IMG/VR virus record: IMGVR_UViG_3300024999_000086 | Location: 8,109-72,108 of that record | Length of the DNA stretch: 64,000 nucleotides | Strand: one strand, 5' to 3' | Source of the DNA: a virus | Shown here: positions 1 to 64,000 of the stretch, one piece after another | Layout of the letters: each line of letters begins with the position of its first letter | Position numbering within the stretch: position 1 is the first letter of the stretch | Position numbers and translations under genes: made by a program | Notes under the pieces: generated by a model | Databases searched by the model: none | Seen by the model: only the letters and a program-made list of their open reading frames with translations | What the model was told of the DNA's origin: nothing

Positions 1-2
1 AC

Positions 3-2441
3 GCAGGCATTATCGGGGCAGTTGTTTCCATGGCAATCATGGCGTACAGCAGTCAGAAAAAGAAGATGATGCCGGACGAAGCCGACATGTTCAACAAGGC
101 TGGGTTCCGGCCGGAGACCTTTGCTTCGCTGATCGGTAACGAATTTCAGAAGACGGTCATCCCTTATTTCGGAGAGACGAATGCGAAATGGGACCAAGCC
201 TCGAATTCACTGATCATGCTGGCAGACGCCGATAAAGCAAAGTCCGCCCGGGAGGATAACTATTTCAAAAAAGACCCCTATGTGACGCCCGGTGCCCTTG
301 GTATGCAGTGGGATGAGACTGCTCCTACTTGGAAAAAGAGTAACTCGGCAATACGAGAAGCGCTGCAGTTGTTGTTTGATGATGCTCAGTCTTTGGAGCG
401 CATGGCGCTTAATATTGGGAAGCCAGAGACATTTGAGGAATTTGCGGTAGCCCTCGAGAAGCTGAATGTCGCTATTGACCCGTCTACGGCCGAAGGGCTG
501 TGGGAGTGGGCCGAGGCCTCGACTCCGTCCTTTGACAAGATGAAAAAGTCTTTGACGGACCTTAACCTGAGCAGTGGTGAAATGCATCGAGCACTGATCC
601 TGCTCGAAGATGCAGCCGGCTCGGCGTCAGGTTCCTCTGAAGAACTCGAGAAGTATTTGCGATCGCTGGGAAAAACACAAGAAGAAGTGTCCCAAGTTAT
701 GGCCGATTACACCGGATCGGCAATCAGCAGGATGAGGGCTGCCGGGGAAGAATACCTGGCGGCTACAAATCCGGTGCTTTATTCTTTGTCTATGATTTCT
801 CAGCAGATGCAGGAAGTCTATACTGACACTTCGATGCTGACCAGCGCCGTGGGCGTGTTTGGGGACGAAGCCAACACAGCGAGCAATGCAATCTACACGT
901 TGAACTCCGTAATGGGGTCTTTGGACTATTCTCTGCAGGATTTGGATTCCTCGGCTACTCAGGCGGGGAATGCCATCGGCGACGCCGCCTACGATATTCA
1001 AGCAGCGCTTCGCGTGATCACTGAGGGCAGCATATCGACCGGCACCACTGGGGTCGGGACTGCTGAAGGTTCGGCTACAGGAGGACTTCTCCGCGGCGGG
1101 TCCGGGGTCAGGGATGATCTGTACATCGGGACAATCGCCGGCCGGCCACAGATCGCAATGGGCGGTGAGTACGTCATCAATCAGCGCTCTACTCAGAAAC
1201 ACCTCTCGCTGCTGGAAGCGATCAACGCTGACAAATATCTGATTGGGGGCCCAACCCCGCCGGCAAGTCCGCCCGGGAGCACTCCGAAGCCGGGATCCCT
1301 GCTGAGCGGTGTCAGATCATCAAAGACTCCGGAGGATCTGCAGTCGCTGGTTGATATGCTGGATGATGTGACCCGGTCCATGCGCTTGATGAGTGGCACA
1401 GACCTGGCTAAGGAGATCTTAGAGATTCAGTATCGTTTCTACGATATGATCGAGGAGGCGAAGAAGCTTGGCGCCTCGGAGCAAGATCTGGCAAAGATCC
1501 GACGCCTGCAGGCGATGGAGATCGAGGAAGCAAACAAGAAGGTGGCCCAGGCCCGGTTCGAGTTCATGCGTGGGATCAACGACGAGATCAACAATTTCGG
1601 GATGACTGATCTTGAGATTGCTCTGCGCGGGACTCGTCGAGAGATGCAGGAGCAGATCGCTGCAGCGAAAGCTCTGGGGCTCGGTGAGTCTGAACTGATG
1701 AAGATCAGGCAGTTGCAGCAGCTTAAGGCCGCTGAGCTTATTGAGGCCCATCGTAAAGAACAGGCAGAGTTCATGCTCAACATCACTGACCAGATCAAGA
1801 TGATGGGTATGACGGAGTCAGAGAAGTCCTTATTCCAGCTTAATCGTGAGATGGAGGACATGATCCTTCAGGCGAAAGAGCTTGGTCTGGGTGAGTCTGA
1901 ACTGGCAAAGATCCGGGAGCTCTACGGACTCAAGTCTTTGGAGGTGATGAACCAAGGATTGCTGGAGGCGGTCACGGCGATTGGATCGTTTAAGGATTCC
2001 ATGGGTGGGATCGAAAGTGCTGCGTTGAAGTCGTCCACAGCGCAACAGAAGCTCTTCGACATCCTGACTCAGGCCAAGGCCGGCGACTTTAAAGGCGTTG
2101 AGACTATCGGCGAGGTCCTGAAAGATATCTCGATCGATAAGTCGAAATATGCTACGGCTGCGGACTACGCTCGGGATTATTGGAAGACGATGGGCGCGGT
2201 CAACCAGATCGAGAAGTTGACGAATAACAAGATCGCAGGCATCAACACAGAAGTTCCAACGATCAGCAGCCGCGACGCCGAGGCCAACCGCAAGAGCCAA
2301 GACGAGGTCAATACCAGGCTGGACGACCTCAGGGCGTCAGTAGTTGCCGGCAACGTCCAGAACTTGAAGAATACCCAGAAAACTGCCCGGATGCTTGACC
2401 GATGGGAATCCATTGGTATGCCGGCAACCAGGGTGGCGTAA
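3..2441 (+). CDS. Tail tape measure protein, C-terminal part (5'-truncated by window edge)
   Basis: Frame is open upstream of the ATG at 30. Long helical Ala/Glu/Leu-rich protein with the 'ATGG..G..DD....GEYVIN' motif, three ~69-aa repeats (AKxLGxxExxLxKIR) and a 'RWESIGMPATR' end. Followed by tail-tip genes. Confidence 0.85.
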   Translation, partial: AGIIGAVVSMAIMAYSSQKKKMMPDEADMFNKAGFRPETFASLIGNEFQKTVIPYFGETNAKWDQASNSLIMLADADKAKSAREDNYFKKDPYVTPGALGMQWDETAPTWKKSNSAIREALQLLFDDAQSLERMALNIGKPETFEEFAVALEKLNVAIDPSTAEGLWEWAEASTPSFDKMKKSLTDLNLSSGEMHRALILLEDAAGSASGSSEELEKYLRSLGKTQEEVSQVMADYTGSAISRMRAAGEEYLAATNPVLYSLSMISQQMQEVYTDTSMLTSAVGVFGDEANTASNAIYTLNSVMGSLDYSLQDLDSSATQAGNAIGDAAYDIQAALRVITEGSISTGTTGVGTAEGSATGGLLRGGSGVRDDLYIGTIAGRPQIAMGGEYVINQRSTQKHLSLLEAINADKYLIGGPTPPASPPGSTPKPGSLLSGVRSSKTPEDLQSLVDMLDDVTRSMRLMSGTDLAKEILEIQYRFYDMIEEAKKLGASEQDLAKIRRLQAMEIEEANKKVAQARFEFMRGINDEINNFGMTDLEIALRGTRREMQEQIAAAKALGLGESELMKIRQLQQLKAAELIEAHRKEQAEFMLNITDQIKMMGMTESEKSLFQLNREMEDMILQAKELGLGESELAKIRELYGLKSLEVMNQGLLEAVTAIGSFKDSMGGIESAALKSSTAQQKLFDILTQAKAGDFKGVETIGEVLKDISIDKSKYATAADYARDYWKTMGAVNQIEKLTNNKIAGINTEVPTISSRDAEANRKSQDEVNTRLDDLRASVVAGNVQNLKNTQKTARMLDRWESIGMPATRVA

Positions 2442-2442
2442 T

Positions 2443-4023
2443 ATGAAAGTCATAAAGCCTATCGCGGTTACGGATGCAACCCTGTATGGGTGTTCAGAGC
2501 CTGAAGATGACTATGCTGCCTGGGCAATTGGGACGACCTATGGTGCCGGGGACAAGGTTATAGTTCTCAGTACGCACAAGATCTATGAGTCTCTGCAGGC
2601 GGCAAACACCGGAAACGATCCGACGACCGCAACAGACTGGTGGCTGGATCTGGGCCCGACGAACCGCTGGAAGATGTTTGACAAATCAGTGGGGTCGGTC
2701 ACTGCCGCGAATAACTTCCTGATCGTGATGGTCAAACTGACCGATGCTGATTTTGTGGACTCTCTGGCTCTGCTGGATATCGTTGCCAATCACGTAGTAA
2801 TTGAACTCTTGGACGATGCTGTTTATGGGACGATGAGCCCAAGTGCCTCGGCCTCAGCAACAGCGAGCCCGTCAGGGGCAGCAAGTTTGAGTTCTTCTGT
2901 GTCGTCTAGCCCGACGACAAGCCCCTCGAGTAGCGCGTCTTCGAGCCCGAGTACATCAGCGTCTTCGAGCCCAAGCTCTTCGCCATCGTCCAGCCCGACG
3001 ACGAGCCCGAGTACATCAGCGTCTTCGAGCCCGAGTTCTTCACCTTCGTCCAGCCCGACAACGAGCCCGAGCGCTTCAGTATCAGGGAGCCCGACGACTA
3101 GCCCAAGTTCGTCAGAAAGCGCAAGCCCGAGTTCTTCAGCCAGCAGCAGTTTGAGTGCTTCAACCAGCCCGTCTGGAGGACCAAGTGTCAGCGCCTCTGG
3201 GGGGCCCAGCACCAGCTCCAGCCTGTCAAATAGCCCATCAGCATCGCCGAGTGCCAGCGGGGGCAACTATCTGACCGACGGTGACGGGAACTTCTTGGTT
3301 GATGGGGCGGGCAACAGGTTGAAAGACGGCGGCGTCGGGGATGACGGTGGGGCCTCGTCTTCAGCTTCGTCGAGCGTATCCTCAAGCCCGACGACAAGTT
3401 TGAGTTCTTCTGTGTCGTCTAGCCCAACAACAAGCCCGAGCTCGTCAGAGAGTGCAAGCCCAAGTTCGTCAGCCAGCGCCAGCCCTTACCCGGTTGGAGT
3501 GCTCTGGCACTATGAGACTGATTTGATATCTGCTCCGGATGAGACTGACAATGACTGGTATCAATATTTCTTCTCAGCACTGGAGAATCTCGAAGATTAT
3601 TTGCTTCTGAATATGCCGACTTACACCAATGCAATCCTTAAAGTTACTCTAACCGGGACGACTGTAGAGGTGGGGACGTTCGCATTTGGAAAGTCAGTTT
3701 ACATTGGGGAGACTCAGTGGGGGCTGCAGTTGGGTATACTGGACTATTCGACAAAAGAGACTGACGACTTTGGGGTGACTTCTGTTGTTGAACGGGTTTA
3801 TGCCGACAAGATGGAGTGTGATCTTTTTCTGGAACACAGCATGGTGAGGATGGTTAAGAAATTCCTTTCAAGTGTCAGGGCTACCCCCTGCGTTTGGATG
3901 GGCACCGAGGTCAGTACATTTTCCGAGTTAACAATTGTTTATGGATTCTATAAGAATTTTGATATAGTACTACAAGATTACGGTGGGAGTATCTGCTCTC
4001 TCGAAATCGAAGGTTTAACTTAA
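2443..4023 (+). CDS. Tail-tip protein (post-TMP family, N-terminal carbohydrate-binding-like 'AW..GTTY..GDKV' motif) with inserted Ser/Pro/Thr tracts
   Basis: ATG 2 nt after the TMP stop. N- and C-terminal parts resemble the gene that typically follows TMP ('NRWKMFD', 'DYSTKETDDFG', 'VYGFYKNF'). Low-complexity inserts at ~2833-3264 and ~3352-3486. Confidence 0.75.
   Translation: MKVIKPIAVTDATLYGCSEPEDDYAAWAIGTTYGAGDKVIVLSTHKIYESLQAANTGNDPTTATDWWLDLGPTNRWKMFDKSVGSVTAANNFLIVMVKLTDADFVDSLALLDIVANHVVIELLDDAVYGTMSPSASASATASPSGAASLSSSVSSSPTTSPSSSASSSPSTSASSSPSSSPSSSPTTSPSTSASSSPSSSPSSSPTTSPSASVSGSPTTSPSSSESASPSSSASSSLSASTSPSGGPSVSASGGPSTSSSLSNSPSASPSASGGNYLTDGDGNFLVDGAGNRLKDGGVGDDGGASSSASSSVSSSPTTSLSSSVSSSPTTSPSSSESASPSSSASASPYPVGVLWHYETDLISAPDETDNDWYQYFFSALENLEDYLLLNMPTYTNAILKVTLTGTTVEVGTFAFGKSVYIGETQWGLQLGILDYSTKETDDFGVTSVVERVYADKMECDLFLEHSMVRMVKKFLSSVRATPCVWMGTEVSTFSELTIVYGFYKNFDIVLQDYGGSICSLEIEGLT
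2833..3486 (+). repeat. Coding low-complexity SPTT/SPSS/SASS repeat tracts
   Basis: Four-residue periodic Ser-rich translation. An identical 31-bp copy occurs at 2882-2912 and 3395-3425, and CGAGCCCGAGTACATCAGCGTCTTCGAGCCC occurs at 2942 and 3002. Confidence 0.95.
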
Positions 4024-4034
4024 AGAGGCCCAGC

Positions 4035-4835
4035 ATGACTATCTCAGCCCTTCCATCAGCCCCAAATAAAAATACTGACAGTGCTTCAGCGTTCAACACA
4101 AAAGCGAATGCCTGGGTCGCAGCATTATCAACGTTCGTGACCGAGGCCAACGCCTTGGAGGCCAACGTCAACAGTCGAGAGACTCTGGCGACTGCCGCGG
4201 CGGTAACTGCTTCGGCAGCCTCAGCGACGGCGACGACAAAAGCCGCAGAATCGTTGGCCAGTGCGGCGACGGCTGTGGCTGCTCCGGGGACGAGCGCGAC
4301 GAGTACGACCAGCCTGACGATTGGTACCGGGTCGAAGTCACTGACGATCCAAGCAGGGAAATCTCTGGTCGTCGGGATGAAGGTTATCATCGCCTGGACA
4401 AACTCTCCCACGTATTATATGTATGGGACGATCACAGCCTACAATTCTACCACTGGGTCACTGGTGGTCATGTCTGAGGCATTCAGTGGCGCAGGGACAA
4501 CTTCAGCGTGGACGATCTCCTTGACGGCGCCGGCAGTTGGTCTTGGCCTCGGGCAGACTTGGCAGGAAATGGGGAGTGCCAGGGCTTTTAATACAACATA
4601 TACAAACACAACAGGCAAACCACTTGTGGTCTCTGTTACTGGGTACACAACAGATGAAAATCCATTAGCCGGGTTGTCTTTGTATGTTGATTCTACGTTG
4701 CTTGGAATATCAGCACAAGTAAGTACTATTACAACACACTATGTAGTGATTTCAGGTATAGTGCCAATTGGGTCAACATATAGAGTAACAGCTTTAGGTT
4801 CTATATTCAAGACTTCTTGGGCCGAACTGCGATAA
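4035..4835 (+). CDS. Tail fibre / receptor-binding protein
   Basis: Ala/Thr-rich stalk followed by the C-terminal 'GLGQTWQ..SARAFNTTYTNTTGKPLVVSV' domain typical of phage fibre tips. The 3' end is lower in GC. Confidence 0.75.
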   Translation: MTISALPSAPNKNTDSASAFNTKANAWVAALSTFVTEANALEANVNSRETLATAAAVTASAASATATTKAAESLASAATAVAAPGTSATSTTSLTIGTGSKSLTIQAGKSLVVGMKVIIAWTNSPTYYMYGTITAYNSTTGSLVVMSEAFSGAGTTSAWTISLTAPAVGLGLGQTWQEMGSARAFNTTYTNTTGKPLVVSVTGYTTDENPLAGLSLYVDSTLLGISAQVSTITTHYVVISGIVPIGSTYRVTALGSIFKTSWAELR

Positions 4836-4870
4836 CAATGAAATCTACAACAAATAGTCGGAGAACCGCT

Positions 4871-5734
4871 ATGAAGAGATTTTTAATAACAGCAATACTC
4901 TTGCTGACGGCTTGCAGCACAGCCCGGGCCGACTTTGACATCACGGCCTTGCCTGATCACACGGCGCCGGCGGCAGCAACTGACGGGCTGGTGGTCTACA
5001 AGTACTCTGCGGCAGAGGGCAGCCGAGTGCAGGAGGTCAAGGCCTCGGCCGACGCCGGGCAGTGTCTGTCGGGGACGTGGACCTGGGTTGATTTTCAACC
5101 GCTTGACACTTCCCTGACTCAGATCTCCGGGTTGACGCTTTCTCAAGGCGACATCCTTTACTATGACGGATCAGCGATCACGAACCTTGGTCCGGGGGAC
5201 GCCGGCAAGCTGTTGCAGACAAACGGGGTTGGGGCCAACCCCACTTGGACAAGTGCAATCGCCTTGGATGTTTTTGGTTTGCCAAACGGTGTGGCCCCGA
5301 CGGTTGACGAAACGGGCGAAACCGCGATCGACACCACCAGCGATCAACTTCTTTATTACGGTGGGGCGAAGCGAGTACTGACGTATAAAGAGCCACTATG
5401 CATCACCGTTGAAAATCTCGCTGCTGCCGATGATGATTATGCCTATTTTTCCTGGCCTTATGCAGTGACCATCACTGGGCTGTGGTGCCATTATCGAGGT
5501 ACTGGTTCAACTCCGGCGACAATCACCTTGGAAGACGGGGCCGGGAATGCAATGACTATTACCGATACAGCCGCGACTTGTGCGGCATCAACAACGACTG
5601 CAACACCAAAGACTGTCACAGCGGCAAATGGGCTTACGGCATATGAGATGCTGGCTTTTAACGTAACAAATGCAGTGAGCCCGGAGACAGACGAATATAC
5701 GATATGTGTCAGTTATACTGTGGATGCCGACTGA
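4871..5734 (+). CDS. Signal-peptide-bearing tail-fibre-like protein
   Basis: N-terminus MKRFLITAILLLTACSTARA; fibre-like 'QGDILYYDG...GKLLQTNGVGANPTW' motif; beta-rich C-terminus. Confidence 0.6.
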   Translation: MKRFLITAILLLTACSTARADFDITALPDHTAPAAATDGLVVYKYSAAEGSRVQEVKASADAGQCLSGTWTWVDFQPLDTSLTQISGLTLSQGDILYYDGSAITNLGPGDAGKLLQTNGVGANPTWTSAIALDVFGLPNGVAPTVDETGETAIDTTSDQLLYYGGAKRVLTYKEPLCITVENLAAADDDYAYFSWPYAVTITGLWCHYRGTGSTPATITLEDGAGNAMTITDTAATCAASTTTATPKTVTAANGLTAYEMLAFNVTNAVSPETDEYTICVSYTVDAD

Positions 5735-6477
5735 TGAAGTATTTATTGGCAGCAGTCCTTATACTGCTCACATGGTCAGACAGTTTTGCGGCGAGCGGTA
5801 TTCTCGTGCGCAGGAGTACCGCTTGTACTACTCCTGCGAATGGGGATGAGCTGAGTGAGGGCTTTGAGGGAGGCTACGAAGCCGCGGGTTGGACAGAGAC
5901 AGTAGGCACAGGCGGGACGCTGACCGAGAATTACACTCTGACGGGAACTGCGCCGGCAGGGTCATGCCTTGTGGGCCTTTATTCTGCAGCCATCGCCGGT
6001 GCAAGTAACATGACTTACGCCACCTGGGACGCAGGAGCACCAATATCTAGGGCCGGAAGTCTTGATATTACCGGGAGTATCAGGGTCAACTCAAGCACAC
6101 TCCCCGCCAACGACGATGCACTTACTGTTCTGCACTGGAGTAACTATAGCACCAGTGATGCTGCTGGCTTGGCAATGGTTAAACTCATCGACGATAACGG
6201 AACGTTGATGATTAAAGCTCAAGGCGCAGGGAATAGCGCCGAGGTTGCTATCACAACTGGAATTTGGTACAGTTTTGTTCTGCACCTTGATGGTACCGCG
6301 GCAAGTTCGTATTTTCAGATAGACGCCGGAACAACTTGCGATGCTGCTAGCGAATGTACTTTCGCCAGATTTGATTCTGCTGATGGGCAGTATTTGCACA
6401 CTGGGCCTGGATATCAACTCGATACAGACGAAGCAGCCGCAATAGAATGGGGGGGCATATGGGTAAATACGCCGTAA
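5734..6477 (+). CDS. Signal-peptide-bearing beta-sandwich (lectin/LamG-like) protein
   Basis: N-terminus MKYLLAAVLILLTWSDSFA; 'EGFEGG..AGW' and 'TTGIWYSFVLH' patterns; paired Cys; TGATG coupling with the upstream gene. Confidence 0.55.
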   Translation: MKYLLAAVLILLTWSDSFAASGILVRRSTACTTPANGDELSEGFEGGYEAAGWTETVGTGGTLTENYTLTGTAPAGSCLVGLYSAAIAGASNMTYATWDAGAPISRAGSLDITGSIRVNSSTLPANDDALTVLHWSNYSTSDAAGLAMVKLIDDNGTLMIKAQGAGNSAEVAITTGIWYSFVLHLDGTAASSYFQIDAGTTCDAASECTFARFDSADGQYLHTGPGYQLDTDEAAAIEWGGIWVNTP

Positions 6478-8531
6478 TTTTTCTGATACTCCTTTTTCCA
6501 TCATTGGCTCTGGCCTATTCGCCTGTTGCCAGGTTCGACGTAGTTCCATACCAGCGGATTGAGTATGGGGCTTCACTTAATGTCGGAGTTGCGGCATTTT
6601 CTAAGCCAGGGATTGCATCAGTTGACTTTGTTGCATCTGGCCAGGGGTATAGTGGAGGAACAAAGACAGCAACCTCCATGACCTTGAATTCGACCACGGA
6701 TACCTGGGAATACTGGGTTAATTTCCCCGCCTCTGAGTTTACCGGAAACGGGGCTATTACTATCACCGCCACCGTTACCGACAACGAGGCCAATGAAAGA
6801 GTATTGACCCTATCTTTGCTGGTCTATGGGGCCTCTGCTTTCACTCCAGTGACAGCTTGGGTTGATCCAGCGGGCAACAATACTACCTGCATGGTAAACG
6901 ATGAAGGGGCACCATGCTTGACCGTAGCCGGGGCAATAACCAAAATCCAAGCGGCAAATGGCGGCGTTTCGGACGGTGCGATTATCTATCTCGAGGAGGG
7001 CACTTACTCGGTAGCCTCTACATCAGCAAGCACGTCAAGCCAATGGTTAACAATCACGAAAGACGATACTGCGGCAGTTGCAAATGTAATAATCAATACT
7101 GGACAGATAACAACCGGGTATCTCAAATATGATAGCGTGACTCTGCAAAGTCTGGGCAGTGCCCTGTATGTCGCCAATAGTAGTTCAACACGGTTATGGA
7201 CGAATAGTTGTAGAAGAATTGGTTCTGGAAGAGGTACTGTCAATACAAACCCAGTGCATCTCAGCGACGAGAACAATCATTATAGTACTAATGACTACAC
7301 CTATGATGCTGACTATGCCTATAGGAAGGCAGCATTGGTCAGAGGTGCCACAATCTCGTTTATTGGTAATGATGTATTTGAGAATACACCTTTTATTGTC
7401 AACTGTACTGCTGATGATGTCGATAATATTGACAACCCGTCATGGCACGCAGATGCATTTCAAACTTTTACAGGGACAACGCTTGCCCCTCCGGATAACA
7501 GAATTGTCTATAATTACAAGGCAACAGACTTACATTATGAAGCTATTTTTATGCGGTCTGATACTGGAACTGCAACGGACAACGCATTTGTAAATGTATT
7601 TCTTGAGATGCGCGATCCTTGTACAGTTAATGAAACTGGCAGCTGTGTTTTTACTGATTTTCAGCTTTATTACAACTGGGATCACCTGATAATGTGGAAC
7701 AATACATTTATAGGTGGACATAGCACAATATCACCAACATCAACCCTTACAAATGTTTCCTGGGTTGGTAATGTTTTCTGGCAGTTTGCTCAAGACACAG
7801 ACATCAGCAACCTGGCTATTACTCAACTTGCGAATGGGAATGCTGGTGGGAACGAGGTTTTGTATAACCATTATGAGTATGTAAAACTTGAGACAGGTGA
7901 GTGCACACCAAATAGTAAATTTACACAAGCGGGGTATACCTGCCCAAAAAATTATACAAAACGTCCTGACTCTGGAGCAACCGCTACCTATTCAACAGGC
8001 GGGGGGGTAACTGACGGCGACTATACATCGGAAACCTTTACTTATCCTGTTGGTGACACCCTGACATATAAATTCTCTCCACGAGTTCCAGTTGATATTT
8101 ACAACGTAGCTCGCGGAACCTTGTCCAGCATTGGGGCCGTAGAGCCGGTGTTTTCTGGGCCCGTTCGTTCAGCCGGTGCCCCGTCTTCGACGGTCAGTTA
8201 TGCGGCAACGACTACGATATCATTGTTTACTGCAACAACCGCAACATGCAAATATGGGACTGTAGCAGAGACTGACTATAGTTCAATAGCTAACACGTTT
8301 GAGTCTACTGCATCTCAGTGGCATACTCAAACAGGGGTGGCTGTGTCTCCAGGAACTAACACCTTTTATGTAAGATGTACTGATGGATCTCATGAAAATC
8401 TTACTGACTATGTTATCAGCTTTAATATGTTGAGTCAAAGTTCTGCCCGAGTGGGATTAAGTTTGACTGGTACCGGGAAGTTTACTCCCTCAACGATAGG
8501 AACCGGGAAGTTGATAATCTCAGCGCCTTAA
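6459..8531 (+). CDS. Large signal-peptide-bearing protein with Ig-like and parallel beta-helix (pectin-lyase-like) regions
   Basis: N-terminus MGKYAVIFLILLFPSLALA; 'IIYLEEGTY', 'HADAFQ', 'WNNTF' and 'SIGAVE' are beta-helix hallmarks; low GC. Confidence 0.6.
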   Translation: MGKYAVIFLILLFPSLALAYSPVARFDVVPYQRIEYGASLNVGVAAFSKPGIASVDFVASGQGYSGGTKTATSMTLNSTTDTWEYWVNFPASEFTGNGAITITATVTDNEANERVLTLSLLVYGASAFTPVTAWVDPAGNNTTCMVNDEGAPCLTVAGAITKIQAANGGVSDGAIIYLEEGTYSVASTSASTSSQWLTITKDDTAAVANVIINTGQITTGYLKYDSVTLQSLGSALYVANSSSTRLWTNSCRRIGSGRGTVNTNPVHLSDENNHYSTNDYTYDADYAYRKAALVRGATISFIGNDVFENTPFIVNCTADDVDNIDNPSWHADAFQTFTGTTLAPPDNRIVYNYKATDLHYEAIFMRSDTGTATDNAFVNVFLEMRDPCTVNETGSCVFTDFQLYYNWDHLIMWNNTFIGGHSTISPTSTLTNVSWVGNVFWQFAQDTDISNLAITQLANGNAGGNEVLYNHYEYVKLETGECTPNSKFTQAGYTCPKNYTKRPDSGATATYSTGGGVTDGDYTSETFTYPVGDTLTYKFSPRVPVDIYNVARGTLSSIGAVEPVFSGPVRSAGAPSSTVSYAATTTISLFTATTATCKYGTVAETDYSSIANTFESTASQWHTQTGVAVSPGTNTFYVRCTDGSHENLTDYVISFNMLSQSSARVGLSLTGTGKFTPSTIGTGKLIISAP

Positions 8532-8635
8532 AATAATATTGGTGACCCCTTCAATAACGTTCGAAAAAGGGGTATATAGAAATATGGGAGCAATCCTAAT
8601 GCCCATGGAAGAAACGTAATCACAGGAGAAAAGCA

Positions 8636-9307
8636 ATGGAACTTCAAGCCCCGTATCACTTGTTCGGAAATGTCCGAGGCAACAGCTATGTCAGGGTCGA
8701 CCCGGTCACCGGCCTTGTGACGTTCAAAGGGCTGGCCAGGCCTTATCTCGGGCTGTGGATTCCATTGACAGCCATGGAGCCGACGTCGGCCCCGGATTAC
8801 GACGCGACCAACTTCGGGTACCTTTTCCCGAACAACAGCACCACAGAGTTCCTGACCGCGAACATTGCCCTGGACCATGACTACGCCCCCGGGACGTCGC
8901 TTTATCCCAGGATACTCTGGCACCAGGCTGCAGCGACGCCCCCGGCGTGGAAGATCTCCTACCGGTGGTTGAATCCTGGTGAACAGGTGGGCGCCTTCAC
9001 CACGGCGACGGCAACCGGGCAGGAGTACACCTACATCCAAGGCACAATCCTGCAGACATCATATTTCCCGACTATCCCGGGCGCGGGCAAGAAGATGGGC
9101 AGCATTCTGCAGGTCAAGCTCTACCGCGACGACGCGGTATTGGCCGGCGATGCTCTGGCGATCGCCTTTGGCGTGTTCAAAAAGGTCGACAGCCTGGGGT
9201 CGCAGACGTTGACGTTGAAGAGTGTCCCGGGCGCCCAGGTGTCGTCGTCACCGTCAGCTTCAGCTAGCGCCAGCCCGAGCGCTTCACCATCAGCTTCAGC
9301 TTCCTAA
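8636..9307 (+). CDS. Putative virion beta-sandwich protein with C-terminal Ser/Pro/Ala tail
   Basis: AGGAG RBS; 'HDYAPGTSLYPRILW...QVKLYRD' motif; ends in SSSPSASASASPSASPSASAS. Confidence 0.6.
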   Translation: MELQAPYHLFGNVRGNSYVRVDPVTGLVTFKGLARPYLGLWIPLTAMEPTSAPDYDATNFGYLFPNNSTTEFLTANIALDHDYAPGTSLYPRILWHQAAATPPAWKISYRWLNPGEQVGAFTTATATGQEYTYIQGTILQTSYFPTIPGAGKKMGSILQVKLYRDDAVLAGDALAIAFGVFKKVDSLGSQTLTLKSVPGAQVSSSPSASASASPSASPSASAS

Positions 9308-9318
9308 GGGGGTAGCCA

Positions 9319-10056
9319 ATGAGTCAAGTATTGATTGCGCCGACAACGGCGGCAGCGGAATACAAGATGAAGATTCCGCAGAACCGGTTCAACATGACGA
9401 TCCAGGTCGACGCCAGCATCGGCGCCGCGGAGGTGGTTGAACTTAAGCAGTTGGATACGGATCAGCAGTGGCGGGCGATTGTTCTCGGCGGGGCACCCCT
9501 GGTCCTGTCAGCGTCCAACACTCAAATCAGCTTCACCGCGACGAATCTGATCAAACTGGTGAAGCCCATAACTGTTGCGGCCGTCGGCGTTCAGTTGCTG
9601 TCTGATCTTGGGTTTGGTGAGAACGAGGCATCTGATAGTGCCAGCACGTCAGCATCGAGCAGCGCGTCCTCGAGCCCGAGCTCAAGCGCGTCCTCAAGCC
9701 CGACGACTTCAGCTTCGTCCAGTCCGACGACTTCGCCGTCCTCGAGCGCTTCTTCAAGCCCGAGCGCTTCGCTGTCCGGCAGCGCTACGACAAGTCCGAG
9801 TTCGTCTGCGAGCGCAAGCCCGAGCGCTTCACTGTCCGGCAGTGCTACGACGAGCCCGAGTGCTTCAGCTTCAGGCAGCCCGACGACCAGTGCGAGCTCA
9901 AGCCCGACGACAAGCCCAAGCTCTTCGGCATCGTCCAGCCCGACGACTAGTGCGAGCTCTTCAGCTTCTTCGAGCCCGACGACTTCAGCTTCAGGAAGCC
10001 CGACGACAAGTCCGAGTTCTTCGGCGAGCGCTTCTCCGTCAAGTTCACCGTCTTGA
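9319..10056 (+). CDS. Small globular domain plus ~140-aa mucin-like Ser/Pro/Thr tail; putative virion decoration protein
   Basis: A ~100-aa beta domain is followed by continuous SPTT-SPSS-SASS repeats (9631-10053) up to the stop. Confidence 0.7.
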   Translation: MSQVLIAPTTAAAEYKMKIPQNRFNMTIQVDASIGAAEVVELKQLDTDQQWRAIVLGGAPLVLSASNTQISFTATNLIKLVKPITVAAVGVQLLSDLGFGENEASDSASTSASSSASSSPSSSASSSPTTSASSSPTTSPSSSASSSPSASLSGSATTSPSSSASASPSASLSGSATTSPSASASGSPTTSASSSPTTSPSSSASSSPTTSASSSASSSPTTSASGSPTTSPSSSASASPSSSPS

Positions 10057-10071
10057 TGAGGAGAGACTCTT

Positions 10072-11547
10072 ATGCTGAGCGTGGTTATCCCATCCCGCAA
10101 TGAGCAGGGATATTTGGAGAAGACTATCGAATCCCTCTTGGCCAACGCCGAGGGGGAGATCGAGATTATCGTTGTGCTCGACGGCTGGCTTCCTGAGAAG
10201 CCAATTGAATTTCCAGTGAACGAGCGACAGCAAGTTCACTGGATTCACAACCCGGAGGCGATCGGGCAGCGGCAGGCGATCAACCAGGCAGTCCGGACGG
10301 CTAAAGGCAAGTACATAATGAAGCTGGACGCGCACTGTGCGGTCTCGAAGGGCTTTGACTTGATCTTGGCCAGAGACTGCGAGTACGACATGACGATGAT
10401 TCCCCGGATGTACAACCTGGACGTCGTGACTTGGCAGCCGAAGCTGCACAAACGCACGGACTATATGTACATCGGCCTGGTCGACGGCAATCTCCGGGCC
10501 TGCTATTACAAGAAGCAGCCTGACAACAACAAGATGATCGACGACACCATGTGCTGCATGGGGCCCGGGTTCTTTCTGCACTTGGAGAGGTTCTGGGAAC
10601 TCGGCGGCTGTATGGAGGAACACGGCGGCTGGGGGCAGCAGGGCGTGGAAGAGGCCTGCAAGGCAGCACTCAGCGGGGGCCGGATGGTGGTCAACAAGAA
10701 CTGCTGGTTCGCTCACTGGTTCCGCGGCGGCGGGGTGCCAGAAGGCCACAAGAAAGGGTTCCCCTACCATATGAGCCAGCACTCGGTCAATATCGCTCGG
10801 GCTTACAGCAACGACCTCTGGATGAACAACAAGTGGCCGAAACAGGTCCGGACCTTCCAGTGGCTCCTCGACAAATTCAATCCCCCCGGGTGGAGCAAGG
10901 AAGCTATGGCCAAGATCGGGAATCCCGCGGAAGTTTCAGTGGCGCCGGCCTCCTCGCCGGCACGGGCGTTCTTCAATCACATGATGTCCGGGAATAAGAT
11001 GCCTACGTGGATGGGTTACACGGTTATCAAATATCCCAACGACCTCATCCTTTATCAGCAGAAACTCTTTGAGCAGAAGCCAGACGTCTTGGTCGAGGTC
11101 GGGACCCACAAGGGCGGCTCGGCCCTGTTCTTTGCTCAGATGATGGATTTGATCGGGCACGGGCGGGTCATCTCAATCGATCGGTCGCACGATAAATACC
11201 CTCTGCCGCAGCATCCGCGGATCACTTATTTGACCGGGAGGTCGACGGCGACGGAGACGTTGGGAAAGGTCAAGGAGATGGTGAACGGGAGTTCCGTGAT
11301 GGTCGTGCTGGACGGTGATCACAGCCGAACGCAGGTGAAGCGTGAGCTGGTACGGTATTCCGACATCGTCACGCAGGGCCAGTACCTCGTCGCCGAAGAC
11401 ACGGTGATGGGGGAGATGGGCATGCCTAATAACCCGGCCGAGGCCGTCGAGTGGTTTCTGAAGAGGACCGACAAAGTTCGCCGAGAGCGGCCGGAGGAGC
11501 AGTTCATGTTCTCCTGTAACAGTGGGGGCTGGCTGAAACGGATATGA
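10072..11547 (+). CDS. GT-A glycosyltransferase (GT2/GT27-like, DxH motif) fused to a CmcI-family O-methyltransferase
   Basis: N-domain: SVVIPSRNE, EIIVVLDG, KLDAHC, WGQQGVE, AHWFR. C-domain: WMGYTVIKYPNDL, KPDVLVEVGTHKGGSA, VVLDGDHS, YLVAEDT (cephalosporin hydroxylase / rhamnosyl O-methyltransferase family). Confidence 0.85.
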   Translation: MLSVVIPSRNEQGYLEKTIESLLANAEGEIEIIVVLDGWLPEKPIEFPVNERQQVHWIHNPEAIGQRQAINQAVRTAKGKYIMKLDAHCAVSKGFDLILARDCEYDMTMIPRMYNLDVVTWQPKLHKRTDYMYIGLVDGNLRACYYKKQPDNNKMIDDTMCCMGPGFFLHLERFWELGGCMEEHGGWGQQGVEEACKAALSGGRMVVNKNCWFAHWFRGGGVPEGHKKGFPYHMSQHSVNIARAYSNDLWMNNKWPKQVRTFQWLLDKFNPPGWSKEAMAKIGNPAEVSVAPASSPARAFFNHMMSGNKMPTWMGYTVIKYPNDLILYQQKLFEQKPDVLVEVGTHKGGSALFFAQMMDLIGHGRVISIDRSHDKYPLPQHPRITYLTGRSTATETLGKVKEMVNGSSVMVVLDGDHSRTQVKRELVRYSDIVTQGQYLVAEDTVMGEMGMPNNPAEAVEWFLKRTDKVRRERPEEQFMFSCNSGGWLKRI

Positions 11548-12014
11548 AAAAATCAGTCCGACGATTCGTCAAACAACAGGTAGACAGGCTGGCCGCGGCC
11601 GGCGACTGTCTGGAGATCGGATCCTACGATGTTAACGGCAACCTCCGGCAGATCCTAGCCCACACCAACTACACCGGACTTGACATGCGCGAGGGGACCA
11701 ACGTCGACGTCGTCGCCAACAGCAACGACTTGCCCTTTCCGGATAACCATTTCGACGTCGTCGTCTGCGTCGAGACCTTTGAACACGACAAGTTCTTCTG
11801 GAAGACCGTAGCTCAGATCAGACGGGTCCTTCGTCCTGGCGGAGTGGTGATTTTAACGGCGCCGAGTATCGACTTCGGCATCCACGAATATCCCAGTGAT
11901 TACTGGAGGTTCACCGAGGCCGGCCTGAAGTCCCTTATCGAAGACTGGTGTGGGGAGATCGTTTCACATCACCATGACCGAGCAGCATTCGTTGCTGGGA
12001 GAAAATATGTCTGA
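11544..12014 (+). CDS. Class I SAM-dependent methyltransferase (Methyltransf_11-like)
   Basis: LEIGSYDVNG, LPFPDNHFDVVVC, RVLRPGG and HEYPSDYWRF motifs. Confidence 0.85.
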   Translation: MKKSVRRFVKQQVDRLAAAGDCLEIGSYDVNGNLRQILAHTNYTGLDMREGTNVDVVANSNDLPFPDNHFDVVVCVETFEHDKFFWKTVAQIRRVLRPGGVVILTAPSIDFGIHEYPSDYWRFTEAGLKSLIEDWCGEIVSHHHDRAAFVAGRKYV

Positions 12015-13626
12015 TATTAGCTTGATATATTACACAGATAACCAACTTGACCCGTTTCTTTTCGCAAAGTGCCAAGAGAAACTTCTTGAGGCTGCCCAAG
12101 GAAAGCGAATCATTTCTGTTTCGCAGAAGCCTCTTGACTTTGGCGACAACATCTGCGTTGGGAATATCGGCCGGAGCCACGAGTCGCTGTTTACCCAGGT
12201 CCTCACCGGGGCAAAAGCGGCGACCACGAAGTATGTGGCACTGGTCGAGCACGACTGCCTGTACTCTCCGGAGCATTTCAACTGGCAGCCACCAAACGAC
12301 TTTGTTTTCTGGTACAACGTCAATCACTGGTTCGTGCAGTGGGGCGGTAGCAACACTGGGCAGTACAGCTACCTGCGGCGGAAGGTCCTGTCCAATCTGA
12401 TTTGCGAGCGTAACCTCTTGATCGAGGCCGTGGAAGAGAAGTTGGCAATTCTCAAGCAAGGCGCCCAAATCCGAAAGGGGTTGCCTGGGGCTTGTGAGCC
12501 TGGGGTCTGTTCAAATGAAGACGCCTTCGTCGGGATTGTAGGTAAGGACTTGGGTAAGGTCCCTGGAGACTATAGAGCCAGGGGCTTTTCAACGGTGGTG
12601 CCAAACCTTGATATCCGGCACGGGCAAAACTTCTCTGGCGGGCGGATTGCCAAGAAGAAGTGCTACTCCCTGCCGTACTGGGGGAGCTTCCACTCTGTAA
12701 TGGGCGTGATCCCTCCCGGTGAGTGGTATCAGGAAGCGACTGTGCATGGCGTTCAGATGCCCACTCGTCGGACGAACGATACGAACGAGAAGCGATGGCA
12801 CAAGTTCATCAAGCCTCTGATTGAGGGCCCCATAGTGGGGAGGATGACTGACTTGGGCTGCAACGCCGGCTTCTATTGCCGAAAGTTTTCTGATCTGGGG
12901 TTCAAAGCAACCGGGGTCGAGCGCGACCCTGAGGTCCTTCGTCACAACTACTGGTGGGAAGAGCACGAGCCCAAGGGTGTCAGAGTCGTCGAGTCCGATA
13001 TCAACGACTATTCTCCATCCTGCTCTGATTATGTTCTCCTTGCCAACGTCCACTACTGGCTGACGCCGGCACATCTGCAGACGTTGGTGCAAAAGCTCAA
13101 CGACCGAGCTTTGAACGTGATCTTGATCGGGAGGTACAACACGGCCTCGGTTCACAAGTCGCCGGCTGACCTGCAGTTTTTGCGGAAGCTCTTCAGAGGT
13201 TGGCAGGAGAAACGAGTGATCAAGGGCGTCAAGCACTTTTCGGTGTTGTTCCGGAACCCGACGTTGATCTCAAGAAGTGTGGATGATCTGTTCACGAAAC
13301 AGCAGTTTTTTAAGAGCAGTCGCTTTTTACCTTCATATTCTCGGTTGATTGATGATATACTGGAAGGCAAGAACGGCAATTATCAGGATTCCGAGTATCA
13401 CAAATATCTTCTTTGGCGAGGATTTAAAGACAGTACTGAACTTCTCAAGCGCCACGTCGACCTTGTCGCCAGTATTCAACAGGAGGGGACCAAGGATCCG
13501 CTGTTGATCGGGCGAGTGGTCAATGGTAAATACGAGCCGGACAGACTGGTCGACGGCGACCATCGGCTGATCGTTGCAAAGAAACTGGGTATTCAAAATG
13601 TTATTTGTCGTGTCGTCAAACAGTAG
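12007..13626 (+). CDS. Glycosyltransferase-like / SAM methyltransferase / ParB-Srx-like fusion
   Basis: N-terminal 'IYYTDN...YVALVEHDCLY' (GT-A-like); middle 'DLGCNAGFY..GVE' (methyltransferase motif I); C-terminal 'SIQQEG.KDPL...LVDGDHRL' (ParB/Srx). Confidence 0.7.
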   Translation: MSDISLIYYTDNQLDPFLFAKCQEKLLEAAQGKRIISVSQKPLDFGDNICVGNIGRSHESLFTQVLTGAKAATTKYVALVEHDCLYSPEHFNWQPPNDFVFWYNVNHWFVQWGGSNTGQYSYLRRKVLSNLICERNLLIEAVEEKLAILKQGAQIRKGLPGACEPGVCSNEDAFVGIVGKDLGKVPGDYRARGFSTVVPNLDIRHGQNFSGGRIAKKKCYSLPYWGSFHSVMGVIPPGEWYQEATVHGVQMPTRRTNDTNEKRWHKFIKPLIEGPIVGRMTDLGCNAGFYCRKFSDLGFKATGVERDPEVLRHNYWWEEHEPKGVRVVESDINDYSPSCSDYVLLANVHYWLTPAHLQTLVQKLNDRALNVILIGRYNTASVHKSPADLQFLRKLFRGWQEKRVIKGVKHFSVLFRNPTLISRSVDDLFTKQQFFKSSRFLPSYSRLIDDILEGKNGNYQDSEYHKYLLWRGFKDSTELLKRHVDLVASIQQEGTKDPLLIGRVVNGKYEPDRLVDGDHRLIVAKKLGIQNVICRVVKQ

Positions 13627-13637
13627 CAGAGGTGAGT

Positions 13638-14321
13638 ATGTTTAAAAAAATAATTTTTCTTGGGCTTCTCTTCGTCGGCGTTGCCCCGGCTGTCTTGGCA
13701 CAGGGGTTCTCGACCCCGTTCGGGACCCAACCTGAGATAGCAATCAATACTGATTGTTCAGGGTTCACGACTGACGGCAAGTTATGCTGGGACAGTGATG
13801 ATGATGTTCTCTACGTCGGGAACGGAACGACAGCAGAGTTGGTTCCTGCCGGGCTTGCTTCGGCGCTGGCTGCGAACGGGGCAAACTGTTCCGCGGGGTC
13901 ATACCCGCTCGGGGTTGACGCCTCCGGTGCGGTTGAGGACTGCACCGCGGCGTTGACTGAAGCTGGAGCGAAGACCGTCGGCATCAACTCCCACACCGAC
14001 GCCACCGTGGTCCTGACCGCTGCCGATTGCTACGGGGATATTAACCTCAACGGTGATGATGACGCGATTGATTTCACCCTTCCCGCTGCTGCTGCTGGGT
14101 TGGCCTGTTGCTTTGACGCCAACGGATTTGCTCAGGTAATCACTGTAGATACAGCGGACGGCACGGACTCCAGTGTGCTTGGCGGCACGGCCCTGACTGC
14201 CGGGAACGCGATTGACACTATCGGCTCCGAGGCTGAACAATTTTGCCTTGTCGGGCGGGATGACTCAACCTGGATTGTTTACCCCGGCTCCGCATACCTG
14301 GCTGACGGAGGGGCAGATTGA
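13638..14321 (+). CDS. Signal-peptide-bearing fibre-like protein
   Basis: N-terminus MFKKIIFLGLLFVGVAPAVLA; 'LAANGANCSAGSYPLGVDASG' and 'FTLPAAAAGL' motifs. Confidence 0.55.
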   Translation: MFKKIIFLGLLFVGVAPAVLAQGFSTPFGTQPEIAINTDCSGFTTDGKLCWDSDDDVLYVGNGTTAELVPAGLASALAANGANCSAGSYPLGVDASGAVEDCTAALTEAGAKTVGINSHTDATVVLTAADCYGDINLNGDDDAIDFTLPAAAAGLACCFDANGFAQVITVDTADGTDSSVLGGTALTAGNAIDTIGSEAEQFCLVGRDDSTWIVYPGSAYLADGGAD

Positions 14322-16336
14322 TGAAAGCCGTGCTTCGCATAATCCTAGCCCTGCTGCTCCTGTGCAATTCTGCACAGGCGATGGTGCCGTACCAGTTGCC
14401 GGAACCGGACGTATTGTACGCTCCTTTCCACACCAATCTGTATTATTACAGCCTAGGAGCAAGAGGCACCGCCACCTTCACCCGAGGCAGCGCCCGAGTC
14501 TTCGAGGACTGGGAAGGCAACTACGTCCGCACCACCAACACCAACGAGGCCACGTTCAAAGCTCGGCGGGTAGCGAACCTGCTTGCTGCGGATTCGAGCG
14601 AGGATTTCTCGGTCGCGAGTTGGACGAAGTTCGGGGCGGCTACGGTTACAGGGACGAATGCAATAAACTTCCCGGATAATTATGGGGGTGTATCTCAAGC
14701 CATCTATGTCAAAAATACCGGACAAGTTTTTCGCTGGGCAGTTACTTTGAGCGGAAGTGGTACCACATCGGTAGTGCTATATAACACTGCAACTGGATAC
14801 ACTACTACTGCTATAGGTTCCAAGGCAGTAACTCTTTCAGCAACTCCGAAAAGATTTTCCGTTGTTGGAACGAGCATATATGCAGGCGGGGGCATATTAG
14901 CCTATATTATTCGCAATGGCAACACCGCCACCCAAGTCACCGCCACCAACGCAATGTTGGAGGAAGTCACGGGCCAGTCAAACGGAAATCCTTCTGAGTA
15001 CACCAGCACCCATCAATACTACGGTGGCCAGACCGTCAAGGGTGTCCAGTACCTCGCCTACGAGAACGGCAACACGGTAGACGCCAACGGAGTTGTAACC
15101 GAGGCCCAGGGCGCAGCGATACCCGATGCCCAGCTTACCGGATACCAGTATAACGGAGCTACGACGAACAAGCTTGCCGGTGCTTTCAATACCGTTGGGC
15201 CGGATATGCTGGGGAGTGAGCTTGCTTCTGGTACGTTGACCATTGGCAAGCGATACCAGATCACGGCAAGGACGGACGCAGATTTCACGGCTGATGGTGC
15301 TGCTGATAACGTAGTTGGCACGCAGTTTACAGCCACAGATACCACAGTCACCCTTGACGCTGGCGACAAGGTCAAGGAGATCGGCGCAGCCAACCTCGCA
15401 GGAACATTCGTCTCCGGCCTCGGCACAGGCGCACAGAATACCGCAGCAGCTACCGCAGCTATCCCCGGCCAAACTCACGGCGGGACCGGCTCAACCACCA
15501 TCACCAATGTCTCAGCGGTAATCACCGCAACCAACAAATACAAAAGATTAACCCCGGCTACCAAGTGGTACGTCACCACGGCTTCGGGCGGAGATGCCAC
15601 CGTGGACTTTACCGGGGCACTCTCAGCCGCAACGCATACCCTTTCCCTTGTTGCCTACGGGGCCACGGCAAGCGATGTGCTGACCCTTGGTACAAACACG
15701 GTAGCAGGTACACCGCAGACCGTCACCACTGCGCCCGTGCTGTACTCGCAGACCTTGACCGCGAACGCCAGCGATACCATGCGGCTGACCGTAGCGGATG
15801 GCGACACGATAACTTGGTGCCTGATGCAAGCTCAGACTGGCATCGTGGCCGACTCTCGCATAATCGTAGAGGGTGCCGCTGCGAGTCGGAGTGCCGATGA
15901 TTTACTAATAACTATTGCAGATGGCACAAGCTACAGAGCAAGAGAAGGAAAGATCAGCTACACACTTACCCCTGGATTTAATCAATCTAGTATTCCTGCT
16001 GCAACTGCCGCTGTTCGGCCGGTGAGTTTGACAGCAGGCAACTCGTTCTTTTACCTGTACGGGCCAACATCTGCAAGGATCACTGATGGAACGAATACAT
16101 TAACACAAGCAATTACACCATTAACAAGTGGAACATCTGTAGATATTGCATCAACATGGTCAACCACGAAGGCCAAAATGAACAACTATAATAGCGTTGA
16201 TGGTTGGTTGACAGCAGGCACTTACGACGGGGCGTTTACCCTAGGTGCGACATACAGATTCTTTTATTCGACTTCATACCCCGCCAGCCTCAAAAACCTG
16301 CGGGTATTAGGCACCGCTGATCCGGGAGGAATGTAA
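14321..16336 (+). CDS. Large signal-peptide-bearing Thr/Ala/Gly-rich fibre/lectin-like protein
   Basis: N-terminus MKAVLRIILALLLLCNSAQA; 'ATFTRGS', 'NLL..SEDFS..W' and 'ASRSADDL' motifs resemble phage head/tail fibre proteins. Confidence 0.6.
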   Translation: MKAVLRIILALLLLCNSAQAMVPYQLPEPDVLYAPFHTNLYYYSLGARGTATFTRGSARVFEDWEGNYVRTTNTNEATFKARRVANLLAADSSEDFSVASWTKFGAATVTGTNAINFPDNYGGVSQAIYVKNTGQVFRWAVTLSGSGTTSVVLYNTATGYTTTAIGSKAVTLSATPKRFSVVGTSIYAGGGILAYIIRNGNTATQVTATNAMLEEVTGQSNGNPSEYTSTHQYYGGQTVKGVQYLAYENGNTVDANGVVTEAQGAAIPDAQLTGYQYNGATTNKLAGAFNTVGPDMLGSELASGTLTIGKRYQITARTDADFTADGAADNVVGTQFTATDTTVTLDAGDKVKEIGAANLAGTFVSGLGTGAQNTAAATAAIPGQTHGGTGSTTITNVSAVITATNKYKRLTPATKWYVTTASGGDATVDFTGALSAATHTLSLVAYGATASDVLTLGTNTVAGTPQTVTTAPVLYSQTLTANASDTMRLTVADGDTITWCLMQAQTGIVADSRIIVEGAAASRSADDLLITIADGTSYRAREGKISYTLTPGFNQSSIPAATAAVRPVSLTAGNSFFYLYGPTSARITDGTNTLTQAITPLTSGTSVDIASTWSTTKAKMNNYNSVDGWLTAGTYDGAFTLGATYRFFYSTSYPASLKNLRVLGTADPGGM

Positions 16337-16503
16337 TGCCAAAGATAGAACCAAGAACCAAGCCCAAGGGCAAGTCGGTATCACAGAAGAATATGACCGC
16401 CCTCAAGAAGCTGCTGGAGATTAAGGGCAAGGATGTGAAGACCCTGAAAGCCACCACCGACATAGAGCTTGCCCAAGAGTTGAAGGAGGTACTGCGTGCT
16501 TAG
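16336..16503 (+). CDS. Small basic hypothetical protein (55 aa, not in ORF track)
   Basis: Translated by eye: MPKIEPRTKPKG...VLRA; TAATG coupling and GGAGG upstream. Confidence 0.5.
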   Translation: MPKIEPRTKPKGKSVSQKNMTALKKLLEIKGKDVKTLKATTDIELAQELKEVLRA

Positions 16504-16897
16504 TATTCTAATAACCGTCCCGGAAGACACGATTGTAGAAGACCCATTGTGGTCCCAGGAGCACGAGGGCGTGCTGTACGAGCTGGGAAGCATTGGCGCG
16601 GAATGGCACTCAGAGGACGGAATCAGCATCGGCACAATAGTTTACCAGGGCCGGAAGATGATTCAAGCGACCATTGAGTTGCCAAGTTCTGCCCCGGTTA
16701 CGCTGCTTCAGGGATTGTTCTTGATCTACGGATTAGACTGGGAAGTACTGGCATGTCAGGAGTGGGACGGTAACACCGTATACCTCCCGGTACAGATGGA
16801 GGTGTACAACTACCTCCCGAAACGAACCGTGATCGAAGAAGGGCAGCTTATCGACCTGACCCCTGATCCCTCATGGGTACCGATCCGCACTGGCTAG
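16496..16897 (+). CDS. Hypothetical protein (possible fibre chaperone)
   Basis: Acidic 133-aa ORF coupled downstream of the fibre-like gene, AAGGAGG RBS. Confidence 0.5.
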   Translation: MLSILITVPEDTIVEDPLWSQEHEGVLYELGSIGAEWHSEDGISIGTIVYQGRKMIQATIELPSSAPVTLLQGLFLIYGLDWEVLACQEWDGNTVYLPVQMEVYNYLPKRTVIEEGQLIDLTPDPSWVPIRTG

Positions 16898-16910
16898 GGG
16901 AGCTGGAAAG

Positions 16911-17501
16911 ATGCGTTTCCGCTTTAACTGCCTCCTGATAGCCGTAACATGCCTGACTGTATGGGCTGGCGGGCTTATCGGGCTGGCACGGGCAGAAGTC
17001 GTGCAGGGGTCATACTCTGAATATATCTGTGATAATGCATGGGACGTGTGGGCAATCAATGCCGGATATTACAACCGTCCGGAACGATACTACATCATCG
17101 CCCACGGCGCGCCGCAACTGTTCCGCCCGAACTGCGGAAGACCGGATATCACCCCTGACCAGATCAGCGGCTACAGCCTGGGGTTTTTCGCCGGGTGTGA
17201 TGCAATGTGTTCTAACGCGGACCATACTTTTGCTGAGTCGGTACCTGAATCGGTCGGCTACTGCAATATGTCCGAGTCGTCCTGTGATGGGTGCTGGATG
17301 GCAACAGTATCTTGGCAGGATACGTTTTACCGCAATGTGGACAGCCTTGGGGCAGGGGCGGCTTATAGCGCAGCGATGAACGCAGTGCCTTCCTGCCTGC
17401 CCTGTTTGAGGTATCACAAGAAGCGGGAGCCTGAGCAGGTGAATGAAACGCAGATTGTGATGACAACTATTATTGTTCCTTGGCTGATGAGGGAAAGATG
17501 A
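16911..17501 (+). CDS. Exported Cys-rich protein with a possible caspase/gingipain-fold His-Cys dyad
   Basis: Signal-like N-terminus, 'YYIIAHG' and 'FFAGC' motifs, hydrophobic C-terminal tail. Confidence 0.4.
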   Translation: MRFRFNCLLIAVTCLTVWAGGLIGLARAEVVQGSYSEYICDNAWDVWAINAGYYNRPERYYIIAHGAPQLFRPNCGRPDITPDQISGYSLGFFAGCDAMCSNADHTFAESVPESVGYCNMSESSCDGCWMATVSWQDTFYRNVDSLGAGAAYSAAMNAVPSCLPCLRYHKKREPEQVNETQIVMTTIIVPWLMRER

Positions 17502-17595
17502 CTTATATCGCTATCTACTCAATCATAGTGGTCATAGTCGCCCTGGCCGTTGGGCTATTTTATGGGCTAAAAGTTGAGAAAAGAGGGAGACGACG

Positions 17596-18270
17596 ATGAA
17601 AATCCTACCGTTGATTATTGCGCTGTTGCTGGCGTGGAATTGTGATGCCTATGCACTTGGGAGGAAGCCGCCGCCACCGGAGCCGACCCCAATCCCAACG
17701 CCGCTCCCGGCCCCGGTGCAGGAAATCGTGATTGAGTACGGCGTCAGAAACGTTTTCAGTAATGAGGTCAATTTCCACTTCTCAAAGCCAATCGCGGAGT
17801 ATGGCCGGTTCAATTTGAACACTGCCGGGAAAAAATATGTAATAGAGGGAAATTACAAGGACAGCAATGTAGAGGTCCGCGACTCAGCCACTACCAAAAA
17901 GCTCGTTGTTATCGCTGGCCCTGCCTACGCAACCAAGGGGGCGAGCGTGGCCTACCCCTCGAAAGACGCACTGACCAAGCCGGAAGCCACGCCAACGCCT
18001 GAGCCGCAACCTGGACTCAGCCAGCACTTCCACCATTGGAACCCTGCGGCGGTGTGGAATGGGGTTGGGTTGGTCATGTGCCCAGACTCCCCGAAATACT
18101 CTGGCTGCACATTCAACGGCGAGGCTATGACCCTGCACGGTAAGGATAAGGGCCGCTGGGTCTGGGCGCAGTACTCGAAGAACAAGGGCAAGGGCGGCAC
18201 AATCATCTGTGACGGGACCAGATTTGAGGTCAAAGGCGGAAACGAAATGCAAAAGGGGGATTGCTGGTGA
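17596..18270 (+). CDS. Signal-peptide-bearing protein with Pro-rich linkers
   Basis: N-terminus MKILPLIIALLLAWNCDAYA; PPPPEPTPIPTPLP linker. Confidence 0.6.
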   Translation: MKILPLIIALLLAWNCDAYALGRKPPPPEPTPIPTPLPAPVQEIVIEYGVRNVFSNEVNFHFSKPIAEYGRFNLNTAGKKYVIEGNYKDSNVEVRDSATTKKLVVIAGPAYATKGASVAYPSKDALTKPEATPTPEPQPGLSQHFHHWNPAAVWNGVGLVMCPDSPKYSGCTFNGEAMTLHGKDKGRWVWAQYSKNKGKGGTIICDGTRFEVKGGNEMQKGDCW

Positions 18271-18473
18271 TGAGACTATTTATCGCTTTGGTATTTGCTT
18301 TGATGCTGGCCGGCTGTGCAAACAGTAGCCGGAACCTGACCGTCCACCTGCACGACAGCGCAACGCTAATGATTTGCGGGAGCACCATCAGCCCCGAGGT
18401 CATGAAGAGCAACACCGATGAGCGGGCTTCGAACGCAACCGATGTCTCACCGACCATTCCGCTGGTCCCGTGA
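18270..18473 (+). CDS. Small lipoprotein (possible spanin component)
   Basis: Lipobox LAGC after a hydrophobic stretch; lies in the lysis region. Confidence 0.5.
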   Translation: MRLFIALVFALMLAGCANSSRNLTVHLHDSATLMICGSTISPEVMKSNTDERASNATDVSPTIPLVP

Positions 18474-18481
18474 GGTGCGCC

Positions 18482-18682
18482 ATGAACATATTCGAGCAGG
18501 CATGGGAGTTCTTCAGCGGGAAAAAGGTTGCTATCGGCTCAATTCTCCTGACTGCAGCGGTAATTCTGCGCGACAATTTCCCTGACCTCATCGTCTGGGC
18601 CGGTGTATTTGAGCAAATCGGCTTGGTCCTGGTTGGCGGAGGGCTGGCTCACAAGGCCGTGAAGGAGTACCGCGGTGAGTGA
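18482..18682 (+). CDS. Putative holin (2 TM)
   Basis: 'FFSGKK' followed by two hydrophobic helices and a basic C-terminus. Confidence 0.5.
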   Translation: MNIFEQAWEFFSGKKVAIGSILLTAAVILRDNFPDLIVWAGVFEQIGLVLVGGGLAHKAVKEYRGE

Positions 18683-19097
18683 GTATGACGGCCAGATAGA
18701 TACCGAGGTCTATTACCGGGACCGAATGAAATACGTCACGGCGCGGCGACATGCCTATCAAACCAAGGTGCGCCCAGACCATGACATCTACGGCAAGTTC
18801 GTATCGCTCCTGACCTGCGGGGTTCTGCTCATTGAGGAGGGTTGTCCTTGGAATGGGGCAAACGTGGTTCCTGACCGCAAATCAAACATGCGGGCGTCCC
18901 TTATCCATGACGTGCTCGTAGGCATGATTCAGGCCGGGATTCTCGACCCGAAATTCAAGACCGAAGTGGACGAAGAGTTCTATGATACCTGCCGCGAAGA
19001 TGGCATGTGGCTGGTCCCGGCTATAACGGAGTTTTTCGGTGTCCAGTTCCATTCCTGGGACCGGAACCCGATCGACACGATAAAGGTTGCACCATAA
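18675..19097 (+). CDS. DUF1353-like phage protein
   Basis: 'WNGA...MRASLIHDVL' motif. Confidence 0.6.
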   Translation: MSEYDGQIDTEVYYRDRMKYVTARRHAYQTKVRPDHDIYGKFVSLLTCGVLLIEEGCPWNGANVVPDRKSNMRASLIHDVLVGMIQAGILDPKFKTEVDEEFYDTCREDGMWLVPAITEFFGVQFHSWDRNPIDTIKVAP

Positions 19098-19150
19098 TAC
19101 AAACAGGAAGCCCGCGAGCCTCAGCAGGCCGGGCGGTAAGGAGCTGGTGG

Positions 19151-19453
19151 ATGGCAGATTCGATTGAAGAAAGAGTGGTCCCTATATCTCTCCGGGTTGC
19201 GGCGGTGGTTATTTTGTTTCTCCTGGGGATTTCTGGAGCGGTGATGACATGGGCAATCAGTATCAGATCAACCGTTGACCAGAACTGCCACGATATTTCA
19301 AGGCTCGAAACAAAGGCAGCTGAGATAGACGCGATGAAAACCGGAGTGGCGGTAATAGCCTCAGAACTTGGATATATCAAAGGGTCACTGTCCAGAATCG
19401 AGCGGGCTATTGACCGGAACGAACAAAGCCGGCAGGGGGATAATAAGGAATGA
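19151..19453 (+). CDS. Single-TM coiled-coil protein (holin/XhlA-like)
   Basis: One TM helix followed by a coiled coil ending LSRIERAID. Confidence 0.5.
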   Translation: MADSIEERVVPISLRVAAVVILFLLGISGAVMTWAISIRSTVDQNCHDISRLETKAAEIDAMKTGVAVIASELGYIKGSLSRIERAIDRNEQSRQGDNKE

Positions 19454-19715
19454 GCATCCTGATGTCGATACTTGCCTTTGTGGCCGTGTGGGTCTTGTCA
19501 GCGGTTGCGCATGAAGCTGACATGGCGCGGAACTTTAAAAAGACCGGCGATGCTAAGGCATGGTTCTTTGAAATAAAGGGAAGGCGATGACCACCCTGAC
19601 AAAACAATACCTTGCTCTGTCCGCTGCTGTCCTTGGTTTTCTAGCCGCTTTTGTGGTGGCCTGGAACATGGAGGAATGGGTGCCGGAATGGGTGTTTCGG
19701 GTGGTTGGGGTGTAG
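19450..19715 (+). CDS. Two tiny TM proteins (19450-19590, 46 aa; 19587-19715, 42 aa)
   Basis: Translated by eye; ATGA-coupled chain; each has one hydrophobic helix. Confidence 0.45.
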
Positions 19716-19716
19716 A

Positions 19717-19923
19717 GTGAAGTTCATTCTCTCTGCCGGTCCATCCTGCACCGGATGTCGCACATGCGAAAAATGGCTGCCTGGATTCATCGGATTGCAC
19801 AATGGTAGGCAGCGGATAACAGAGCACTGGATGAACAAGGCCAGCGTAGCCCTGGCAATTGACAGGGCAGCCCGTAACTGCCCCACTGATTCAATAATCC
19901 TGGAGACGTTGGATGTCTTATAA
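19717..19923 (+). CDS. Single-cluster ferredoxin-like protein
   Basis: GTG start; CTGCRTC followed by a distal AARNCPTDSI, i.e. the CxxCxxC...CP pattern. Confidence 0.6.
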   Translation: MKFILSAGPSCTGCRTCEKWLPGFIGLHNGRQRITEHWMNKASVALAIDRAARNCPTDSIILETLDVL

Positions 19924-20287
19924 TAAGAATATTGTCGAGATCTGCCGGCTGATGTCGGAAGGCGTCGTGGTGTCACGTGAAGACTTCCAACTCGCCGTCT
20001 AGGCCACTGGTCTGTCCTCACGGGACATCTGTCGGGCGGAACTGCCCTTATTGTTTTGCTGTCCTGCGGGTGGGGCAGGCCCAGGGACAGCTGACCTTTA
20101 TCGATTTTTCGAGCTTTGATCATCGGAAGCGGGCTCCACAAGGATCCGGGAATGGCTGGAGGTAGGTGGACGATGACGAAAGAAAATACCCCCATCTTGA
20201 CTCTGACGAGACTGCTGCTCTATTCCTGTTCCACCTGGGAACAATATTGCTCCGACCTCGAGTACATCAAGGACTTCAGGAGAAGAA

Positions 20288-20794
20288 ATGAATTTTCCGG
20301 AAACATTTTTATTCGCGATGGTGTTTCTTTTCAAGGAGGAAGGCGGGACTAACGCCGACCCTCTGGACCGCGGGGGCTTCACAAACTTCGGTCTTTCACA
20401 GAAACAGTATCCGAACCTTGACCTGAAGAATATCACCCGGGAACAGGCCCTCGAGATCTACTACCTCGACTACTGGATCAGCCAGAAGTGCCACATGTTC
20501 TTGTCACCGATCGCTGTAGCGCTGTTTGATTCCTCAGTGAACTGTGGCCCGGGGACCGCGGCGAAGTGGCTGCAGAAGTCAATCAACCAAGGGAACAACT
20601 TCCTCACCGTCGACGGGGTCATCGGCCCCAAGACGATCCTGGCATCGACCGGCCCCCCGCCGTACAGAGTGGCCGGGGGGCTGATCGGTTATCGAGTGAG
20701 TCACTATGCGGATCTTCTTGACCGGTATCCTGAGCAAGTGCGGTTTATCAAAGGGTGGAACCGCCGGGCTGGCCGGCTGTTGAATTATATTTGA
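20288..20794 (+). CDS. Endolysin, glycoside hydrolase family 108 with peptidoglycan-binding C-terminus
   Basis: EGG..DPLDRGGFTNFG, FDSSVNCG, VDGVIGPKT and FIKGWNRR motifs. Confidence 0.9.
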   Translation: MNFPETFLFAMVFLFKEEGGTNADPLDRGGFTNFGLSQKQYPNLDLKNITREQALEIYYLDYWISQKCHMFLSPIAVALFDSSVNCGPGTAAKWLQKSINQGNNFLTVDGVIGPKTILASTGPPPYRVAGGLIGYRVSHYADLLDRYPEQVRFIKGWNRRAGRLLNYI

Positions 20795-22010
20795 GGCAGC
20801 TTGCCCGACTGCCGGATCTCGTTGGCTTTCTTCTTGGCCCGCTTGTAGATCCTGCGGCCCTCGCTGGCGACAATCTGCAACGTCCGAGGATGCCTGAACC
20901 TCTTGGGGTCGTCGACGTTGACGTTGACGTCTCTGAGAGCCTTACGCAGTTTCTTGCTCGATTTTCCGCTCACTTTTTGGCCTCCTGCATCGCTTTCAGA
21001 ATTTTAGCCATCTCCCCAGCCTTCTTCAACCGGGCCTGATTGAACGCCGACGTTATCATAAAGGTGCAGATATAGAGCCAAGCCGGAACCAGGAAAAACA
21101 GCCCGAGAACGACCCCGACAAAATCAAACCATGCCATACATCTGCCTCTCATATTTTGTTGGTTCAGGGATCCGCTTCAGGACGTGATCCCGAGGTTTAC
21201 CGCCAAGACTTCCCCAGTCTGACCGGGCTTCCAGCCCCCCGGCCTGGACCTTCATACTGTTCTCGACCAGTTTGCCGACGACCCACGTCCGCGGGCTGCC
21301 AGCGCCGTGCTTGTTGACCCTCTTGGAGAATGCCTGAACAGTGATCTTCAGCTTCTCAGCGCAGAAGGCATAGGTCTGGGTGCCCCACTCAGGGGTCTGG
21401 ATCTTCCGAGAAATAACCGGATCCTTGGCGCTGTGCTTCCTGAGCTTGACGTACCGGTCCCAGAGTGGCCGGCCGTCGGATACCCAGCGACACATTACCG
21501 GGCCGGTGACGCCGACGATATCCGCGGCTGCTTGCCTTGTCGTCTCGCCCGACCTTATTTGGTCCTCGAGGTCGTCAAGGAGTTCTTTTGTCAGTCTTCT
21601 ATTCAATCTCATATGTTCTCCACCGGGGTTGCTTCCTCAACTATACAGCTTGTCAAAATAATTTTGCCAAACTCTCCTGTAGCAGCATCACAAACAGCAA
21701 TAAACCCCCACCGTTTTTCTCTAGACAAACGGACCCCTGTTGAATACCTGGCAATTTCACCAGTTATTTCGATTGTCCCCAGAAGAATTTCTCCGCCAAG
21801 AGCCACACGAGCGGTGTCAGCTATGCTCAAATCGAATCGCCAGAGTCCACCATCTTTTGAGTTCATCGCAAAACTCAAATTCCCAGAGACAGCAATTTGG
21901 TCACCGATACAAATACGATTCAGGGCAACAAGATTTTCCCTCACTACAGCCAGAACGTCCTTTGGCCAATTTTTCTCCACTGAAAACTCAGGTTTCTCTT
22001 TTCTCATCAC
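20785..22010 (-). CDS. Four hypothetical ORFs (20785-20973, 20970-21137, 21124-21612 possible HTH protein, 21609-22010)
   Basis: Overlapping stop/start chain; 21124-21612 has HTH-like segments (TRQAAADIVGVT, YAFCAEKLKIT). Confidence 0.5.
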
Positions 22011-22016
22011 CCCTCC

Positions 22017-22634
22017 TCACATCATCAAGGTTGCGTTCGCGATCCGATCCACCAATTGGAAATCGTACCGCCGGTCAGCACAGTTGGTAATCTCTTCTTC
22101 GTGGCTCACGATCAGGAACTGCAAGTCGAACTCTTTCGACAGCATGCGCAGCATCTCTGCCGCTGCCGGCTGGAGGTCTTCAGACAGGTGTCGGAAAGGC
22201 TCATCCAGCAGGATGAACGGTGCCGTTGCTGACAACAGCCAGTAGCTGATCCGCAGGGTGAAGGAGGCGACGTCGGCAGCCCCGTGGCCGGCACTCTCCA
22301 AAGGGTCGTAGTCCTCGCCGCCGCGGGAGAATAGCAGGTCGCACTCCGTCGAGTTCCTGCGCTCGACGAACTCAACCTTGAACTCGTAAGGGTCCGGGAA
22401 GATCAGCGACATCGCTTGGGTGACGATGTTTGAGATCTTGTACTTGAGCTGCTCCTGAGTCATTGCCACCGCCCGCTGGATCAGGGCTCGGCAATCAATC
22501 GTGAGCATCAGGTGTCCCTGAGCGTCCGCGAGCCTCTCATCACAGCTTTTCAACTGCTGATTGAGATCCTCAATCTTCCAGAGCTTCTTGTCGATCTTCT
22601 CCTTGAACTCGGCGAGCTTAGAGGAGTGCGGCAT
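22017..22634 (-). CDS. Rad50/SbcC-like ATPase, C-terminal half (signature + Walker B)
   Basis: Coiled coil followed by 'GHGAADVASFTLR', 'FILLDEPF' and 'FLIVSH'. Confidence 0.8.
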   Translation of the reverse strand: MPHSSKLAEFKEKIDKKLWKIEDLNQQLKSCDERLADAQGHLMLTIDCRALIQRAVAMTQEQLKYKISNIVTQAMSLIFPDPYEFKVEFVERRNSTECDLLFSRGGEDYDPLESAGHGAADVASFTLRISYWLLSATAPFILLDEPFRHLSEDLQPAAAEMLRMLSKEFDLQFLIVSHEEEITNCADRRYDFQLVDRIANATLMM

Positions 22635-22854
22635 AGCGGGTCTCCAAGTCCTTAACGGCGGAGTCGATCTCGACGTCGAGCTTGTCCAGTTCCTTGTCCA
22701 TTTTCTCAATAGCCTTGTCGGCCTCAGGCACAGTGTCATAGCCCAACGTCTTCAACTGATCAAACGCTGACTCCAACTGGCCCTCGACCTTGGCCTTCTC
22801 CTTCTGCTTCTCTTCCAATACCGACTTCAACTTCTTCAGTTTCTCAAGACTCAT
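22618..22854 (-). CDS. Small coiled-coil protein coupled to the Rad50 C-half
   Basis: 78 aa with a heptad pattern; AGGAG RBS. Confidence 0.6.
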   Translation of the reverse strand: MSLEKLKKLKSVLEEKQKEKAKVEGQLESAFDQLKTLGYDTVPEADKAIEKMDKELDKLDVEIDSAVKDLETRYAALL

Positions 22855-22880
22855 TTAACCGCTCCTTTTAGTACTCAAAC

Positions 22881-24489
22881 TTAGTCTATTGATCTATTCC
22901 AGATAGCATCATCAATCCAAATTCCGACCTTTAAAGCTTTCTTGATCTTCTTTGTTACTTTATCAGAGGGGGGAGGAATAATAAGCAATACTTCAATCTT
23001 GACGAGAGTAACGATCTCTTGTGTAGACTCAAAAGATCCCTTTATAAAAACCTTATAAGGCTCAAACTCAGTTACGCACCCATAGGCTTTATATTTTTTC
23101 ATCTCAAACCCTCCAGATTTTCAAGTAGATCTTCCAACACTCTGATCGTATCTTGCATGGCTTCTTTTGAATGTGCAGAAATAGCAGGATCAAGAGTCAT
23201 ACCGCGTAGCATATTAGCGGTACCCTGGATCAACAGAAGAGTTTCTTCCCCACATCTCTCACAGAGTATGACTGCTCCAGTTCCGCTCCTCACCGCATGA
23301 CACCTTTGACACACTATACTCATAGTTGGCTCCCTGACCACAGGCTAGGCCGGATACAATTCCGGGTTTTTAGGGACATGGCAATAATCTTTTTTGGAGC
23401 AGGCAGCACATTGCTCAGGAATATACACTGGCACATTATCGCAGGCACAATCGGGTCCTTCGCCCGATTCAGTTAATTCAAGACAATCTGCACAACAGCA
23501 CCCCTCAATCCCGCCAACATTTTGGGGATTATACTCACAGTATACACAATGCTTGGAGAGTTGACCTGAGCCTTTCTCCGTTACCGGGCACCCCGCAAAA
23601 AGTAGTGGCTCTCTTTCATAAAAATGACAATCGAATTTATTCATTTTGTTTCCCTTGATAATGGTCTGTTAAAGCGCACTCGCAATACCCTCCCATCCGT
23701 CAGGAGAATACTCCCCATCATTTCCCCATGCCCACAGCAGGAGGCATCTGTTGGAATATTCGCAGCATTGAGCGCGGCGACGATATCGGAAATGCAGATA
23801 TCAATTCCCTGGACCCTCCCGTTTAGTGGCATCGGCACTTGGCACCTGTATTCACCAACCGGGGTGCATTCAATTGGTCTCAGCCCGGAAGAGTGTGGCG
23901 GCTCGCCACACTGCCCATTATCAGTCGTATTGCACCAGTCTGCATCAACGCATTGTGCAGCTAGTTCGTCGGGACAATCTCCGACCCCACCGCATAGATA
24001 TCTTTTTTTGAGTTTTTCAATTTTACGATGGCCCCACCAAATTCCACATTTGTTGCAAATTTTTATACCGACATTGCGTACATTATCACTGCCGCATTTC
24101 GGACACTTCACCTCCACCCCTCCTTCGGAAAATGCATCAGTGTTGTCAATGGTTCCTGCGTCTGGATTCATTACCATCCTATCCCCCTCCCTAGCTGTTA
24201 ATGCTTCTGTCCCATGAAACCACACTGGAACGTTATCATAACCTAATATTTTCAACCTTCTATTGATGCAAGAAATACAAAGAATACCACACTCGTCGTC
24301 ACTTTCTGTTGGCTTAATTTTATTCCAGATATCATCGGCAACAACAGCTTCTATCCATGAATCGCTACCATAGACCATCCCGCAGTCATTACAATGTGTA
24401 TGTCCCATCTCGATAGTCGGGTCAATCACCATCCTTCGCAGCAGGAGGGCCACCCTATCAAGCAGCGCATAAAGTTCTTCAGTGTTCAT
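22881..24489 (-). CDS. Hypothetical ORFs (22881-23102, 23099-23341, 23345-23644, 23641-24489), mostly Cys-rich
   Basis: ATGA-coupled chain with several CxxC motifs; lower GC. Confidence 0.5.
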
Positions 24490-24499
24490 TTCAACTCTC

Positions 24500-24841
24500 C
24501 TATGATCCATAATCAATGGCGACGATCTTGCCATTTAACACTCCAAAACTGTCTCGCTTCATCTCGGCCGGTACCACATACTCACCACGTTCGCACCAGT
24601 CTTCTGGCACCTCACCCCACTCCTCGTCCGTCAGTGGCTGTGCCGTGCTCATCACAACAAGCCAGCCACCAGGGAGCGAGAACAACACCGGGCAAAGCTC
24701 AGGCCATCGGGTTGTCCAGAATAGTCGCTCCTGCATGTTCCCAAGCAGCCCCCACAAGAATGTCTGCCACGAGTGCATACTTGGGATCTTGAGAGCATAA
24801 CTGCCGACAAGAAAAACAATCCTAGTAGCCCCGGTTTTCAT
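24500..24841 (-). CDS. Small kinase-fold-like hypothetical protein
   Basis: 'GATRIVF..YALKIP' and 'FGVLNGKIVAIDYG' resemble kinase subdomains I-II and VII. Confidence 0.4.
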   Translation of the reverse strand: MKTGATRIVFLVGSYALKIPSMHSWQTFLWGLLGNMQERLFWTTRWPELCPVLFSLPGGWLVVMSTAQPLTDEEWGEVPEDWCERGEYVVPAEMKRDSFGVLNGKIVAIDYGS

Positions 24842-24843
24842 TA

Positions 24844-25773
24844 CTATCTCAAACCCTCCAGATTTTTTCGTGCCGTGGTTAATACTTCTCTTGTCATCGC
24901 CGCCAGCTTGACGTCGGCAACTTCTTCAACGACACCGTCAAGGATCTTGAAGAAGTCAGGCCGGTCTTCTTTCCTGGCCATGGCGTCTCGCAAGCCGTTG
25001 GTGCTGACGGAGATCTCGTGCTGGGCCTGTTTCTCCAGCCTCTCGTCGTTCCAGACGTCGCTCTTGACGTCAAGATAAAGGGGTGAGATCTCCGCGGTGT
25101 CGGTGTCGATCAAATATACCCGAGGCTGATAATCCCTTTTGTCAATGCTGGCCCGAAGCATGGGCCCGGGGTTAACCAGAAAGGCACCGTCACGCTCGGC
25201 GATGAACGGTTCGTGATAGTCACCGGAAAGCACAAGGTCAAAGTTATACAAAGTCTCCAACGTCTTCTGTGCCGGCGTGGCGTCCTTCAGGAAAAACGGC
25301 GGCTCCCCAGGGGTGATTGTCCTGTGCAAGAGGAGGACGTCGACGATGTTGTCAGTCTTCTCCATGGGCATGGGGATGTCCTGACCCCAGCCGGCGCCGT
25401 AGAATCGGACGTTGCCGATACTGATGCCCAGGGCGCCGGGCACTTCAATGCCTCCACCGACGAGCAGCGTGTAATACGGCGAGGTCTGCAGATTCAAGTT
25501 GTGGTAGGTCATATCGTGCTGCCCGTGACAGGCCAGGACCCGGACCTTCAACAACCTGATCATCTGCAGGACCTTGTTTGTCAATTGGTACGGGATCTTC
25601 GACAATTTCGACGTATCCCAGAGGTCCCCAGAGACGGTGAGGACCGCGTCGTGTTCCTTGACCAGAGCGAGGATCTGGCTGAACTTGTCGAGCACGGTAG
25701 CCTCGTAGTCGTCGATCCGATTAACCGGCCGAGCAGTCGTCATGTGGAAGTCGGCGCCAGCTATGATTTTCAT
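24844..25773 (-). CDS. Mre11/SbcD-like metallophosphoesterase nuclease
   Basis: ADFH, GDLWD, GQHD, SGDYH and NPG motifs. Confidence 0.88.
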   Translation of the reverse strand: MKIIAGADFHMTTARPVNRIDDYEATVLDKFSQILALVKEHDAVLTVSGDLWDTSKLSKIPYQLTNKVLQMIRLLKVRVLACHGQHDMTYHNLNLQTSPYYTLLVGGGIEVPGALGISIGNVRFYGAGWGQDIPMPMEKTDNIVDVLLLHRTITPGEPPFFLKDATPAQKTLETLYNFDLVLSGDYHEPFIAERDGAFLVNPGPMLRASIDKRDYQPRVYLIDTDTAEISPLYLDVKSDVWNDERLEKQAQHEISVSTNGLRDAMARKEDRPDFFKILDGVVEEVADVKLAAMTREVLTTARKNLEGLR

Positions 25774-25967
25774 ATCAGCCCCTTTTTCTCCGCCAGCCAT
25801 TCCGGAATCACCAGTATCAGAGTTCCCTCAGGAGTATACTCGGTCTCGTCGTCGATCTGTGACTTGGGGATCCAGTAATCAGTCTCGTCATCGTCGGTGA
25901 TGCAGATCGCCAAATCCGTCTCGGCCACCTGCCGGCAATAAATATCAACCATCTTAACGTCGGTCAT
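25770..25967 (-). CDS. Small conserved phage protein
   Basis: 'ETDLAI...WIPKSQI...IPEWLAEKKGL' motif. Confidence 0.6.
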   Translation of the reverse strand: MTDVKMVDIYCRQVAETDLAICITDDDETDYWIPKSQIDDETEYTPEGTLILVIPEWLAEKKGLI

Positions 25968-26254
25968 ATCACCCCCCGATTTTTCATTGAGGGTGCCAGC
26001 CGCGCTTTCTTGATCACCCGCTTCAGGACAAGGTAACCGATAAGGTCAAGTTCGGTATCATCGCCTTGGTACTCGTTGCCTTTGGCAATGCGACTGAGCT
26101 TGTCGTCGATCCGAATATTGATCTGTTCCAAAGGGTCGGCCTTGGAGAATATCCTGACCGGCTCGGCCGCGGAATTTCCGTATGCCTGATTCTTCGCCAG
26201 AAGGAAATCCTTCAGGGCCTCACACTCCTGCTCGATCAGTTCTTGCATGTTCAT
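25964..26254 (-). CDS. Nucleotide-modification-associated domain 1 (DUF1599-like) protein
   Basis: KNQAYGNS, IRIDDKLSRI and DTELDLIGY motifs. Confidence 0.75.
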   Translation of the reverse strand: MNMQELIEQECEALKDFLLAKNQAYGNSAAEPVRIFSKADPLEQINIRIDDKLSRIAKGNEYQGDDTELDLIGYLVLKRVIKKARLAPSMKNRGVI

Positions 26255-27438
26255 CAACAGCACTCCTCAGTAAATTTGTTTCCACACACCGGGCAGACGC
26301 CGAGGTTGACTTTAAGGTCCTCATAGGCCTCTTCAGCATCGACCAGGGCAAGCTCGGCCGCCTTCAGTTTGCCCTGCCATTTATCAACCGCGACCAAGGC
26401 GCCACGCAGGGTAGACCTACCGGCGATCAGGTCACGCCTCTTAATCTCAAAGCCCTCAACGTCTGGCATAGCGTCGACGTCGGGCAGGACGTCGAGTTTC
26501 TCCTGAAGTTGAACTATGCGTTGACGTATCTCAACAAGGTTCTTTCGAGTCAGCCCCGTTGCGACACGAGTGTCGCACAGGTCAATCCCGACCTCGACGT
26601 CGGAGATGCTGATCTCCGGAAAGAGCCTCAAGGTGTCCTGCAGAGTCGTGACCTTCTCTGCCGCGGCAACTAAAGCGTTTCCCCGGGTGAAGAAATCGTC
26701 ACGACGTTGCTGCCGGGTGATGACTTCCTCGATCTGTGTCAATCCTGACATATCCGGAAACTGGTTAAGCTTGGTGCTGATATCAGTGATGTCGTCCATA
26801 ACGCTGAGAAGCTGCCCTTTAGCTGAAAAAACCTTGCTATATGCCTCCTGCAGGCCAACCCCCTGGTCAACCAGTTCTTTCGCTTCAGGGACCCAGGTCA
26901 GGCCCTCCAGTTGGTCCTTGATCCCAACGACCGACGTCTTGATGACGTTGACGTCGCCGTCGGCGTCTCGCACAAGAGCGTTTACGGTCTTTAACGACTC
27001 ATCCATGATACTCAGGTCAGCGACCTCGTTCAGCCGCTTGGCCACGTTTCCCCCAGTTTCATCCAGAAGAAAATAGTGATGCAGCTGCCACTGGCAGTTG
27101 TCCAGAGTGACCCCGTGAAACTTACTGACCTCGGCCGGGACGTCGGTCTTCAGCGCCTTGAAGACGTCACCGTTGAGCTGGTACTGGTTCACCTTTGGAC
27201 CTCGCTCCCGAATCAAGACGTCGCCGGTGTCGTAGGTCAGAGTCACCCGCGTCGTGCCCTTGCGGTCCAGCATAAAGTTCCCTTTGGGCGCCCGGTTGAA
27301 GAACACCCACCGCAACGCCCGGACCAACGACGACTTCCCGGAGTCGCTCGACCCGGTGATCAGGGTGATCGCGTCAAGTTCAATCTCAGTGTGCCGGTGC
27401 GCTTGAAAGTTCTCAAGCAGGATCTTGGTGAGTTTCAT
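26254..27438 (-). CDS. Rad50/SbcC-like ATPase, N-terminal half (Walker A, coiled coil, CxxC hook)
   Basis: LENFQAH and GSSDSGKSSLVRAL motifs; ends in CPVCG. Confidence 0.85.
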   Translation of the reverse strand: MKLTKILLENFQAHRHTEIELDAITLITGSSDSGKSSLVRALRWVFFNRAPKGNFMLDRKGTTRVTLTYDTGDVLIRERGPKVNQYQLNGDVFKALKTDVPAEVSKFHGVTLDNCQWQLHHYFLLDETGGNVAKRLNEVADLSIMDESLKTVNALVRDADGDVNVIKTSVVGIKDQLEGLTWVPEAKELVDQGVGLQEAYSKVFSAKGQLLSVMDDITDISTKLNQFPDMSGLTQIEEVITRQQRRDDFFTRGNALVAAAEKVTTLQDTLRLFPEISISDVEVGIDLCDTRVATGLTRKNLVEIRQRIVQLQEKLDVLPDVDAMPDVEGFEIKRRDLIAGRSTLRGALVAVDKWQGKLKAAELALVDAEEAYEDLKVNLGVCPVCGNKFTEECC

Positions 27439-27447
27439 TTGGAGGCC

Positions 27448-27843
27448 TCATTTAATACTTTCTATGTACAGTTCAGCTCTAGGGGCTTCTTTATCCACGC
27501 CACCAAACCGATAAACAACTTCGCTAATAATTTTCATATTATCATCCTTAATGAGACCAAGTTCAACAAGAGCATCATCTGTAAATTTTTGGATAATAGA
27601 GCCCACATTGCCAAGATCAAACGCTCTACCAGTGGGAGGAAATATTGTGTAAATAAACCGAAATGGTGGGACAGGAGGATCGCCCCCAGGTAGCGCCCGC
27701 CGGACATGTTCTAACATCTCTTTCTTCGCAGCATTGAGTGTAAAATGATAAGAATTTCTGTAGATATTAAGATTGAGGATAATCTTCTTGTCCTCCCTCG
27801 TTTTCCTGGGGATCATTACTTCAAGGGGCAGTATAAGTTTCAT
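27448..27843 (-). CDS. RusA-like Holliday junction resolvase
   Basis: 'FDLGNV...KFTDDALVELGLIKDDN...PRAELYI' motif. Confidence 0.75.
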   Translation of the reverse strand: MKLILPLEVMIPRKTREDKKIILNLNIYRNSYHFTLNAAKKEMLEHVRRALPGGDPPVPPFRFIYTIFPPTGRAFDLGNVGSIIQKFTDDALVELGLIKDDNMKIISEVVYRFGGVDKEAPRAELYIESIK

Positions 27844-28408
27844 CTATCACCTCATACTCCATAGTGGTTTTATTAAATTTTAACACACCCATCTGCAATA
27901 AACGTTTCACACACTTTTCCAATGACCCATGAGATATATTATGTTCTCTTACACTAGTAATTACTAGATTATCTGGATCATTACTCTGCATATCACAATC
28001 AATGTGATGAATAAGTTCCGTTGGCAAAAGATATCTACCTATAACTTTCTCCATCACCAACCTGTGTTGTGCTACAAAACCCTTTCTTGCGTGTGGGTGA
28101 TCCGGAGCATACTCCAAGAGATGCCCTCCGTTTTTACCTCTCTTTGGTTTCACGCCCCCAGCCCATTTATAGTTCAATTCTCCAGTTCTACCAATTTTCC
28201 TGCATTCGGAACTGCAGTATCTTTTTTTATACTTCTTACCCGGCCCCTGCCGATATTTGAGTATCTCTTTCCCACAGGTTGCACAGTTTGTTTTTATGAA
28301 GTATTGATTACGCGATTTGCCCCGGTAAGGCATTCTTATTTTATAAATGTTATCTCGTACATGGGTTAACACACCCAAAGGGACTATAGATGGCTTTCCT
28401 GGAGGCAT
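27821..28408 (-). CDS. HNH homing endonuclease
   Basis: CATC..YCSSEC Zn motif; 'HRLVMEKVIGRYL..EL.HHID....NDPDNL'; low GC. Confidence 0.85.
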   Translation of the reverse strand: MPPGKPSIVPLGVLTHVRDNIYKIRMPYRGKSRNQYFIKTNCATCGKEILKYRQGPGKKYKKRYCSSECRKIGRTGELNYKWAGGVKPKRGKNGGHLLEYAPDHPHARKGFVAQHRLVMEKVIGRYLLPTELIHHIDCDMQSNDPDNLVITSVREHNISHGSLEKCVKRLLQMGVLKFNKTTMEYEVIDETYTAP

Positions 28409-28409
28409 G

Positions 28410-28481
28410 CTATTTACCCCACTGGGTGAGAAGCCTAGCAAGGCAGCCGCTGATGCCCGGGTCAATCGCGAGAATAATCAT
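28410..28481 (-). pseudogene. N-terminal remnant of a RuvC-like resolvase (23 aa)
   Basis: MIILAIDPGISGCLARLLTQWGK*; ATGA-coupled to the upstream ORF; matches the RuvC 'hhhGIDPGxxG' start. Confidence 0.6.
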
Positions 28482-28681
28482 AGCTCGCCCTCCGGCATGT
28501 AGGTCGTCAGCATCTTGACCGAGGCCCTAATGGCGTGAGGTTTCTGTCCGATCGTCTCGACAATTGTATACTCAAACTGGACGTTGTCGATCCTGACGCT
28601 GTACTCGTTGAAGATCTCCTTGGCGAGTTCGTGCAGTTTCTTGTTGATAACTGCTTCTACCGACGTTGGCGTTGTTGTCAT
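28478..28681 (-). CDS. Hypothetical protein
   Basis: GAGGAG RBS; coupled to both neighbours. Confidence 0.55.
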   Translation of the reverse strand: MTTTPTSVEAVINKKLHELAKEIFNEYSVRIDNVQFEYTIVETIGQKPHAIRASVKMLTTYMPEGEL

Positions 28682-29223
28682 GGGGTCTCCTCAAGGGTTA
28701 CATGTTTCCAGTTTCTGCCTGTACTGATTTGGGTTATAGTTGTTTTCTTAACTCTATACTTTTCTGACAATTGTTTATGAGAAAATTCGCCGGTGATTAA
28801 CTGTTTTTTTATTTCAACAACTTGTTTATGTGTTAATTTAATATTTCCTTTTTTTAATACTCTAACAGAATGAATTCTGTTCTCTTCTGAAGTTACCCAC
28901 TCTAAATTAGTTACATGATTATTTAGCTTATCTCCGTCGATATGATTAACTTCTCTACAACAATTTTGATTTAATAAAAATAACTGGGCAACAAGTCTAT
29001 GAATCCTGAACATCTGAGTGATGTTGTTTTTGCTAAGGTTAACAAATGCATATCCTGAGCCATTTACTCCTGGTGCAAGTATTTGGCCTTTTTGAACTCT
29101 CTCATACTTGGTCCCTTTGCAGCTTGTAAACTCAACAGATCGAAGCAAAGACTGGACTGTGCCATAATTGCTTACTTGATACCAACCCTCGTATCCAGGA
29201 ATGTCTTTCCACTCTTCAACCAT
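28678..29223 (-). CDS. NUMOD4-HNH homing endonuclease
   Basis: EEWKDIPGYEGWYQVSNYG, HRLVA and VNHIDGDKLNNHVTNLEW motifs; low GC; directly downstream of polA. Confidence 0.9.
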   Translation of the reverse strand: MVEEWKDIPGYEGWYQVSNYGTVQSLLRSVEFTSCKGTKYERVQKGQILAPGVNGSGYAFVNLSKNNITQMFRIHRLVAQLFLLNQNCCREVNHIDGDKLNNHVTNLEWVTSEENRIHSVRVLKKGNIKLTHKQVVEIKKQLITGEFSHKQLSEKYRVKKTTITQISTGRNWKHVTLEETP

Positions 29224-32200
29224 TGACAACCTCCCGCTCTGGCCACTCATATTTCTTACAGGACCCAAAGTTCGGCCCGACTTCCGGGGTACTCTCTGTA
29301 GGAATCTCCATCCCGTCATAAGGCTGGCACACACACTCATGGAGAATCGGAACGACAACGCCGACGTCTTCCTTATGGATCCTTGTGACAATCTCATCAT
29401 GTACTGAGGTCACCGACGAACATCGATACTTGAAAAACACCTCTGAACGCCACATAGCTGCCATGATTAACTTTGTTTGTTCAGCGGCACTACCTTGAAT
29501 TTTGAAACTCCACGCCCACCGGCCGGCCTTGGCTCTGTAGAATTTGTCATTCGTTGAGAACGGGACATGAAGGTGTCGGCGCCCTCCGAGAAACGTCAAC
29601 GAGTACTTCTGCTTCTCGCATTCAGCGATGTATTTTTCGACCGCTGGCATCAGTCCTGGGAACGCCGCAGCTTTGGCGTCCATGAATGCCTGAGCCTCTT
29701 CTTCCGGAACACAGAGCATGTTGCCCAACTTCTTCGCCATGCAGAGATATGACGTGGAGAAGTTGGTCTCTTTGCCTTGGTGTCGGATTCGACTCGCAAG
29801 CGGATCCTTAGCTTCGACAGCTGCCTCAAAAGCTTCATAAGTTTCCCAGTTCTGACCTTTCTTCTGGTCTATCCCAAACCCAGTCAGAGAATGCAGGTCT
29901 TTCTTAACATCCCCGAGATAGCAAGAGAGAAAGTTTGGGTCCTGGCTCGCCCAAGCTTGTAAACGAAGCTCCTGCCCAGAGATATCCTGAGTACACAGAA
30001 CATGATTCTCGTCGCCCGCGGTAACCATTTCTCTAAGCTCGCGACCTTTCTTCTTGGGCATTTGAGCCAGGTTGGGCGCCCCATGGGAGAAACGTCTTGT
30101 TGACGTCGACGACTGATTGAGGTGGTGGTGAAGCTTGCCGTCTTTCCAGTGTACAAGTACTGGATACCGTTCATAAAATAAGCTAAAGCGGGTGATGATC
30201 TTCTTCAACTCCAAGAGCGTCTTAAAGGCGTCTTCGTACTGCCCGACGTCACCAAAGGCAATGGCGTTCTTGATGGCCTCTTCGTCGGTCGAAGGTGTGC
30301 CGCCTTTACCTTCTTTGCGCATCTTGTCCGTGGGTTTGTTCCTGATCCGGATAGGCATATTCAGGGCGTCGTACATCAGCCGAGTGGCGTCCATCGGGCT
30401 GCCGGGGTTGAAGACAGGGTCGGGCACCCACCGGGCCTCGTACTCAGCGTTGACCTTGTCCAGGTCGCCGGAGGCAATAGCCTCGGCCAAAGGCTCTTCA
30501 GTGAAGAACTTCGCCAACTCTTCCAGCTTCCGAGCTTGGCACTTGAATGGCTCGCCGTAGAGAACACCGTACATCCTCTTGATCTGGACGCCGTTGAGTT
30601 CGGTCAAGGCGTCGAAGTAGGTTCCCGGCCACCTGTGGACCTCGACGTTGACCTTGCCGTCAGGAGTTCTGATGTTGGTCTTCCACTCCAGATCCATCAG
30701 GAACTGCCGGAACTTCCACCAGTGTTGATTGTAGGCTTCCTGGTCCCGGGCGGAAAGTTCTTCAACTTTGTCAAGGTCGCAGTCGACGCCGCGGTGCATA
30801 GCCAGGGCAGCAGTGTATTGGCAGTCCTGCTCGACTTCGACGAAGACGTCCAAAGTACGTTCATACTCCATTATGGCCGTGAACAAGTTCCACAATGCGT
30901 CCGTACAGAGGGTGTCGTCAAGGCCGTAATTGAGGACCTCCTGCCCGGTTACTTCAAACATGCCGGACTTGCCGGCCAGGGTCTCTTCGTAAGTCAACTG
31001 GGTGTAATGTAACCACTTTTTCGACAGTGACTTCAGGCCGGTGATCGGCGTGTTCTCATCTACGTAGTTGGCAGCAATCTTGGTGTCATGAACATTCGGG
31101 AGAAATCCGTGATCGCCAAAGGTCTGATCTTCGCCGAACTCCCGGAACAGCACAGGCAACTCGAATCCCCCAGCCCGATGGCAAAGTATTGGGGTCGTCT
31201 TCGGGATCCATCTGAGGACCTCCTTCAGGTCGTCAAGCAGGACGTTGTCCGTGTCCTTGTGCCGGATCGGGAAATAAAAACTGTGGGGCCCGGCCGTCAA
31301 ACCGCAGCCGGCGAGTTCAGAGCCGAAGACGTCGATCTTCTCACCGTTCTTTGCCAACCACTCTTTCGACTCCGGCGGGGTGTCGGTCTCGATGTCGAGC
31401 GCGACGTGCTGTGCAGACTCCAGGGCCTGGCGAATCGTCGCGGCCCTGGTCTCGATGTTGCTGTCGGTAATCAGTCGACGAGACGGCCACCACTTCTCCA
31501 TGCCCTCCTCAAACCGAAGCTTCTGCACACCACCTTCCCACTTGATTCTGTGTGCCGGCACGTGCTGAAAAGAGAACAACGCCCAGGCCGTGTACGCCGT
31601 CTGCATGTCGTCAAGGATCAACTGCAGGCATGGCAGGTCAGCAACGTCTTCCTCCAGCCGGTGCAGTTCGTCATTCTCGAGCAACTCAGCCATCATGTCC
31701 AAGCCCTCGGCGCCAAAGGCCTCGATCAGCTTCATAAACTTCTGCGGGCCAAACCCCTTCACCGAGGGGACGTTGTCAGATTGATCGCCCTTGACCAGGA
31801 CCTTCCAGACCTTGATGTGGTTGGGCTCGATCAATCCGGAGGGGTGAGGAGGGTTGAGTTGGCCCTCAAGAAAGATGTCGCCGTCAAGGCACTGGAGGTC
31901 CCGGTCCCGCGTCCAGATAATCGTGTGCCGGAACCTGTTTGAAATCTCGGCGACTAAGTCGTCAGCCTCGTAGCCTTCCTTGGGCGTGGCTACGATTCCA
32001 CCGAAGTCCTTGATCAGGGCTTCAGCCTTTGCCATCGCCGCGGAGTACGCCGCATACCACTCCGGCGGCCGGGGCTCACGGTTGGCTTTGTATTCGGGAT
32101 AGATCTTGATCCTGTTGCCGCGGGAGTTCACCGGGTCCTTGACAAAGATCACGTCGGCCGGGCTGAACTTCAGATCCGTCAACGTCTTGACCAGCGTCCC

Positions 32201-32365
32201 TTTAAACGTGTCGTAGATGTCGGCGTCGGTCTGGACGTAGTACTTGCGGCCCTCAAAGACGATCTCAGTCTCGTCTTCTTCGTGACGAACGTATGCGCAG
32301 GCAGTCATAATCGACGAGGCGTCGATCACGAGTCGGGCCTTGTGCACTCCGGGAAGGTCAAGCAT
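29216..32365 (-). CDS. polA: Family A DNA polymerase with 5'-3' and 3'-5' exonuclease domains
   Basis: 5'-exo: YKANR, EADD, GDQSDNVPSVKGFG. ExoI: LDIET. Polymerase motifs A DISGQELR, B RHQGKETNF..Y and C VHDE. Confidence 0.93.
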   Translation of the reverse strand: MLDLPGVHKARLVIDASSIMTACAYVRHEEDETEIVFEGRKYYVQTDADIYDTFKGTLVKTLTDLKFSPADVIFVKDPVNSRGNRIKIYPEYKANREPRPPEWYAAYSAAMAKAEALIKDFGGIVATPKEGYEADDLVAEISNRFRHTIIWTRDRDLQCLDGDIFLEGQLNPPHPSGLIEPNHIKVWKVLVKGDQSDNVPSVKGFGPQKFMKLIEAFGAEGLDMMAELLENDELHRLEEDVADLPCLQLILDDMQTAYTAWALFSFQHVPAHRIKWEGGVQKLRFEEGMEKWWPSRRLITDSNIETRAATIRQALESAQHVALDIETDTPPESKEWLAKNGEKIDVFGSELAGCGLTAGPHSFYFPIRHKDTDNVLLDDLKEVLRWIPKTTPILCHRAGGFELPVLFREFGEDQTFGDHGFLPNVHDTKIAANYVDENTPITGLKSLSKKWLHYTQLTYEETLAGKSGMFEVTGQEVLNYGLDDTLCTDALWNLFTAIMEYERTLDVFVEVEQDCQYTAALAMHRGVDCDLDKVEELSARDQEAYNQHWWKFRQFLMDLEWKTNIRTPDGKVNVEVHRWPGTYFDALTELNGVQIKRMYGVLYGEPFKCQARKLEELAKFFTEEPLAEAIASGDLDKVNAEYEARWVPDPVFNPGSPMDATRLMYDALNMPIRIRNKPTDKMRKEGKGGTPSTDEEAIKNAIAFGDVGQYEDAFKTLLELKKIITRFSLFYERYPVLVHWKDGKLHHHLNQSSTSTRRFSHGAPNLAQMPKKKGRELREMVTAGDENHVLCTQDISGQELRLQAWASQDPNFLSCYLGDVKKDLHSLTGFGIDQKKGQNWETYEAFEAAVEAKDPLASRIRHQGKETNFSTSYLCMAKKLGNMLCVPEEEAQAFMDAKAAAFPGLMPAVEKYIAECEKQKYSLTFLGGRRHLHVPFSTNDKFYRAKAGRWAWSFKIQGSAAEQTKLIMAAMWRSEVFFKYRCSSVTSVHDEIVTRIHKEDVGVVVPILHECVCQPYDGMEIPTESTPEVGPNFGSCKKYEWPEREVVNG

Positions 32366-33006
32366 TTTCGAGGATCTCCAAGGCATCCTTAATCGTTGTC
32401 GAAATGAAAAAGTCCTCATCATTCCAGCGCACCGGGATGCTCATCTTAGGGCAGCGCAATTCACTGCACATTTTTCCGATCATTTCTTGAGCTTGTTTGA
32501 GCCTCTCGGTTAGGGGGATCTCCCTCACTTTGGCCTCAAGCTCTGCTTTTCGAGCCTCACCAACTTTCATCACTCAGCCTCCTCAGCTTCGACAGACAGC
32601 CAAGCCCCCTGGGCATAGACTACAAAGGGTGAGGCATCATTTTTTCGTTTATAAAACAGCAGGCTGCCCTCAGCATCAATCTCCAGTACGGTGGCTTCGA
32701 TTGTTCTGTAGCTATTACCAGTTCGCCCCATCAACAGGGCAGAAAAAGTTACCAGATATCTATTCATCAGCGGCTCCTCCGAGAATCCTTACACACGAAA
32801 TCGTCCAAAATCCTGAATGCTTCGTCGAGTCTTGGGTCAATTTTCTGTTGCCGAATATGTCTCATCTCGTAGTTTATACTAGCAAGAACGCAGGCTTCCC
32901 TCAATTCTGAGGGAGAAAAATGGGCTCTCTCAATAAGTTGTTCCAAAGTATTGACCAAGTTATGATACTCAGGGTCATTCATGTATTTTTCTTTCGGTGT
33001 TTTCAT
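32358..33006 (-). CDS. Three small hypothetical ORFs (32358-32573, 32570-32767, 32767-33006)
   Basis: Coupled chain with GAGGAG RBS. Confidence 0.55.
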
Positions 33007-33020
33007 CTGTTTCTCCTCTC

Positions 33021-33053
33021 AAAAGTAAAAGCTGGAGCCCCCAAGAGGGCTCC
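33021..33053 (-). terminator. Rho-independent terminator
   Basis: Minus strand GGAGCCC-TCTTGG-GGGCTCC followed by AGCTTTTACTTTT. Confidence 0.7.
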
Positions 33054-33087
33054 GTAACTCCTTCCACACATGGTGAATGAGCTAAAA

Positions 33088-33151
33088 TTGGGCGGGCAGG
33101 ATTCGAACCTGCGCCTGCTAGGCCTAGCTGCTCTCCTTGAGCTACCGCCCA
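33088..33151 (-). tRNA. 64-nt tRNA-like RNA lacking an anticodon loop
   Basis: Acceptor TGGGCGG/CCGCCCA, D arm GCTC-AAGGA-GAGC and T arm GCAGG-TTCGAAT-CCTGC are intact. The anticodon arm is only GCTAGGCCTAGC. No encoded CCA. Confidence 0.7.
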
Positions 33152-33169
33152 ACGGTTAAAGATTAAAGT

Positions 33170-34006
33170 TTATTCAAAGTTGTAGCAGGAGAACGTGTTG
33201 CCACTGTAGGTCTTGACGACGACGTTGGCAGTGACGACCCGCATATCTTCCGGGTTCATCCGCCCCATCTTGATCTGGACCGCGGCCTGGACCTTGAAGC
33301 CGTTCCAGGCCTTGACCGACTCCGGCGACAAGGACAACATCGCCAGCTTGTTCATCGCCGGGCTGTCGTCCTGGAGCTTCTCGGCGCTGAGGACGATACC
33401 AAAGAGCTCGATGTACTTCTTGATTGCGGCCTTGTCGTAGCCGGCTTCCTGAGCTTCCTTGAGCGCCTGCTGCAGAGTCATCGACCCGTCGGTACACATT
33501 TCGCCGTCGTAGGAGAATTTCAAATACTCCTTGGCTTCCTCATCGTTCGATCCCGGGGCCATCATGTAGGTGTAGTTCCAGGACACCGGTTCGATCTGGA
33601 TCCAAGACCCGACCGGTTTCTTGTCCCCGTCCATAACCTGGCCGTTGCTGGCGGTATACCGCGGGATACTGCCGAAGGTCAACTCGCCCGGAGGGATGTT
33701 ACCTTCGAGGGAATCCAACGGGGATACCAGGCCCAAGCCACCGGACGTTGCCGGCGGCTTCGCAGCCGGCCGAGCAGCAACAGCAGTCTCGACGACGGGC
33801 TCGACCTTGGAATCCTCTGGAAGCAGGACCTCGGGAGTGACTTCCTTTACAGGCTCGGACGTTGGCACTGCTGCCGACGGCGAGGCACCTTTCCGCAGCC
33901 GAGTATTGGGCTTGCCGGTGGGGGTGTCAGTCGCCAGAGGGACGTCGGGCTCGGCGTTGGTGTCATCAGCAGGGGGCGGGACAGGGGTGTTTCTTTTCAA
34001 AGCCAT
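33170..34006 (-). CDS. Replication-region protein, possible ssDNA-binding protein
   Basis: Lies between primase and polA with its own promoter; disordered Pro-rich N-terminus and a beta-rich core. Function inferred from position only. Confidence 0.45.
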   Translation of the reverse strand: MALKRNTPVPPPADDTNAEPDVPLATDTPTGKPNTRLRKGASPSAAVPTSEPVKEVTPEVLLPEDSKVEPVVETAVAARPAAKPPATSGGLGLVSPLDSLEGNIPPGELTFGSIPRYTASNGQVMDGDKKPVGSWIQIEPVSWNYTYMMAPGSNDEEAKEYLKFSYDGEMCTDGSMTLQQALKEAQEAGYDKAAIKKYIELFGIVLSAEKLQDDSPAMNKLAMLSLSPESVKAWNGFKVQAAVQIKMGRMNPEDMRVVTANVVVKTYSGNTFSCYNFE

Positions 34007-34062
34007 TTTCTTACCTCATTTTCATTTTGTTAATCAGAATCAAACGCATCATCATTATCAGT

Positions 34063-34091
34063 TTTATATTAGCTTTTACTGTCTAAGTCAA
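34063..34091 (-). promoter_or_regulatory. sigma70-type promoter
   Basis: TTGACT-N17-TATAAA. Confidence 0.65.
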
Positions 34092-34114
34092 GTGTTTTTC
34101 AATCACCTCCTCAA

Positions 34115-36796
34115 TTAATTGTGACCAATCAGTTTGATCCCTTCAAAGGACCAATCCCCTTTATGTTTGACCATGCTGTACCGCTTGCACATGGCTTCAG
34201 TGAACGACTGCTTCTGGATTTGCCGGTTGTTGGTCCGGGTACACCACTCGCTGTAGGCCTGGAACACGACGTCGCGGCTGACGAAAGTATTAGGAATGTG
34301 CAGGACGTAGTCCTCGTCAGAGACAAAACCTGTAACAGGGTTGATCCGGATCTGCCACTGATCCATTATCCGATTGTGGGTCTGGGTATGAGTGAAGTGA
34401 TTCTGTTCCAGAAGCCGGGCAGCACCCTCCAGCGCCCAGTTTAATATCCCGGGGCCCTCGGTCTCGGCGATGACCCGGCCGTAATCACTGACCCGGTCCT
34501 TCTCGCTGATCACGGAGTCGAACCCAAGAAATAGCCATCGGCGAAGCATGCCCTCGGAAGCGTCGTCGGAGTCGATAAAGTAGTTGGAGGAGAAAATCTG
34601 GGAGCAGATCGGGATGAACGAGAACGGCGGCTCATACAGGCGCCGGGCGGAAACGAGTGAGCTGTCAACGATCTGTTTGAAAATATCCCCAGGAATCTTT
34701 CTGTTTGCCGGCAGCTCCGGCACGAGGTTGAGCAACTTCCCGGCCAACGTCGCCCGGTAGGCCCCCTCTTTAAGATCAAAGGGAGAGATCACGCAGACAT
34801 AATCCTCAGGGACGATGTGCCGGATAATATTGAACATAACGCCCTTGCCGTTGGCGCCCGGCCCTTTGAACAGAACCGCCTTGTGAAATTGGTAGTTCAG
34901 GATCCCAAATAAGATCGCACCGAAGATCTCCTGCATCAAGGGGATCTGCGTCGGGTCATTTTGAAACGCCCATTGCAGGAACCCGTCAAACATCTGAATC
35001 GAGCACTTGGGGTCAGCGTCGAACTTGAACATGTGCCGGATCTTGTACTTGGAGTCGTGCTTGACCTCGTTGATGTTCTTACCCTCAATCACATAACAGG
35101 CAGAGGGGGTGGCGAAACAGGGTTGATGATTGATAAAGAACGATTCATCCCTGAGTTTATCATAAATGTGAGAAGCAATTGCCTTGTAATCCTGCTTCCG
35201 AGAGCACCTGGCGACCCCGTCAAACTTGGCGACCATCAACTGCTGCACGGTGTTGAGGTCCAGCCCCTCCCAGACGCATTTCCCGTTATACTGGTAGACC
35301 TCGCCTTCGGCGCCGACGGCGTTCTTGGGCAGTTGCTTGATATAGAGTTCAGCAATCTGGTCGTGAGTGAGATCTTCGTCGTCGTCAGGAGGAACAAGAC
35401 CGGCAAGGTAGCCGTTCTCACCAGCCTTGTTCTTTTGCTCTGCAGCCTCCTTTTCCGCTTTCTTGAACTTGCTCAGGTCCTTGCGCAGGATCGTCGCACT
35501 GACGCCCAGAGCGACCTTCAGCTTGTCCAAGAGTTTCGCCTCGGCCACCGCGGAGTCTGCCGCGGACGTCACCATCCGCAACCAGTTCTCCTCGATCTCG
35601 GCGTCCGAGGCATTCTTCAGCCAGTTGTCAAACGTCTCATCATCGTGTTTGAGCCTGAACGTCCGGCCACCATGAGCAAACGAATTGCAAATGATGCTGC
35701 CGTCTTCGTTGACGAAAATCTTGGCCTTTGACTTACCGTACTCCGGTTCCAACGGGTCCCGGAATGACATCCCGACATACGACTGAGGGTCGTTGAGGAT
35801 ATCCTTGACGGCGACGTAGTCGTCTTCGTCGGTCTGGAGCAAGTCCTGTGACAGAAGAAGGCCTTCGTACCGACCGTTGATAATCTTCTTGGCCGCAGGC
35901 ATCGCCAGTCCTCCGGCTTTTGCCAACGACTCTGACTGCTTCTGGATGTAGATGCTCCTGACTTTGGCAATCTCATTACTGAGTTCGGCCTTCTTCTTAG
36001 CAATCAGAGATTTGACCGGCGCCAAGAAACTCGGATTGAGGATCTCGACCTTCCGCAAGTCGATTGTCTTCCCCGGGTAGAACTCTGTCTTCGGCAACCT
36101 CTGCGTCAGGCCCGACGTCAATTGGGCGCCGGCCTCAAAGACAAGCCGCTCGGGAGAGAATACCGCGGTATCGAATATCACCCGCTCCAGGGCAGTGCCG
36201 GCTGCCGAGATCATGATCCAGCCCAACTCCTTGAACCAGCACTCGCACTTCAAGGTGGTGATGAAAGCCTCGAGCCCGTCAGGGTGCTGGCAGGGAACGT
36301 AGACGTGTTGCCCGGTCAGACCTGTGAGTTCCTTCTCCCTGTCGTAGATGAACGACGATGACGACGGGCGCCACAGCATCGCCGCGTCACTCAGCGCCGG
36401 ATGCAACGCCCTGAGCTTGGCGATCAGACCCTCTTTAGACAAAGGTTGTTTCTCCGGCGGGGGGTCATAATCGAAGTAGATCATGAACTCGCTGGCGAAC
36501 TTGAACTCGCCTTTTGTCCTAGTAATGGCCCCGGGGTGCTTATCCTGCATCCCGGCAGCCACCAATTCTCCACTCGAAACCGACGGCACTCCCAACGTTA
36601 TGGCCTGGTTCAACGCCAGGCCATCCAAGATCCCCGCAACATCCTCGAAGTCGACGTCAACGCGCTTGACGGAACCCTCCGTCAATTTGCACTTGCTTGA
36701 GTCTTTCTTCAGTGCTCCTTCGGCTGTCAGCGAGAACTCTTTTGTCAGGATGCCTTGGTTTTTCGTGACAAGCGAAAAACTTATTGCACCTGACAT
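34115..36796 (-). CDS. Primase-helicase (N-terminal primase-like domain, D5/P4-type SF3 helicase, C-terminal winged helix)
   Basis: N-terminal 'YFDYD', 'SSS' and 'GQHVY'; Walker A GPGANGKG; 'FKQIV', 'FSSN' and 'RRWL' motifs. Confidence 0.88.
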   Translation of the reverse strand: MSGAISFSLVTKNQGILTKEFSLTAEGALKKDSSKCKLTEGSVKRVDVDFEDVAGILDGLALNQAITLGVPSVSSGELVAAGMQDKHPGAITRTKGEFKFASEFMIYFDYDPPPEKQPLSKEGLIAKLRALHPALSDAAMLWRPSSSSFIYDREKELTGLTGQHVYVPCQHPDGLEAFITTLKCECWFKELGWIMISAAGTALERVIFDTAVFSPERLVFEAGAQLTSGLTQRLPKTEFYPGKTIDLRKVEILNPSFLAPVKSLIAKKKAELSNEIAKVRSIYIQKQSESLAKAGGLAMPAAKKIINGRYEGLLLSQDLLQTDEDDYVAVKDILNDPQSYVGMSFRDPLEPEYGKSKAKIFVNEDGSIICNSFAHGGRTFRLKHDDETFDNWLKNASDAEIEENWLRMVTSAADSAVAEAKLLDKLKVALGVSATILRKDLSKFKKAEKEAAEQKNKAGENGYLAGLVPPDDDEDLTHDQIAELYIKQLPKNAVGAEGEVYQYNGKCVWEGLDLNTVQQLMVAKFDGVARCSRKQDYKAIASHIYDKLRDESFFINHQPCFATPSACYVIEGKNINEVKHDSKYKIRHMFKFDADPKCSIQMFDGFLQWAFQNDPTQIPLMQEIFGAILFGILNYQFHKAVLFKGPGANGKGVMFNIIRHIVPEDYVCVISPFDLKEGAYRATLAGKLLNLVPELPANRKIPGDIFKQIVDSSLVSARRLYEPPFSFIPICSQIFSSNYFIDSDDASEGMLRRWLFLGFDSVISEKDRVSDYGRVIAETEGPGILNWALEGAARLLEQNHFTHTQTHNRIMDQWQIRINPVTGFVSDEDYVLHIPNTFVSRDVVFQAYSEWCTRTNNRQIQKQSFTEAMCKRYSMVKHKGDWSFEGIKLIGHN

Positions 36797-36993
36797 TCCC
36801 CGGTCTCCTTAACCCAGTCTTCAAAATTGCCCACGGCACCGCCGGTAGCCTTCTTGATCTCAATCAGTACAGGAACTTCAGGAACTCGGGTTAGGTTACA
36901 CCAACGAAAGACAGTCACCCGGGATTTCCCGAGCTTCCGTCCGAACTCTGATTTAGAAATATCCTGCGATTGCAGATACTCGGAAAGTCTCAC
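36781..36993 (-). CDS. Cro/XRE-like HTH regulator
   Basis: ISKSEFGRKLGKSRVTVFRW...P....IKKATGGAV. Confidence 0.8.
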   Translation of the reverse strand: MRLSEYLQSQDISKSEFGRKLGKSRVTVFRWCNLTRVPEVPVLIEIKKATGGAVGNFEDWVKETGECQVQ

Positions 36994-37035
36994 GGGTGGC
37001 CACCTTTTGAAGAGATTTATGGAGCGAGATGATTT

Positions 37036-37065
37036 ATTCTAGGGGAATTGATACCATAAAGTCAA
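37036..37065 (-). promoter_or_regulatory. sigma70-type promoter for the HTH/primase genes
   Basis: TTGACT-N18-TAGAAT. Confidence 0.55.
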
Positions 37066-37068
37066 CAG

Positions 37069-38239
37069 CTATTTCTGATTTTTTAAATAGCTGGGTTTCC
37101 CCGAGTACTTAGCCAATGCTTTGTTCGCTTTCTGGGCGATACGGCGCAGCTGAGCGACAAATCCCTCTGGAGACAGCAGCAGGTGGTGCGCATTATGAAG
37201 GGCGATGTGGTGCTCAAAGGCATCATAGACCCGGCGCATGACCTCTTTATCCTGCAAGACAGCCATCAACCCGGGCTTTGACAGGAGAAAGTTCCGGACC
37301 AAGGCCTCCTCAGAGGCCCCCTCGTCGGCTGACATCACCATGTGGGTCGTCAAGAACATCCTGATTGCACGTTCCTTCGTCTTGGGGTCCTTGGTGGAGA
37401 TGAACTCATCTTTACATTGCCGGTTGATCTCGTCCAACCTGTCTGAAGACGTTTCTATCTCTGCCGGGAGGTCCTTGTCAAACGGAATCAAGTCTGTGTT
37501 ATTGTTTGCCATGTGGTTATCACTTTTTAAATTTTACATATAATCATACCGATGACTCTTACTGAGTTCATCCACTATTGCATCCCACTCCTTAGCTGGT
37601 AACGTTTCATAACATTTTTCACAAAGACGATCCGGAGGATCTCCAAAACTTGTCTCAATTTCTGATGTAGGCCGTTCTTGGTTACACGCAACACAGAAGA
37701 ATGTGCTTCTTCCTGCCTTAGCACATGTATTACAAATACGCCGACCTTTGGAGTCAGTCGATGTTGATTCAATAACTACACCAGCCCTCTCACATTGGGC
37801 TGCTATTGTGTTTCCTCCAGAATTATTAAAAACTCCAGAACCAACTATAGATTCACATCTTTTTAATGATGCTTCTGGAACTTCAATCATAGGTTTATTA
37901 CACAATGGGCAACCGCCGACATCAAAAGCTAAAGTTATAAAGCCCCCTGTAATAACTGGTGTGTGTAAATACATAATTATCCCCCTAAGCTACAGATTAC
38001 TATTTTTCACGCTCTTCCATAACCTCGTTCAGTCTATCAATAGCAGTCTGAAATCTCATCATTGCGTAGATCTCGTCAGTATGAACGAGTTCCTCAGTAG
38101 AAAAAACAATCGTAGAGCCGTAGATCCCTTTGAGCAATTGGATCTGGACCTCACCACGAAAGATACCCACGGTCATTCTGCAGTCGTCACCGAAGTTATC
38201 CTGCAGCAGCTGCAAAGCATCAAACAAATCAAGTTTCAT
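37069..38239 (-). CDS. Hypothetical ORFs (37069-37512, 37534-37974 multi-CxxC, 38000-38239)
   Basis: Co-directional ORFs; 37534-37974 is low GC with four CxxC pairs. Confidence 0.55.
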
Positions 38240-38254
38240 TATTGATCTCCCATT

Positions 38255-38791
38255 CTATTGTTCGTCATCCCCAATCTCCTTGATATCTCTCGTCAGCATC
38301 AACCTCTCGAGGTCCCCAAGTTCTTGACGTCGACGTTCTTCTTCGACGGAGAACTCCGGCCGGAAATTAGGCAGTCTGAATTCCAGATTATTACGGTTTT
38401 CCTCGATCAATTGATTGGCCTCTTCCAGGGTGTTAACCGTGAGCTCGACGCCCTCAAAACACCAACGTCCCTTCGACCTCACCATCTCGTAACGCTTCTG
38501 CAACTGCTGGACGAGAACCACTTTCGGCGGGGCATAGCTGGCGTGGTACGTTGAGTTGCACTCGTACCAGGCGTAAAAGATATTGATGAGGTCTTCCTGG
38601 GCCAAGACCGCGCCCGGCCGCTCCTTCAACATCAGCCCCATGAACATCTCAGTGATCTCGACATCCGTCCGAAATCCGTTACTGCCAATGGGCTGGATCA
38701 GGGCGTTGTGACTATGCAAAGCATACTCCTTGATGAACTTCTGGAGCCACTTGTTGAACGGCTCCTGCGCCAGGAGCTTGTCGAGGTTCAC
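38255..38791 (-). CDS. Protein containing a paralogue of the primase C-terminal winged-helix domain
   Basis: KRYEMVRSKGRWCFEGVEL versus the primase end KRYSMVKHKGDWSFEGIKL. Confidence 0.6.
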   Translation of the reverse strand: MNLDKLLAQEPFNKWLQKFIKEYALHSHNALIQPIGSNGFRTDVEITEMFMGLMLKERPGAVLAQEDLINIFYAWYECNSTYHASYAPPKVVLVQQLQKRYEMVRSKGRWCFEGVELTVNTLEEANQLIEENRNNLEFRLPNFRPEFSVEEERRRQELGDLERLMLTRDIKEIGDDEQ

Positions 38792-38976
38792 GCCCCCACC
38801 CTCACCTTGCTGGCTCTGTTCTCTTCCCGGGCACGGATCCCGAGCTTGACCAAGGTCGCAATCATGCTCGAGATCGTTCTGTCTTCCGCATCTGCCAATT
38901 CGCGCACCTGTTTATAGAGTTCCCGGTGCAACGACACTGACGACGTCACCCTTGTACTTTTTTCAAACCCAGACAT
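38788..38976 (-). CDS. Ribbon-helix-helix (Arc/CopG-like) regulator
   Basis: SVSLHRELYKQVRELADAEDRTISSMIATLV; the internal ATG at 38976 is the likely start. Confidence 0.7.
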   Translation of the reverse strand: MSGFEKSTRVTSSVSLHRELYKQVRELADAEDRTISSMIATLVKLGIRAREENRASKVRVGA

Positions 38977-38977
38977 T

Positions 38978-40301
38978 TCAATCGTTCTCCGTAAAGCTTT
39001 GAGGTTGCTCTGAAATTTGCTGCAGACAATCGGCACACAAGGTGTCAAGGTCCTCGTCAACAGCCTTGATCCACTTCCCGCAGCCGGCGCAGCGGATCCT
39101 GGCGACACGCAGATCCTCGTCACTCATCCTGCCACCTCCTCAATCTCCACAAATTCAACCACTCTTGGACCCTGCAAACATTTTGCTTCCCACTGAAAGT
39201 CGGGCCCGACGTTGACGTCGACGTTGCGGTCCTGAAGGAACTGCATAGTGGCATCATACGATATCTTGTGCGCTCTGGCAAATTCCAGCAAGGCGCCGAG
39301 CAGCAGTTGGGTATTTTTTCGTTCGACTACCGGCCCGGACGACAGATACTCCGTCCGCTTGTTCCTCCGTAACAACCTCGCTGTCTGCAACCAGCTTGAA
39401 AATCCGGTTAAGGTCTCTTTAAAATCTTTCACTATTTTTCCTCCTCAATAAACTGGGCAACACTCTCGTCATACGGCGGCACAGAGACGTTCCAAGCCGC
39501 ACAGAATTTCAGACTAATTTGGCTCAAAACATCTTCCACCTTTGTCTGGCAGATCTGGGAGTGCAAGGTTTTCTCCTCTGCCAAGATTCTTTCATAGTGA
39601 TTCGTCGTCAGTATCAACCCGAACCACGTCCCCAAGCCGAACACGCCACAGATAGACAGGAACTTCAGCCACCACTTCATTGGTCGTCCTGATACCTCTG
39701 AAGAAAATCACACACCCGAGCCCGGGCCGCCGGAGTCAATTGGCTGATGCAATCGCTGGGCAGATCATAGGCCCAAGATTCATCAAGGTAGTCTCTCAAA
39801 TTGTCCAGAACAGCCCCAAACCACCACCCGTTAGGAAAGAAGTGTTCAATAAGATCCTGACAAACCGGGCAGACCTTATAATTCTGAGCGGTACCGCCGC
39901 CGAAAACAACGTGCAAAGCATAACCCGAACCTTTCTCAATCGCAGACCCACACTCGAAGCACTTGTAGTCCTTGCCGGCGCGTTTGATATGTCTGACGCC
40001 CCAGTGGCAGTCCTCTGACTCTTCCATACAGCCGATAGCAGCACATGAGCAGTTCATTTGGGTTCCCTCATCACGACTCGAACTTCGTGAATTGTAAGCT
40101 TATTCCTGTTATTCTTGTAGCAGTTTGAATAATAAGATTCATATCAGTATCAATCTGGGCCGGCGTTGGCTTGTTGAAGCCATAGCTTTTCATACACCAG
40201 TCAGAGGGTTCCCCACCAATCTTCCCCATCAACACCCACTCGAAACCGCCACGGGCATAGTTATTTTCACGCCTCTTCAAATACATCGAAATTGTTTTCA
40301 C
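38978..40301 (-). CDS. Small hypothetical ORFs (38978-39127 CxxC pair, 39124-39432, 39432-39680 TM, 39677-40057 Cys-rich, 40071-40301)
   Basis: Coupled chain with RBSs. Confidence 0.5.
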
Positions 40302-40347
40302 TCTCTGAGCCTCCTTTTTATAGATTGTAACACAAATAACATTTCTA

Positions 40348-41766
40348 TTACAAGAGAAAATCCTGCAACGACTTCTTGTCGCCGATGACCTCGGACAGAA
40401 CTTTGTCCTTGACAATCAGATTGTAGTAGATCCTTTCCTGGATCGTGCCGGCGGCCAGGAATATGGTCACGAACTGGTTCCTGGCCTGGCCACTCCGGTG
40501 AACCCGCCCTACTGCCTGTTTAAACGTCGGCGGATCGGGCGGGATCTCGACAAAGATCTCGTGCCGGGCATGCTGTAAGTTCAACCCGATCCCCCCCGAC
40601 TTGCAGTGCGCGACCATTCTGTTGACGTCGGCCTTAAAAGCGTCCTCGCTCTTGTTCTTTTGCACTTGCGAGAAATCGCTCCAGAGCCCAACCGCGGTCT
40701 TGCCCAGGTGCTTGAGAATCCTCCTGTTCGTATCAACAAAGTGGGCGTAGATGATGATCTTCTCCTCAGCCCCAAGTTCCTCAAGACGTTCATCAAGCAT
40801 CTCCAAGTACATCGGCGGAAACTCGGCGCCGAACATTTCAGGGTTCGTCACCATCTGCTGCAGCCGGGTAAACAGCGAATCAATTTCCTTCCCGTTCCTG
40901 GCGGCATAGGCCGGGAACTCGGAGACCGCGGTCTTGGTCATCTTGTTGTACAGCCGCAGATGCTTGGGGTCCAGGTCATACTTGATCGGGATGTAGGTGA
41001 TTGCCGGGATGTCCAGCAACTCGTCGGCGTTGGCGTCGAACCTCCGCAACTTGAAGTTCTCTTCCAGCAGGTCAAGGTTCTTAAATGCCTTAGGCTTCTT
41101 GTACTGGTCGAACTTCAGCACGTGAAGACGGTTGAACTGCTCCTCAGTCTTGTAGACGATCGGCGTCAACGTCTTGATGTAGCCATACGCCTGCGCCGGA
41201 TTCGACACCGGTGTCGCGTTCAACAGCGTGAACGGTTTCACAGGGTCAATATCAAGCGGCCCGAGGGCGTTCAATTGCTTGACCGTTTCCACGTTGTAAA
41301 GAAGCTGCCGCAATCTCTTATACGTCTGAGACTTTGGGCTCCGGAGACTGACCTCGTCACAGATCACAAACACTTTACGGTCCTTGACCTGATGATAGAT
41401 CTTATCAAAGTCCTTGAGAAATATCTGGTATCCCATTATAATAACCGACTCGGTCAAGTCCATCTTGGCCCGCTCCCCCGGGCTGCCTTGATAGGCACAG
41501 ACCGAGGGGATCCCGTCGAACTCTTGAATAAACTCATACCATTGCCTGATCAGTGTCGGCGGGCACAAGATCAGGATCTGGCAGACGTCAGTGTTGATCG
41601 TCGAGCCCAAGGCCAAGAACCACGACACGATTGTCTTCCCGGTCCCAACGTCCATCTTCAAGAGCGACATCAGGTCCTTGCTGGCGTCGAAAATAACCTG
41701 ACGTTGGAAGGGGTATGGTTCATAACGTGAAGGGAATAACGACCTCACCGTGTTGATGATGTCCAT
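40348..41766 (-). CDS. SNF2-family helicase
   Basis: MDVGTGKT, ICDE, NATP, GGIGLNLQ and QAVGRVHRSGQ motifs. Confidence 0.88.
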   Translation of the reverse strand: MDIINTVRSLFPSRYEPYPFQRQVIFDASKDLMSLLKMDVGTGKTIVSWFLALGSTINTDVCQILILCPPTLIRQWYEFIQEFDGIPSVCAYQGSPGERAKMDLTESVIIMGYQIFLKDFDKIYHQVKDRKVFVICDEVSLRSPKSQTYKRLRQLLYNVETVKQLNALGPLDIDPVKPFTLLNATPVSNPAQAYGYIKTLTPIVYKTEEQFNRLHVLKFDQYKKPKAFKNLDLLEENFKLRRFDANADELLDIPAITYIPIKYDLDPKHLRLYNKMTKTAVSEFPAYAARNGKEIDSLFTRLQQMVTNPEMFGAEFPPMYLEMLDERLEELGAEEKIIIYAHFVDTNRRILKHLGKTAVGLWSDFSQVQKNKSEDAFKADVNRMVAHCKSGGIGLNLQHARHEIFVEIPPDPPTFKQAVGRVHRSGQARNQFVTIFLAAGTIQERIYYNLIVKDKVLSEVIGDKKSLQDFLL

Positions 41767-41772
41767 ATCAAA

Positions 41773-42321
41773 TCACTTAAAGATTACTTCATTCAGTGTC
41801 TTCACCTGCACCATCGGCAGCAGCTGCCCCGAAGTTTCTAACAGACCTTTAAGAAAGATTTCACTCTCAGGCCAGGCCTCCAGAAGCTGCTTTGTTGTAT
41901 TCACCGAGTTCAAGAGCGCCCTAACCTCCTTGGCCAGTTTGTTTTTCTCGGCTAGTAGATCATATTCTCTGTTCTGCTGGGCATCCCACTGTACCGTGAG
42001 TTTATGATCAGCAGCCAGCTTTGTTTTTGATTCCATGTCCTTATACAAGAACAGTCGAGGCACACTCATGGCCAGGCTGGCATGCCTCCCACCAAAATAC
42101 ATATAGATAGCCTCCTTATTTGAGAAAGCCCGGTTGTTTGTCTGCAACTGCAATTCTTGGATCATACCAAGCTCTTTCTTGGTGTAACGGAAAGCATAAC
42201 AGGCGTCAGCCAGTGCCATCTTTTGTTTCTTCAGTTCCTCCAGACGTTCACCAAATACTTTGGCCAAAATTCTTTCAACGATTGTGTCCTTCATACTGTT
42301 TGTAAGCTTCTGTGATTTCAT
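41773..42321 (-). CDS. Nucleotide-modification-associated domain 5 (Nmad5)-like protein
   Basis: 'LTNSMKDTIV...LLNSVNTTKQLLEAWPE' motif. Confidence 0.7.
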   Translation of the reverse strand: MKSQKLTNSMKDTIVERILAKVFGERLEELKKQKMALADACYAFRYTKKELGMIQELQLQTNNRAFSNKEAIYMYFGGRHASLAMSVPRLFLYKDMESKTKLAADHKLTVQWDAQQNREYDLLAEKNKLAKEVRALLNSVNTTKQLLEAWPESEIFLKGLLETSGQLLPMVQVKTLNEVIFK

Positions 42322-43811
42322 TTTTTGATCTCCTGCAATTTTTGTTTATCCACACACTCAAACCAAAAGAGGCCCCGGACGAGTGTTCCGCCCTGCCGCT
42401 CACAGCTGGAATAAGCTAGCCAAACGACCGTAGCAAATATTATCACCACCCAAAGCGACCCAACGACATAAAACCAGTTAGTCCTGCTCATTCCTCCCCC
42501 TCCCGGACGTGGGCCTCAAGTTTCTCAAACGCCCGGGTAGCATCGTCACCAAACATCTGGTGAAAATCAGCCAAGCCCAGGCAGTAAACATAACCTGTAT
42601 TTTTGAACGCCGGCTTCGACCGATGCCTGAGCAGCAGGCCGGCAGACAGGCCGACGTCAAGGACGTGGCCGGCGTCACTCTCCTTGAGGATCTTGGTGAC
42701 CATACATTCGCTGGGCACCATCGCGAAAACATCGTAACCGCAAAGCTGCTCAGGAATATAAGAAACCTGGCACGTCTTGCCGGTCTTCAAGTCCAGAAAG
42801 TCCAGGACCACGTCCTTATTGACGATGTCGATACCGGTGACCCTGAGGTTCGTCAGGATGTTGGGGACCTTGCTCCCGGAGAGGACGTTGTACACGACCA
42901 AGAGCTTGCCGTGGAACACTCTGACTATCGAGAGATCGCCAAACTGCTCGAAACGGCGTTGCTCATCGAAGCTCATCTGCTCCGCGTAATAGTTACTGAT
43001 TTCGTTTCGTTCCAAAAACTTTGTCATTTGATTCTCCTGTCGTAAACTTCGACGTCAACGTTGCCGTTAGGCCAACGGTTAATATAATAGGTTTTGAGCG
43101 TCCTGCCCGCGGTGTCCTTGATGTCGACCGTAGACCGGTCCGCGGTCACGCTGTGGAAATTTTCCCACTCACCTCTCAGCATGTAACAGAGTTCAGTCTC
43201 ATATGTGAGCGTCCCAGGCGGGCCACAACAGCCGGCGGGCAGCAGAAGTATAGTCAGCCACAAATACTTCGTCATCCCCCCACCTCCGCAGGATCCTTGA
43301 AATCCTTATGATACGGATTCATCTTGAGCAGGAACGATTCCTCACCCTGCTCCAACAGCGATCCGAACCTGCCTTGGATCACGTTACCTTCTCTGGATAG
43401 AGATCCACGCTGATATTTTTTCCACTGCAACGTCCGCGCCAGGACAACGTCAAGGACAAGGTCGACGTCGCCGTACCAATATTCTGTGATTCCGAGTCCC
43501 GGAAGGTCTTCAGGGTGACTCCGAAAAAACTCCAGCATCTGGATCGGGCTCAACTCCGAGCAGAGCCTATCCACGGTCCTGCCGCCAACCGTCTGCGTCA
43601 GCGTCTTTTCGTACAGATGATCTTTGTCGATCGTGAAGAACCTCGACTTGCCATCGGCCCCAGGTTCAAACTGGAATGGCACCAGACACGCCCGGGTAAT
43701 AAGGTTGAATAACACAGGGGACCTGCTGAAGTATGTGCTGTAGATCCCGACCTTGACCCCGTTGACGGTCGCGTCGTAGTCCTCAAGTGGTTGGGCTGTC
43801 GCAAAAATCAT
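42318..43811 (-). CDS. Hypothetical ORFs (42318-42491 TM, 42488-43027, 43024-43275 lipoprotein-like, 43272-43811)
   Basis: ATGA-coupled chain; lipobox-like PAGC in 43024-43275. Confidence 0.55.
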
Positions 43812-43821
43812 GCTGTTTCTC

Positions 43822-44157
43822 CTATTTACTTCGTTTCAGGTGAGGCGGAAGGTCCTTGACGACCTCGACGTCAGGCCAGCCATAGGCTCTCTTGTAATCC
43901 TTGACCAAGAAGTCCTCCGGAGGAACCGGGCCTGTGACCAGTTTATTCCTGGGAAACTTAACCCACTCATCTTTCTTGGCGCCAAAGATGAACGGAATCA
44001 ACGCCGCCATCAATTGCCCATTCTGATTCTGTTGTGGCACCACCCGGGCAGCGTTCTTGATCATGATGTAGTCCTCGTCGTAATACACGACCTCGGCGAT
44101 AACGCTGACGTAGCCGTCAACAAGAAGCAACTGAATTTATGCAACTTTTTCTGTCAT
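43822..44157 (-). pseudogene. Small beta-barrel-like phage protein with an in-frame TAA at codon 7
   Basis: AGGAG RBS, then ATG ACA GAA AAA GTT GCA TAA ATT CAG TTG..., in frame with ORF 43822-44130. Confidence 0.45.
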
Positions 44158-44177
44158 ACTGGTTCTCCTCTTGAATT

Positions 44178-44759
44178 TTAATGTAAATCAAAAACGACGT
44201 CATAACCAAGGTCAACGATATCCCAACATTTGTAGCACTCGTCACACCGGCCCGGGCATTTGAAGTAAAAATTCGGTTTCCGCTTGTCGCTCGACAGCCA
44301 AGCTCTGGGAAAATCCTCAAACCCTTTTGGGTTCCGGAGCCCGGGCCACATCGACAAGATGACCGCCAGATTCTCCGGCGGCGGCTGATCCGGAAGTAGA
44401 TCCCAACGTTTTGTGAACATCATGAACTTGACGTCGGGGAAAATCTTGGCGATCTGATAAACCAAGACAGCGTAAAGAGTGCTCGGCGTATCCCCGCTGA
44501 CATGCCACCGAAAATGGGTGGGTTTGTTTTCCGCCAGCCACTCACTCACTTGGGTAAAGAACTCTGCCTCACCAGAGAGTTCCAAAAAATCCAAGTTCTC
44601 CGTCCAGGCCTTCCTGGTCTGCGGATACAGCCTCATCGCCTTCTGCGCGTAGCACTGCTTGGCGCAGGGCACCCTCGGCCGGCAGGTCGTCACCGGTGGC
44701 AGGCTGATGTTCGGGATCTTGCCCAACTTCATGTTTCCTTTTGAGATGTGCAGCCTCAT
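44178..44759 (-). CDS. GP88-like phage protein (Cys cluster)
   Basis: GNMKLG, SLPPVTTC...CAKQCYA, FRWHVSGD and CPGRCDECYKCW motifs. Confidence 0.75.
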   Translation of the reverse strand: MRLHISKGNMKLGKIPNISLPPVTTCRPRVPCAKQCYAQKAMRLYPQTRKAWTENLDFLELSGEAEFFTQVSEWLAENKPTHFRWHVSGDTPSTLYAVLVYQIAKIFPDVKFMMFTKRWDLLPDQPPPENLAVILSMWPGLRNPKGFEDFPRAWLSSDKRKPNFYFKCPGRCDECYKCWDIVDLGYDVVFDLH

Positions 44760-46297
44760 TCTTCCAACCTCCACTGATGGCATGAGTCTGGAACAAAGCA
44801 CATAGCAACTCGGATATCATAGCCACTCTCCATGCCTCTGCCTGACTCCATCATGTTGTGGACTACTTCCTCGTAGGCTTTGACAAGCCAGCCCCCGGGC
44901 ACCCGGGCTCTCTGATGATAGTCGTCAATCTGTTCCCACTCCAATTTCATTTCTGGTTCTCCTCATAACATTCTGTTTCGGGATTCCAAGAGAACCCCAG
45001 TTTTGCTGCTTCCTCCGCCTCAAGATCATCCAGCGTCGCAATCACGTCAGCCTTCAACTCAGCCAGGACAAGGTCGACGTCTTCGTCGGGCACGACCTCG
45101 ACCTTCATCCAGAATTCAGGGCCGATAATAACGTAGGGTTTGAGGCGCACGGAGCGCTTCATCCCCAGGGCCATCTCGAGGATCTTCACAGCAGCGTACT
45201 CTCAAGCTTGGCGTCAAGGCTGGCAGCAAACTTGGTCAAGGCCCTGCCCCGAGTGAAGGCCTTCGTGACAGCCTCTCTGACGGCGTCTTCCCGAGTTCTG
45301 CCGACGCCAGAGATCGACAGCCCCAAGTAGGCCAAGAGCGGCGGATTAAGCCGGCACTGGAAGGCGCCTTTCGCCACCCAAATCAACCCGACGTACTCGC
45401 CGTTAACGAGCACGGCGTGATGCGACATCGCTTTGTCGCCAGGGATTTTTTCAAAGGTTAGCATGACGGTGTTCCTCCACTGCTTTTTCCACGAAGTCCG
45501 CCGCGGCATTCAGCAGCCGAGCATTCTCCCTCGCGTTGATTACTGCCTTGATTATTGCAGTCATCGGCGTGTTCCCCACCCCGTTCAGCGACATCGCGCT
45601 CAACCGCAAGTTCTTGGGCACCAACTGACACTGGTACCCGAGAGACATCCGCCAGACCTCGCCGACGACGTCGCCGTCGATAACAATCTGCTGTCTTGGG
45701 GCCTTCGGGGGGCCTTCTTCCTTGATCTCGATCATGTTCTGGACCTCCTGTTTGATGTTGCTATTTTTCCTGGATCAGCTTTCCGAGGTCAATGTTCTTC
45801 AACATCGATGCTGACAGGCTCGCCTTCAGTTTCTCATTGAGTGCCCCCTTGAGTCTCACGTCAAAGTCAGCCTGCGTTTTTTGAACAAAGTCTTTTGTAT
45901 AGGCCTCGATGCGGGAGTCAATAAGCCAATCCAGCTTGGGCTTGGCGTTATAGGGGCAGGGGGTAGTCTTGACGACCTTACCGGAAGAGTCAACACGCTC
46001 GTTCAGAAATCGGTCCAACCTGGCCTTGAGCATGTCCTTGATCGTGTCGTGGGATTCCACCGGGTCACCGTACTTGTCAGTAATCGTCACGCGCTTCTCC
46101 ATAAAATCCGTCCACAAGCTGTCAATCAAGACGTCAACCCGCTGATTGATCTCTTCAGCAGCCCGGGTTTCGATCTGAGCAGCGACGTCTTTCTTCACTG
46201 TGTTGATCACTCCGGAAACAACGGCTTCACGGATTGTATCGTCAATACTGCCATCTTCACGAAGCCAATCGATGTCTACTTTGATATCAATTATCAC
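44756..46297 (-). CDS. Hypothetical ORFs (44756-44950, 44947-45189, 45186-45464, 45451-45735, 45761-46297)
   Basis: Coupled chain; 45186-45464 and 45451-45735 look paralogous (..G.VG.IW....FQC.L...L...GVG.T...A). Confidence 0.55.
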
Positions 46298-46328
46298 TGT
46301 CTGATTCTCCTTTTGACGTTGACGTTAT

Positions 46329-46432
46329 TGGTGGGGCGAGCAGGATTCGAACCTGCGTAGAGGGTTTAACGTGGATTTTGATCTGCAGTCATCCCCCTGC
46401 CACGAACGCGGCTACCATTACGCCACCGCCCC
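46329..46432 (-). tRNA. 104-nt tRNA-like RNA with expanded anticodon arm and encoded CCA
   Basis: Acceptor GGGGCGG/TCGCCCC + A + CCA; Leu-like D arm GCG-TAATGGTAGC-CGC; T arm GCAGG-TTCGAAT-CCTGC; oversized central region. Confidence 0.7.
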
Positions 46433-46443
46433 ACACGTTTCAG

Positions 46444-46794
46444 CTATTTCTTGGGTTCCCTCAAGCTGTAGTACTGGGAAACACCGGACAGCTCCACGGC
46501 GCCTTTCGATTCCAGAGCCGTGACCAAAGCCGCACCGCCGAACTCCTTGATCTTGCCGAAGGCAATCGTCGCCCGGGCGATGAATTCATCCTTGCCCATC
46601 TCGTCGACGACGGCGTTCTTGTCGACGACTTTCCAGTTCTCGCGCTCGTTGAAGATGAGGGTCCCGTACTTGGTCTCGACCTTGCCCGGAGTGCCGTGAT
46701 CCTTGATGCACTTGGCCTGGGCCGTGGCAGCTTGCTCTTCCAGTTTCTTGATCTCGACTTTGATTCTGGCCAAATCGGCAAAGCATCTGTTCAT
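46444..46794 (-). CDS. Hypothetical protein with its own promoter
   Basis: AGGAG RBS; TTGACA-N17-TAACAT at 46834-46862. Confidence 0.6.
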   Translation of the reverse strand: MNRCFADLARIKVEIKKLEEQAATAQAKCIKDHGTPGKVETKYGTLIFNERENWKVVDKNAVVDEMGKDEFIARATIAFGKIKEFGGAALVTALESKGAVELSGVSQYYSLREPKK

Positions 46795-46858
46795 AGTGAT
46801 TCTCCTGTTAATAGTGATTTACTTTCTACGTTGATGTTACTGTCTTGTTACCTTCTTG

Positions 46859-48612
46859 TCAACTGTTTCTGTCTATCTCTTCACTTGAATAAGGTTCAAT
46901 CTCAGCACCACACCGAGGGCACCTGTCATTGCACATGCAATCCCACTCACCCTCCCATTCAGTGACACACTTCGGGCACCGATAATAATTCCGATACCAC
47001 TCAGACCCCTCAGAATTCATGATCATGTTCGACACCCAGTGCCAATAGCCGGCCCGAGTATCATTGTTATTCACCTCGTACTGCCAGTCACAAAGCGGAA
47101 ACTGCGGATGCTCTCCCCAATTCCCATACTCGGTGATCAGGTCCTGCTCAGAAACAAATTCTCCCACGTCACACCTCCTTCATTTATCTCGCCAGACCCG
47201 GATGCCACCATCTACTTTACGGGAACTGAATCTTTTCGGAGCATGCCTCTTGGTAGCCGCCGCGGTTGCCCCTCTAATGCCTTTGAACTCCTCGCCTGTG
47301 GGTACAAAAAACGAGTCACCAATCTTCATTGCTTTCCAAGGGTACTTATCAGGTCGGCCACGTCCCCGACCTCTCTCAGGTTTAGTGACCCCTTTATCAA
47401 TTTTAAACATCTCAAACCTCCCCAAAAAATTTGTTGATATGCCAGCCAATAAAGACCCCTGCGACAGTGTCGACCAGGTCCTTATCCCCGGTGATCTTGT
47501 CAATTGCTTGTTTAGCCGCTTCCTTCGGGGACTGGGCCTGGACGCAGAACGTCAACGGCCCCTTAACCCTGTGCATCAAGACGACTGTGAATTTTTGGTT
47601 CATCAGACCTCCTATTTAAAGTTAATCTTGATAACAACGTCGCCGTTGACGTCAACGGAGACGACACCCTCGGGCCCGGTAGCAACTTGGATCTTGTCCC
47701 GGTATTCCTGCGCAGAAATAATCTTTTTGAGGTCAAAGATCATCTTCGCCATTCGTTTCCGTGAATCCCTCAACCGAGAAACTTCCGACCGAAGATCCCG
47801 GGCTTCCTGCCGGGCCTGCTCCAGATTAAATTCAGTAATAGCTAGGGACTCGTCCCGCTCCTCCTTGTAGATCTCGGCCAGGTTCCGGGCCTCGTCCAGG
47901 TCCGTTTCGTATTGCGAACATGCCTCCTGCAGCCGAGTCACGGACTCCTGCAGGAAACGGTTCTTGTTCTCAAGGTCCTGGACCCTGTGATACAGCCCAA
48001 GCTCGTTTTCATATCCCACGAAGAAGTGGCCGTGGACGATCTTGTCTCCGGTTTTGACGCCCTCGGTCGAGTACAGCGCCGGAATCGATTTCAAATCTTT
48101 TTTCGTCGGTTTTGCCCACATAGCTGATCTCCTTTATGTTGTTGATTTTACCTGATTATTTTCACTTTCCCGCGATAACCCATCGCCCGGCAAATGGCCT
48201 TGAACGCAGCTTCCACCGCGGAATCCCCGACGCCATGGATACTGCACTTCTTGTTCATGTTGACCTTTTTCTCCTCACCGTTGGTGTAAGGAGTACCGTA
48301 CAGCTCCACGCCGGCCGACCTCAGAGCCATTCCGACTGCCGCACTGACTCTGTGGTACCCGTAGCCACCAGCCTGGCCCGACCCTGACAACGACAACCAG
48401 TCATCCTTGACCTTGCCGTGGATCCAGACGTTGCAGTAGACCGTACTTGAATTTAAACTCCGACCCATATAACAAGTGGCTGACACCGGGTTGTGGATCT
48501 CGCCGTCTTTACAGACCACGGCGTTGAACGAGGCCACGACCTCTTTCTTGTCGTAACCAGGCTTCACATTATGAAGTTCTTTGGCTGTGAATTTTGCTTT
48601 CATTGTGTGCAT
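46859..48612 (-). CDS. Small early ORFs (46859-47167, 47180-47410 DNA-binding-like, 47412-47603, 47612-48121 chimeric, 48148-48612)
   Basis: RBS-led chain; 'KYPW..MKIGDSFFV' in 47180-47410; 'GSGQAGGYGYHR.SAA' in 48148-48612. Confidence 0.55.
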
Positions 48613-48638
48613 CGCTGACCTCCTCTAAGTTTCTGATT

Positions 48639-48722
48639 TTAATACGGATTGTCCCAATTTTCATAGGCCCACTCGCTGATCTCACCGTCCTTACACAACC
48701 CGTCCGTATAATCGTTCCAAGC
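48639..48722 (-). pseudogene. 3' fragment of a small phage gene abutting the IS605-like right end (predicted guide source)
   Basis: AWNDYTDGLCKDGEISEWAYENWDNPY* begins exactly after the TTCAA end and has no start codon. Confidence 0.55.
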
Positions 48723-48764
48723 TTGAACCTCCCCACCAGCAACCTTGGGGATTCCGGACGAGAC

Positions 48765-49820
48765 TCATATTTGACACAAGCCTCTTTCGAGGGCCGTCCC
48801 AGCCCCAAAATTGAGTACGTTGATCGCAGCATTCTGATCACGATCATGCAGAGATCCACACTCTTGACATACCCAATTTCTTACCGACAGTCCTGCCCAA
48901 CCTGTAGGTCCTGACAGGCACCCACAATTTGAACAGATCCTGGTGGAATTTTTGCTAGCAGGCTCGTCATACTGCGTACCGCCGATATGGCTACTCTTGT
49001 AAGCAAGCATTGCACGAAGCTGCCCGTGACCTGAACTTGTCACGCTTTTTCCAAATTTCTTAGCAATCCCTTTAATGTTATCTTTGCTGAAACGGATCAC
49101 AGTATTTTCAGCAACAAGTTTCCTGGAAAGTTTGTGATTCCGGTCTTTCCGTTGATTGGCAATTCGTTCATGGATTCTTGCCACGAGTTTCTTATCCTTC
49201 CCCCGCTGCGCTTGTGCCAGTCGTTTTGCTGAAGCTTCCAGTTCTCTGGGGTGCTCAACTTTCTCCCCTGTTGAGAATGTCAAGAGGCTTTTAAACCCGG
49301 GGTCAATCCCGATTTTTCCAAAACCAACCCGCTCAATTTCTTTCGGGGCAGCATCAATAAAAAGACACAAATGCCACCCGCTTGCCCTTTTTATGAGTCG
49401 CCCACATTTGATCCGCCCTTCGGGCAAGAACTGTTTGTGGAACCGGACCAAGCCCAGTACCGGCAACTTGACGTGGCTGCCCTCCGGGCATCGGATTGGA
49501 TCAGGAAAAGGGATCGACACCAGCTTGTTTCTCTGTCCTTTGAGTTTAGGTCTGCCGCCCTGTTTTCTGAAACACCGCTGCCAAGCTGCATGAACAGTGG
49601 AAAGCACCCCCTGAATACAATGCCCTGGAACCCCAACTTTTTTGGCATGGCCTGCCAAAAGATTCTGGAAATTCATGGGTGAATGATAAATCTTATCATC
49701 AGCATCTAGTTGGATCTTTCGCACTGCCCAGTTATAGACCCCGGTCAAGTGCCAGAGCCATTCGTCAAGTCTTTTTTCAAGCTTTACGTTTGGCCTGAGT
49801 TTGAGTTGTACTTGAATCAC
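48765..49820 (-). CDS. tnpB: TnpB-family RNA-guided nuclease homologue
   Basis: RuvC-I IGIDPG; Zn ribbon CSNCG/CQECG; RuvC-III HDRDQNAAIN; likely GTG start at 49820 with AAGGAG upstream. Confidence 0.88.
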   Translation of the reverse strand: MIQVQLKLRPNVKLEKRLDEWLWHLTGVYNWAVRKIQLDADDKIYHSPMNFQNLLAGHAKKVGVPGHCIQGVLSTVHAAWQRCFRKQGGRPKLKGQRNKLVSIPFPDPIRCPEGSHVKLPVLGLVRFHKQFLPEGRIKCGRLIKRASGWHLCLFIDAAPKEIERVGFGKIGIDPGFKSLLTFSTGEKVEHPRELEASAKRLAQAQRGKDKKLVARIHERIANQRKDRNHKLSRKLVAENTVIRFSKDNIKGIAKKFGKSVTSSGHGQLRAMLAYKSSHIGGTQYDEPASKNSTRICSNCGCLSGPTGWAGLSVRNWVCQECGSLHDRDQNAAINVLNFGAGTALERGLCQI

Positions 49821-49947
49821 GCTTCCGCTCCTTGTCCCAGTAGGCACTCTTGCATTTTGGACAGATGCGGACATCCAGTTTCCGGGGAAACCACCTGTGT
49901 CCACACCTCTTGCAAGTCAATTTTAAATCCTCAGTTATCATACTCAT
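49777..49947 (-). CDS. Small Zn-ribbon protein (54-56 aa, not in ORF track)
   Basis: Translated by eye: ..LTCKRCGHRWFPRKLDVRICPKCKSAYWDKERK..; overlaps the tnpB start. Confidence 0.7.
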   Translation of the reverse strand: MSMITEDLKLTCKRCGHRWFPRKLDVRICPKCKSAYWDKERKRDSSTTQTQAKRKA

Positions 49948-49983
49948 AAAGTATCACCTATTAAGTAAGAAGTCAAGAATATT

Positions 49984-52900
49984 TCACTCATTATCTAAAT
50001 CTGAAATTGTTATTGGATACCCCATCCCATCAACGGCGGGAGCCTCACAGCAATTGGAGACTGCTTCAGGTCTAGAATCAAATCCCGTCGCGCCCCAAAA
50101 TTCGTAGGGCCCGACGCCGAAGTCGACGACAACGACCTCACAAGGCTCCAAGCAACGGCTGCAGATGCCGACCACGATGTCACCTCCGGAGCCTGGCTTC
50201 TTCAGCCGGCACATACCCGGCTTTTTTGAGATTACTCACACAATTGCTGTGGGCTGCCAGCGCCAGTGGCGCTCCAAGCCAGCCAAAACCCCAGGCATGG
50301 CAGGGTTGCATATCATTGGTTCTTGGGTTGACCATCGACGTGTTCATACTGACGCAACTGGTCAGAAAAAGCAGACTGATAATCACAATAGTTTTCATTT
50401 GATTACTCCAATTTTTTGATTGTACCGTTCGTTGCCCGATAATAAATCCTGCCGGCATTGTGGAGGTCGGCGACAAGGTCGATGAGTTCCTTAATCTCAA
50501 CGCTGCCAGCGGTAGCCTTACAGGAATTCACCCATTCCCGGACCTTGTTGACCCTGGAACTGATCTCTTTTGCGATCTCTTCCACCGGGGGAGTAAAGGA
50601 AAGGTAGTGCCCGAAATGGATCACAGTTGAGAACTCTCCCCAGACGAAATTATCTTGGTAATTATTAATAAAGAGGTTCCCACACTGACAGCCGGTCAGC
50701 TTCCGGGTCGTCTCCGCATTGATACTCTCGCCGTCGACCTTGACCTCTACCTTGCCGTCGGCGTCTATAATTTTCTCGATTTTCATTTTGATCCTCCTGT
50801 TTTGAATTTTGCGATCTTGCGCAAGCCGTCGTACCGGATCAGGACCTCGGCGCATTCGTTGGCCAAGTCCGCTTTGTTGGCATATTTGCCTACATATCGA
50901 TGGGACATGTCAGTGATGATGAAATCTTTATTCAGATCCCAGTCCTTCTGAACCGCAGCCTTTGACTTGTAATCCCGTTGATATGCTGGTGTTAACGTGA
51001 TCATTTTGATCCTCCTGTTTTAAATTTTAATACCCACACTCCGTGCAAATGATTTGGAGCCTCTTGCCGTTATGAATGATGAGGTTGTTGCCTAAGGATT
51101 GGTTGAAGGTCACATGATGACCGCAATCCAAAGTGAATTTCTGCCCTTTGAGGGCCTCCAACGCCCAGCGAAGTTCACTCGCCGGCTGATATTTTGCTGT
51201 CTGCGTCTTCGTCATTTTGGTCCTCCTTTACTCTAAGATTTGCTGCCCGTTTCCGGCCAAGACCTCCGCCGCGGCTATCGCCTCCTCTTCCGTAGGGTAC
51301 TCCCCGTAAAGGATGGGTATCCCGATGTCTTCGTAAATATCCCGAACTTCATCAATGCATTCGACATGAATCCAAATTTTATACACCCGATCCGGTGATT
51401 TCTCCAACTCATACCCCATTCTAAAATCCTCCTCTTTCTGAGTTTAAATTTTGACCCTCTCCAAGACCCACTCCCGGTCCGGGTTGTTGCGCATCCGCTG
51501 CAACGCATAGTCCTTTGGGAACCCCCTGTAATTCCCGTTCAACCACGCTTCGTGGACGTCCGCCCGCCAGTGGCGCCCGAAGTAGGCCTTGGCCTCCCTC
51601 AAAATTTCCTTTTCAGATTCTGTTGGGGACTTCATGGATGATTCCTCCATGCCGGTTTACAGAGGCAGCAATAATATGGTGCCTTCGTACCGTCCAGCTT
51701 GGTCAGGAATGAGCCGCAGGGCATTTTGCCCCCGTTGGTACCCTCGACGTTGGTCGGCGCACCACAACCCCCGTTTTGCCCCGGGATAAGCCTTCTGCTT
51801 TTGATTACAATCAAGGTCCCTCCGGATTCCTGGCAAGCCTTTGTGAGATTGTTCATGTTGTCACCCCACGTCATACGGATAAGGTTCGGCCATGATGTGG
51901 CCTTTGAAAATGATCAGGACCGCGTAGTCTTTCGAGTCGCCTTCAAAGTCATCAACCTTCCGAACTTCGTCTCTTGCCGCCGCTACAGCGAAGTTGATGT
52001 TGGCTTCATCCACGAAAGCGGTATAGATGTCGAATCCGAAGTCGTCCGTGACGTAATCAGGACGTTGTAAAATTACTGTGTATTTCATACTGTTGCCTCC
52101 TTTTTCTGGTAGTTTTAGACTACTTTTCAGTTTCTTCTTTTCTTCTCTGCCTCAAAAAATTGGGCAACCGTCGCATGCAGATCCTGTTTGAGGTACATTC
52201 CAGAGGCTATAGGCAGGCCCTTCATATACAGATCGAACATCAGGTTATTGACCAGAGTATGTGCGACCTTTTCAGTGTTGCTGAGATCTTTGACGGTGGT
52301 CATTGGTCACCTTCTTTTCTTTGTTGAGATATTTCCTGAGTCGATTTGCAGCTTCAACCATTGCCCAGGCAACGGCGTCTTCTTCGAAGTCTTCATGACG
52401 CTCTTCATAAGGCTTTTTCATCTGCCGAGCACAAGAGCGCAGCATTTTGATGAGTCTGTCAGTCGGAATTGGTTTCATACCTTGCCCTCCTTGCATTCAT
52501 CACGGCAACCATCACGGCGCCGGCTTCGATCCACCGCTCACTCATCCAAAGCTGCGGCCGGTCATACCACTGGGCCAGGATCCTGACCGCGAGCTGGATT
52601 TTGTTTTCATGCTGACGTCGGTAGAGCTTCATACCTTCCTCGCTTTCAAAAAGGCCTGCAAGACCTTGTCCAGGTCCCCGGCGTTGTTCCTGAGCCAAAG
52701 AAGCACCTCTGCCACCCCTTTGGCGCCCTTAATTTGATGGTCGGCGTACCAGCCGTCGAAATCGAGCACGGCCTGGTGCTGATCAGCAGCCTCTTTGAAT
52801 TGGAATTGCCGGCCGTCTGACGTTTGCCACAGGGACAGCCTTAATACATTGGATTTGTTCATGATTTATCCTTCTCAGGTTGCTTACCCAGAACATAATC

Positions 52901-54697
52901 GTCAGAGAGTTTTCTTCTCAGATCCTGAATTTCAGTTATTGTCTCTCGATCACGACGAGAATGAGTCTTATTGAATGCCCTCTTCTCGACCTCTTTCTCA
53001 TAGCAATTGAGAGCGTTGAGAGCTGTCAAAATCTCTGTCTTTGTCAAGTCGCCCATTTCAGACCTCCCTCAGATTGTCAGTTTTAACCATTCTCCAAACC
53101 CCGCCAGCGTCAATTTAGCCGCAACTTGCCGGCGCCACTCTTTGACCTTAAGCTCGTGAGGATCAGCGTGTTCGACGTGATAATCAACGGCACTCTTGGC
53201 TTCGGAAATGACATAGTCCATGTCACCGACGTAGCCCCAGCAGGAATCAATATCCTCGCCGTCGACGTCTTCAGCGACGTAGCCGTAGCAGTCACCGTTG
53301 GCCCAGGCGGAGAACTGCTCGGTAAGGGACTCCAAGTAGTTCAAAGCTCCCTGCCGTGGATCCTTTGCCCATTCCTGTTTCGCCGTCGATTTCGGAATCG
53401 CTACCATGCCTACCAGCCCCGAGTCCCAGGGGTCATTGAAGGGCTCGTTCCGGTAAGCGACGCCGCCGTGTTCAAACTTGTAGATCGGAAGCCAGTAGTG
53501 AATCTTTTCAAATTCGTGGTCAGATTCTTCGTTGTTAGCAAAACGAATCAGAAACTGGTTAATACCACACTCCGGCTCCTCCCCTCTAAGCCAGTATCTG
53601 TTGTGATCCCTTCTCGTCGACGTGAAGAACAACGTCCCCGCGGGCTGGTCGTCTTCAGTGATCGGGTTCTGGGCGTCTTCATCTTGAAAAATCTTGATCT
53701 TGTGATTTCGGTAGTCAATGGTTTCGATTGGGTTCATGCCCTGGCCCTCCTCCCAGTTCCGGATACTGAAAAGACTTGGAATTCGACGACTCGCCGGCCC
53801 TCAGGTCTAAACGTGGTGACGGCCTTGACCGGGCGCTTTTTCTTGTCCTCGAAGTATTGCACTGCACAAACTTGACGTTGCTTTTCCATTTTGATTCTCC
53901 TTTTTATCTGACTGATTTTAGGGTAGTTTTAAACTACTCTTTCTTTGCAAACCTCGGCACGAAGCAGTTCCCCAACTCGCCGGTAACATGGTCGAGGTAG
54001 CGGTTGATGCCTGTGATGTCGTGGATGAAGTTGAAGTCGTCGGCATTCAGGAGCTTCTCCAGGTCCAACGGGCAACCGTTCATGTGGCATGCGGTGACGT
54101 CCATAATGGAGTCGAAGACCTCATAGCCTTCGAACATTTCCGCGGCCCGGGCCGCGGTCTTTTTGATCAGCACGCTGTCTTTCTCGTTTGAATTCCAGTT
54201 CATATTTGGGCCCCCTTTGCATAGCATTTTTCTGCCTCGTTTCTTTGGATCGCAGTCAACATCCGTTTAGCGAGCTTGGGGTCATGGTGAATTCTGGTTT
54301 CCAGTTCCCAGCATCGGTCACAGAGCTTTGTCCCGAGCATTGTTGTTGGCTTTCCACACCAAGTACAGGGGACTGTTTCTTCTTTGGTCATTTACAGACC
54401 TCCTCCAAGTTAAAGTTCCCGGCAACGTACTTGACGTCTCCGTCGTCGCAGACGTAGGCGTTGACGTTGACGTCGGCGTTGACGTCGGGCTCGAGGTAGT
54501 TTAAAACTACCGCCAATGACACTCCCAAGACCAAACTAATAATGATTCTCATGACTTAGCTGCCTCCTCTTGCTGAATTCAACGGCTTGCCGGATTTTCT
54601 CCTCGGTTTTGATTTTGGGATCTTCCGGTTTGTATGCCCTTCTGAATGCCCTGGCTTCCCGATGTTCTTTGGACGGGAATTTTATTAAAGTTCCCAT
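49984..54697 (-). CDS. Array of about 20 small early ORFs, including a lipoprotein-like ORF (50180-50398), a conserved phage protein (53069-53737) and a DUF6874-like ORF (53934-54203)
   Basis: Tightly coupled ORFs with AGGAGG RBSs; 'MDVTACHMNGCPLDLEKLL.ADDFNF.HD..GI' and 'HGG....F.DPWDSG.VG...DSCWGY' motifs. Confidence 0.6.
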
Positions 54698-54728
54698 GTG
54701 GACGTTCTCCTTTTTCTGATTTGGTTTA

Positions 54729-56035
54729 TTACAAGGCGTCAAGAAGACGTTGAGCCCCATCGCGGATCTCAGCCGCTTTGAGTTTCAAGTGCTCTCTATC
54801 AAGATGGTCCCAGGCCCAAGCTCGATATGGAGATCCCTCTCCCAGGCAGCCGTTGCTGTTACCCCAAACTTCTTTCATGGGGCAGACGTCGGCGCAGACG
54901 GCGACGTCTGCCTGGTCATACCCAACTTCACCATAACTTTCCTTGACATAACTGCACATTGGACAACCAAAAAGATATTGGTCTGCGCCTGCTGGCTTCC
55001 TCTGGTTGCCAGTTTTGGCGAGTTCCGCCCACAGATCCACGCATGCTTTCAAAGCTTCTTTGAGTGTCATTTTTTGATCTCCTTTAAAGTAGTTTTAGAC
55101 TACCTCTACAAAATGCTTGAGTTTTCCACATTTTGTACAGGTTAAATTTTGGATTACTTTCTGATCTAGAAAGTAATAAGGAATAGTTTCTCCTGGAGTA
55201 ATGCCTATGATCTTCTTTAATCGTTCAAGTTTAGACTCTGTAATGGTTTCTGAAATGAGTTTCCAGTCGTGTTCGCAAAACATCAGCGGTCCTCCAGTTC
55301 ATCTAATTCGTCGAGAAGACGTTGAATTCCGTCACGGATTTCTTGTGCGTAATATTTTTTGTCTGAAGTTGTCACGGCAATCTTCCGCCAGTATGCATAA
55401 GGCGACCCCGGCCCCATACAACCTTTATTCGTTGTCCAAATTGTCTTTAACGGGCAGACCTTGCCGCAGACGTAGTCGTTGAGGTGGTTCTTGTGCACGG
55501 GCCGGCCCAAGCTGTAGACGTAATGGCATGCGGGATTACCTTTAAAATATACTGCAGCCCAATCAGGTACAGTCAGACGTTTGGTAATCATCAACTCATT
55601 CCACAGTTTAAGACTCAATTCCAGAGCTTCTTTTAGTTCCATATTTAATCCTCAATAGCTATCAATTATGCGGATGATCCCTGAAATAATTTCTTCCGCG
55701 GCGAGTTTCCGTTCGTTATCCGTTTTGGCATGGGCATAACGATAATACGGGGACCGCCATTTATTTCCCCAGCACCCTTTGGAATGGTATCGTTGGGGAC
55801 GTTGACGTGGTGGGAATGGCGGATCCCATATGGACCTCATGGGGCAGATGACGTCGCAGTCGCAGTGTTTTTGATTCGAACCAAGGTCAACTTCGGGATA
55901 ATGTTCCAGGACAAATTCACAAGCGGGGCAGGAGTTGCAGTAAATGGCAGCCCAAGAAGGTTTTTCCTGGGCTGCCGTGCTGGCCATTTCTTTCCAGATT
56001 TTCAATGATTCCAAGAGGGCTTCTTCCTTATCCAT
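54729..56035 (-). CDS. Three paralogous Cys-motif proteins (54729-55070, 55283-55642, 55652-56035) plus 55095-55283
   Basis: Shared 'EAL....lW.E', 'PxC', 'CP...W', 'GC.G..SPY' and 'A.EI..G..R' motifs. Confidence 0.7.
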
Positions 56036-56078
56036 GCGGTCCCAGTGTGCAGAATTTTGACGTTATTCAAGTTCTGGT

Positions 56079-56810
56079 TCAAGTCAGAGTTTTGATTTTC
56101 TTTCTTCTCCCGGCGTTACCTCGGTACAATGAGAGGTGACAATTTGCTGGTGAAAATCCTTGATTGCAGTCTTTTCTGATCACATATTTCTGACCTAAAT
56201 AAGCTGGGTCAAACACCTCTTTGTAATTGGGTTCTGAAAAGACCCAACCCAGGAACCAGACAAAATCTTCTGCCCAGAGTTTATCAATAGGAAGTTTTCC
56301 TTGTTTTGCTTTCTTTTTTATGTTGGTCCAGACGTGGAACATTTCATGTCTATATTTTGCCGTACCGAAAAGTTCTTTTGGCCAGGGCTTTCCTGGAGAA
56401 ATGCATCCACAGGACAGCACGGAATGGGGGTTGTTTGTGGTAGTTTTAAACTGCTTGCCACAAAGGCAACGCCCGACAAATTTCTTGCCCTGACGATGGA
56501 CCTGAGTCCAGAAATTATATTTGATCCCAAGTTTGAAGTTTTCGTCGTATTCTTTTTGGTTCTGGATCCACTCTGGGTGGTATAGGCATCCACAACTTTT
56601 TGGCTTTCCAGCGGTCAAATTATGTTTCAGAACTGGAAACGGTTTTGAAAGTCCGCACTCACATGTAACCAACCAGGTACTTTTTCCGAGGTATTTTTCA
56701 ACAGTGAGCTTGCCAAATTTTTGGCCAATGATGTCTTTGGGTGGTCTACCTTTGCGTTTTAAATTGTAAGATTCTGAGAGATCGATGACAGGTGGCCTCG
56801 GATGTCCCAT
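56079..56810 (-). CDS. Homing-endonuclease-like protein (Cys-repeat N-terminus, degenerate HNH-like C-terminus)
   Basis: DIIGQKFGKLTV, CECG, KSCGC and SCGC motifs; 'IRKDCNQGFSPANC'; GGAGG RBS before ATG 56810. Confidence 0.6.
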   Translation of the reverse strand: MGHPRPPVIDLSESYNLKRKGRPPKDIIGQKFGKLTVEKYLGKSTWLVTCECGLSKPFPVLKHNLTAGKPKSCGCLYHPEWIQNQKEYDENFKLGIKYNFWTQVHRQGKKFVGRCLCGKQFKTTTNNPHSVLSCGCISPGKPWPKELFGTAKYRHEMFHVWTNIKKKAKQGKLPIDKLWAEDFVWFLGWVFSEPNYKEVFDPAYLGQKYVIRKDCNQGFSPANCHLSLYRGNAGRRKKIKTLT

Positions 56811-57153
56811 AGGTGCTTCCTCCAGGATTGTTAAAGGTTGTTCTATACCTCTGAGTATATCACAGATAATAAAAATAACAAGAAAAATGGTGTCGCCTAT
56901 GGTTGGATGCTTTCTCACATGAGGTGAAATTTTCAAGGATTCTTTTTGTGAATTTTTTGCCTCGCGATAGCCATTTCCAACTCTAAGCACAACAAAATGA
57001 ATGTTACAAAAGTTATCTCATTGAAAGAACGTTTGTTATTTTAGTCGTATTTTTTATCTTCACAAAAAACAGGTTCTTTCAGGTATTTAGTTGTGAATTT
57101 TTTTCTTTTCAGGTTTGTCGGAAATAGCTGGTTTTATTAGAACTTATTTTTGA

Positions 57154-57202
57154 GTGTGGCAATCTTGACACAGTGGGTGTGTCATTTTTGACACAGTGGG
57201 TG
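57154..57202. repeat. 23-bp tandem repeat with internal TGTGTCA-N4-TGACACA dyad
   Basis: GTGTGGCAATCTTGACACAGTGG followed by GTGTGTCATTTTTGACACAGTGG, inside a ~500-bp AT-rich non-coding gap. Confidence 0.8.
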
Positions 57203-57500
57203 AAAATTGGCTCTTAGATGAAAAAATGGTTAAAAAGGTATCTGAGGTAGGCTAAAGGCCTGAAAGTTGACCTGGAGCTGATTTGGACGTCTTGTGGACG
57301 TTGTTTTAGGTAGGCTATCGCGGTTTTATGGCATGGGGGCGGGCTCCAGCTCCCCTAACCAGGAGAAACTTTCTGCAGGTCAAGGTCAAGGCCATCATCA
57401 ACAGCCCCATTCGTACGTCTAATTTGACTCCAGTTGGATTTTTAGCCCTCCCCCCTGCCCACGGTATTCACTGACCTACTTTTTTGAATACAAGTCAAAT

Positions 57501-59087
57501 TTACCCCTCTTTACGTCGACGTCGTTTATAACATCCTCCATTCATCCAAATAACGCCGGGCGAATCGTCCGGTGGCATTGTCTGTTTGGTACCGGAACCT
57601 GTCCATTGGTACCGCGTTTCATCTCTCTTGAGGGCCAGGTACTCTTCAGAAACGCCAACGTAATGCCGGACGATACCTCCATGTTGCCGTCGATATGCTT
57701 TGCATTGCAGCTCATCCCCTTCGAAAGTGGTTACCCCGGCATGATCGACAAACCATCGTTCTTTGGTAGGTTTGGATTGCTTAATATTCTCATCCTTGAA
57801 TGGCCAATTTGTTTGCAGTAAATTCCAGGTCATTTTATCCCCCGTTTTGGTAGTTTAAAGCTACTTTTTGGATATCTAAACGTCCCTTCTTAGGGCATTT
57901 TTAACGTCCTGCCCGACGTCTTGCTGGCGTCCCTCCCCGCTTTGCGTACGCTCTACAGCGGCTTTTTCTGTAGACCAAACGCAAAGCGGGGAGGGTGATT
58001 AATCACCCTCCCCGCTCCCCTGCCGGGTAGTTTAAAACTACTTGCTACATTGTCGCAACCAACAGGTTAATGTTAGCCTCGTTCACGTCCAGGCCCTTCT
58101 GGGAAAGAATAGCCTTCGCCCGGTCCTTCTTCTCAGTGTGGGCGATATTGTCAGCCTTTGCTCGCAATTCTTTGGTAGCTTCACGGAGGGCAACAGCGGC
58201 CTTGGCATGGATAGCCTTCATCTCATCAATGGTATGAGCCGGCACGGACTCCCCAAGGACGTCCCATGCATCGGACAGTTTATCGCGCTCAACCCGTGCC
58301 GTGTAAGCGATGACCGTGCAGTTATCCCCGGCGAAGTGAAGGCTGTAGGTCTCATTGGTGGCCTTGACCATGGCAAGGCCAAGAGACCGTTTAAGGGACT
58401 GCTTTGCGGCCTTTGTTCCAGTGAATACCGCCATGGACAGGGACAGGTGATCCACGAGACGGGCGTGGTCCTTTCCGTATTCCTGGACCATGGCGACACG
58501 TTCAACCGACAGCGCCTTGTTACTGGCGGTCACGGCCTCTCTGTTGACTAGGTTTGCGGCGGTGCGGCTGAAGTGGTTCAACCAGTCGATTGTGGTCAGA
58601 TCTGTTGCTGTTGCTTTCTTTTTCATTGTGGTTCTCCTTTTGTCTGATTGTTTGGTGGCTGTTACGGTATTGAGATTTCTTCCACTCGGAAGGTATCTCC
58701 ATCATTGGACTCTACATGGTGCAGGGTAAACGTTACTGTTACCTTGTCGCCTATCTCGTAGTGTTGTTGGCTACTGGTCCCCCATACCTCTGTGCCGACC
58801 TGCAAGCACACCACGTTGGTTGCAGCTTGAGGGAGACAGGGGCGAACCGTTGCCGTACCAGTTAATGTCATTCCTTGTTGCATTGATGCAATCATCACGG
58901 CAGTTAATAACAGGTTGTTCATTGTTCACGCTCCCAATGTTAAACTATAGATTGATTGATAACCTTGTGCGACAATACGCGCAAGGAACTTACCTAAGAG
59001 TGGCCGTAACCAGGCGCGGACATTAAGCGGGTTCAAGTAGTGTCGCCACTTGTCCGCTTGTGTCTTATGATTGGTCGAGCTGGTCAT
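57501..59087 (-). CDS. First ORFs of the early arm (57501-57833, 58045-58626, 58662-58922, 58947-59087)
   Basis: RBS-led ORFs downstream of the leftward promoters. Confidence 0.55.
57931..58016. other. Perfect 32-bp palindrome with an alternative 17-bp pairing partner
   Basis: 57985-58016 AGCGGGGAGGGTGATT|AATCACCCTCCCCGCT; 57931-57947 is complementary to 57979-57995. Confidence 0.85.
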
Positions 59088-59111
59088 GGTAATCCTCTTT
59101 CTGATACCTTT

Positions 59112-59140
59112 ACTTTATTCGATTAACCAGGGAACGTCAA
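59112..59140 (-). promoter_or_regulatory. sigma70-type leftward promoter
   Basis: TTGACG-N17-TAAAGT. Confidence 0.6.
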
Positions 59141-59174
59141 GTACTTTTAATTGACTTCCCTTCACTCTATACAT

Positions 59175-59298
59175 AGCAAGTAACGTGCCAGTTCGTAAGT
59201 ACTTGATCTTGTGTACTTTTAATTTTCGGAGCGGGGGGAAGTGACACTCTACGTCACTATTTTGTGACGAAAAACGTCAATGTGACAGTCTACGTCAC
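59175..59298 (-). promoter_or_regulatory. sigma54 promoter with IHF site and three upstream dyads
   Basis: TGGCACGTTACTTGCT (59175-59190); GATCAAGTACTTA (59196-59208); GTGAC-N7-GTCA(C/A) at 59241, 59264 and 59282. Confidence 0.75.
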
Positions 59299-59486
59299 CG
59301 TGAACGATGACGTATTACTTAATGTTAAGACGTACAACCTTATAACGTTAAGACGTATACCGACCACAACGTAGGACACCGGCCAGGCACGCGCACGAGG
59401 CACCCCCTTAAACCTGACAACTTTTTCTGCAGAATGTAATGTAAAATTACGTCAACGTCAACGTCAACGTCAGAGGAAACGTCCCC

Positions 59487-59515
59487 TTGACGCCAACGTC
59501 CAATCCTAATATAAT
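59487..59515 (+). promoter_or_regulatory. sigma70 promoter for the terminase operon, probably leaderless
   Basis: TTGACG-N17-TATAAT, then 6 nt, then ATG 59522; no RBS. Confidence 0.75.
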
Positions 59516-59521
59516 GCCGAT

Positions 59522-59827
59522 ATGAACGTCGATATCAACGCCGAAATCAACACCCAGCTCGACCGATGCAAAGCCCTTGCCGATGACGCCGCTGAGGATA
59601 GCGAGAGTCCGTTATCGCAAAGAGCGGCGGCAATGACGGCGTTGAACAATCTCCTGAAAGAGATCACGAAGTCGCAGTTGGAAGTGATCAATATGTCGAG
59701 ATTGCAGTTGCTGGAACAAACGCTGATCGACTTGCTGCCGGAGTTTCTGTCAGACACGCAAATAACTGATTTTATGGCAGAATACGAACGGCGACTCTCT
59801 GTCTTGGAACGCCGGGACACTGATTAA
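59522..59827 (+). CDS. Putative terminase small subunit
   Basis: 101-aa helical ORF directly upstream of terL; assigned by position only. Confidence 0.5.
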   Translation: MNVDINAEINTQLDRCKALADDAAEDSESPLSQRAAAMTALNNLLKEITKSQLEVINMSRLQLLEQTLIDLLPEFLSDTQITDFMAEYERRLSVLERRDTD

Positions 59828-59829
59828 TA

Positions 59830-61581
59830 ATGTTGGATCTTTACTCCCGGCATCTGACACGCCTTTCAGCTGGCCTCTCCAGAACAAAAACAAGTATTTC
59901 CGAATATATCACCCGCTACACCTACCTTGGCGTCAGGCGATTTTCCTACGTCAACCACGAGTACCAGCCCTATATTATCAGCAAGATCGAGGCCGACCCC
60001 GACATCAACCTCTTGCTCTACAAGTGCTCGCAGTTAGGTGTTTCAGAGGTGTTTCACCGGATGATCCTGTCGATGATGGGAATCGAACCGGGCTTCGCCA
60101 CACTCCTGGGCATGCCATCGCAAACTTTTTCTCAAGAAGTAATGAAGACTCGAATCTCACAGATTATTCGGTCGAGTAAAGTACTTCGAGAGTTATCGGA
60201 CCCGAAAGTGGACTCGTCATCGGTCAAGCAGTTTATAAACGGCTCAATCTTGTACGCGCTGGGCGCCGGCGAGCAGTCAGGCGCCAGTTCACTGATCAAC
60301 CGACCGATCAAGCTTGTTTGTATTGATGAACTGGATCGGTGCTCAATGGATATCGTGACTGGTTTCCGCTCCCGACAAACCCACTCTGTCCACAAACCGC
60401 GGATCTATATATCAACACCGACCTATGAGGGCCTGGGAATTGATGGTGAGAGCGACGACGCCGAGGTCCATCGCAACGTCGTCAAGTGTGAGCACTGCGG
60501 GCACCATTTCTTTCCTGACTATTACGAAAACATCAGGCTGCCGGGCTTTGATCAGCCCTTGGAGCTTCTCACAAAGTCCGAGATCGACGCCAACGGCAAC
60601 ATCAACATCGACGAAGCCTATTTATTCTGCCCAAAGTGCCAAAAAATCCCCAGTTTGGCCCCGAAACATCGTGAATTTGTGATAGAAACCCCCCAGAAAT
60701 CAACGATTGAGCGGAAAATTTGTATCAAATTAAGCCCTTTTGACGCCCCAGGCTTCATCACGGTGCCGGATTTAATCCGCTCCAGCTTCATTTACTCTGA
60801 CAATAACGAGTTCAGGAACCAGGCCTTGGGGCTGCCGGTGAAGGCTTCAGACAGCTCTATCGACAGAAGCCTCCTCAGATTTGAGAACATCGAAGTGCCC
60901 CAGGACTCGGTCAACGTCATCGGCTTGGACATGGGCAAGCTCTGTCACTTGATCAGGCTGTCGATGACGCCCAGCAACCACATCATCATCCACTCGCCCG
61001 AGATAATTCCGTTGGAGTTGATCCCGGAAGAGGTCCAGGACGTGTTCCACGGCGTGAACGCGGCCCACGTCGCTTCCTTGGTCGTGGATAGCCAGCCGTA
61101 CACGGACACGGTCAACAAATTAGTCACGCTCCACCCGCAAGTCTGGTCCGCATTATACACTGTTCCTGTCCAGCCCAAGCCGGAACTCTATTGGTTGAAG
61201 ACTGAAGAGACTGAAGAAGGCGACAACAACCCCTACAAAATTGCCAACCGTGTCGCCGATTACAAGGTCAGGCAAATCACCATCAACAAAAATCCCTTTT
61301 TCGACTACACCGCGGGCCTTCTGCAGTCAGAACAACTCAAATTCAAATCAGGTCCCTATGATCTCCAGGTCCTTAACCACATCCTTGATATGCGCAGGAT
61401 CCGGGACCATAGATACGCCGAGATGAGATATCGATGGGTAAAGAGTAAGAAGGGAGCAGATCACTTTTTCCATGCAATCAACTACGGCGTCGCCGCGTTT
61501 AAACTGATTGATACCATTTCAACCGCATCGATCCTGCCTCGAGTTCTGCTTCATAAGGTAAAATTGCAGAAGCAAGTGTGA
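59830..61581 (+). CDS. terL: Terminase large subunit (lambda GpA-like ATPase plus nuclease)
   Basis: KCSQLGVSE, CIDELD, ISTPT, CEHC/CPKC, IGLDMG and DHFFHA motifs. Confidence 0.88.
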   Translation: MLDLYSRHLTRLSAGLSRTKTSISEYITRYTYLGVRRFSYVNHEYQPYIISKIEADPDINLLLYKCSQLGVSEVFHRMILSMMGIEPGFATLLGMPSQTFSQEVMKTRISQIIRSSKVLRELSDPKVDSSSVKQFINGSILYALGAGEQSGASSLINRPIKLVCIDELDRCSMDIVTGFRSRQTHSVHKPRIYISTPTYEGLGIDGESDDAEVHRNVVKCEHCGHHFFPDYYENIRLPGFDQPLELLTKSEIDANGNINIDEAYLFCPKCQKIPSLAPKHREFVIETPQKSTIERKICIKLSPFDAPGFITVPDLIRSSFIYSDNNEFRNQALGLPVKASDSSIDRSLLRFENIEVPQDSVNVIGLDMGKLCHLIRLSMTPSNHIIIHSPEIIPLELIPEEVQDVFHGVNAAHVASLVVDSQPYTDTVNKLVTLHPQVWSALYTVPVQPKPELYWLKTEETEEGDNNPYKIANRVADYKVRQITINKNPFFDYTAGLLQSEQLKFKSGPYDLQVLNHILDMRRIRDHRYAEMRYRWVKSKKGADHFFHAINYGVAAFKLIDTISTASILPRVLLHKVKLQKQV

Positions 61582-61619
61582 CATCATTGGTAACATTGCA
61601 ATAAAAGTTACTGCAGCGC

Positions 61620-61689
61620 TTGACTTTTTACCCGCATTCCTCTACACTTAGATAAGAGTACATTGAAGTACTGAAGAAGTTCAGTACTT
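61620..61689 (+). promoter_or_regulatory. sigma70 promoter for head genes plus leader hairpin
   Basis: TTGACT-N17-TACACT (61620-61648); AAGTACTGAA-GAAG-TTCAGTACTT (61666-61689). Confidence 0.6.
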
Positions 61690-61724
61690 TTACTGCAACT
61701 ATCTGGGAGTGAAGAGACTGCGAC

Positions 61725-63221
61725 GTGGCGATCAAGAACCCCTTCAGCGGGATGCTGACGTCGATTAAGAAAGTAAAGACCAAAGGGCTGGCGCTGCCAT
61801 CCTATTTACGTTCTGCCACCACCAAAAGCAACGCCGACATCAACAACACGACCCCTGATGTCACCAACGTCGACCTTACTCAATACCGCAACCTCGCGAC
61901 CAAACTCGACGTCATCAAGTCGTTGTCGTATGCGTCGCCGGATTGGTCCCAAGCGATCAACTCGCTCCTCAGGTTCGCCATTACCGACGTCTACCAAATC
62001 ACTGCGTTTACTTTCGACGGCAAGGTCGACGTCAACGCCACCAACTATATGCAAGCCCTGGCCGCACGGTTTGACTGTCTCCCTCCTGATTATGACGGAT
62101 TCCACACCCAAACAGACCTGAGGTCAACGTCCGAGTCTTTACTTCGCCAACTTGTGACCTACGGAGCTATGTCGAGTGAACTGGTCCTCTCCCAGTCCCG
62201 GGACGCCTCCCACATCCGGGCAATCTCCGTAAAAGATCTCAAGTTCGAGAATAAAGGCAACAGAGCGGTGCCGTATCTCCAATTGAACACCGGAGGCGCC
62301 GACAACAAATTGTCGTTGGATTCGCCGTTGTTCTTCTACACCTCGCTTGACCAGGACCTTGACGAAGCCTACGCAATATCCCCCATGACGTCGGCCGTGC
62401 AACCAGTGCTTGCCAATGAGGAATTCAAAAACGACCTGCGGCGGGCGTTTAGAAAGGCCGCGTTGCCCAGGATCAAGGCCACGATCCAGACCAAAGAATT
62501 TCAAGAGTCCCTGCCGGCAGCCGTCCGTTACGACGAGACCAAGCTCAAGGCCTACATGGACAACCTGATCACAGACCTCGAGAACAAACTCAACAGCCTG
62601 AACCCTGAAGACGCCTTGGTCTTCTTCGACATCCTGACCGTGGAGCACCACTCTGCCGGCAACATCAGCTTTCACGAGAACATTGAAGCCTACAAGAACC
62701 TCATCGACGCCAACGTCGCCGCCGGCGTCAAGACCCTGCCCAGCGTCTTGGGTCGGGGCGAGTCCCAGAGCGTAGCTTCCACAGAATCAATGCTCTATCT
62801 GCGGTATGTCGAGGGCATTCAAGAGAAACTGAACACCCATTACTCAAAGAAATTCACCTTGGCAGCACGTCTTGCCGGGTTCGACGTCTACTGCCACTTC
62901 AAATATGCGGACCCGGAACTGCGGCCGAAGTCGGAGTTGGCCACATTCGAGTCCATGAAACAAAGCACGGTCCTGGAGCGGCTCAGTCTCGGGTTTGTTT
63001 CCGACGAAGAAGCCTCGATCAACCTTACCGGCAAGCTCCCGTCAGGACAGTTTACGCCACTGTCCGGGACCGGGTTCTTCGAGAAGAAGGCTGAGGTGGA
63101 GAATCCATATTCCAATACCTCTGTCTCCGGTGACGGCGTGACCGCGACCAAGAGCCAGAAAGACACCAAATCCAACGCCCCGACCGGGAACAAGCGCACC
63201 GGCGGGCAGCAGGGGAGATAA
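61725..63221 (+). CDS. Portal protein
   Basis: 498 aa between terL and the prohead protease; helical, with 'PSVLG' and 'LGFVSDEEA' portal-like segments. Confidence 0.75.
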   Translation: MAIKNPFSGMLTSIKKVKTKGLALPSYLRSATTKSNADINNTTPDVTNVDLTQYRNLATKLDVIKSLSYASPDWSQAINSLLRFAITDVYQITAFTFDGKVDVNATNYMQALAARFDCLPPDYDGFHTQTDLRSTSESLLRQLVTYGAMSSELVLSQSRDASHIRAISVKDLKFENKGNRAVPYLQLNTGGADNKLSLDSPLFFYTSLDQDLDEAYAISPMTSAVQPVLANEEFKNDLRRAFRKAALPRIKATIQTKEFQESLPAAVRYDETKLKAYMDNLITDLENKLNSLNPEDALVFFDILTVEHHSAGNISFHENIEAYKNLIDANVAAGVKTLPSVLGRGESQSVASTESMLYLRYVEGIQEKLNTHYSKKFTLAARLAGFDVYCHFKYADPELRPKSELATFESMKQSTVLERLSLGFVSDEEASINLTGKLPSGQFTPLSGTGFFEKKAEVENPYSNTSVSGDGVTATKSQKDTKSNAPTGNKRTGGQQGR

Positions 63222-63223
63222 TC

Positions 63224-64000
63224 GTGGACAAAAAACACCTCTTACGCCGCAAGATCTGCCTGATAGCCGAGGGTTCGGAACAGGACCTCCTCAGCCTAGA
63301 GAACCGGATCTTCGAATTGCAGGGTGACAGTGAGGCCCTTGCGGCGTATTCCCTTCAGCAGGCCGGGGCCGACGAGAAGAGAGAGCGCCCGTACCAGGTC
63401 CACGACGGGGTTGCCATTATCGAGATGAAGGGGCCGTTGGTAGCAAGAACGACCTGGATGTCGAGGTGGATGGGGGCGATGTCCTATGAAGATCTCCGGG
63501 CCCAGTTCGTCGAAGCGGTTATGGATGACGAAGTCGAGAGCATCCTCATCGACGCCGACACCCCGGGCGGGCAAGTGAATGGGCTGGGGGAACTGTCCGG
63601 GCTCTTGGACAAGATCAAGACCATCAAGCCGGTCGACACCTACGTTGCCGGCGGACTTCTGTCCGCGGGCTATTGGGTAGGGTCGGCGACTCGGAAGATA
63701 TACGCTTCCGAGACTGCATTCGTGGGTTCGATTGGGGTCGTCATTACCCATACGTCCTACGAAAAGGCCTACGAGAATGCTGGGATCAAGGTCACCAAGA
63801 TCAAATCCGGCGAGAAAAAGCAAGTAGGGTCGTCCGAAAAAGACCTTTCCGCCGATGACAAAAAGTACCTCCAGGGCCAGGTCGACGACCTGTTCACCCT
63901 GTTTAAGCGGCATGTGCTTTCGCATCGGCCGCAGGTCAACGCCGACACGTTTGACGGGTCGGAGTATGTAGCGGATAAAGCCTTGGCAATGGGGCTACAT
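63224..64000 (+). CDS. S49-family prohead protease (3'-truncated; not in ORF track)
   Basis: Translated by eye from GTG 63224: YQVHDGVAIIEMKGPL, SYEDL, ILIDADTPGG, SAGYWVGSA, VGSIGVV. Confidence 0.85.
   Translation, partial: MDKKHLLRRKICLIAEGSEQDLLSLENRIFELQGDSEALAAYSLQQAGADEKRERPYQVHDGVAIIEMKGPLVARTTWMSRWMGAMSYEDLRAQFVEAVMDDEVESILIDADTPGGQVNGLGELSGLLDKIKTIKPVDTYVAGGLLSAGYWVGSATRKIYASETAFVGSIGVVITHTSYEKAYENAGIKVTKIKSGEKKQVGSSEKDLSADDKKYLQGQVDDLFTLFKRHVLSHRPQVNADTFDGSEYVADKALAMGLH

What the first reader, a model, noticed from the sequence alone, without database searches (positions are those of the whole stretch)
8636..13626. Candidate phage-encoded mucin-type O-glycosylation system: ppGalNAc-T-like enzyme and sugar methyltransferases next to mucin-like virion proteins
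Seen: three late-region proteins (2443-4023, 8636-9307, 9319-10056) carry Ser/Pro/Thr tracts of the same type (SPTT-SPSS-SASS, or SPSA-SASA in the shortest). The last is followed within 15 nt by a coupled operon of GT-CmcI, a methyltransferase and GT-MTase-ParB. The first GT has, in order, SVVIP.RNE, KLDAHC, 'G.FF.....FWELGG....WGQQGVE' and 'GG......AHWFR'. Established: eukaryotic polypeptide GalNAc-transferases (GT27), which start mucin O-glycosylation on Ser/Thr near Pro, have the same series (DxH in FLDAHC, WGGEN, GHVFR). The CmcI family includes rhamnosyl O-methyltransferase, and GT-dependent virion glycosylation is known in some actinobacteriophages. Inference: the phage builds an O-methylated glycan brush on dedicated acceptor tracts of its virion, for shielding, adhesion or protease resistance.
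Basis: partly seen in the sequence, partly recalled or inferred. Interest (0 to 1): 0.92.

Follow-up and report, generated by a model that had tools for sequence, protein, structure and literature searches.

The report
Phage tail-protein glycosylation cassette, GalNAc-transferase-like
An uncultured tailed phage carries, inside its tail-gene block, soluble sugar-transferring and methylating enzymes whose first enzyme looks like the animal enzyme that starts mucin glycosylation, next to tail proteins with long serine-rich tracts that are probably its targets.

Summary
A fourth tract sits on the tail tube protein just upstream of the window.

1. **GT27 likeness.** A profile of 70 homologues of the first GT domain hits only polypeptide GalNAc-transferases (GT27) at the top of the PDB list, best E 1.5e-18 over the whole catalytic domain. 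An AlphaFold model (pLDDT 91.8) finds only GT27 chains among the 30 PDB rows Foldseek printed (ranks to 50). The DxH motif, the Gal/GalNAc-T-motif Glu and the third-ligand His are invariant.

2. **Co-occurrence with tracts.** Alternating-Ser/Thr tracts occur in 59 of 83 related viral loci, against 4 of 120 random viral loci. They lie on the GT strand, a median 648 bp from the cassette, in mostly non-homologous carrier proteins. Among 80 loci centred on homologues of the post-tape-measure tail protein, only the sister phage has the GT, and only it has tracts.

Glycosylation itself is inferred, not shown. The enzyme lacks the lectin domain and membrane anchor of GT27, so it works like GT27 rather than being a proven member. 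No deposited phage carries the family. I rate it a new variant of phage virion glycosylation, of high interest.

The parts
30..2441 (+). 3' part of the tape measure gene. It begins upstream of the window at record C1:3260 and encodes about 2480 aa in all. It marks the start of the distal-tail block.
   Evidence: The ORF runs on from L474 3260-8299, which is open at its 3' end. PHROG tape measure families match with E down to 9e-21.
2395..4023 (+). Tail protein that follows the tape measure gene (phrog_6278 family). It has two inserted Ser/Pro/Thr tracts, at nt 2827-3294 and 3385-3498. The true start is probably ATG 2443.
   Evidence: ORF. phrog_6278 matches at E 2.1e-68. In the alignment (the window protein plus 40 homologues), only the window protein and two homologues (P0121, P0122) carry a long tract (78 aa or more; P0135 has one 16-aa run); most of the tract-free ones are 298-322 aa. 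79 of 80 related viral loci have no tract.
8636..9307 (+). 223-aa protein with a beta-sandwich-like N-terminal domain and a 27-aa C-terminal SPSA/SASA tract (nt 9224-9304). Candidate acceptor.
   Evidence: The nearest Atlas clusters are viral hypothetical proteins of 211-247 aa, with TM 0.86 (a lead only). There is no Pfam or PHROG match.
9319..10056 (+). 245-aa protein with an N-terminal domain of about 102 aa and a 143-aa C-terminal Ser/Thr/Pro/Ala tract (nt 9625-10053, 96 Ser+Thr). Candidate main acceptor, placed directly upstream of the enzymes.
   Evidence: The sister phage has the same N-terminal domain but a tract of 171 aa. The nearest Atlas clusters are viral proteins of 100-106 aa, one of them named 'Virion protein', score 0.90 (a lead only).
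10072..11547 (+). Fusion enzyme. Residues 1-285 (nt 10072-10926) form a ppGalNAc-T-like GT-A glycosyltransferase. Residues 312-491 (nt 11005-11544) form a CmcI / rhamnosyl O-methyltransferase-family domain.
   Evidence: Pfam. PDB profile search, 1xhb at E 1.5e-18. AlphaFold model with pLDDT 91.8. Foldseek finds only GT27 chains among its 30 printed rows. D86, H88, E193, G202, G203 and H215 are invariant in 70 sequences. CmcI structure 2bm8 matches at E 1.7e-8. No TM-like segment.
11544..12014 (+). Small class I SAM-dependent methyltransferase (156 aa), translationally coupled to the gene upstream by a 4-nt overlap.
   Evidence: Methyltransf_11 at E 4.7e-13. phrog_32762 at E 9.8e-18. Homologues occur in 40 of 153 related loci.
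11950..13626 (+). Three-domain enzyme. (1) A second, divergent GT-A glycosyltransferase-like domain (nt 12007-12774). (2) A class I methyltransferase domain (about nt 12850-13080). (3) A short ParB/sulfiredoxin-like domain (nt 13363-13623).
   Evidence: Pfam and PHROG. The domain-1 family has no Pfam or PDB sequence match. Its AlphaFold model (pLDDT 89.1) matches GT-A enzymes in Foldseek with E 1.8e-6 to 1e-4. Domain 1 occurs in 124 of 153 loci and is fused to the GT27-like domain in 58 proteins. The domain-3 profile hits sulfiredoxin at 6.6e-6 and ParB at 3e-5.

Best explanation
This is a phage-encoded, cytoplasmic protein O-glycosylation cassette that decorates the phage's own tail proteins.

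1. Late in infection the structural operon co-expresses at least four proteins that carry disordered alternating-serine tracts: the tail tube, the tail protein after the tape measure, and the products of 8636-9307 and 9319-10056. Three soluble enzymes are made with them.
2. The ppGalNAc-T-like GT-A domain has a DxH plus His metal site and a Gal/GalNAc-T-like motif. It transfers a first sugar from a nucleotide sugar to Ser/Thr hydroxyls of the tracts.
3. The second GT-A domain extends the glycan.
4. The CmcI-family domain and the two class I methyltransferases O-methylate the sugars.
5. The modified proteins assemble into virions that carry a glycan brush along the tail and at its tip.

**Shown:** the fold and family of the enzymes, their lack of membrane segments, the operon arrangement, and the statistical and within-family covariation of the GT with the tracts.

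**Inferred:** that the tracts are the acceptor, the identity of the sugar, the order of steps, methylation of sugar rather than protein, and any benefit such as shielding, adhesion or stability. The role of the ParB/sulfiredoxin-like domain is unknown.
For: **Enzyme identity.**
- Profile of 70 GT domains against the PDB: the top 15 hits are all ppGalNAc-Ts (1.5e-18 to 2.4e-11), aligned over profile positions 2-246 of 267. The next hit is Toxoplasma GalNAc-T3 (1e-10). Other GT2 enzymes match only the N-terminal 100 or so positions.
- Foldseek on a model with pLDDT 91.8: all 30 rows printed (ranks up to 50) are ppGalNAc-Ts.
- D86-x-H88, E193 and H215 are invariant. In the HMMER alignment they align with the DxH, the WGGENxE glutamate and the GHVFR histidine of GalNAc-T1.

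**Soluble enzymes.** The three window enzymes have no TM-like segment, and only 3 of 560 cassette proteins across loci have one.

**Forward association.**
- Alternating-S/T tracts of 20 aa or more occur in 59 of 83 viral GT loci and 36 of 68 MAG GT loci, against 4 of 120 random viral loci (odds ratio 71, Fisher p 1.6e-26, viral GT against random). Density is 1911 against 9.9 aa per 100 kb.
- 0 of the 120 random loci carry the GT.
- Under the stricter criterion, 82 tract proteins lie in 68 of 153 loci. All are on the GT strand, at a median 648 bp from the nearest cassette gene (IQR 120-1539).
- Positives rise to 21 of 27 loci when at least 6 kb of flank is present on both sides.
- Carrier proteins are mostly singletons in blastp clustering.
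- 47 of 59 GT lineages at 70% identity include a tract-positive locus.

**Reverse association.** Of 17 viral records picked by a tract-coding DNA pattern and searched whole, 7 carry the GT at E of 1e-108 or better. Two of the 7 are contigs already in the forward set.

**Matched control within one family.**
- Of 80 loci centred on homologues of the tail protein 2395-4023 (1.14 Mb), only the sister-phage locus has the GT27-like domain, the second GT and CmcI.
- It is also the only one with tracts. The other 79 have neither.

**Tail tube family (PF18906).**
- 10 of 38 aligned members have a Ser tract appended after the conserved C-terminal end, including two at 27-28% identity.
- Two large records (74-75% complete) whose tube lacks a tract have no GT. 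The one tract-bearing record that covers the region has it.

**Cassette coherence.**
- The second GT domain occurs in 124 of 153 loci and CmcI in 113.
- 58 proteins fuse the GT27-like domain to the second GT, and 37 fuse it to CmcI.
- Sugar epimerase/dehydratase genes occur in 15 loci and DegT aminotransferase genes in 12.

**Precedent.** Mycobacteriophages glycosylate the C-termini of capsid and tail tube subunits with their own GTs (passages in PMC12619734 and PMC12363180 citing Freeman 2023, which I could not read).
Against: - There is no biochemical evidence: nothing here shows a sugar on any tract.
- 24 of 83 viral GT loci and 32 of 68 MAG GT loci show no tract. Most of these are short or truncated, but some have both flanks (L056, L082, L224, L231, L250).
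- In the reverse test, 10 of 17 tract-bearing records lack the GT family. Seven of those are 11-38% complete. However, G004 is a 96%-complete provirus with an 1812-aa protein holding 554 aa of tract. It has neither the GT27-like domain nor the second GT, only four other GT2 genes. Tracts can therefore exist without this enzyme family.
- The random control differs in GC (0.59 against 0.45) and is not centred on tail genes. The matched control rests on a single positive lineage.
- GT domains are related to one another (40% identity or more, mostly one single-linkage cluster). Part of the association may therefore be shared descent of a cassette-plus-tract module.
- Similarity to GT27 does not prove a peptide acceptor. 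Identity to GT27 is only 16-20%.
- The capsid gene is missing from the record, which is 79% complete.
Confidence: 0.7

Rival explanations
1. The cassette builds or alters a host cell-envelope glycan (O-antigen, teichoic acid or capsule), as in seroconversion or superinfection exclusion. On this view the Ser tracts are only flexible linkers that happen to be common in the same phage lineages.
For: - The weak PHROG hit of the GT N-terminus is to a GtrB-like O-antigen conversion family (E 0.0066).
- Related loci often carry sugar-nucleotide genes: epimerase/dehydratase in 15 loci and DegT in 12.
- 24 of 83 viral GT loci show no tract.
- Tracts can occur without this GT (G004).
Against: - There are no membrane segments in the three window enzymes, and only 3 of 560 cassette proteins have one. 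No flippase, polymerase or oligosaccharyltransferase family appears among the ten commonest co-occurring clusters.
- The full-length best matches are peptide-modifying GT27 enzymes, not polyprenol-phosphate GT2 enzymes, which match only the N-terminal third.
- The cassette sits inside the late tail operon, translationally coupled to a tract protein.
- There is tight, same-strand adjacency to tracts in non-homologous carriers.
- In the matched control, 79 tail modules without the GT have no tract.
Confidence: 0.1
2. The enzymes do glycosylate virion proteins, but at sites other than the Ser tracts. The tracts would then serve as extended spacers or hinges, selected together with the cassette for another reason, for example to project a glycosylated or receptor-binding domain.
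For: - Ser/Pro-rich linkers are common spacers between domains (general knowledge).
- In 2395-4023 the tracts sit between two conserved domains.
- 52 of 82 tracts are internal rather than C-terminal.
Against: - 30 of 82 tracts end the protein.
- The tail tube tract and the tracts of 8636-9307 and 9319-10056 are C-terminal tails that link nothing.
- Tracts appear on non-homologous proteins only where the GT is present.
- GT27 enzymes act on exactly such unstructured Ser/Thr/Pro segments (established knowledge of the family).
Confidence: 0.1
3. The cassette hypermodifies phage DNA by glycosylating and methylating bases. The ParB-like domain would provide DNA binding.
For: - There is a ParB-like C-terminal domain in the third protein.
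- Phage GTs that modify DNA are well known (passage in PMC12619734).
Against: - The ParB-like part is only the nucleotide-binding core of about 75 aa. Its best match is sulfiredoxin (6.6e-6), and no further domain follows it, because the protein ends there.
- In 28 loci it is embedded in GT/methyltransferase fusions.
- No thymidylate-synthase-like hydroxymethylase gene is in the record, which is 79% complete.
- The cassette lies in the tail block, not in the replication module on the other strand.
- This hypothesis does not explain the covariation with tracts.
Confidence: 0.03

Closest known systems
Eukaryotic UDP-GalNAc:polypeptide N-acetylgalactosaminyltransferases (CAZy GT27; e.g. PDB 1xhb, 2ffu, 2d7i)
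   Same: - GT-A catalytic domain that aligns over its whole length.
- GT27 chains are the best and only structural matches in the 30 rows Foldseek printed.
- The DxH motif, the Gal/GalNAc-T-motif Trp-Gly...Glu and the His-x-Phe-Arg metal-ligand segment are conserved.
- The presumed acceptors are unstructured Ser/Thr/Pro-rich tracts.
   Different: - No ricin-type lectin domain: a CmcI methyltransferase or a second GT is fused instead.
- No signal anchor, so the enzyme is cytoplasmic.
- Only 16-20% identity.
- Donor sugar unknown.
- Acceptor tracts are Ser-dominated alternating repeats rather than Thr/Pro-rich mucin domains.
- Found in phages and MAGs rather than eukaryotes.
Mycobacteriophage virion glycosylation (Che8 gp110, Corndog gp38, Myrna; Freeman et al. 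2023, known to me only through citing passages in PMC12619734 and PMC12363180)
   Same: - Phage-encoded glycosyltransferases.
- Glycans on C-terminal ends of structural subunits, including the tail tube. Here the tail tube protein carries a C-terminal tract.
   Different: - No detectable sequence relationship. tblastn of the GT domain against 50,697 deposited phage records gives no record that covers 80% of the query, and no actinobacteriophage appears in the organism tally.
- Here the acceptor is a long dedicated repeat tract on several tail proteins.
- The cassette also holds three methyltransferase domains and a ParB/sulfiredoxin-like domain.
- The host is unknown and the phage is uncultured.
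Chlorovirus PBCV-1 capsid glycosylation enzymes (A64R; PDB 2p6w/2p73)
   Same: - Virus-encoded, cytoplasmic GT-A enzymes that decorate a virion protein.
- From recall, the multidomain enzyme A064R couples two GT domains to a sugar methyltransferase domain.
- The second GT domain here gives a weak Foldseek match to 2p6w (E 4.6e-5, TM by query 0.34).
   Different: - The eukaryotic virus makes N-linked glycans on the capsid (recalled).
- The structural match is generic GT-A level only.
Serine-rich-repeat adhesins and their GtfA/GtfB glycosyltransferases in Gram-positive bacteria (recalled, not read here)
   Same: - Long alternating Ser-x repeats are O-glycosylated in the cytoplasm by dedicated enzymes encoded next to the substrate gene.
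- The tract type (SASA, SESA and SVSA units) resembles these repeats more than it resembles mucin PTS domains.
   Different: - The initiating enzyme there is GT-B fold (recalled), whereas here it is a GT27-like GT-A.
- Those substrates are exported by an accessory Sec system, whereas here the carriers lack signal peptides and are phage tail proteins.

Membership tests
CAZy GT27 (ppGalNAc-T) | GT-A catalytic domain most similar to GT27 over its full length | tested here: met
   The profile search puts 15 GT27 sequences on top (1.5e-18 to 2.4e-11), aligned over positions 2-246 of 267. All 30 rows Foldseek printed (ranks up to 50) are GT27, with TM by query 0.59-0.73.
CAZy GT27 (ppGalNAc-T) | DxH metal-binding motif instead of DxD, plus a third His ligand in the Gal/GalNAc-T motif region | tested here: met
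   D86, H88 and H215 are invariant in 70 sequences. They align with DAHC and GHVFR of GalNAc-T1. That these residues are the Mn ligands in GT27 is recalled knowledge.
CAZy GT27 (ppGalNAc-T) | C-terminal ricin-type (beta-trefoil) lectin domain | tested here: not met
   Pfam finds GT2 plus CmcI and no ricin domain. Relatives carry CmcI, a second GT or ParB-like domains instead.
CAZy GT27 (ppGalNAc-T) | Type II membrane protein of the secretory pathway | tested here: not met
   The protein starts directly with the first beta strand (model strand 2-8). The maximum 19-residue hydropathy is 1.16, so there is no TM-like segment.
CAZy GT27 (ppGalNAc-T) | Retaining transfer of GalNAc from UDP-GalNAc to Ser/Thr of polypeptides | not testable with these tools
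   This needs an enzyme assay. Genomic covariation with Ser tracts bears only on the acceptor.
Pfam PF04989 (rhamnosyl O-methyltransferase / CmcI) | Match above the curated cut-off, and similarity to the solved CmcI structure | tested here: met
   144.8 bits against a cut-off of 23.2, E 3.8e-42, residues 312-491. 2bm8 matches at E 1.7e-8. The substrate was not tested.
ParB N-terminal / sulfiredoxin superfamily | Conserved nucleotide-binding core motif, and a match to the family profile | tested here: inconclusive
   10 of 28 domain copies match Pfam ParB_N, all below the cut-off (best E 7.3e-4). The profile hits sulfiredoxin at 6.6e-6 and ParB at 3e-5. A Gly and an Arg are invariant. Only about 75 aa are present, with no DNA-binding part.
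Phage virion glycosylation of the mycobacteriophage type | Phage-encoded GT together with an acceptor at the C-terminus of capsid or tail tube subunits | tested here: inconclusive
   The tail tube (PF18906) has a C-terminal Ser tract and the GT lies in the same late operon. The capsid gene is missing from the record. The GT is not detectably homologous to any deposited phage gene. Modification itself was not tested.
Seroconverting GtrABC-type phage glycosylation | Membrane-bound polyprenol-phosphate GT (GtrB) with a flippase and a serotype-specific GT | tested here: not met
   There is only a weak N-terminal hit to a GtrB-like PHROG (E 0.0066). The enzymes have no TM segments and no membrane partners in the operon.

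The most novel reading that the evidence does not exclude
Uncultured tailed phages, and the bacteria in whose MAG bins they appear (many of them Patescibacteria), carry a large prokaryotic sister family of the eukaryotic GT27 enzymes. This family already works with dedicated Ser-rich acceptor tracts. If so, the logic of mucin-type O-glycosylation, a soluble GT-A initiator acting on long disordered Ser/Thr/Pro repeats to make a glycan brush, exists outside eukaryotes. It may even predate the eukaryotic system or have seeded it. Under this reading, phage tails coated with methylated O-glycans are common in nature although unseen in any cultured phage.
Probability: 0.25. Interest if true: 0.9.

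Novelty: new variant of a known kind. Interest (0 to 1): 0.8.

Why it matters
Virion glycosylation by phage-encoded enzymes has so far been shown only for a few mycobacteriophages.

**Scale.** This family would extend it to a large, uncultured set:
- 530 clusters at 50% identity reach E of 1e-30 or better among 1.84 billion representatives.
- 237 IMG/VR stretches are confirmed relatives.
- The enzyme type is different, and the acceptor module is easy to recognise.

**Testability.** It gives a directly testable pair, enzyme plus tract, for cytoplasmic O-glycosylation in bacteria. Such a pair would be useful for glyco-engineering.

**Phage biology.** It would change how tail-fibre and tail-tube surfaces of environmental phages are modelled, for adsorption, stability and recognition by hosts or grazers.

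**Evolution.** It provides prokaryotic-virus relatives for tracing the origin of the GT27 family.

**Not in print, as far as I could search.** Five full-text searches found no description of GT27-like phage enzymes or of Ser-tract tail proteins linked to GTs. Subscription papers and supplements were not searchable.

Tried and rejected
- **Deposited phages.** blastn (distant mode) of the region and tblastn of the GT-CmcI protein against 50,697 deposited phage records gave no match at 1e-5. At E up to 1, only N-terminal generic GT2 matches of 29-45% of the query appeared.
- **First tract criterion too loose.** Requiring S/T of 50% or more and STPAG of 90% or more scored 17 of 80 random high-GC loci as positive, through wrong-frame junk. 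I replaced it with a [ST]P[ST]-dense criterion and then with an alternating-[ST] regex.
- **Degenerate DNA pattern for (SPSA)x4**. It mostly returned TPTA linkers, giant-virus contigs and wrong frames. Only 22 of 120 loci passed the Ser-type filter; with L363 added by hand (its locus holds the GT), 23 were sent, and 6 of those could not be searched.
- **Second GT family.** It has no Pfam family and no PDB sequence hit. Only the fold search placed it.
- **Seven large tract proteins.** Pfam and PHROG gave only LVIVD, beta-helix and Cip1-like hints or unknown-function PHROGs.
- **Tail-tube replicate of the covariation test.** It yielded only 6 viral loci, of which 3 cover the relevant region.
- **A6 alignment.** It was too diverse for a locus scan, so I repeated the scan with 22 closer sequences.
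- **Freeman et al. 2023.** Not held.
- **Not run.**
  - A complex prediction of enzyme with tract, because enzyme-substrate pairs are poor cases for that tool.
  - An RNA-read look-up.
  - A GT27/phage phylogeny, because no eukaryotic GT27 sequences were available as session objects.

Full report
**What is there**

The window is bases 8109-72108 of a 72,108-bp linear IMG/VR virus record estimated 79% complete. The plus strand holds the following, in order:
- the large terminase, portal and head protease at 59.8-64 kb;
- at the start of the record, a tail terminator, a tail tube protein, two tail chaperones and a tape measure gene of about 2480 codons that ends at window 2441;
- a block of distal-tail genes up to about 16.3 kb.

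Replication genes (DNA polymerase A, primase-helicase) lie on the minus strand. The finding therefore sits in the late tail operon.

9319-10056 is followed after 15 nt by 10072-11547. The next gene, 11544-12014, overlaps its upstream neighbour by 4 nt. The third enzyme gene overlaps by 8 nt if it starts at ATG 12007.

**The tracts**

| Protein | Tracts |
|---|---|
| 2395-4023 | 156 aa and 38 aa |
| 8636-9307 | 27 aa at the C-terminus |
| 9319-10056 | 143 aa at the C-terminus, with 96 Ser+Thr, 17 Pro and 22 Ala |
| Tail tube (record C1:831-2138, outside the window) | 31 aa at the C-terminus |

Serine is written with all six codons from both codon boxes, and tandem-repeat analysis finds only imperfect periods. 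The composition is therefore kept by selection on the protein.

The general form, seen across relatives, is Ser (or Thr) at every second position. The positions in between hold Pro, Ala, Ser, Thr, Val, Ile or Glu.

**The enzymes**

*First enzyme.*
- Pfam gives GT2 plus CmcI for the first protein.
- A single-sequence PDB search gave only a faint ppGalNAc-T10 hit (E 0.052).
- A profile of 70 homologous GT domains puts 15 ppGalNAc-T sequences on top (1.5e-18 to 2.4e-11), aligned over positions 2-246 of 267. Toxoplasma GalNAc-T3 follows at 1e-10. Bacterial GT2 enzymes match the N-terminal third only.
- The AlphaFold model (pLDDT 91.8, pTM 0.91) retrieves only ppGalNAc-T chains in the 30 rows printed (ranks up to 50), with TM by query 0.59-0.73 at 16-20% identity.
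- D86, H88, E193, G202, G203 and H215 are invariant. They align with the DxH, the Gal/GalNAc-T motif and the His of GHVFR.
- The enzyme lacks the lectin domain and the membrane anchor of GT27.

*Third protein.*
- Its N-terminal domain belongs to a family with no Pfam or PDB sequence match.
- Its model (pLDDT 89.1) is a GT-A fold, with generic matches at E 1.8e-6 to 1e-4.

*ParB-like end.*
- This C-terminal domain is a core of about 75 residues.
- It is closest to sulfiredoxin (6.6e-6) and ParB (3e-5).
- Its role is unexplained.

**How wide the family is**

- There are 1985 hits for the fused architecture.
- There are 237 confirmed stretches in IMG/VR.
- 68 loci occur in species-representative genomes, all of them MAGs and many labelled Patescibacteria.
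- 530 representatives reach E of 1e-30 or better among 1.84 billion.
- No full-domain relative occurs in 50,697 deposited phage records.
- In 153 loci the GT27-like domain travels with the second GT (124 loci), CmcI (113), small methyltransferases (40) and the ParB-like domain (28).
- 58 proteins fuse the GT27-like domain to the second GT, and 37 fuse it to CmcI.
- Sugar epimerase/dehydratase, DegT aminotransferase and TOD1/MUCI70-like GT genes also recur.

**The link between enzyme and tract**

*Forward test.*
- Alternating-S/T runs of 20 aa or more occur in 59 of 83 viral GT loci and 36 of 68 MAG loci.
- They occur in 4 of 120 random viral loci (odds ratio 71, p 1.6e-26, viral GT against random).
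- None of the random loci has the GT.
- Most negatives are short loci. Under the stricter criterion, positives are 21 of 27 when 6 kb of flank is present on both sides.
- The 82 strict tract proteins are all on the GT strand, at a median 648 bp from the cassette. Their globular parts are mostly unrelated to each other.

*Reverse test.*
- 17 records were picked by a tract-coding pattern and searched whole.
- 7 of them carry the GT at E of 1e-108 or better. Two of these are contigs already in the forward set.
- Seven of the ten negatives are 11-38% complete.
- G004, a 96%-complete provirus, is a real exception, although it has four other GT2 genes.

*Matched control.*
- Homologues of the tail protein 2395-4023 are mostly 298-322 aa and without a tract.
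- Of 80 tail-centred loci (1.14 Mb), only the sister phage has the enzymes, and only it has tracts.

*Tail tube family.*
- A Ser tract is appended after the conserved C-terminal end in 10 of 38 members, including two at 27-28% identity.
- The few whole records available agree.

**Reading**

The best explanation is cytoplasmic O-glycosylation of the tracts of tail proteins by the cassette, with sugar methylation. I put this at about 0.7. The rivals and their odds are given in their own sections.

- Envelope-glycan modification is disfavoured by the lack of any membrane component and by the tract covariation.
- DNA modification is disfavoured by the cassette's position, by the absence of a hydroxymethylase-type gene, and by the nature of the ParB-like core.

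**Limits**

- Nothing here shows a sugar on a protein.
- The random control differs in GC and is not tail-centred.
- The matched control has one positive lineage.
- The GT domains are related to each other, so counts of loci are not independent events.
- The key experimental paper and all supplements could not be read.

**Novelty**

Phage virion glycosylation is known (passages read). The enzyme family, its likeness to GT27, the dedicated alternating-Ser acceptor module and the methyltransferase-rich cassette were not found in five full-text searches. I file it as a new variant of a known kind, interest 0.8.

Noticed in passing
window 4817-5734, 5704-6477, 6447-8531, 13605-14321, 14318-16336, 16911-17501, 17596-18270: Seven late-block proteins that flank the cassette begin with signal-peptide-like or lipobox-like hydrophobic N-termini, which is unusual for tail or fibre genes. 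None has a Ser tract or a Pfam/PHROG match.
   Followed up: partly
record C1:831-2138 (L474), just upstream of the window: The tail tube protein (PF18906, phrog_290) ends in a 31-aa Ser tract. In its family, 10 of 38 aligned members carry such an appended tail, two of them at only 27-28% identity.
   Followed up: yes
MAG loci L219, L221, L228, L229, L236, L244, L245, L247, L250, L252, L253, L256, L264, L267, L270: A tatC gene lies beside the GT cassette in 15 of 68 MAG loci and in none of the viral loci. The tract proteins there still lack signal peptides.
   Followed up: partly
window 13363-13623, and 27 other loci (alignment A4): A short ParB/sulfiredoxin-like core is embedded in GT/methyltransferase fusion proteins. 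Weaker profile hits include the serine kinases SbnI (0.004) and SerK (0.56). Its function in a glycosylation cassette is unexplained.
   Followed up: partly
G004 (record behind L301), loci L475-L478: A 96%-complete provirus has an 1812-aa protein with 554 aa of Ser tract. It has no GT27-like or second-GT match, but it carries four other GT2-family genes.
   Followed up: partly
window 48765-49904 (-): A TnpB / Cas12f-like ORF (OrfB_IS605 plus the Cas12f1-like TNB domain) lies in the early/replication region.
   Followed up: no
related loci, e.g. L244:14711-15370: A TOD1/MUCI70-like glycosyltransferase domain (PF04765), a family I recall as named after plant proteins, recurs in 28 of 153 GT loci.
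   Followed up: no
record C1:3260 to window 2441: The tape measure gene is about 2480 codons long, which would imply a very long tail.
   Followed up: no
window 2823-3266 (-), 9591-10145 (-), 9575-10078 (+): Long ORFs in other frames or on the opposite strand across the tract-coding DNA (Leu/Glu/Gly-rich or Arg/Ala-rich) are by-products of the low-complexity sequence and not genes.
   Followed up: no
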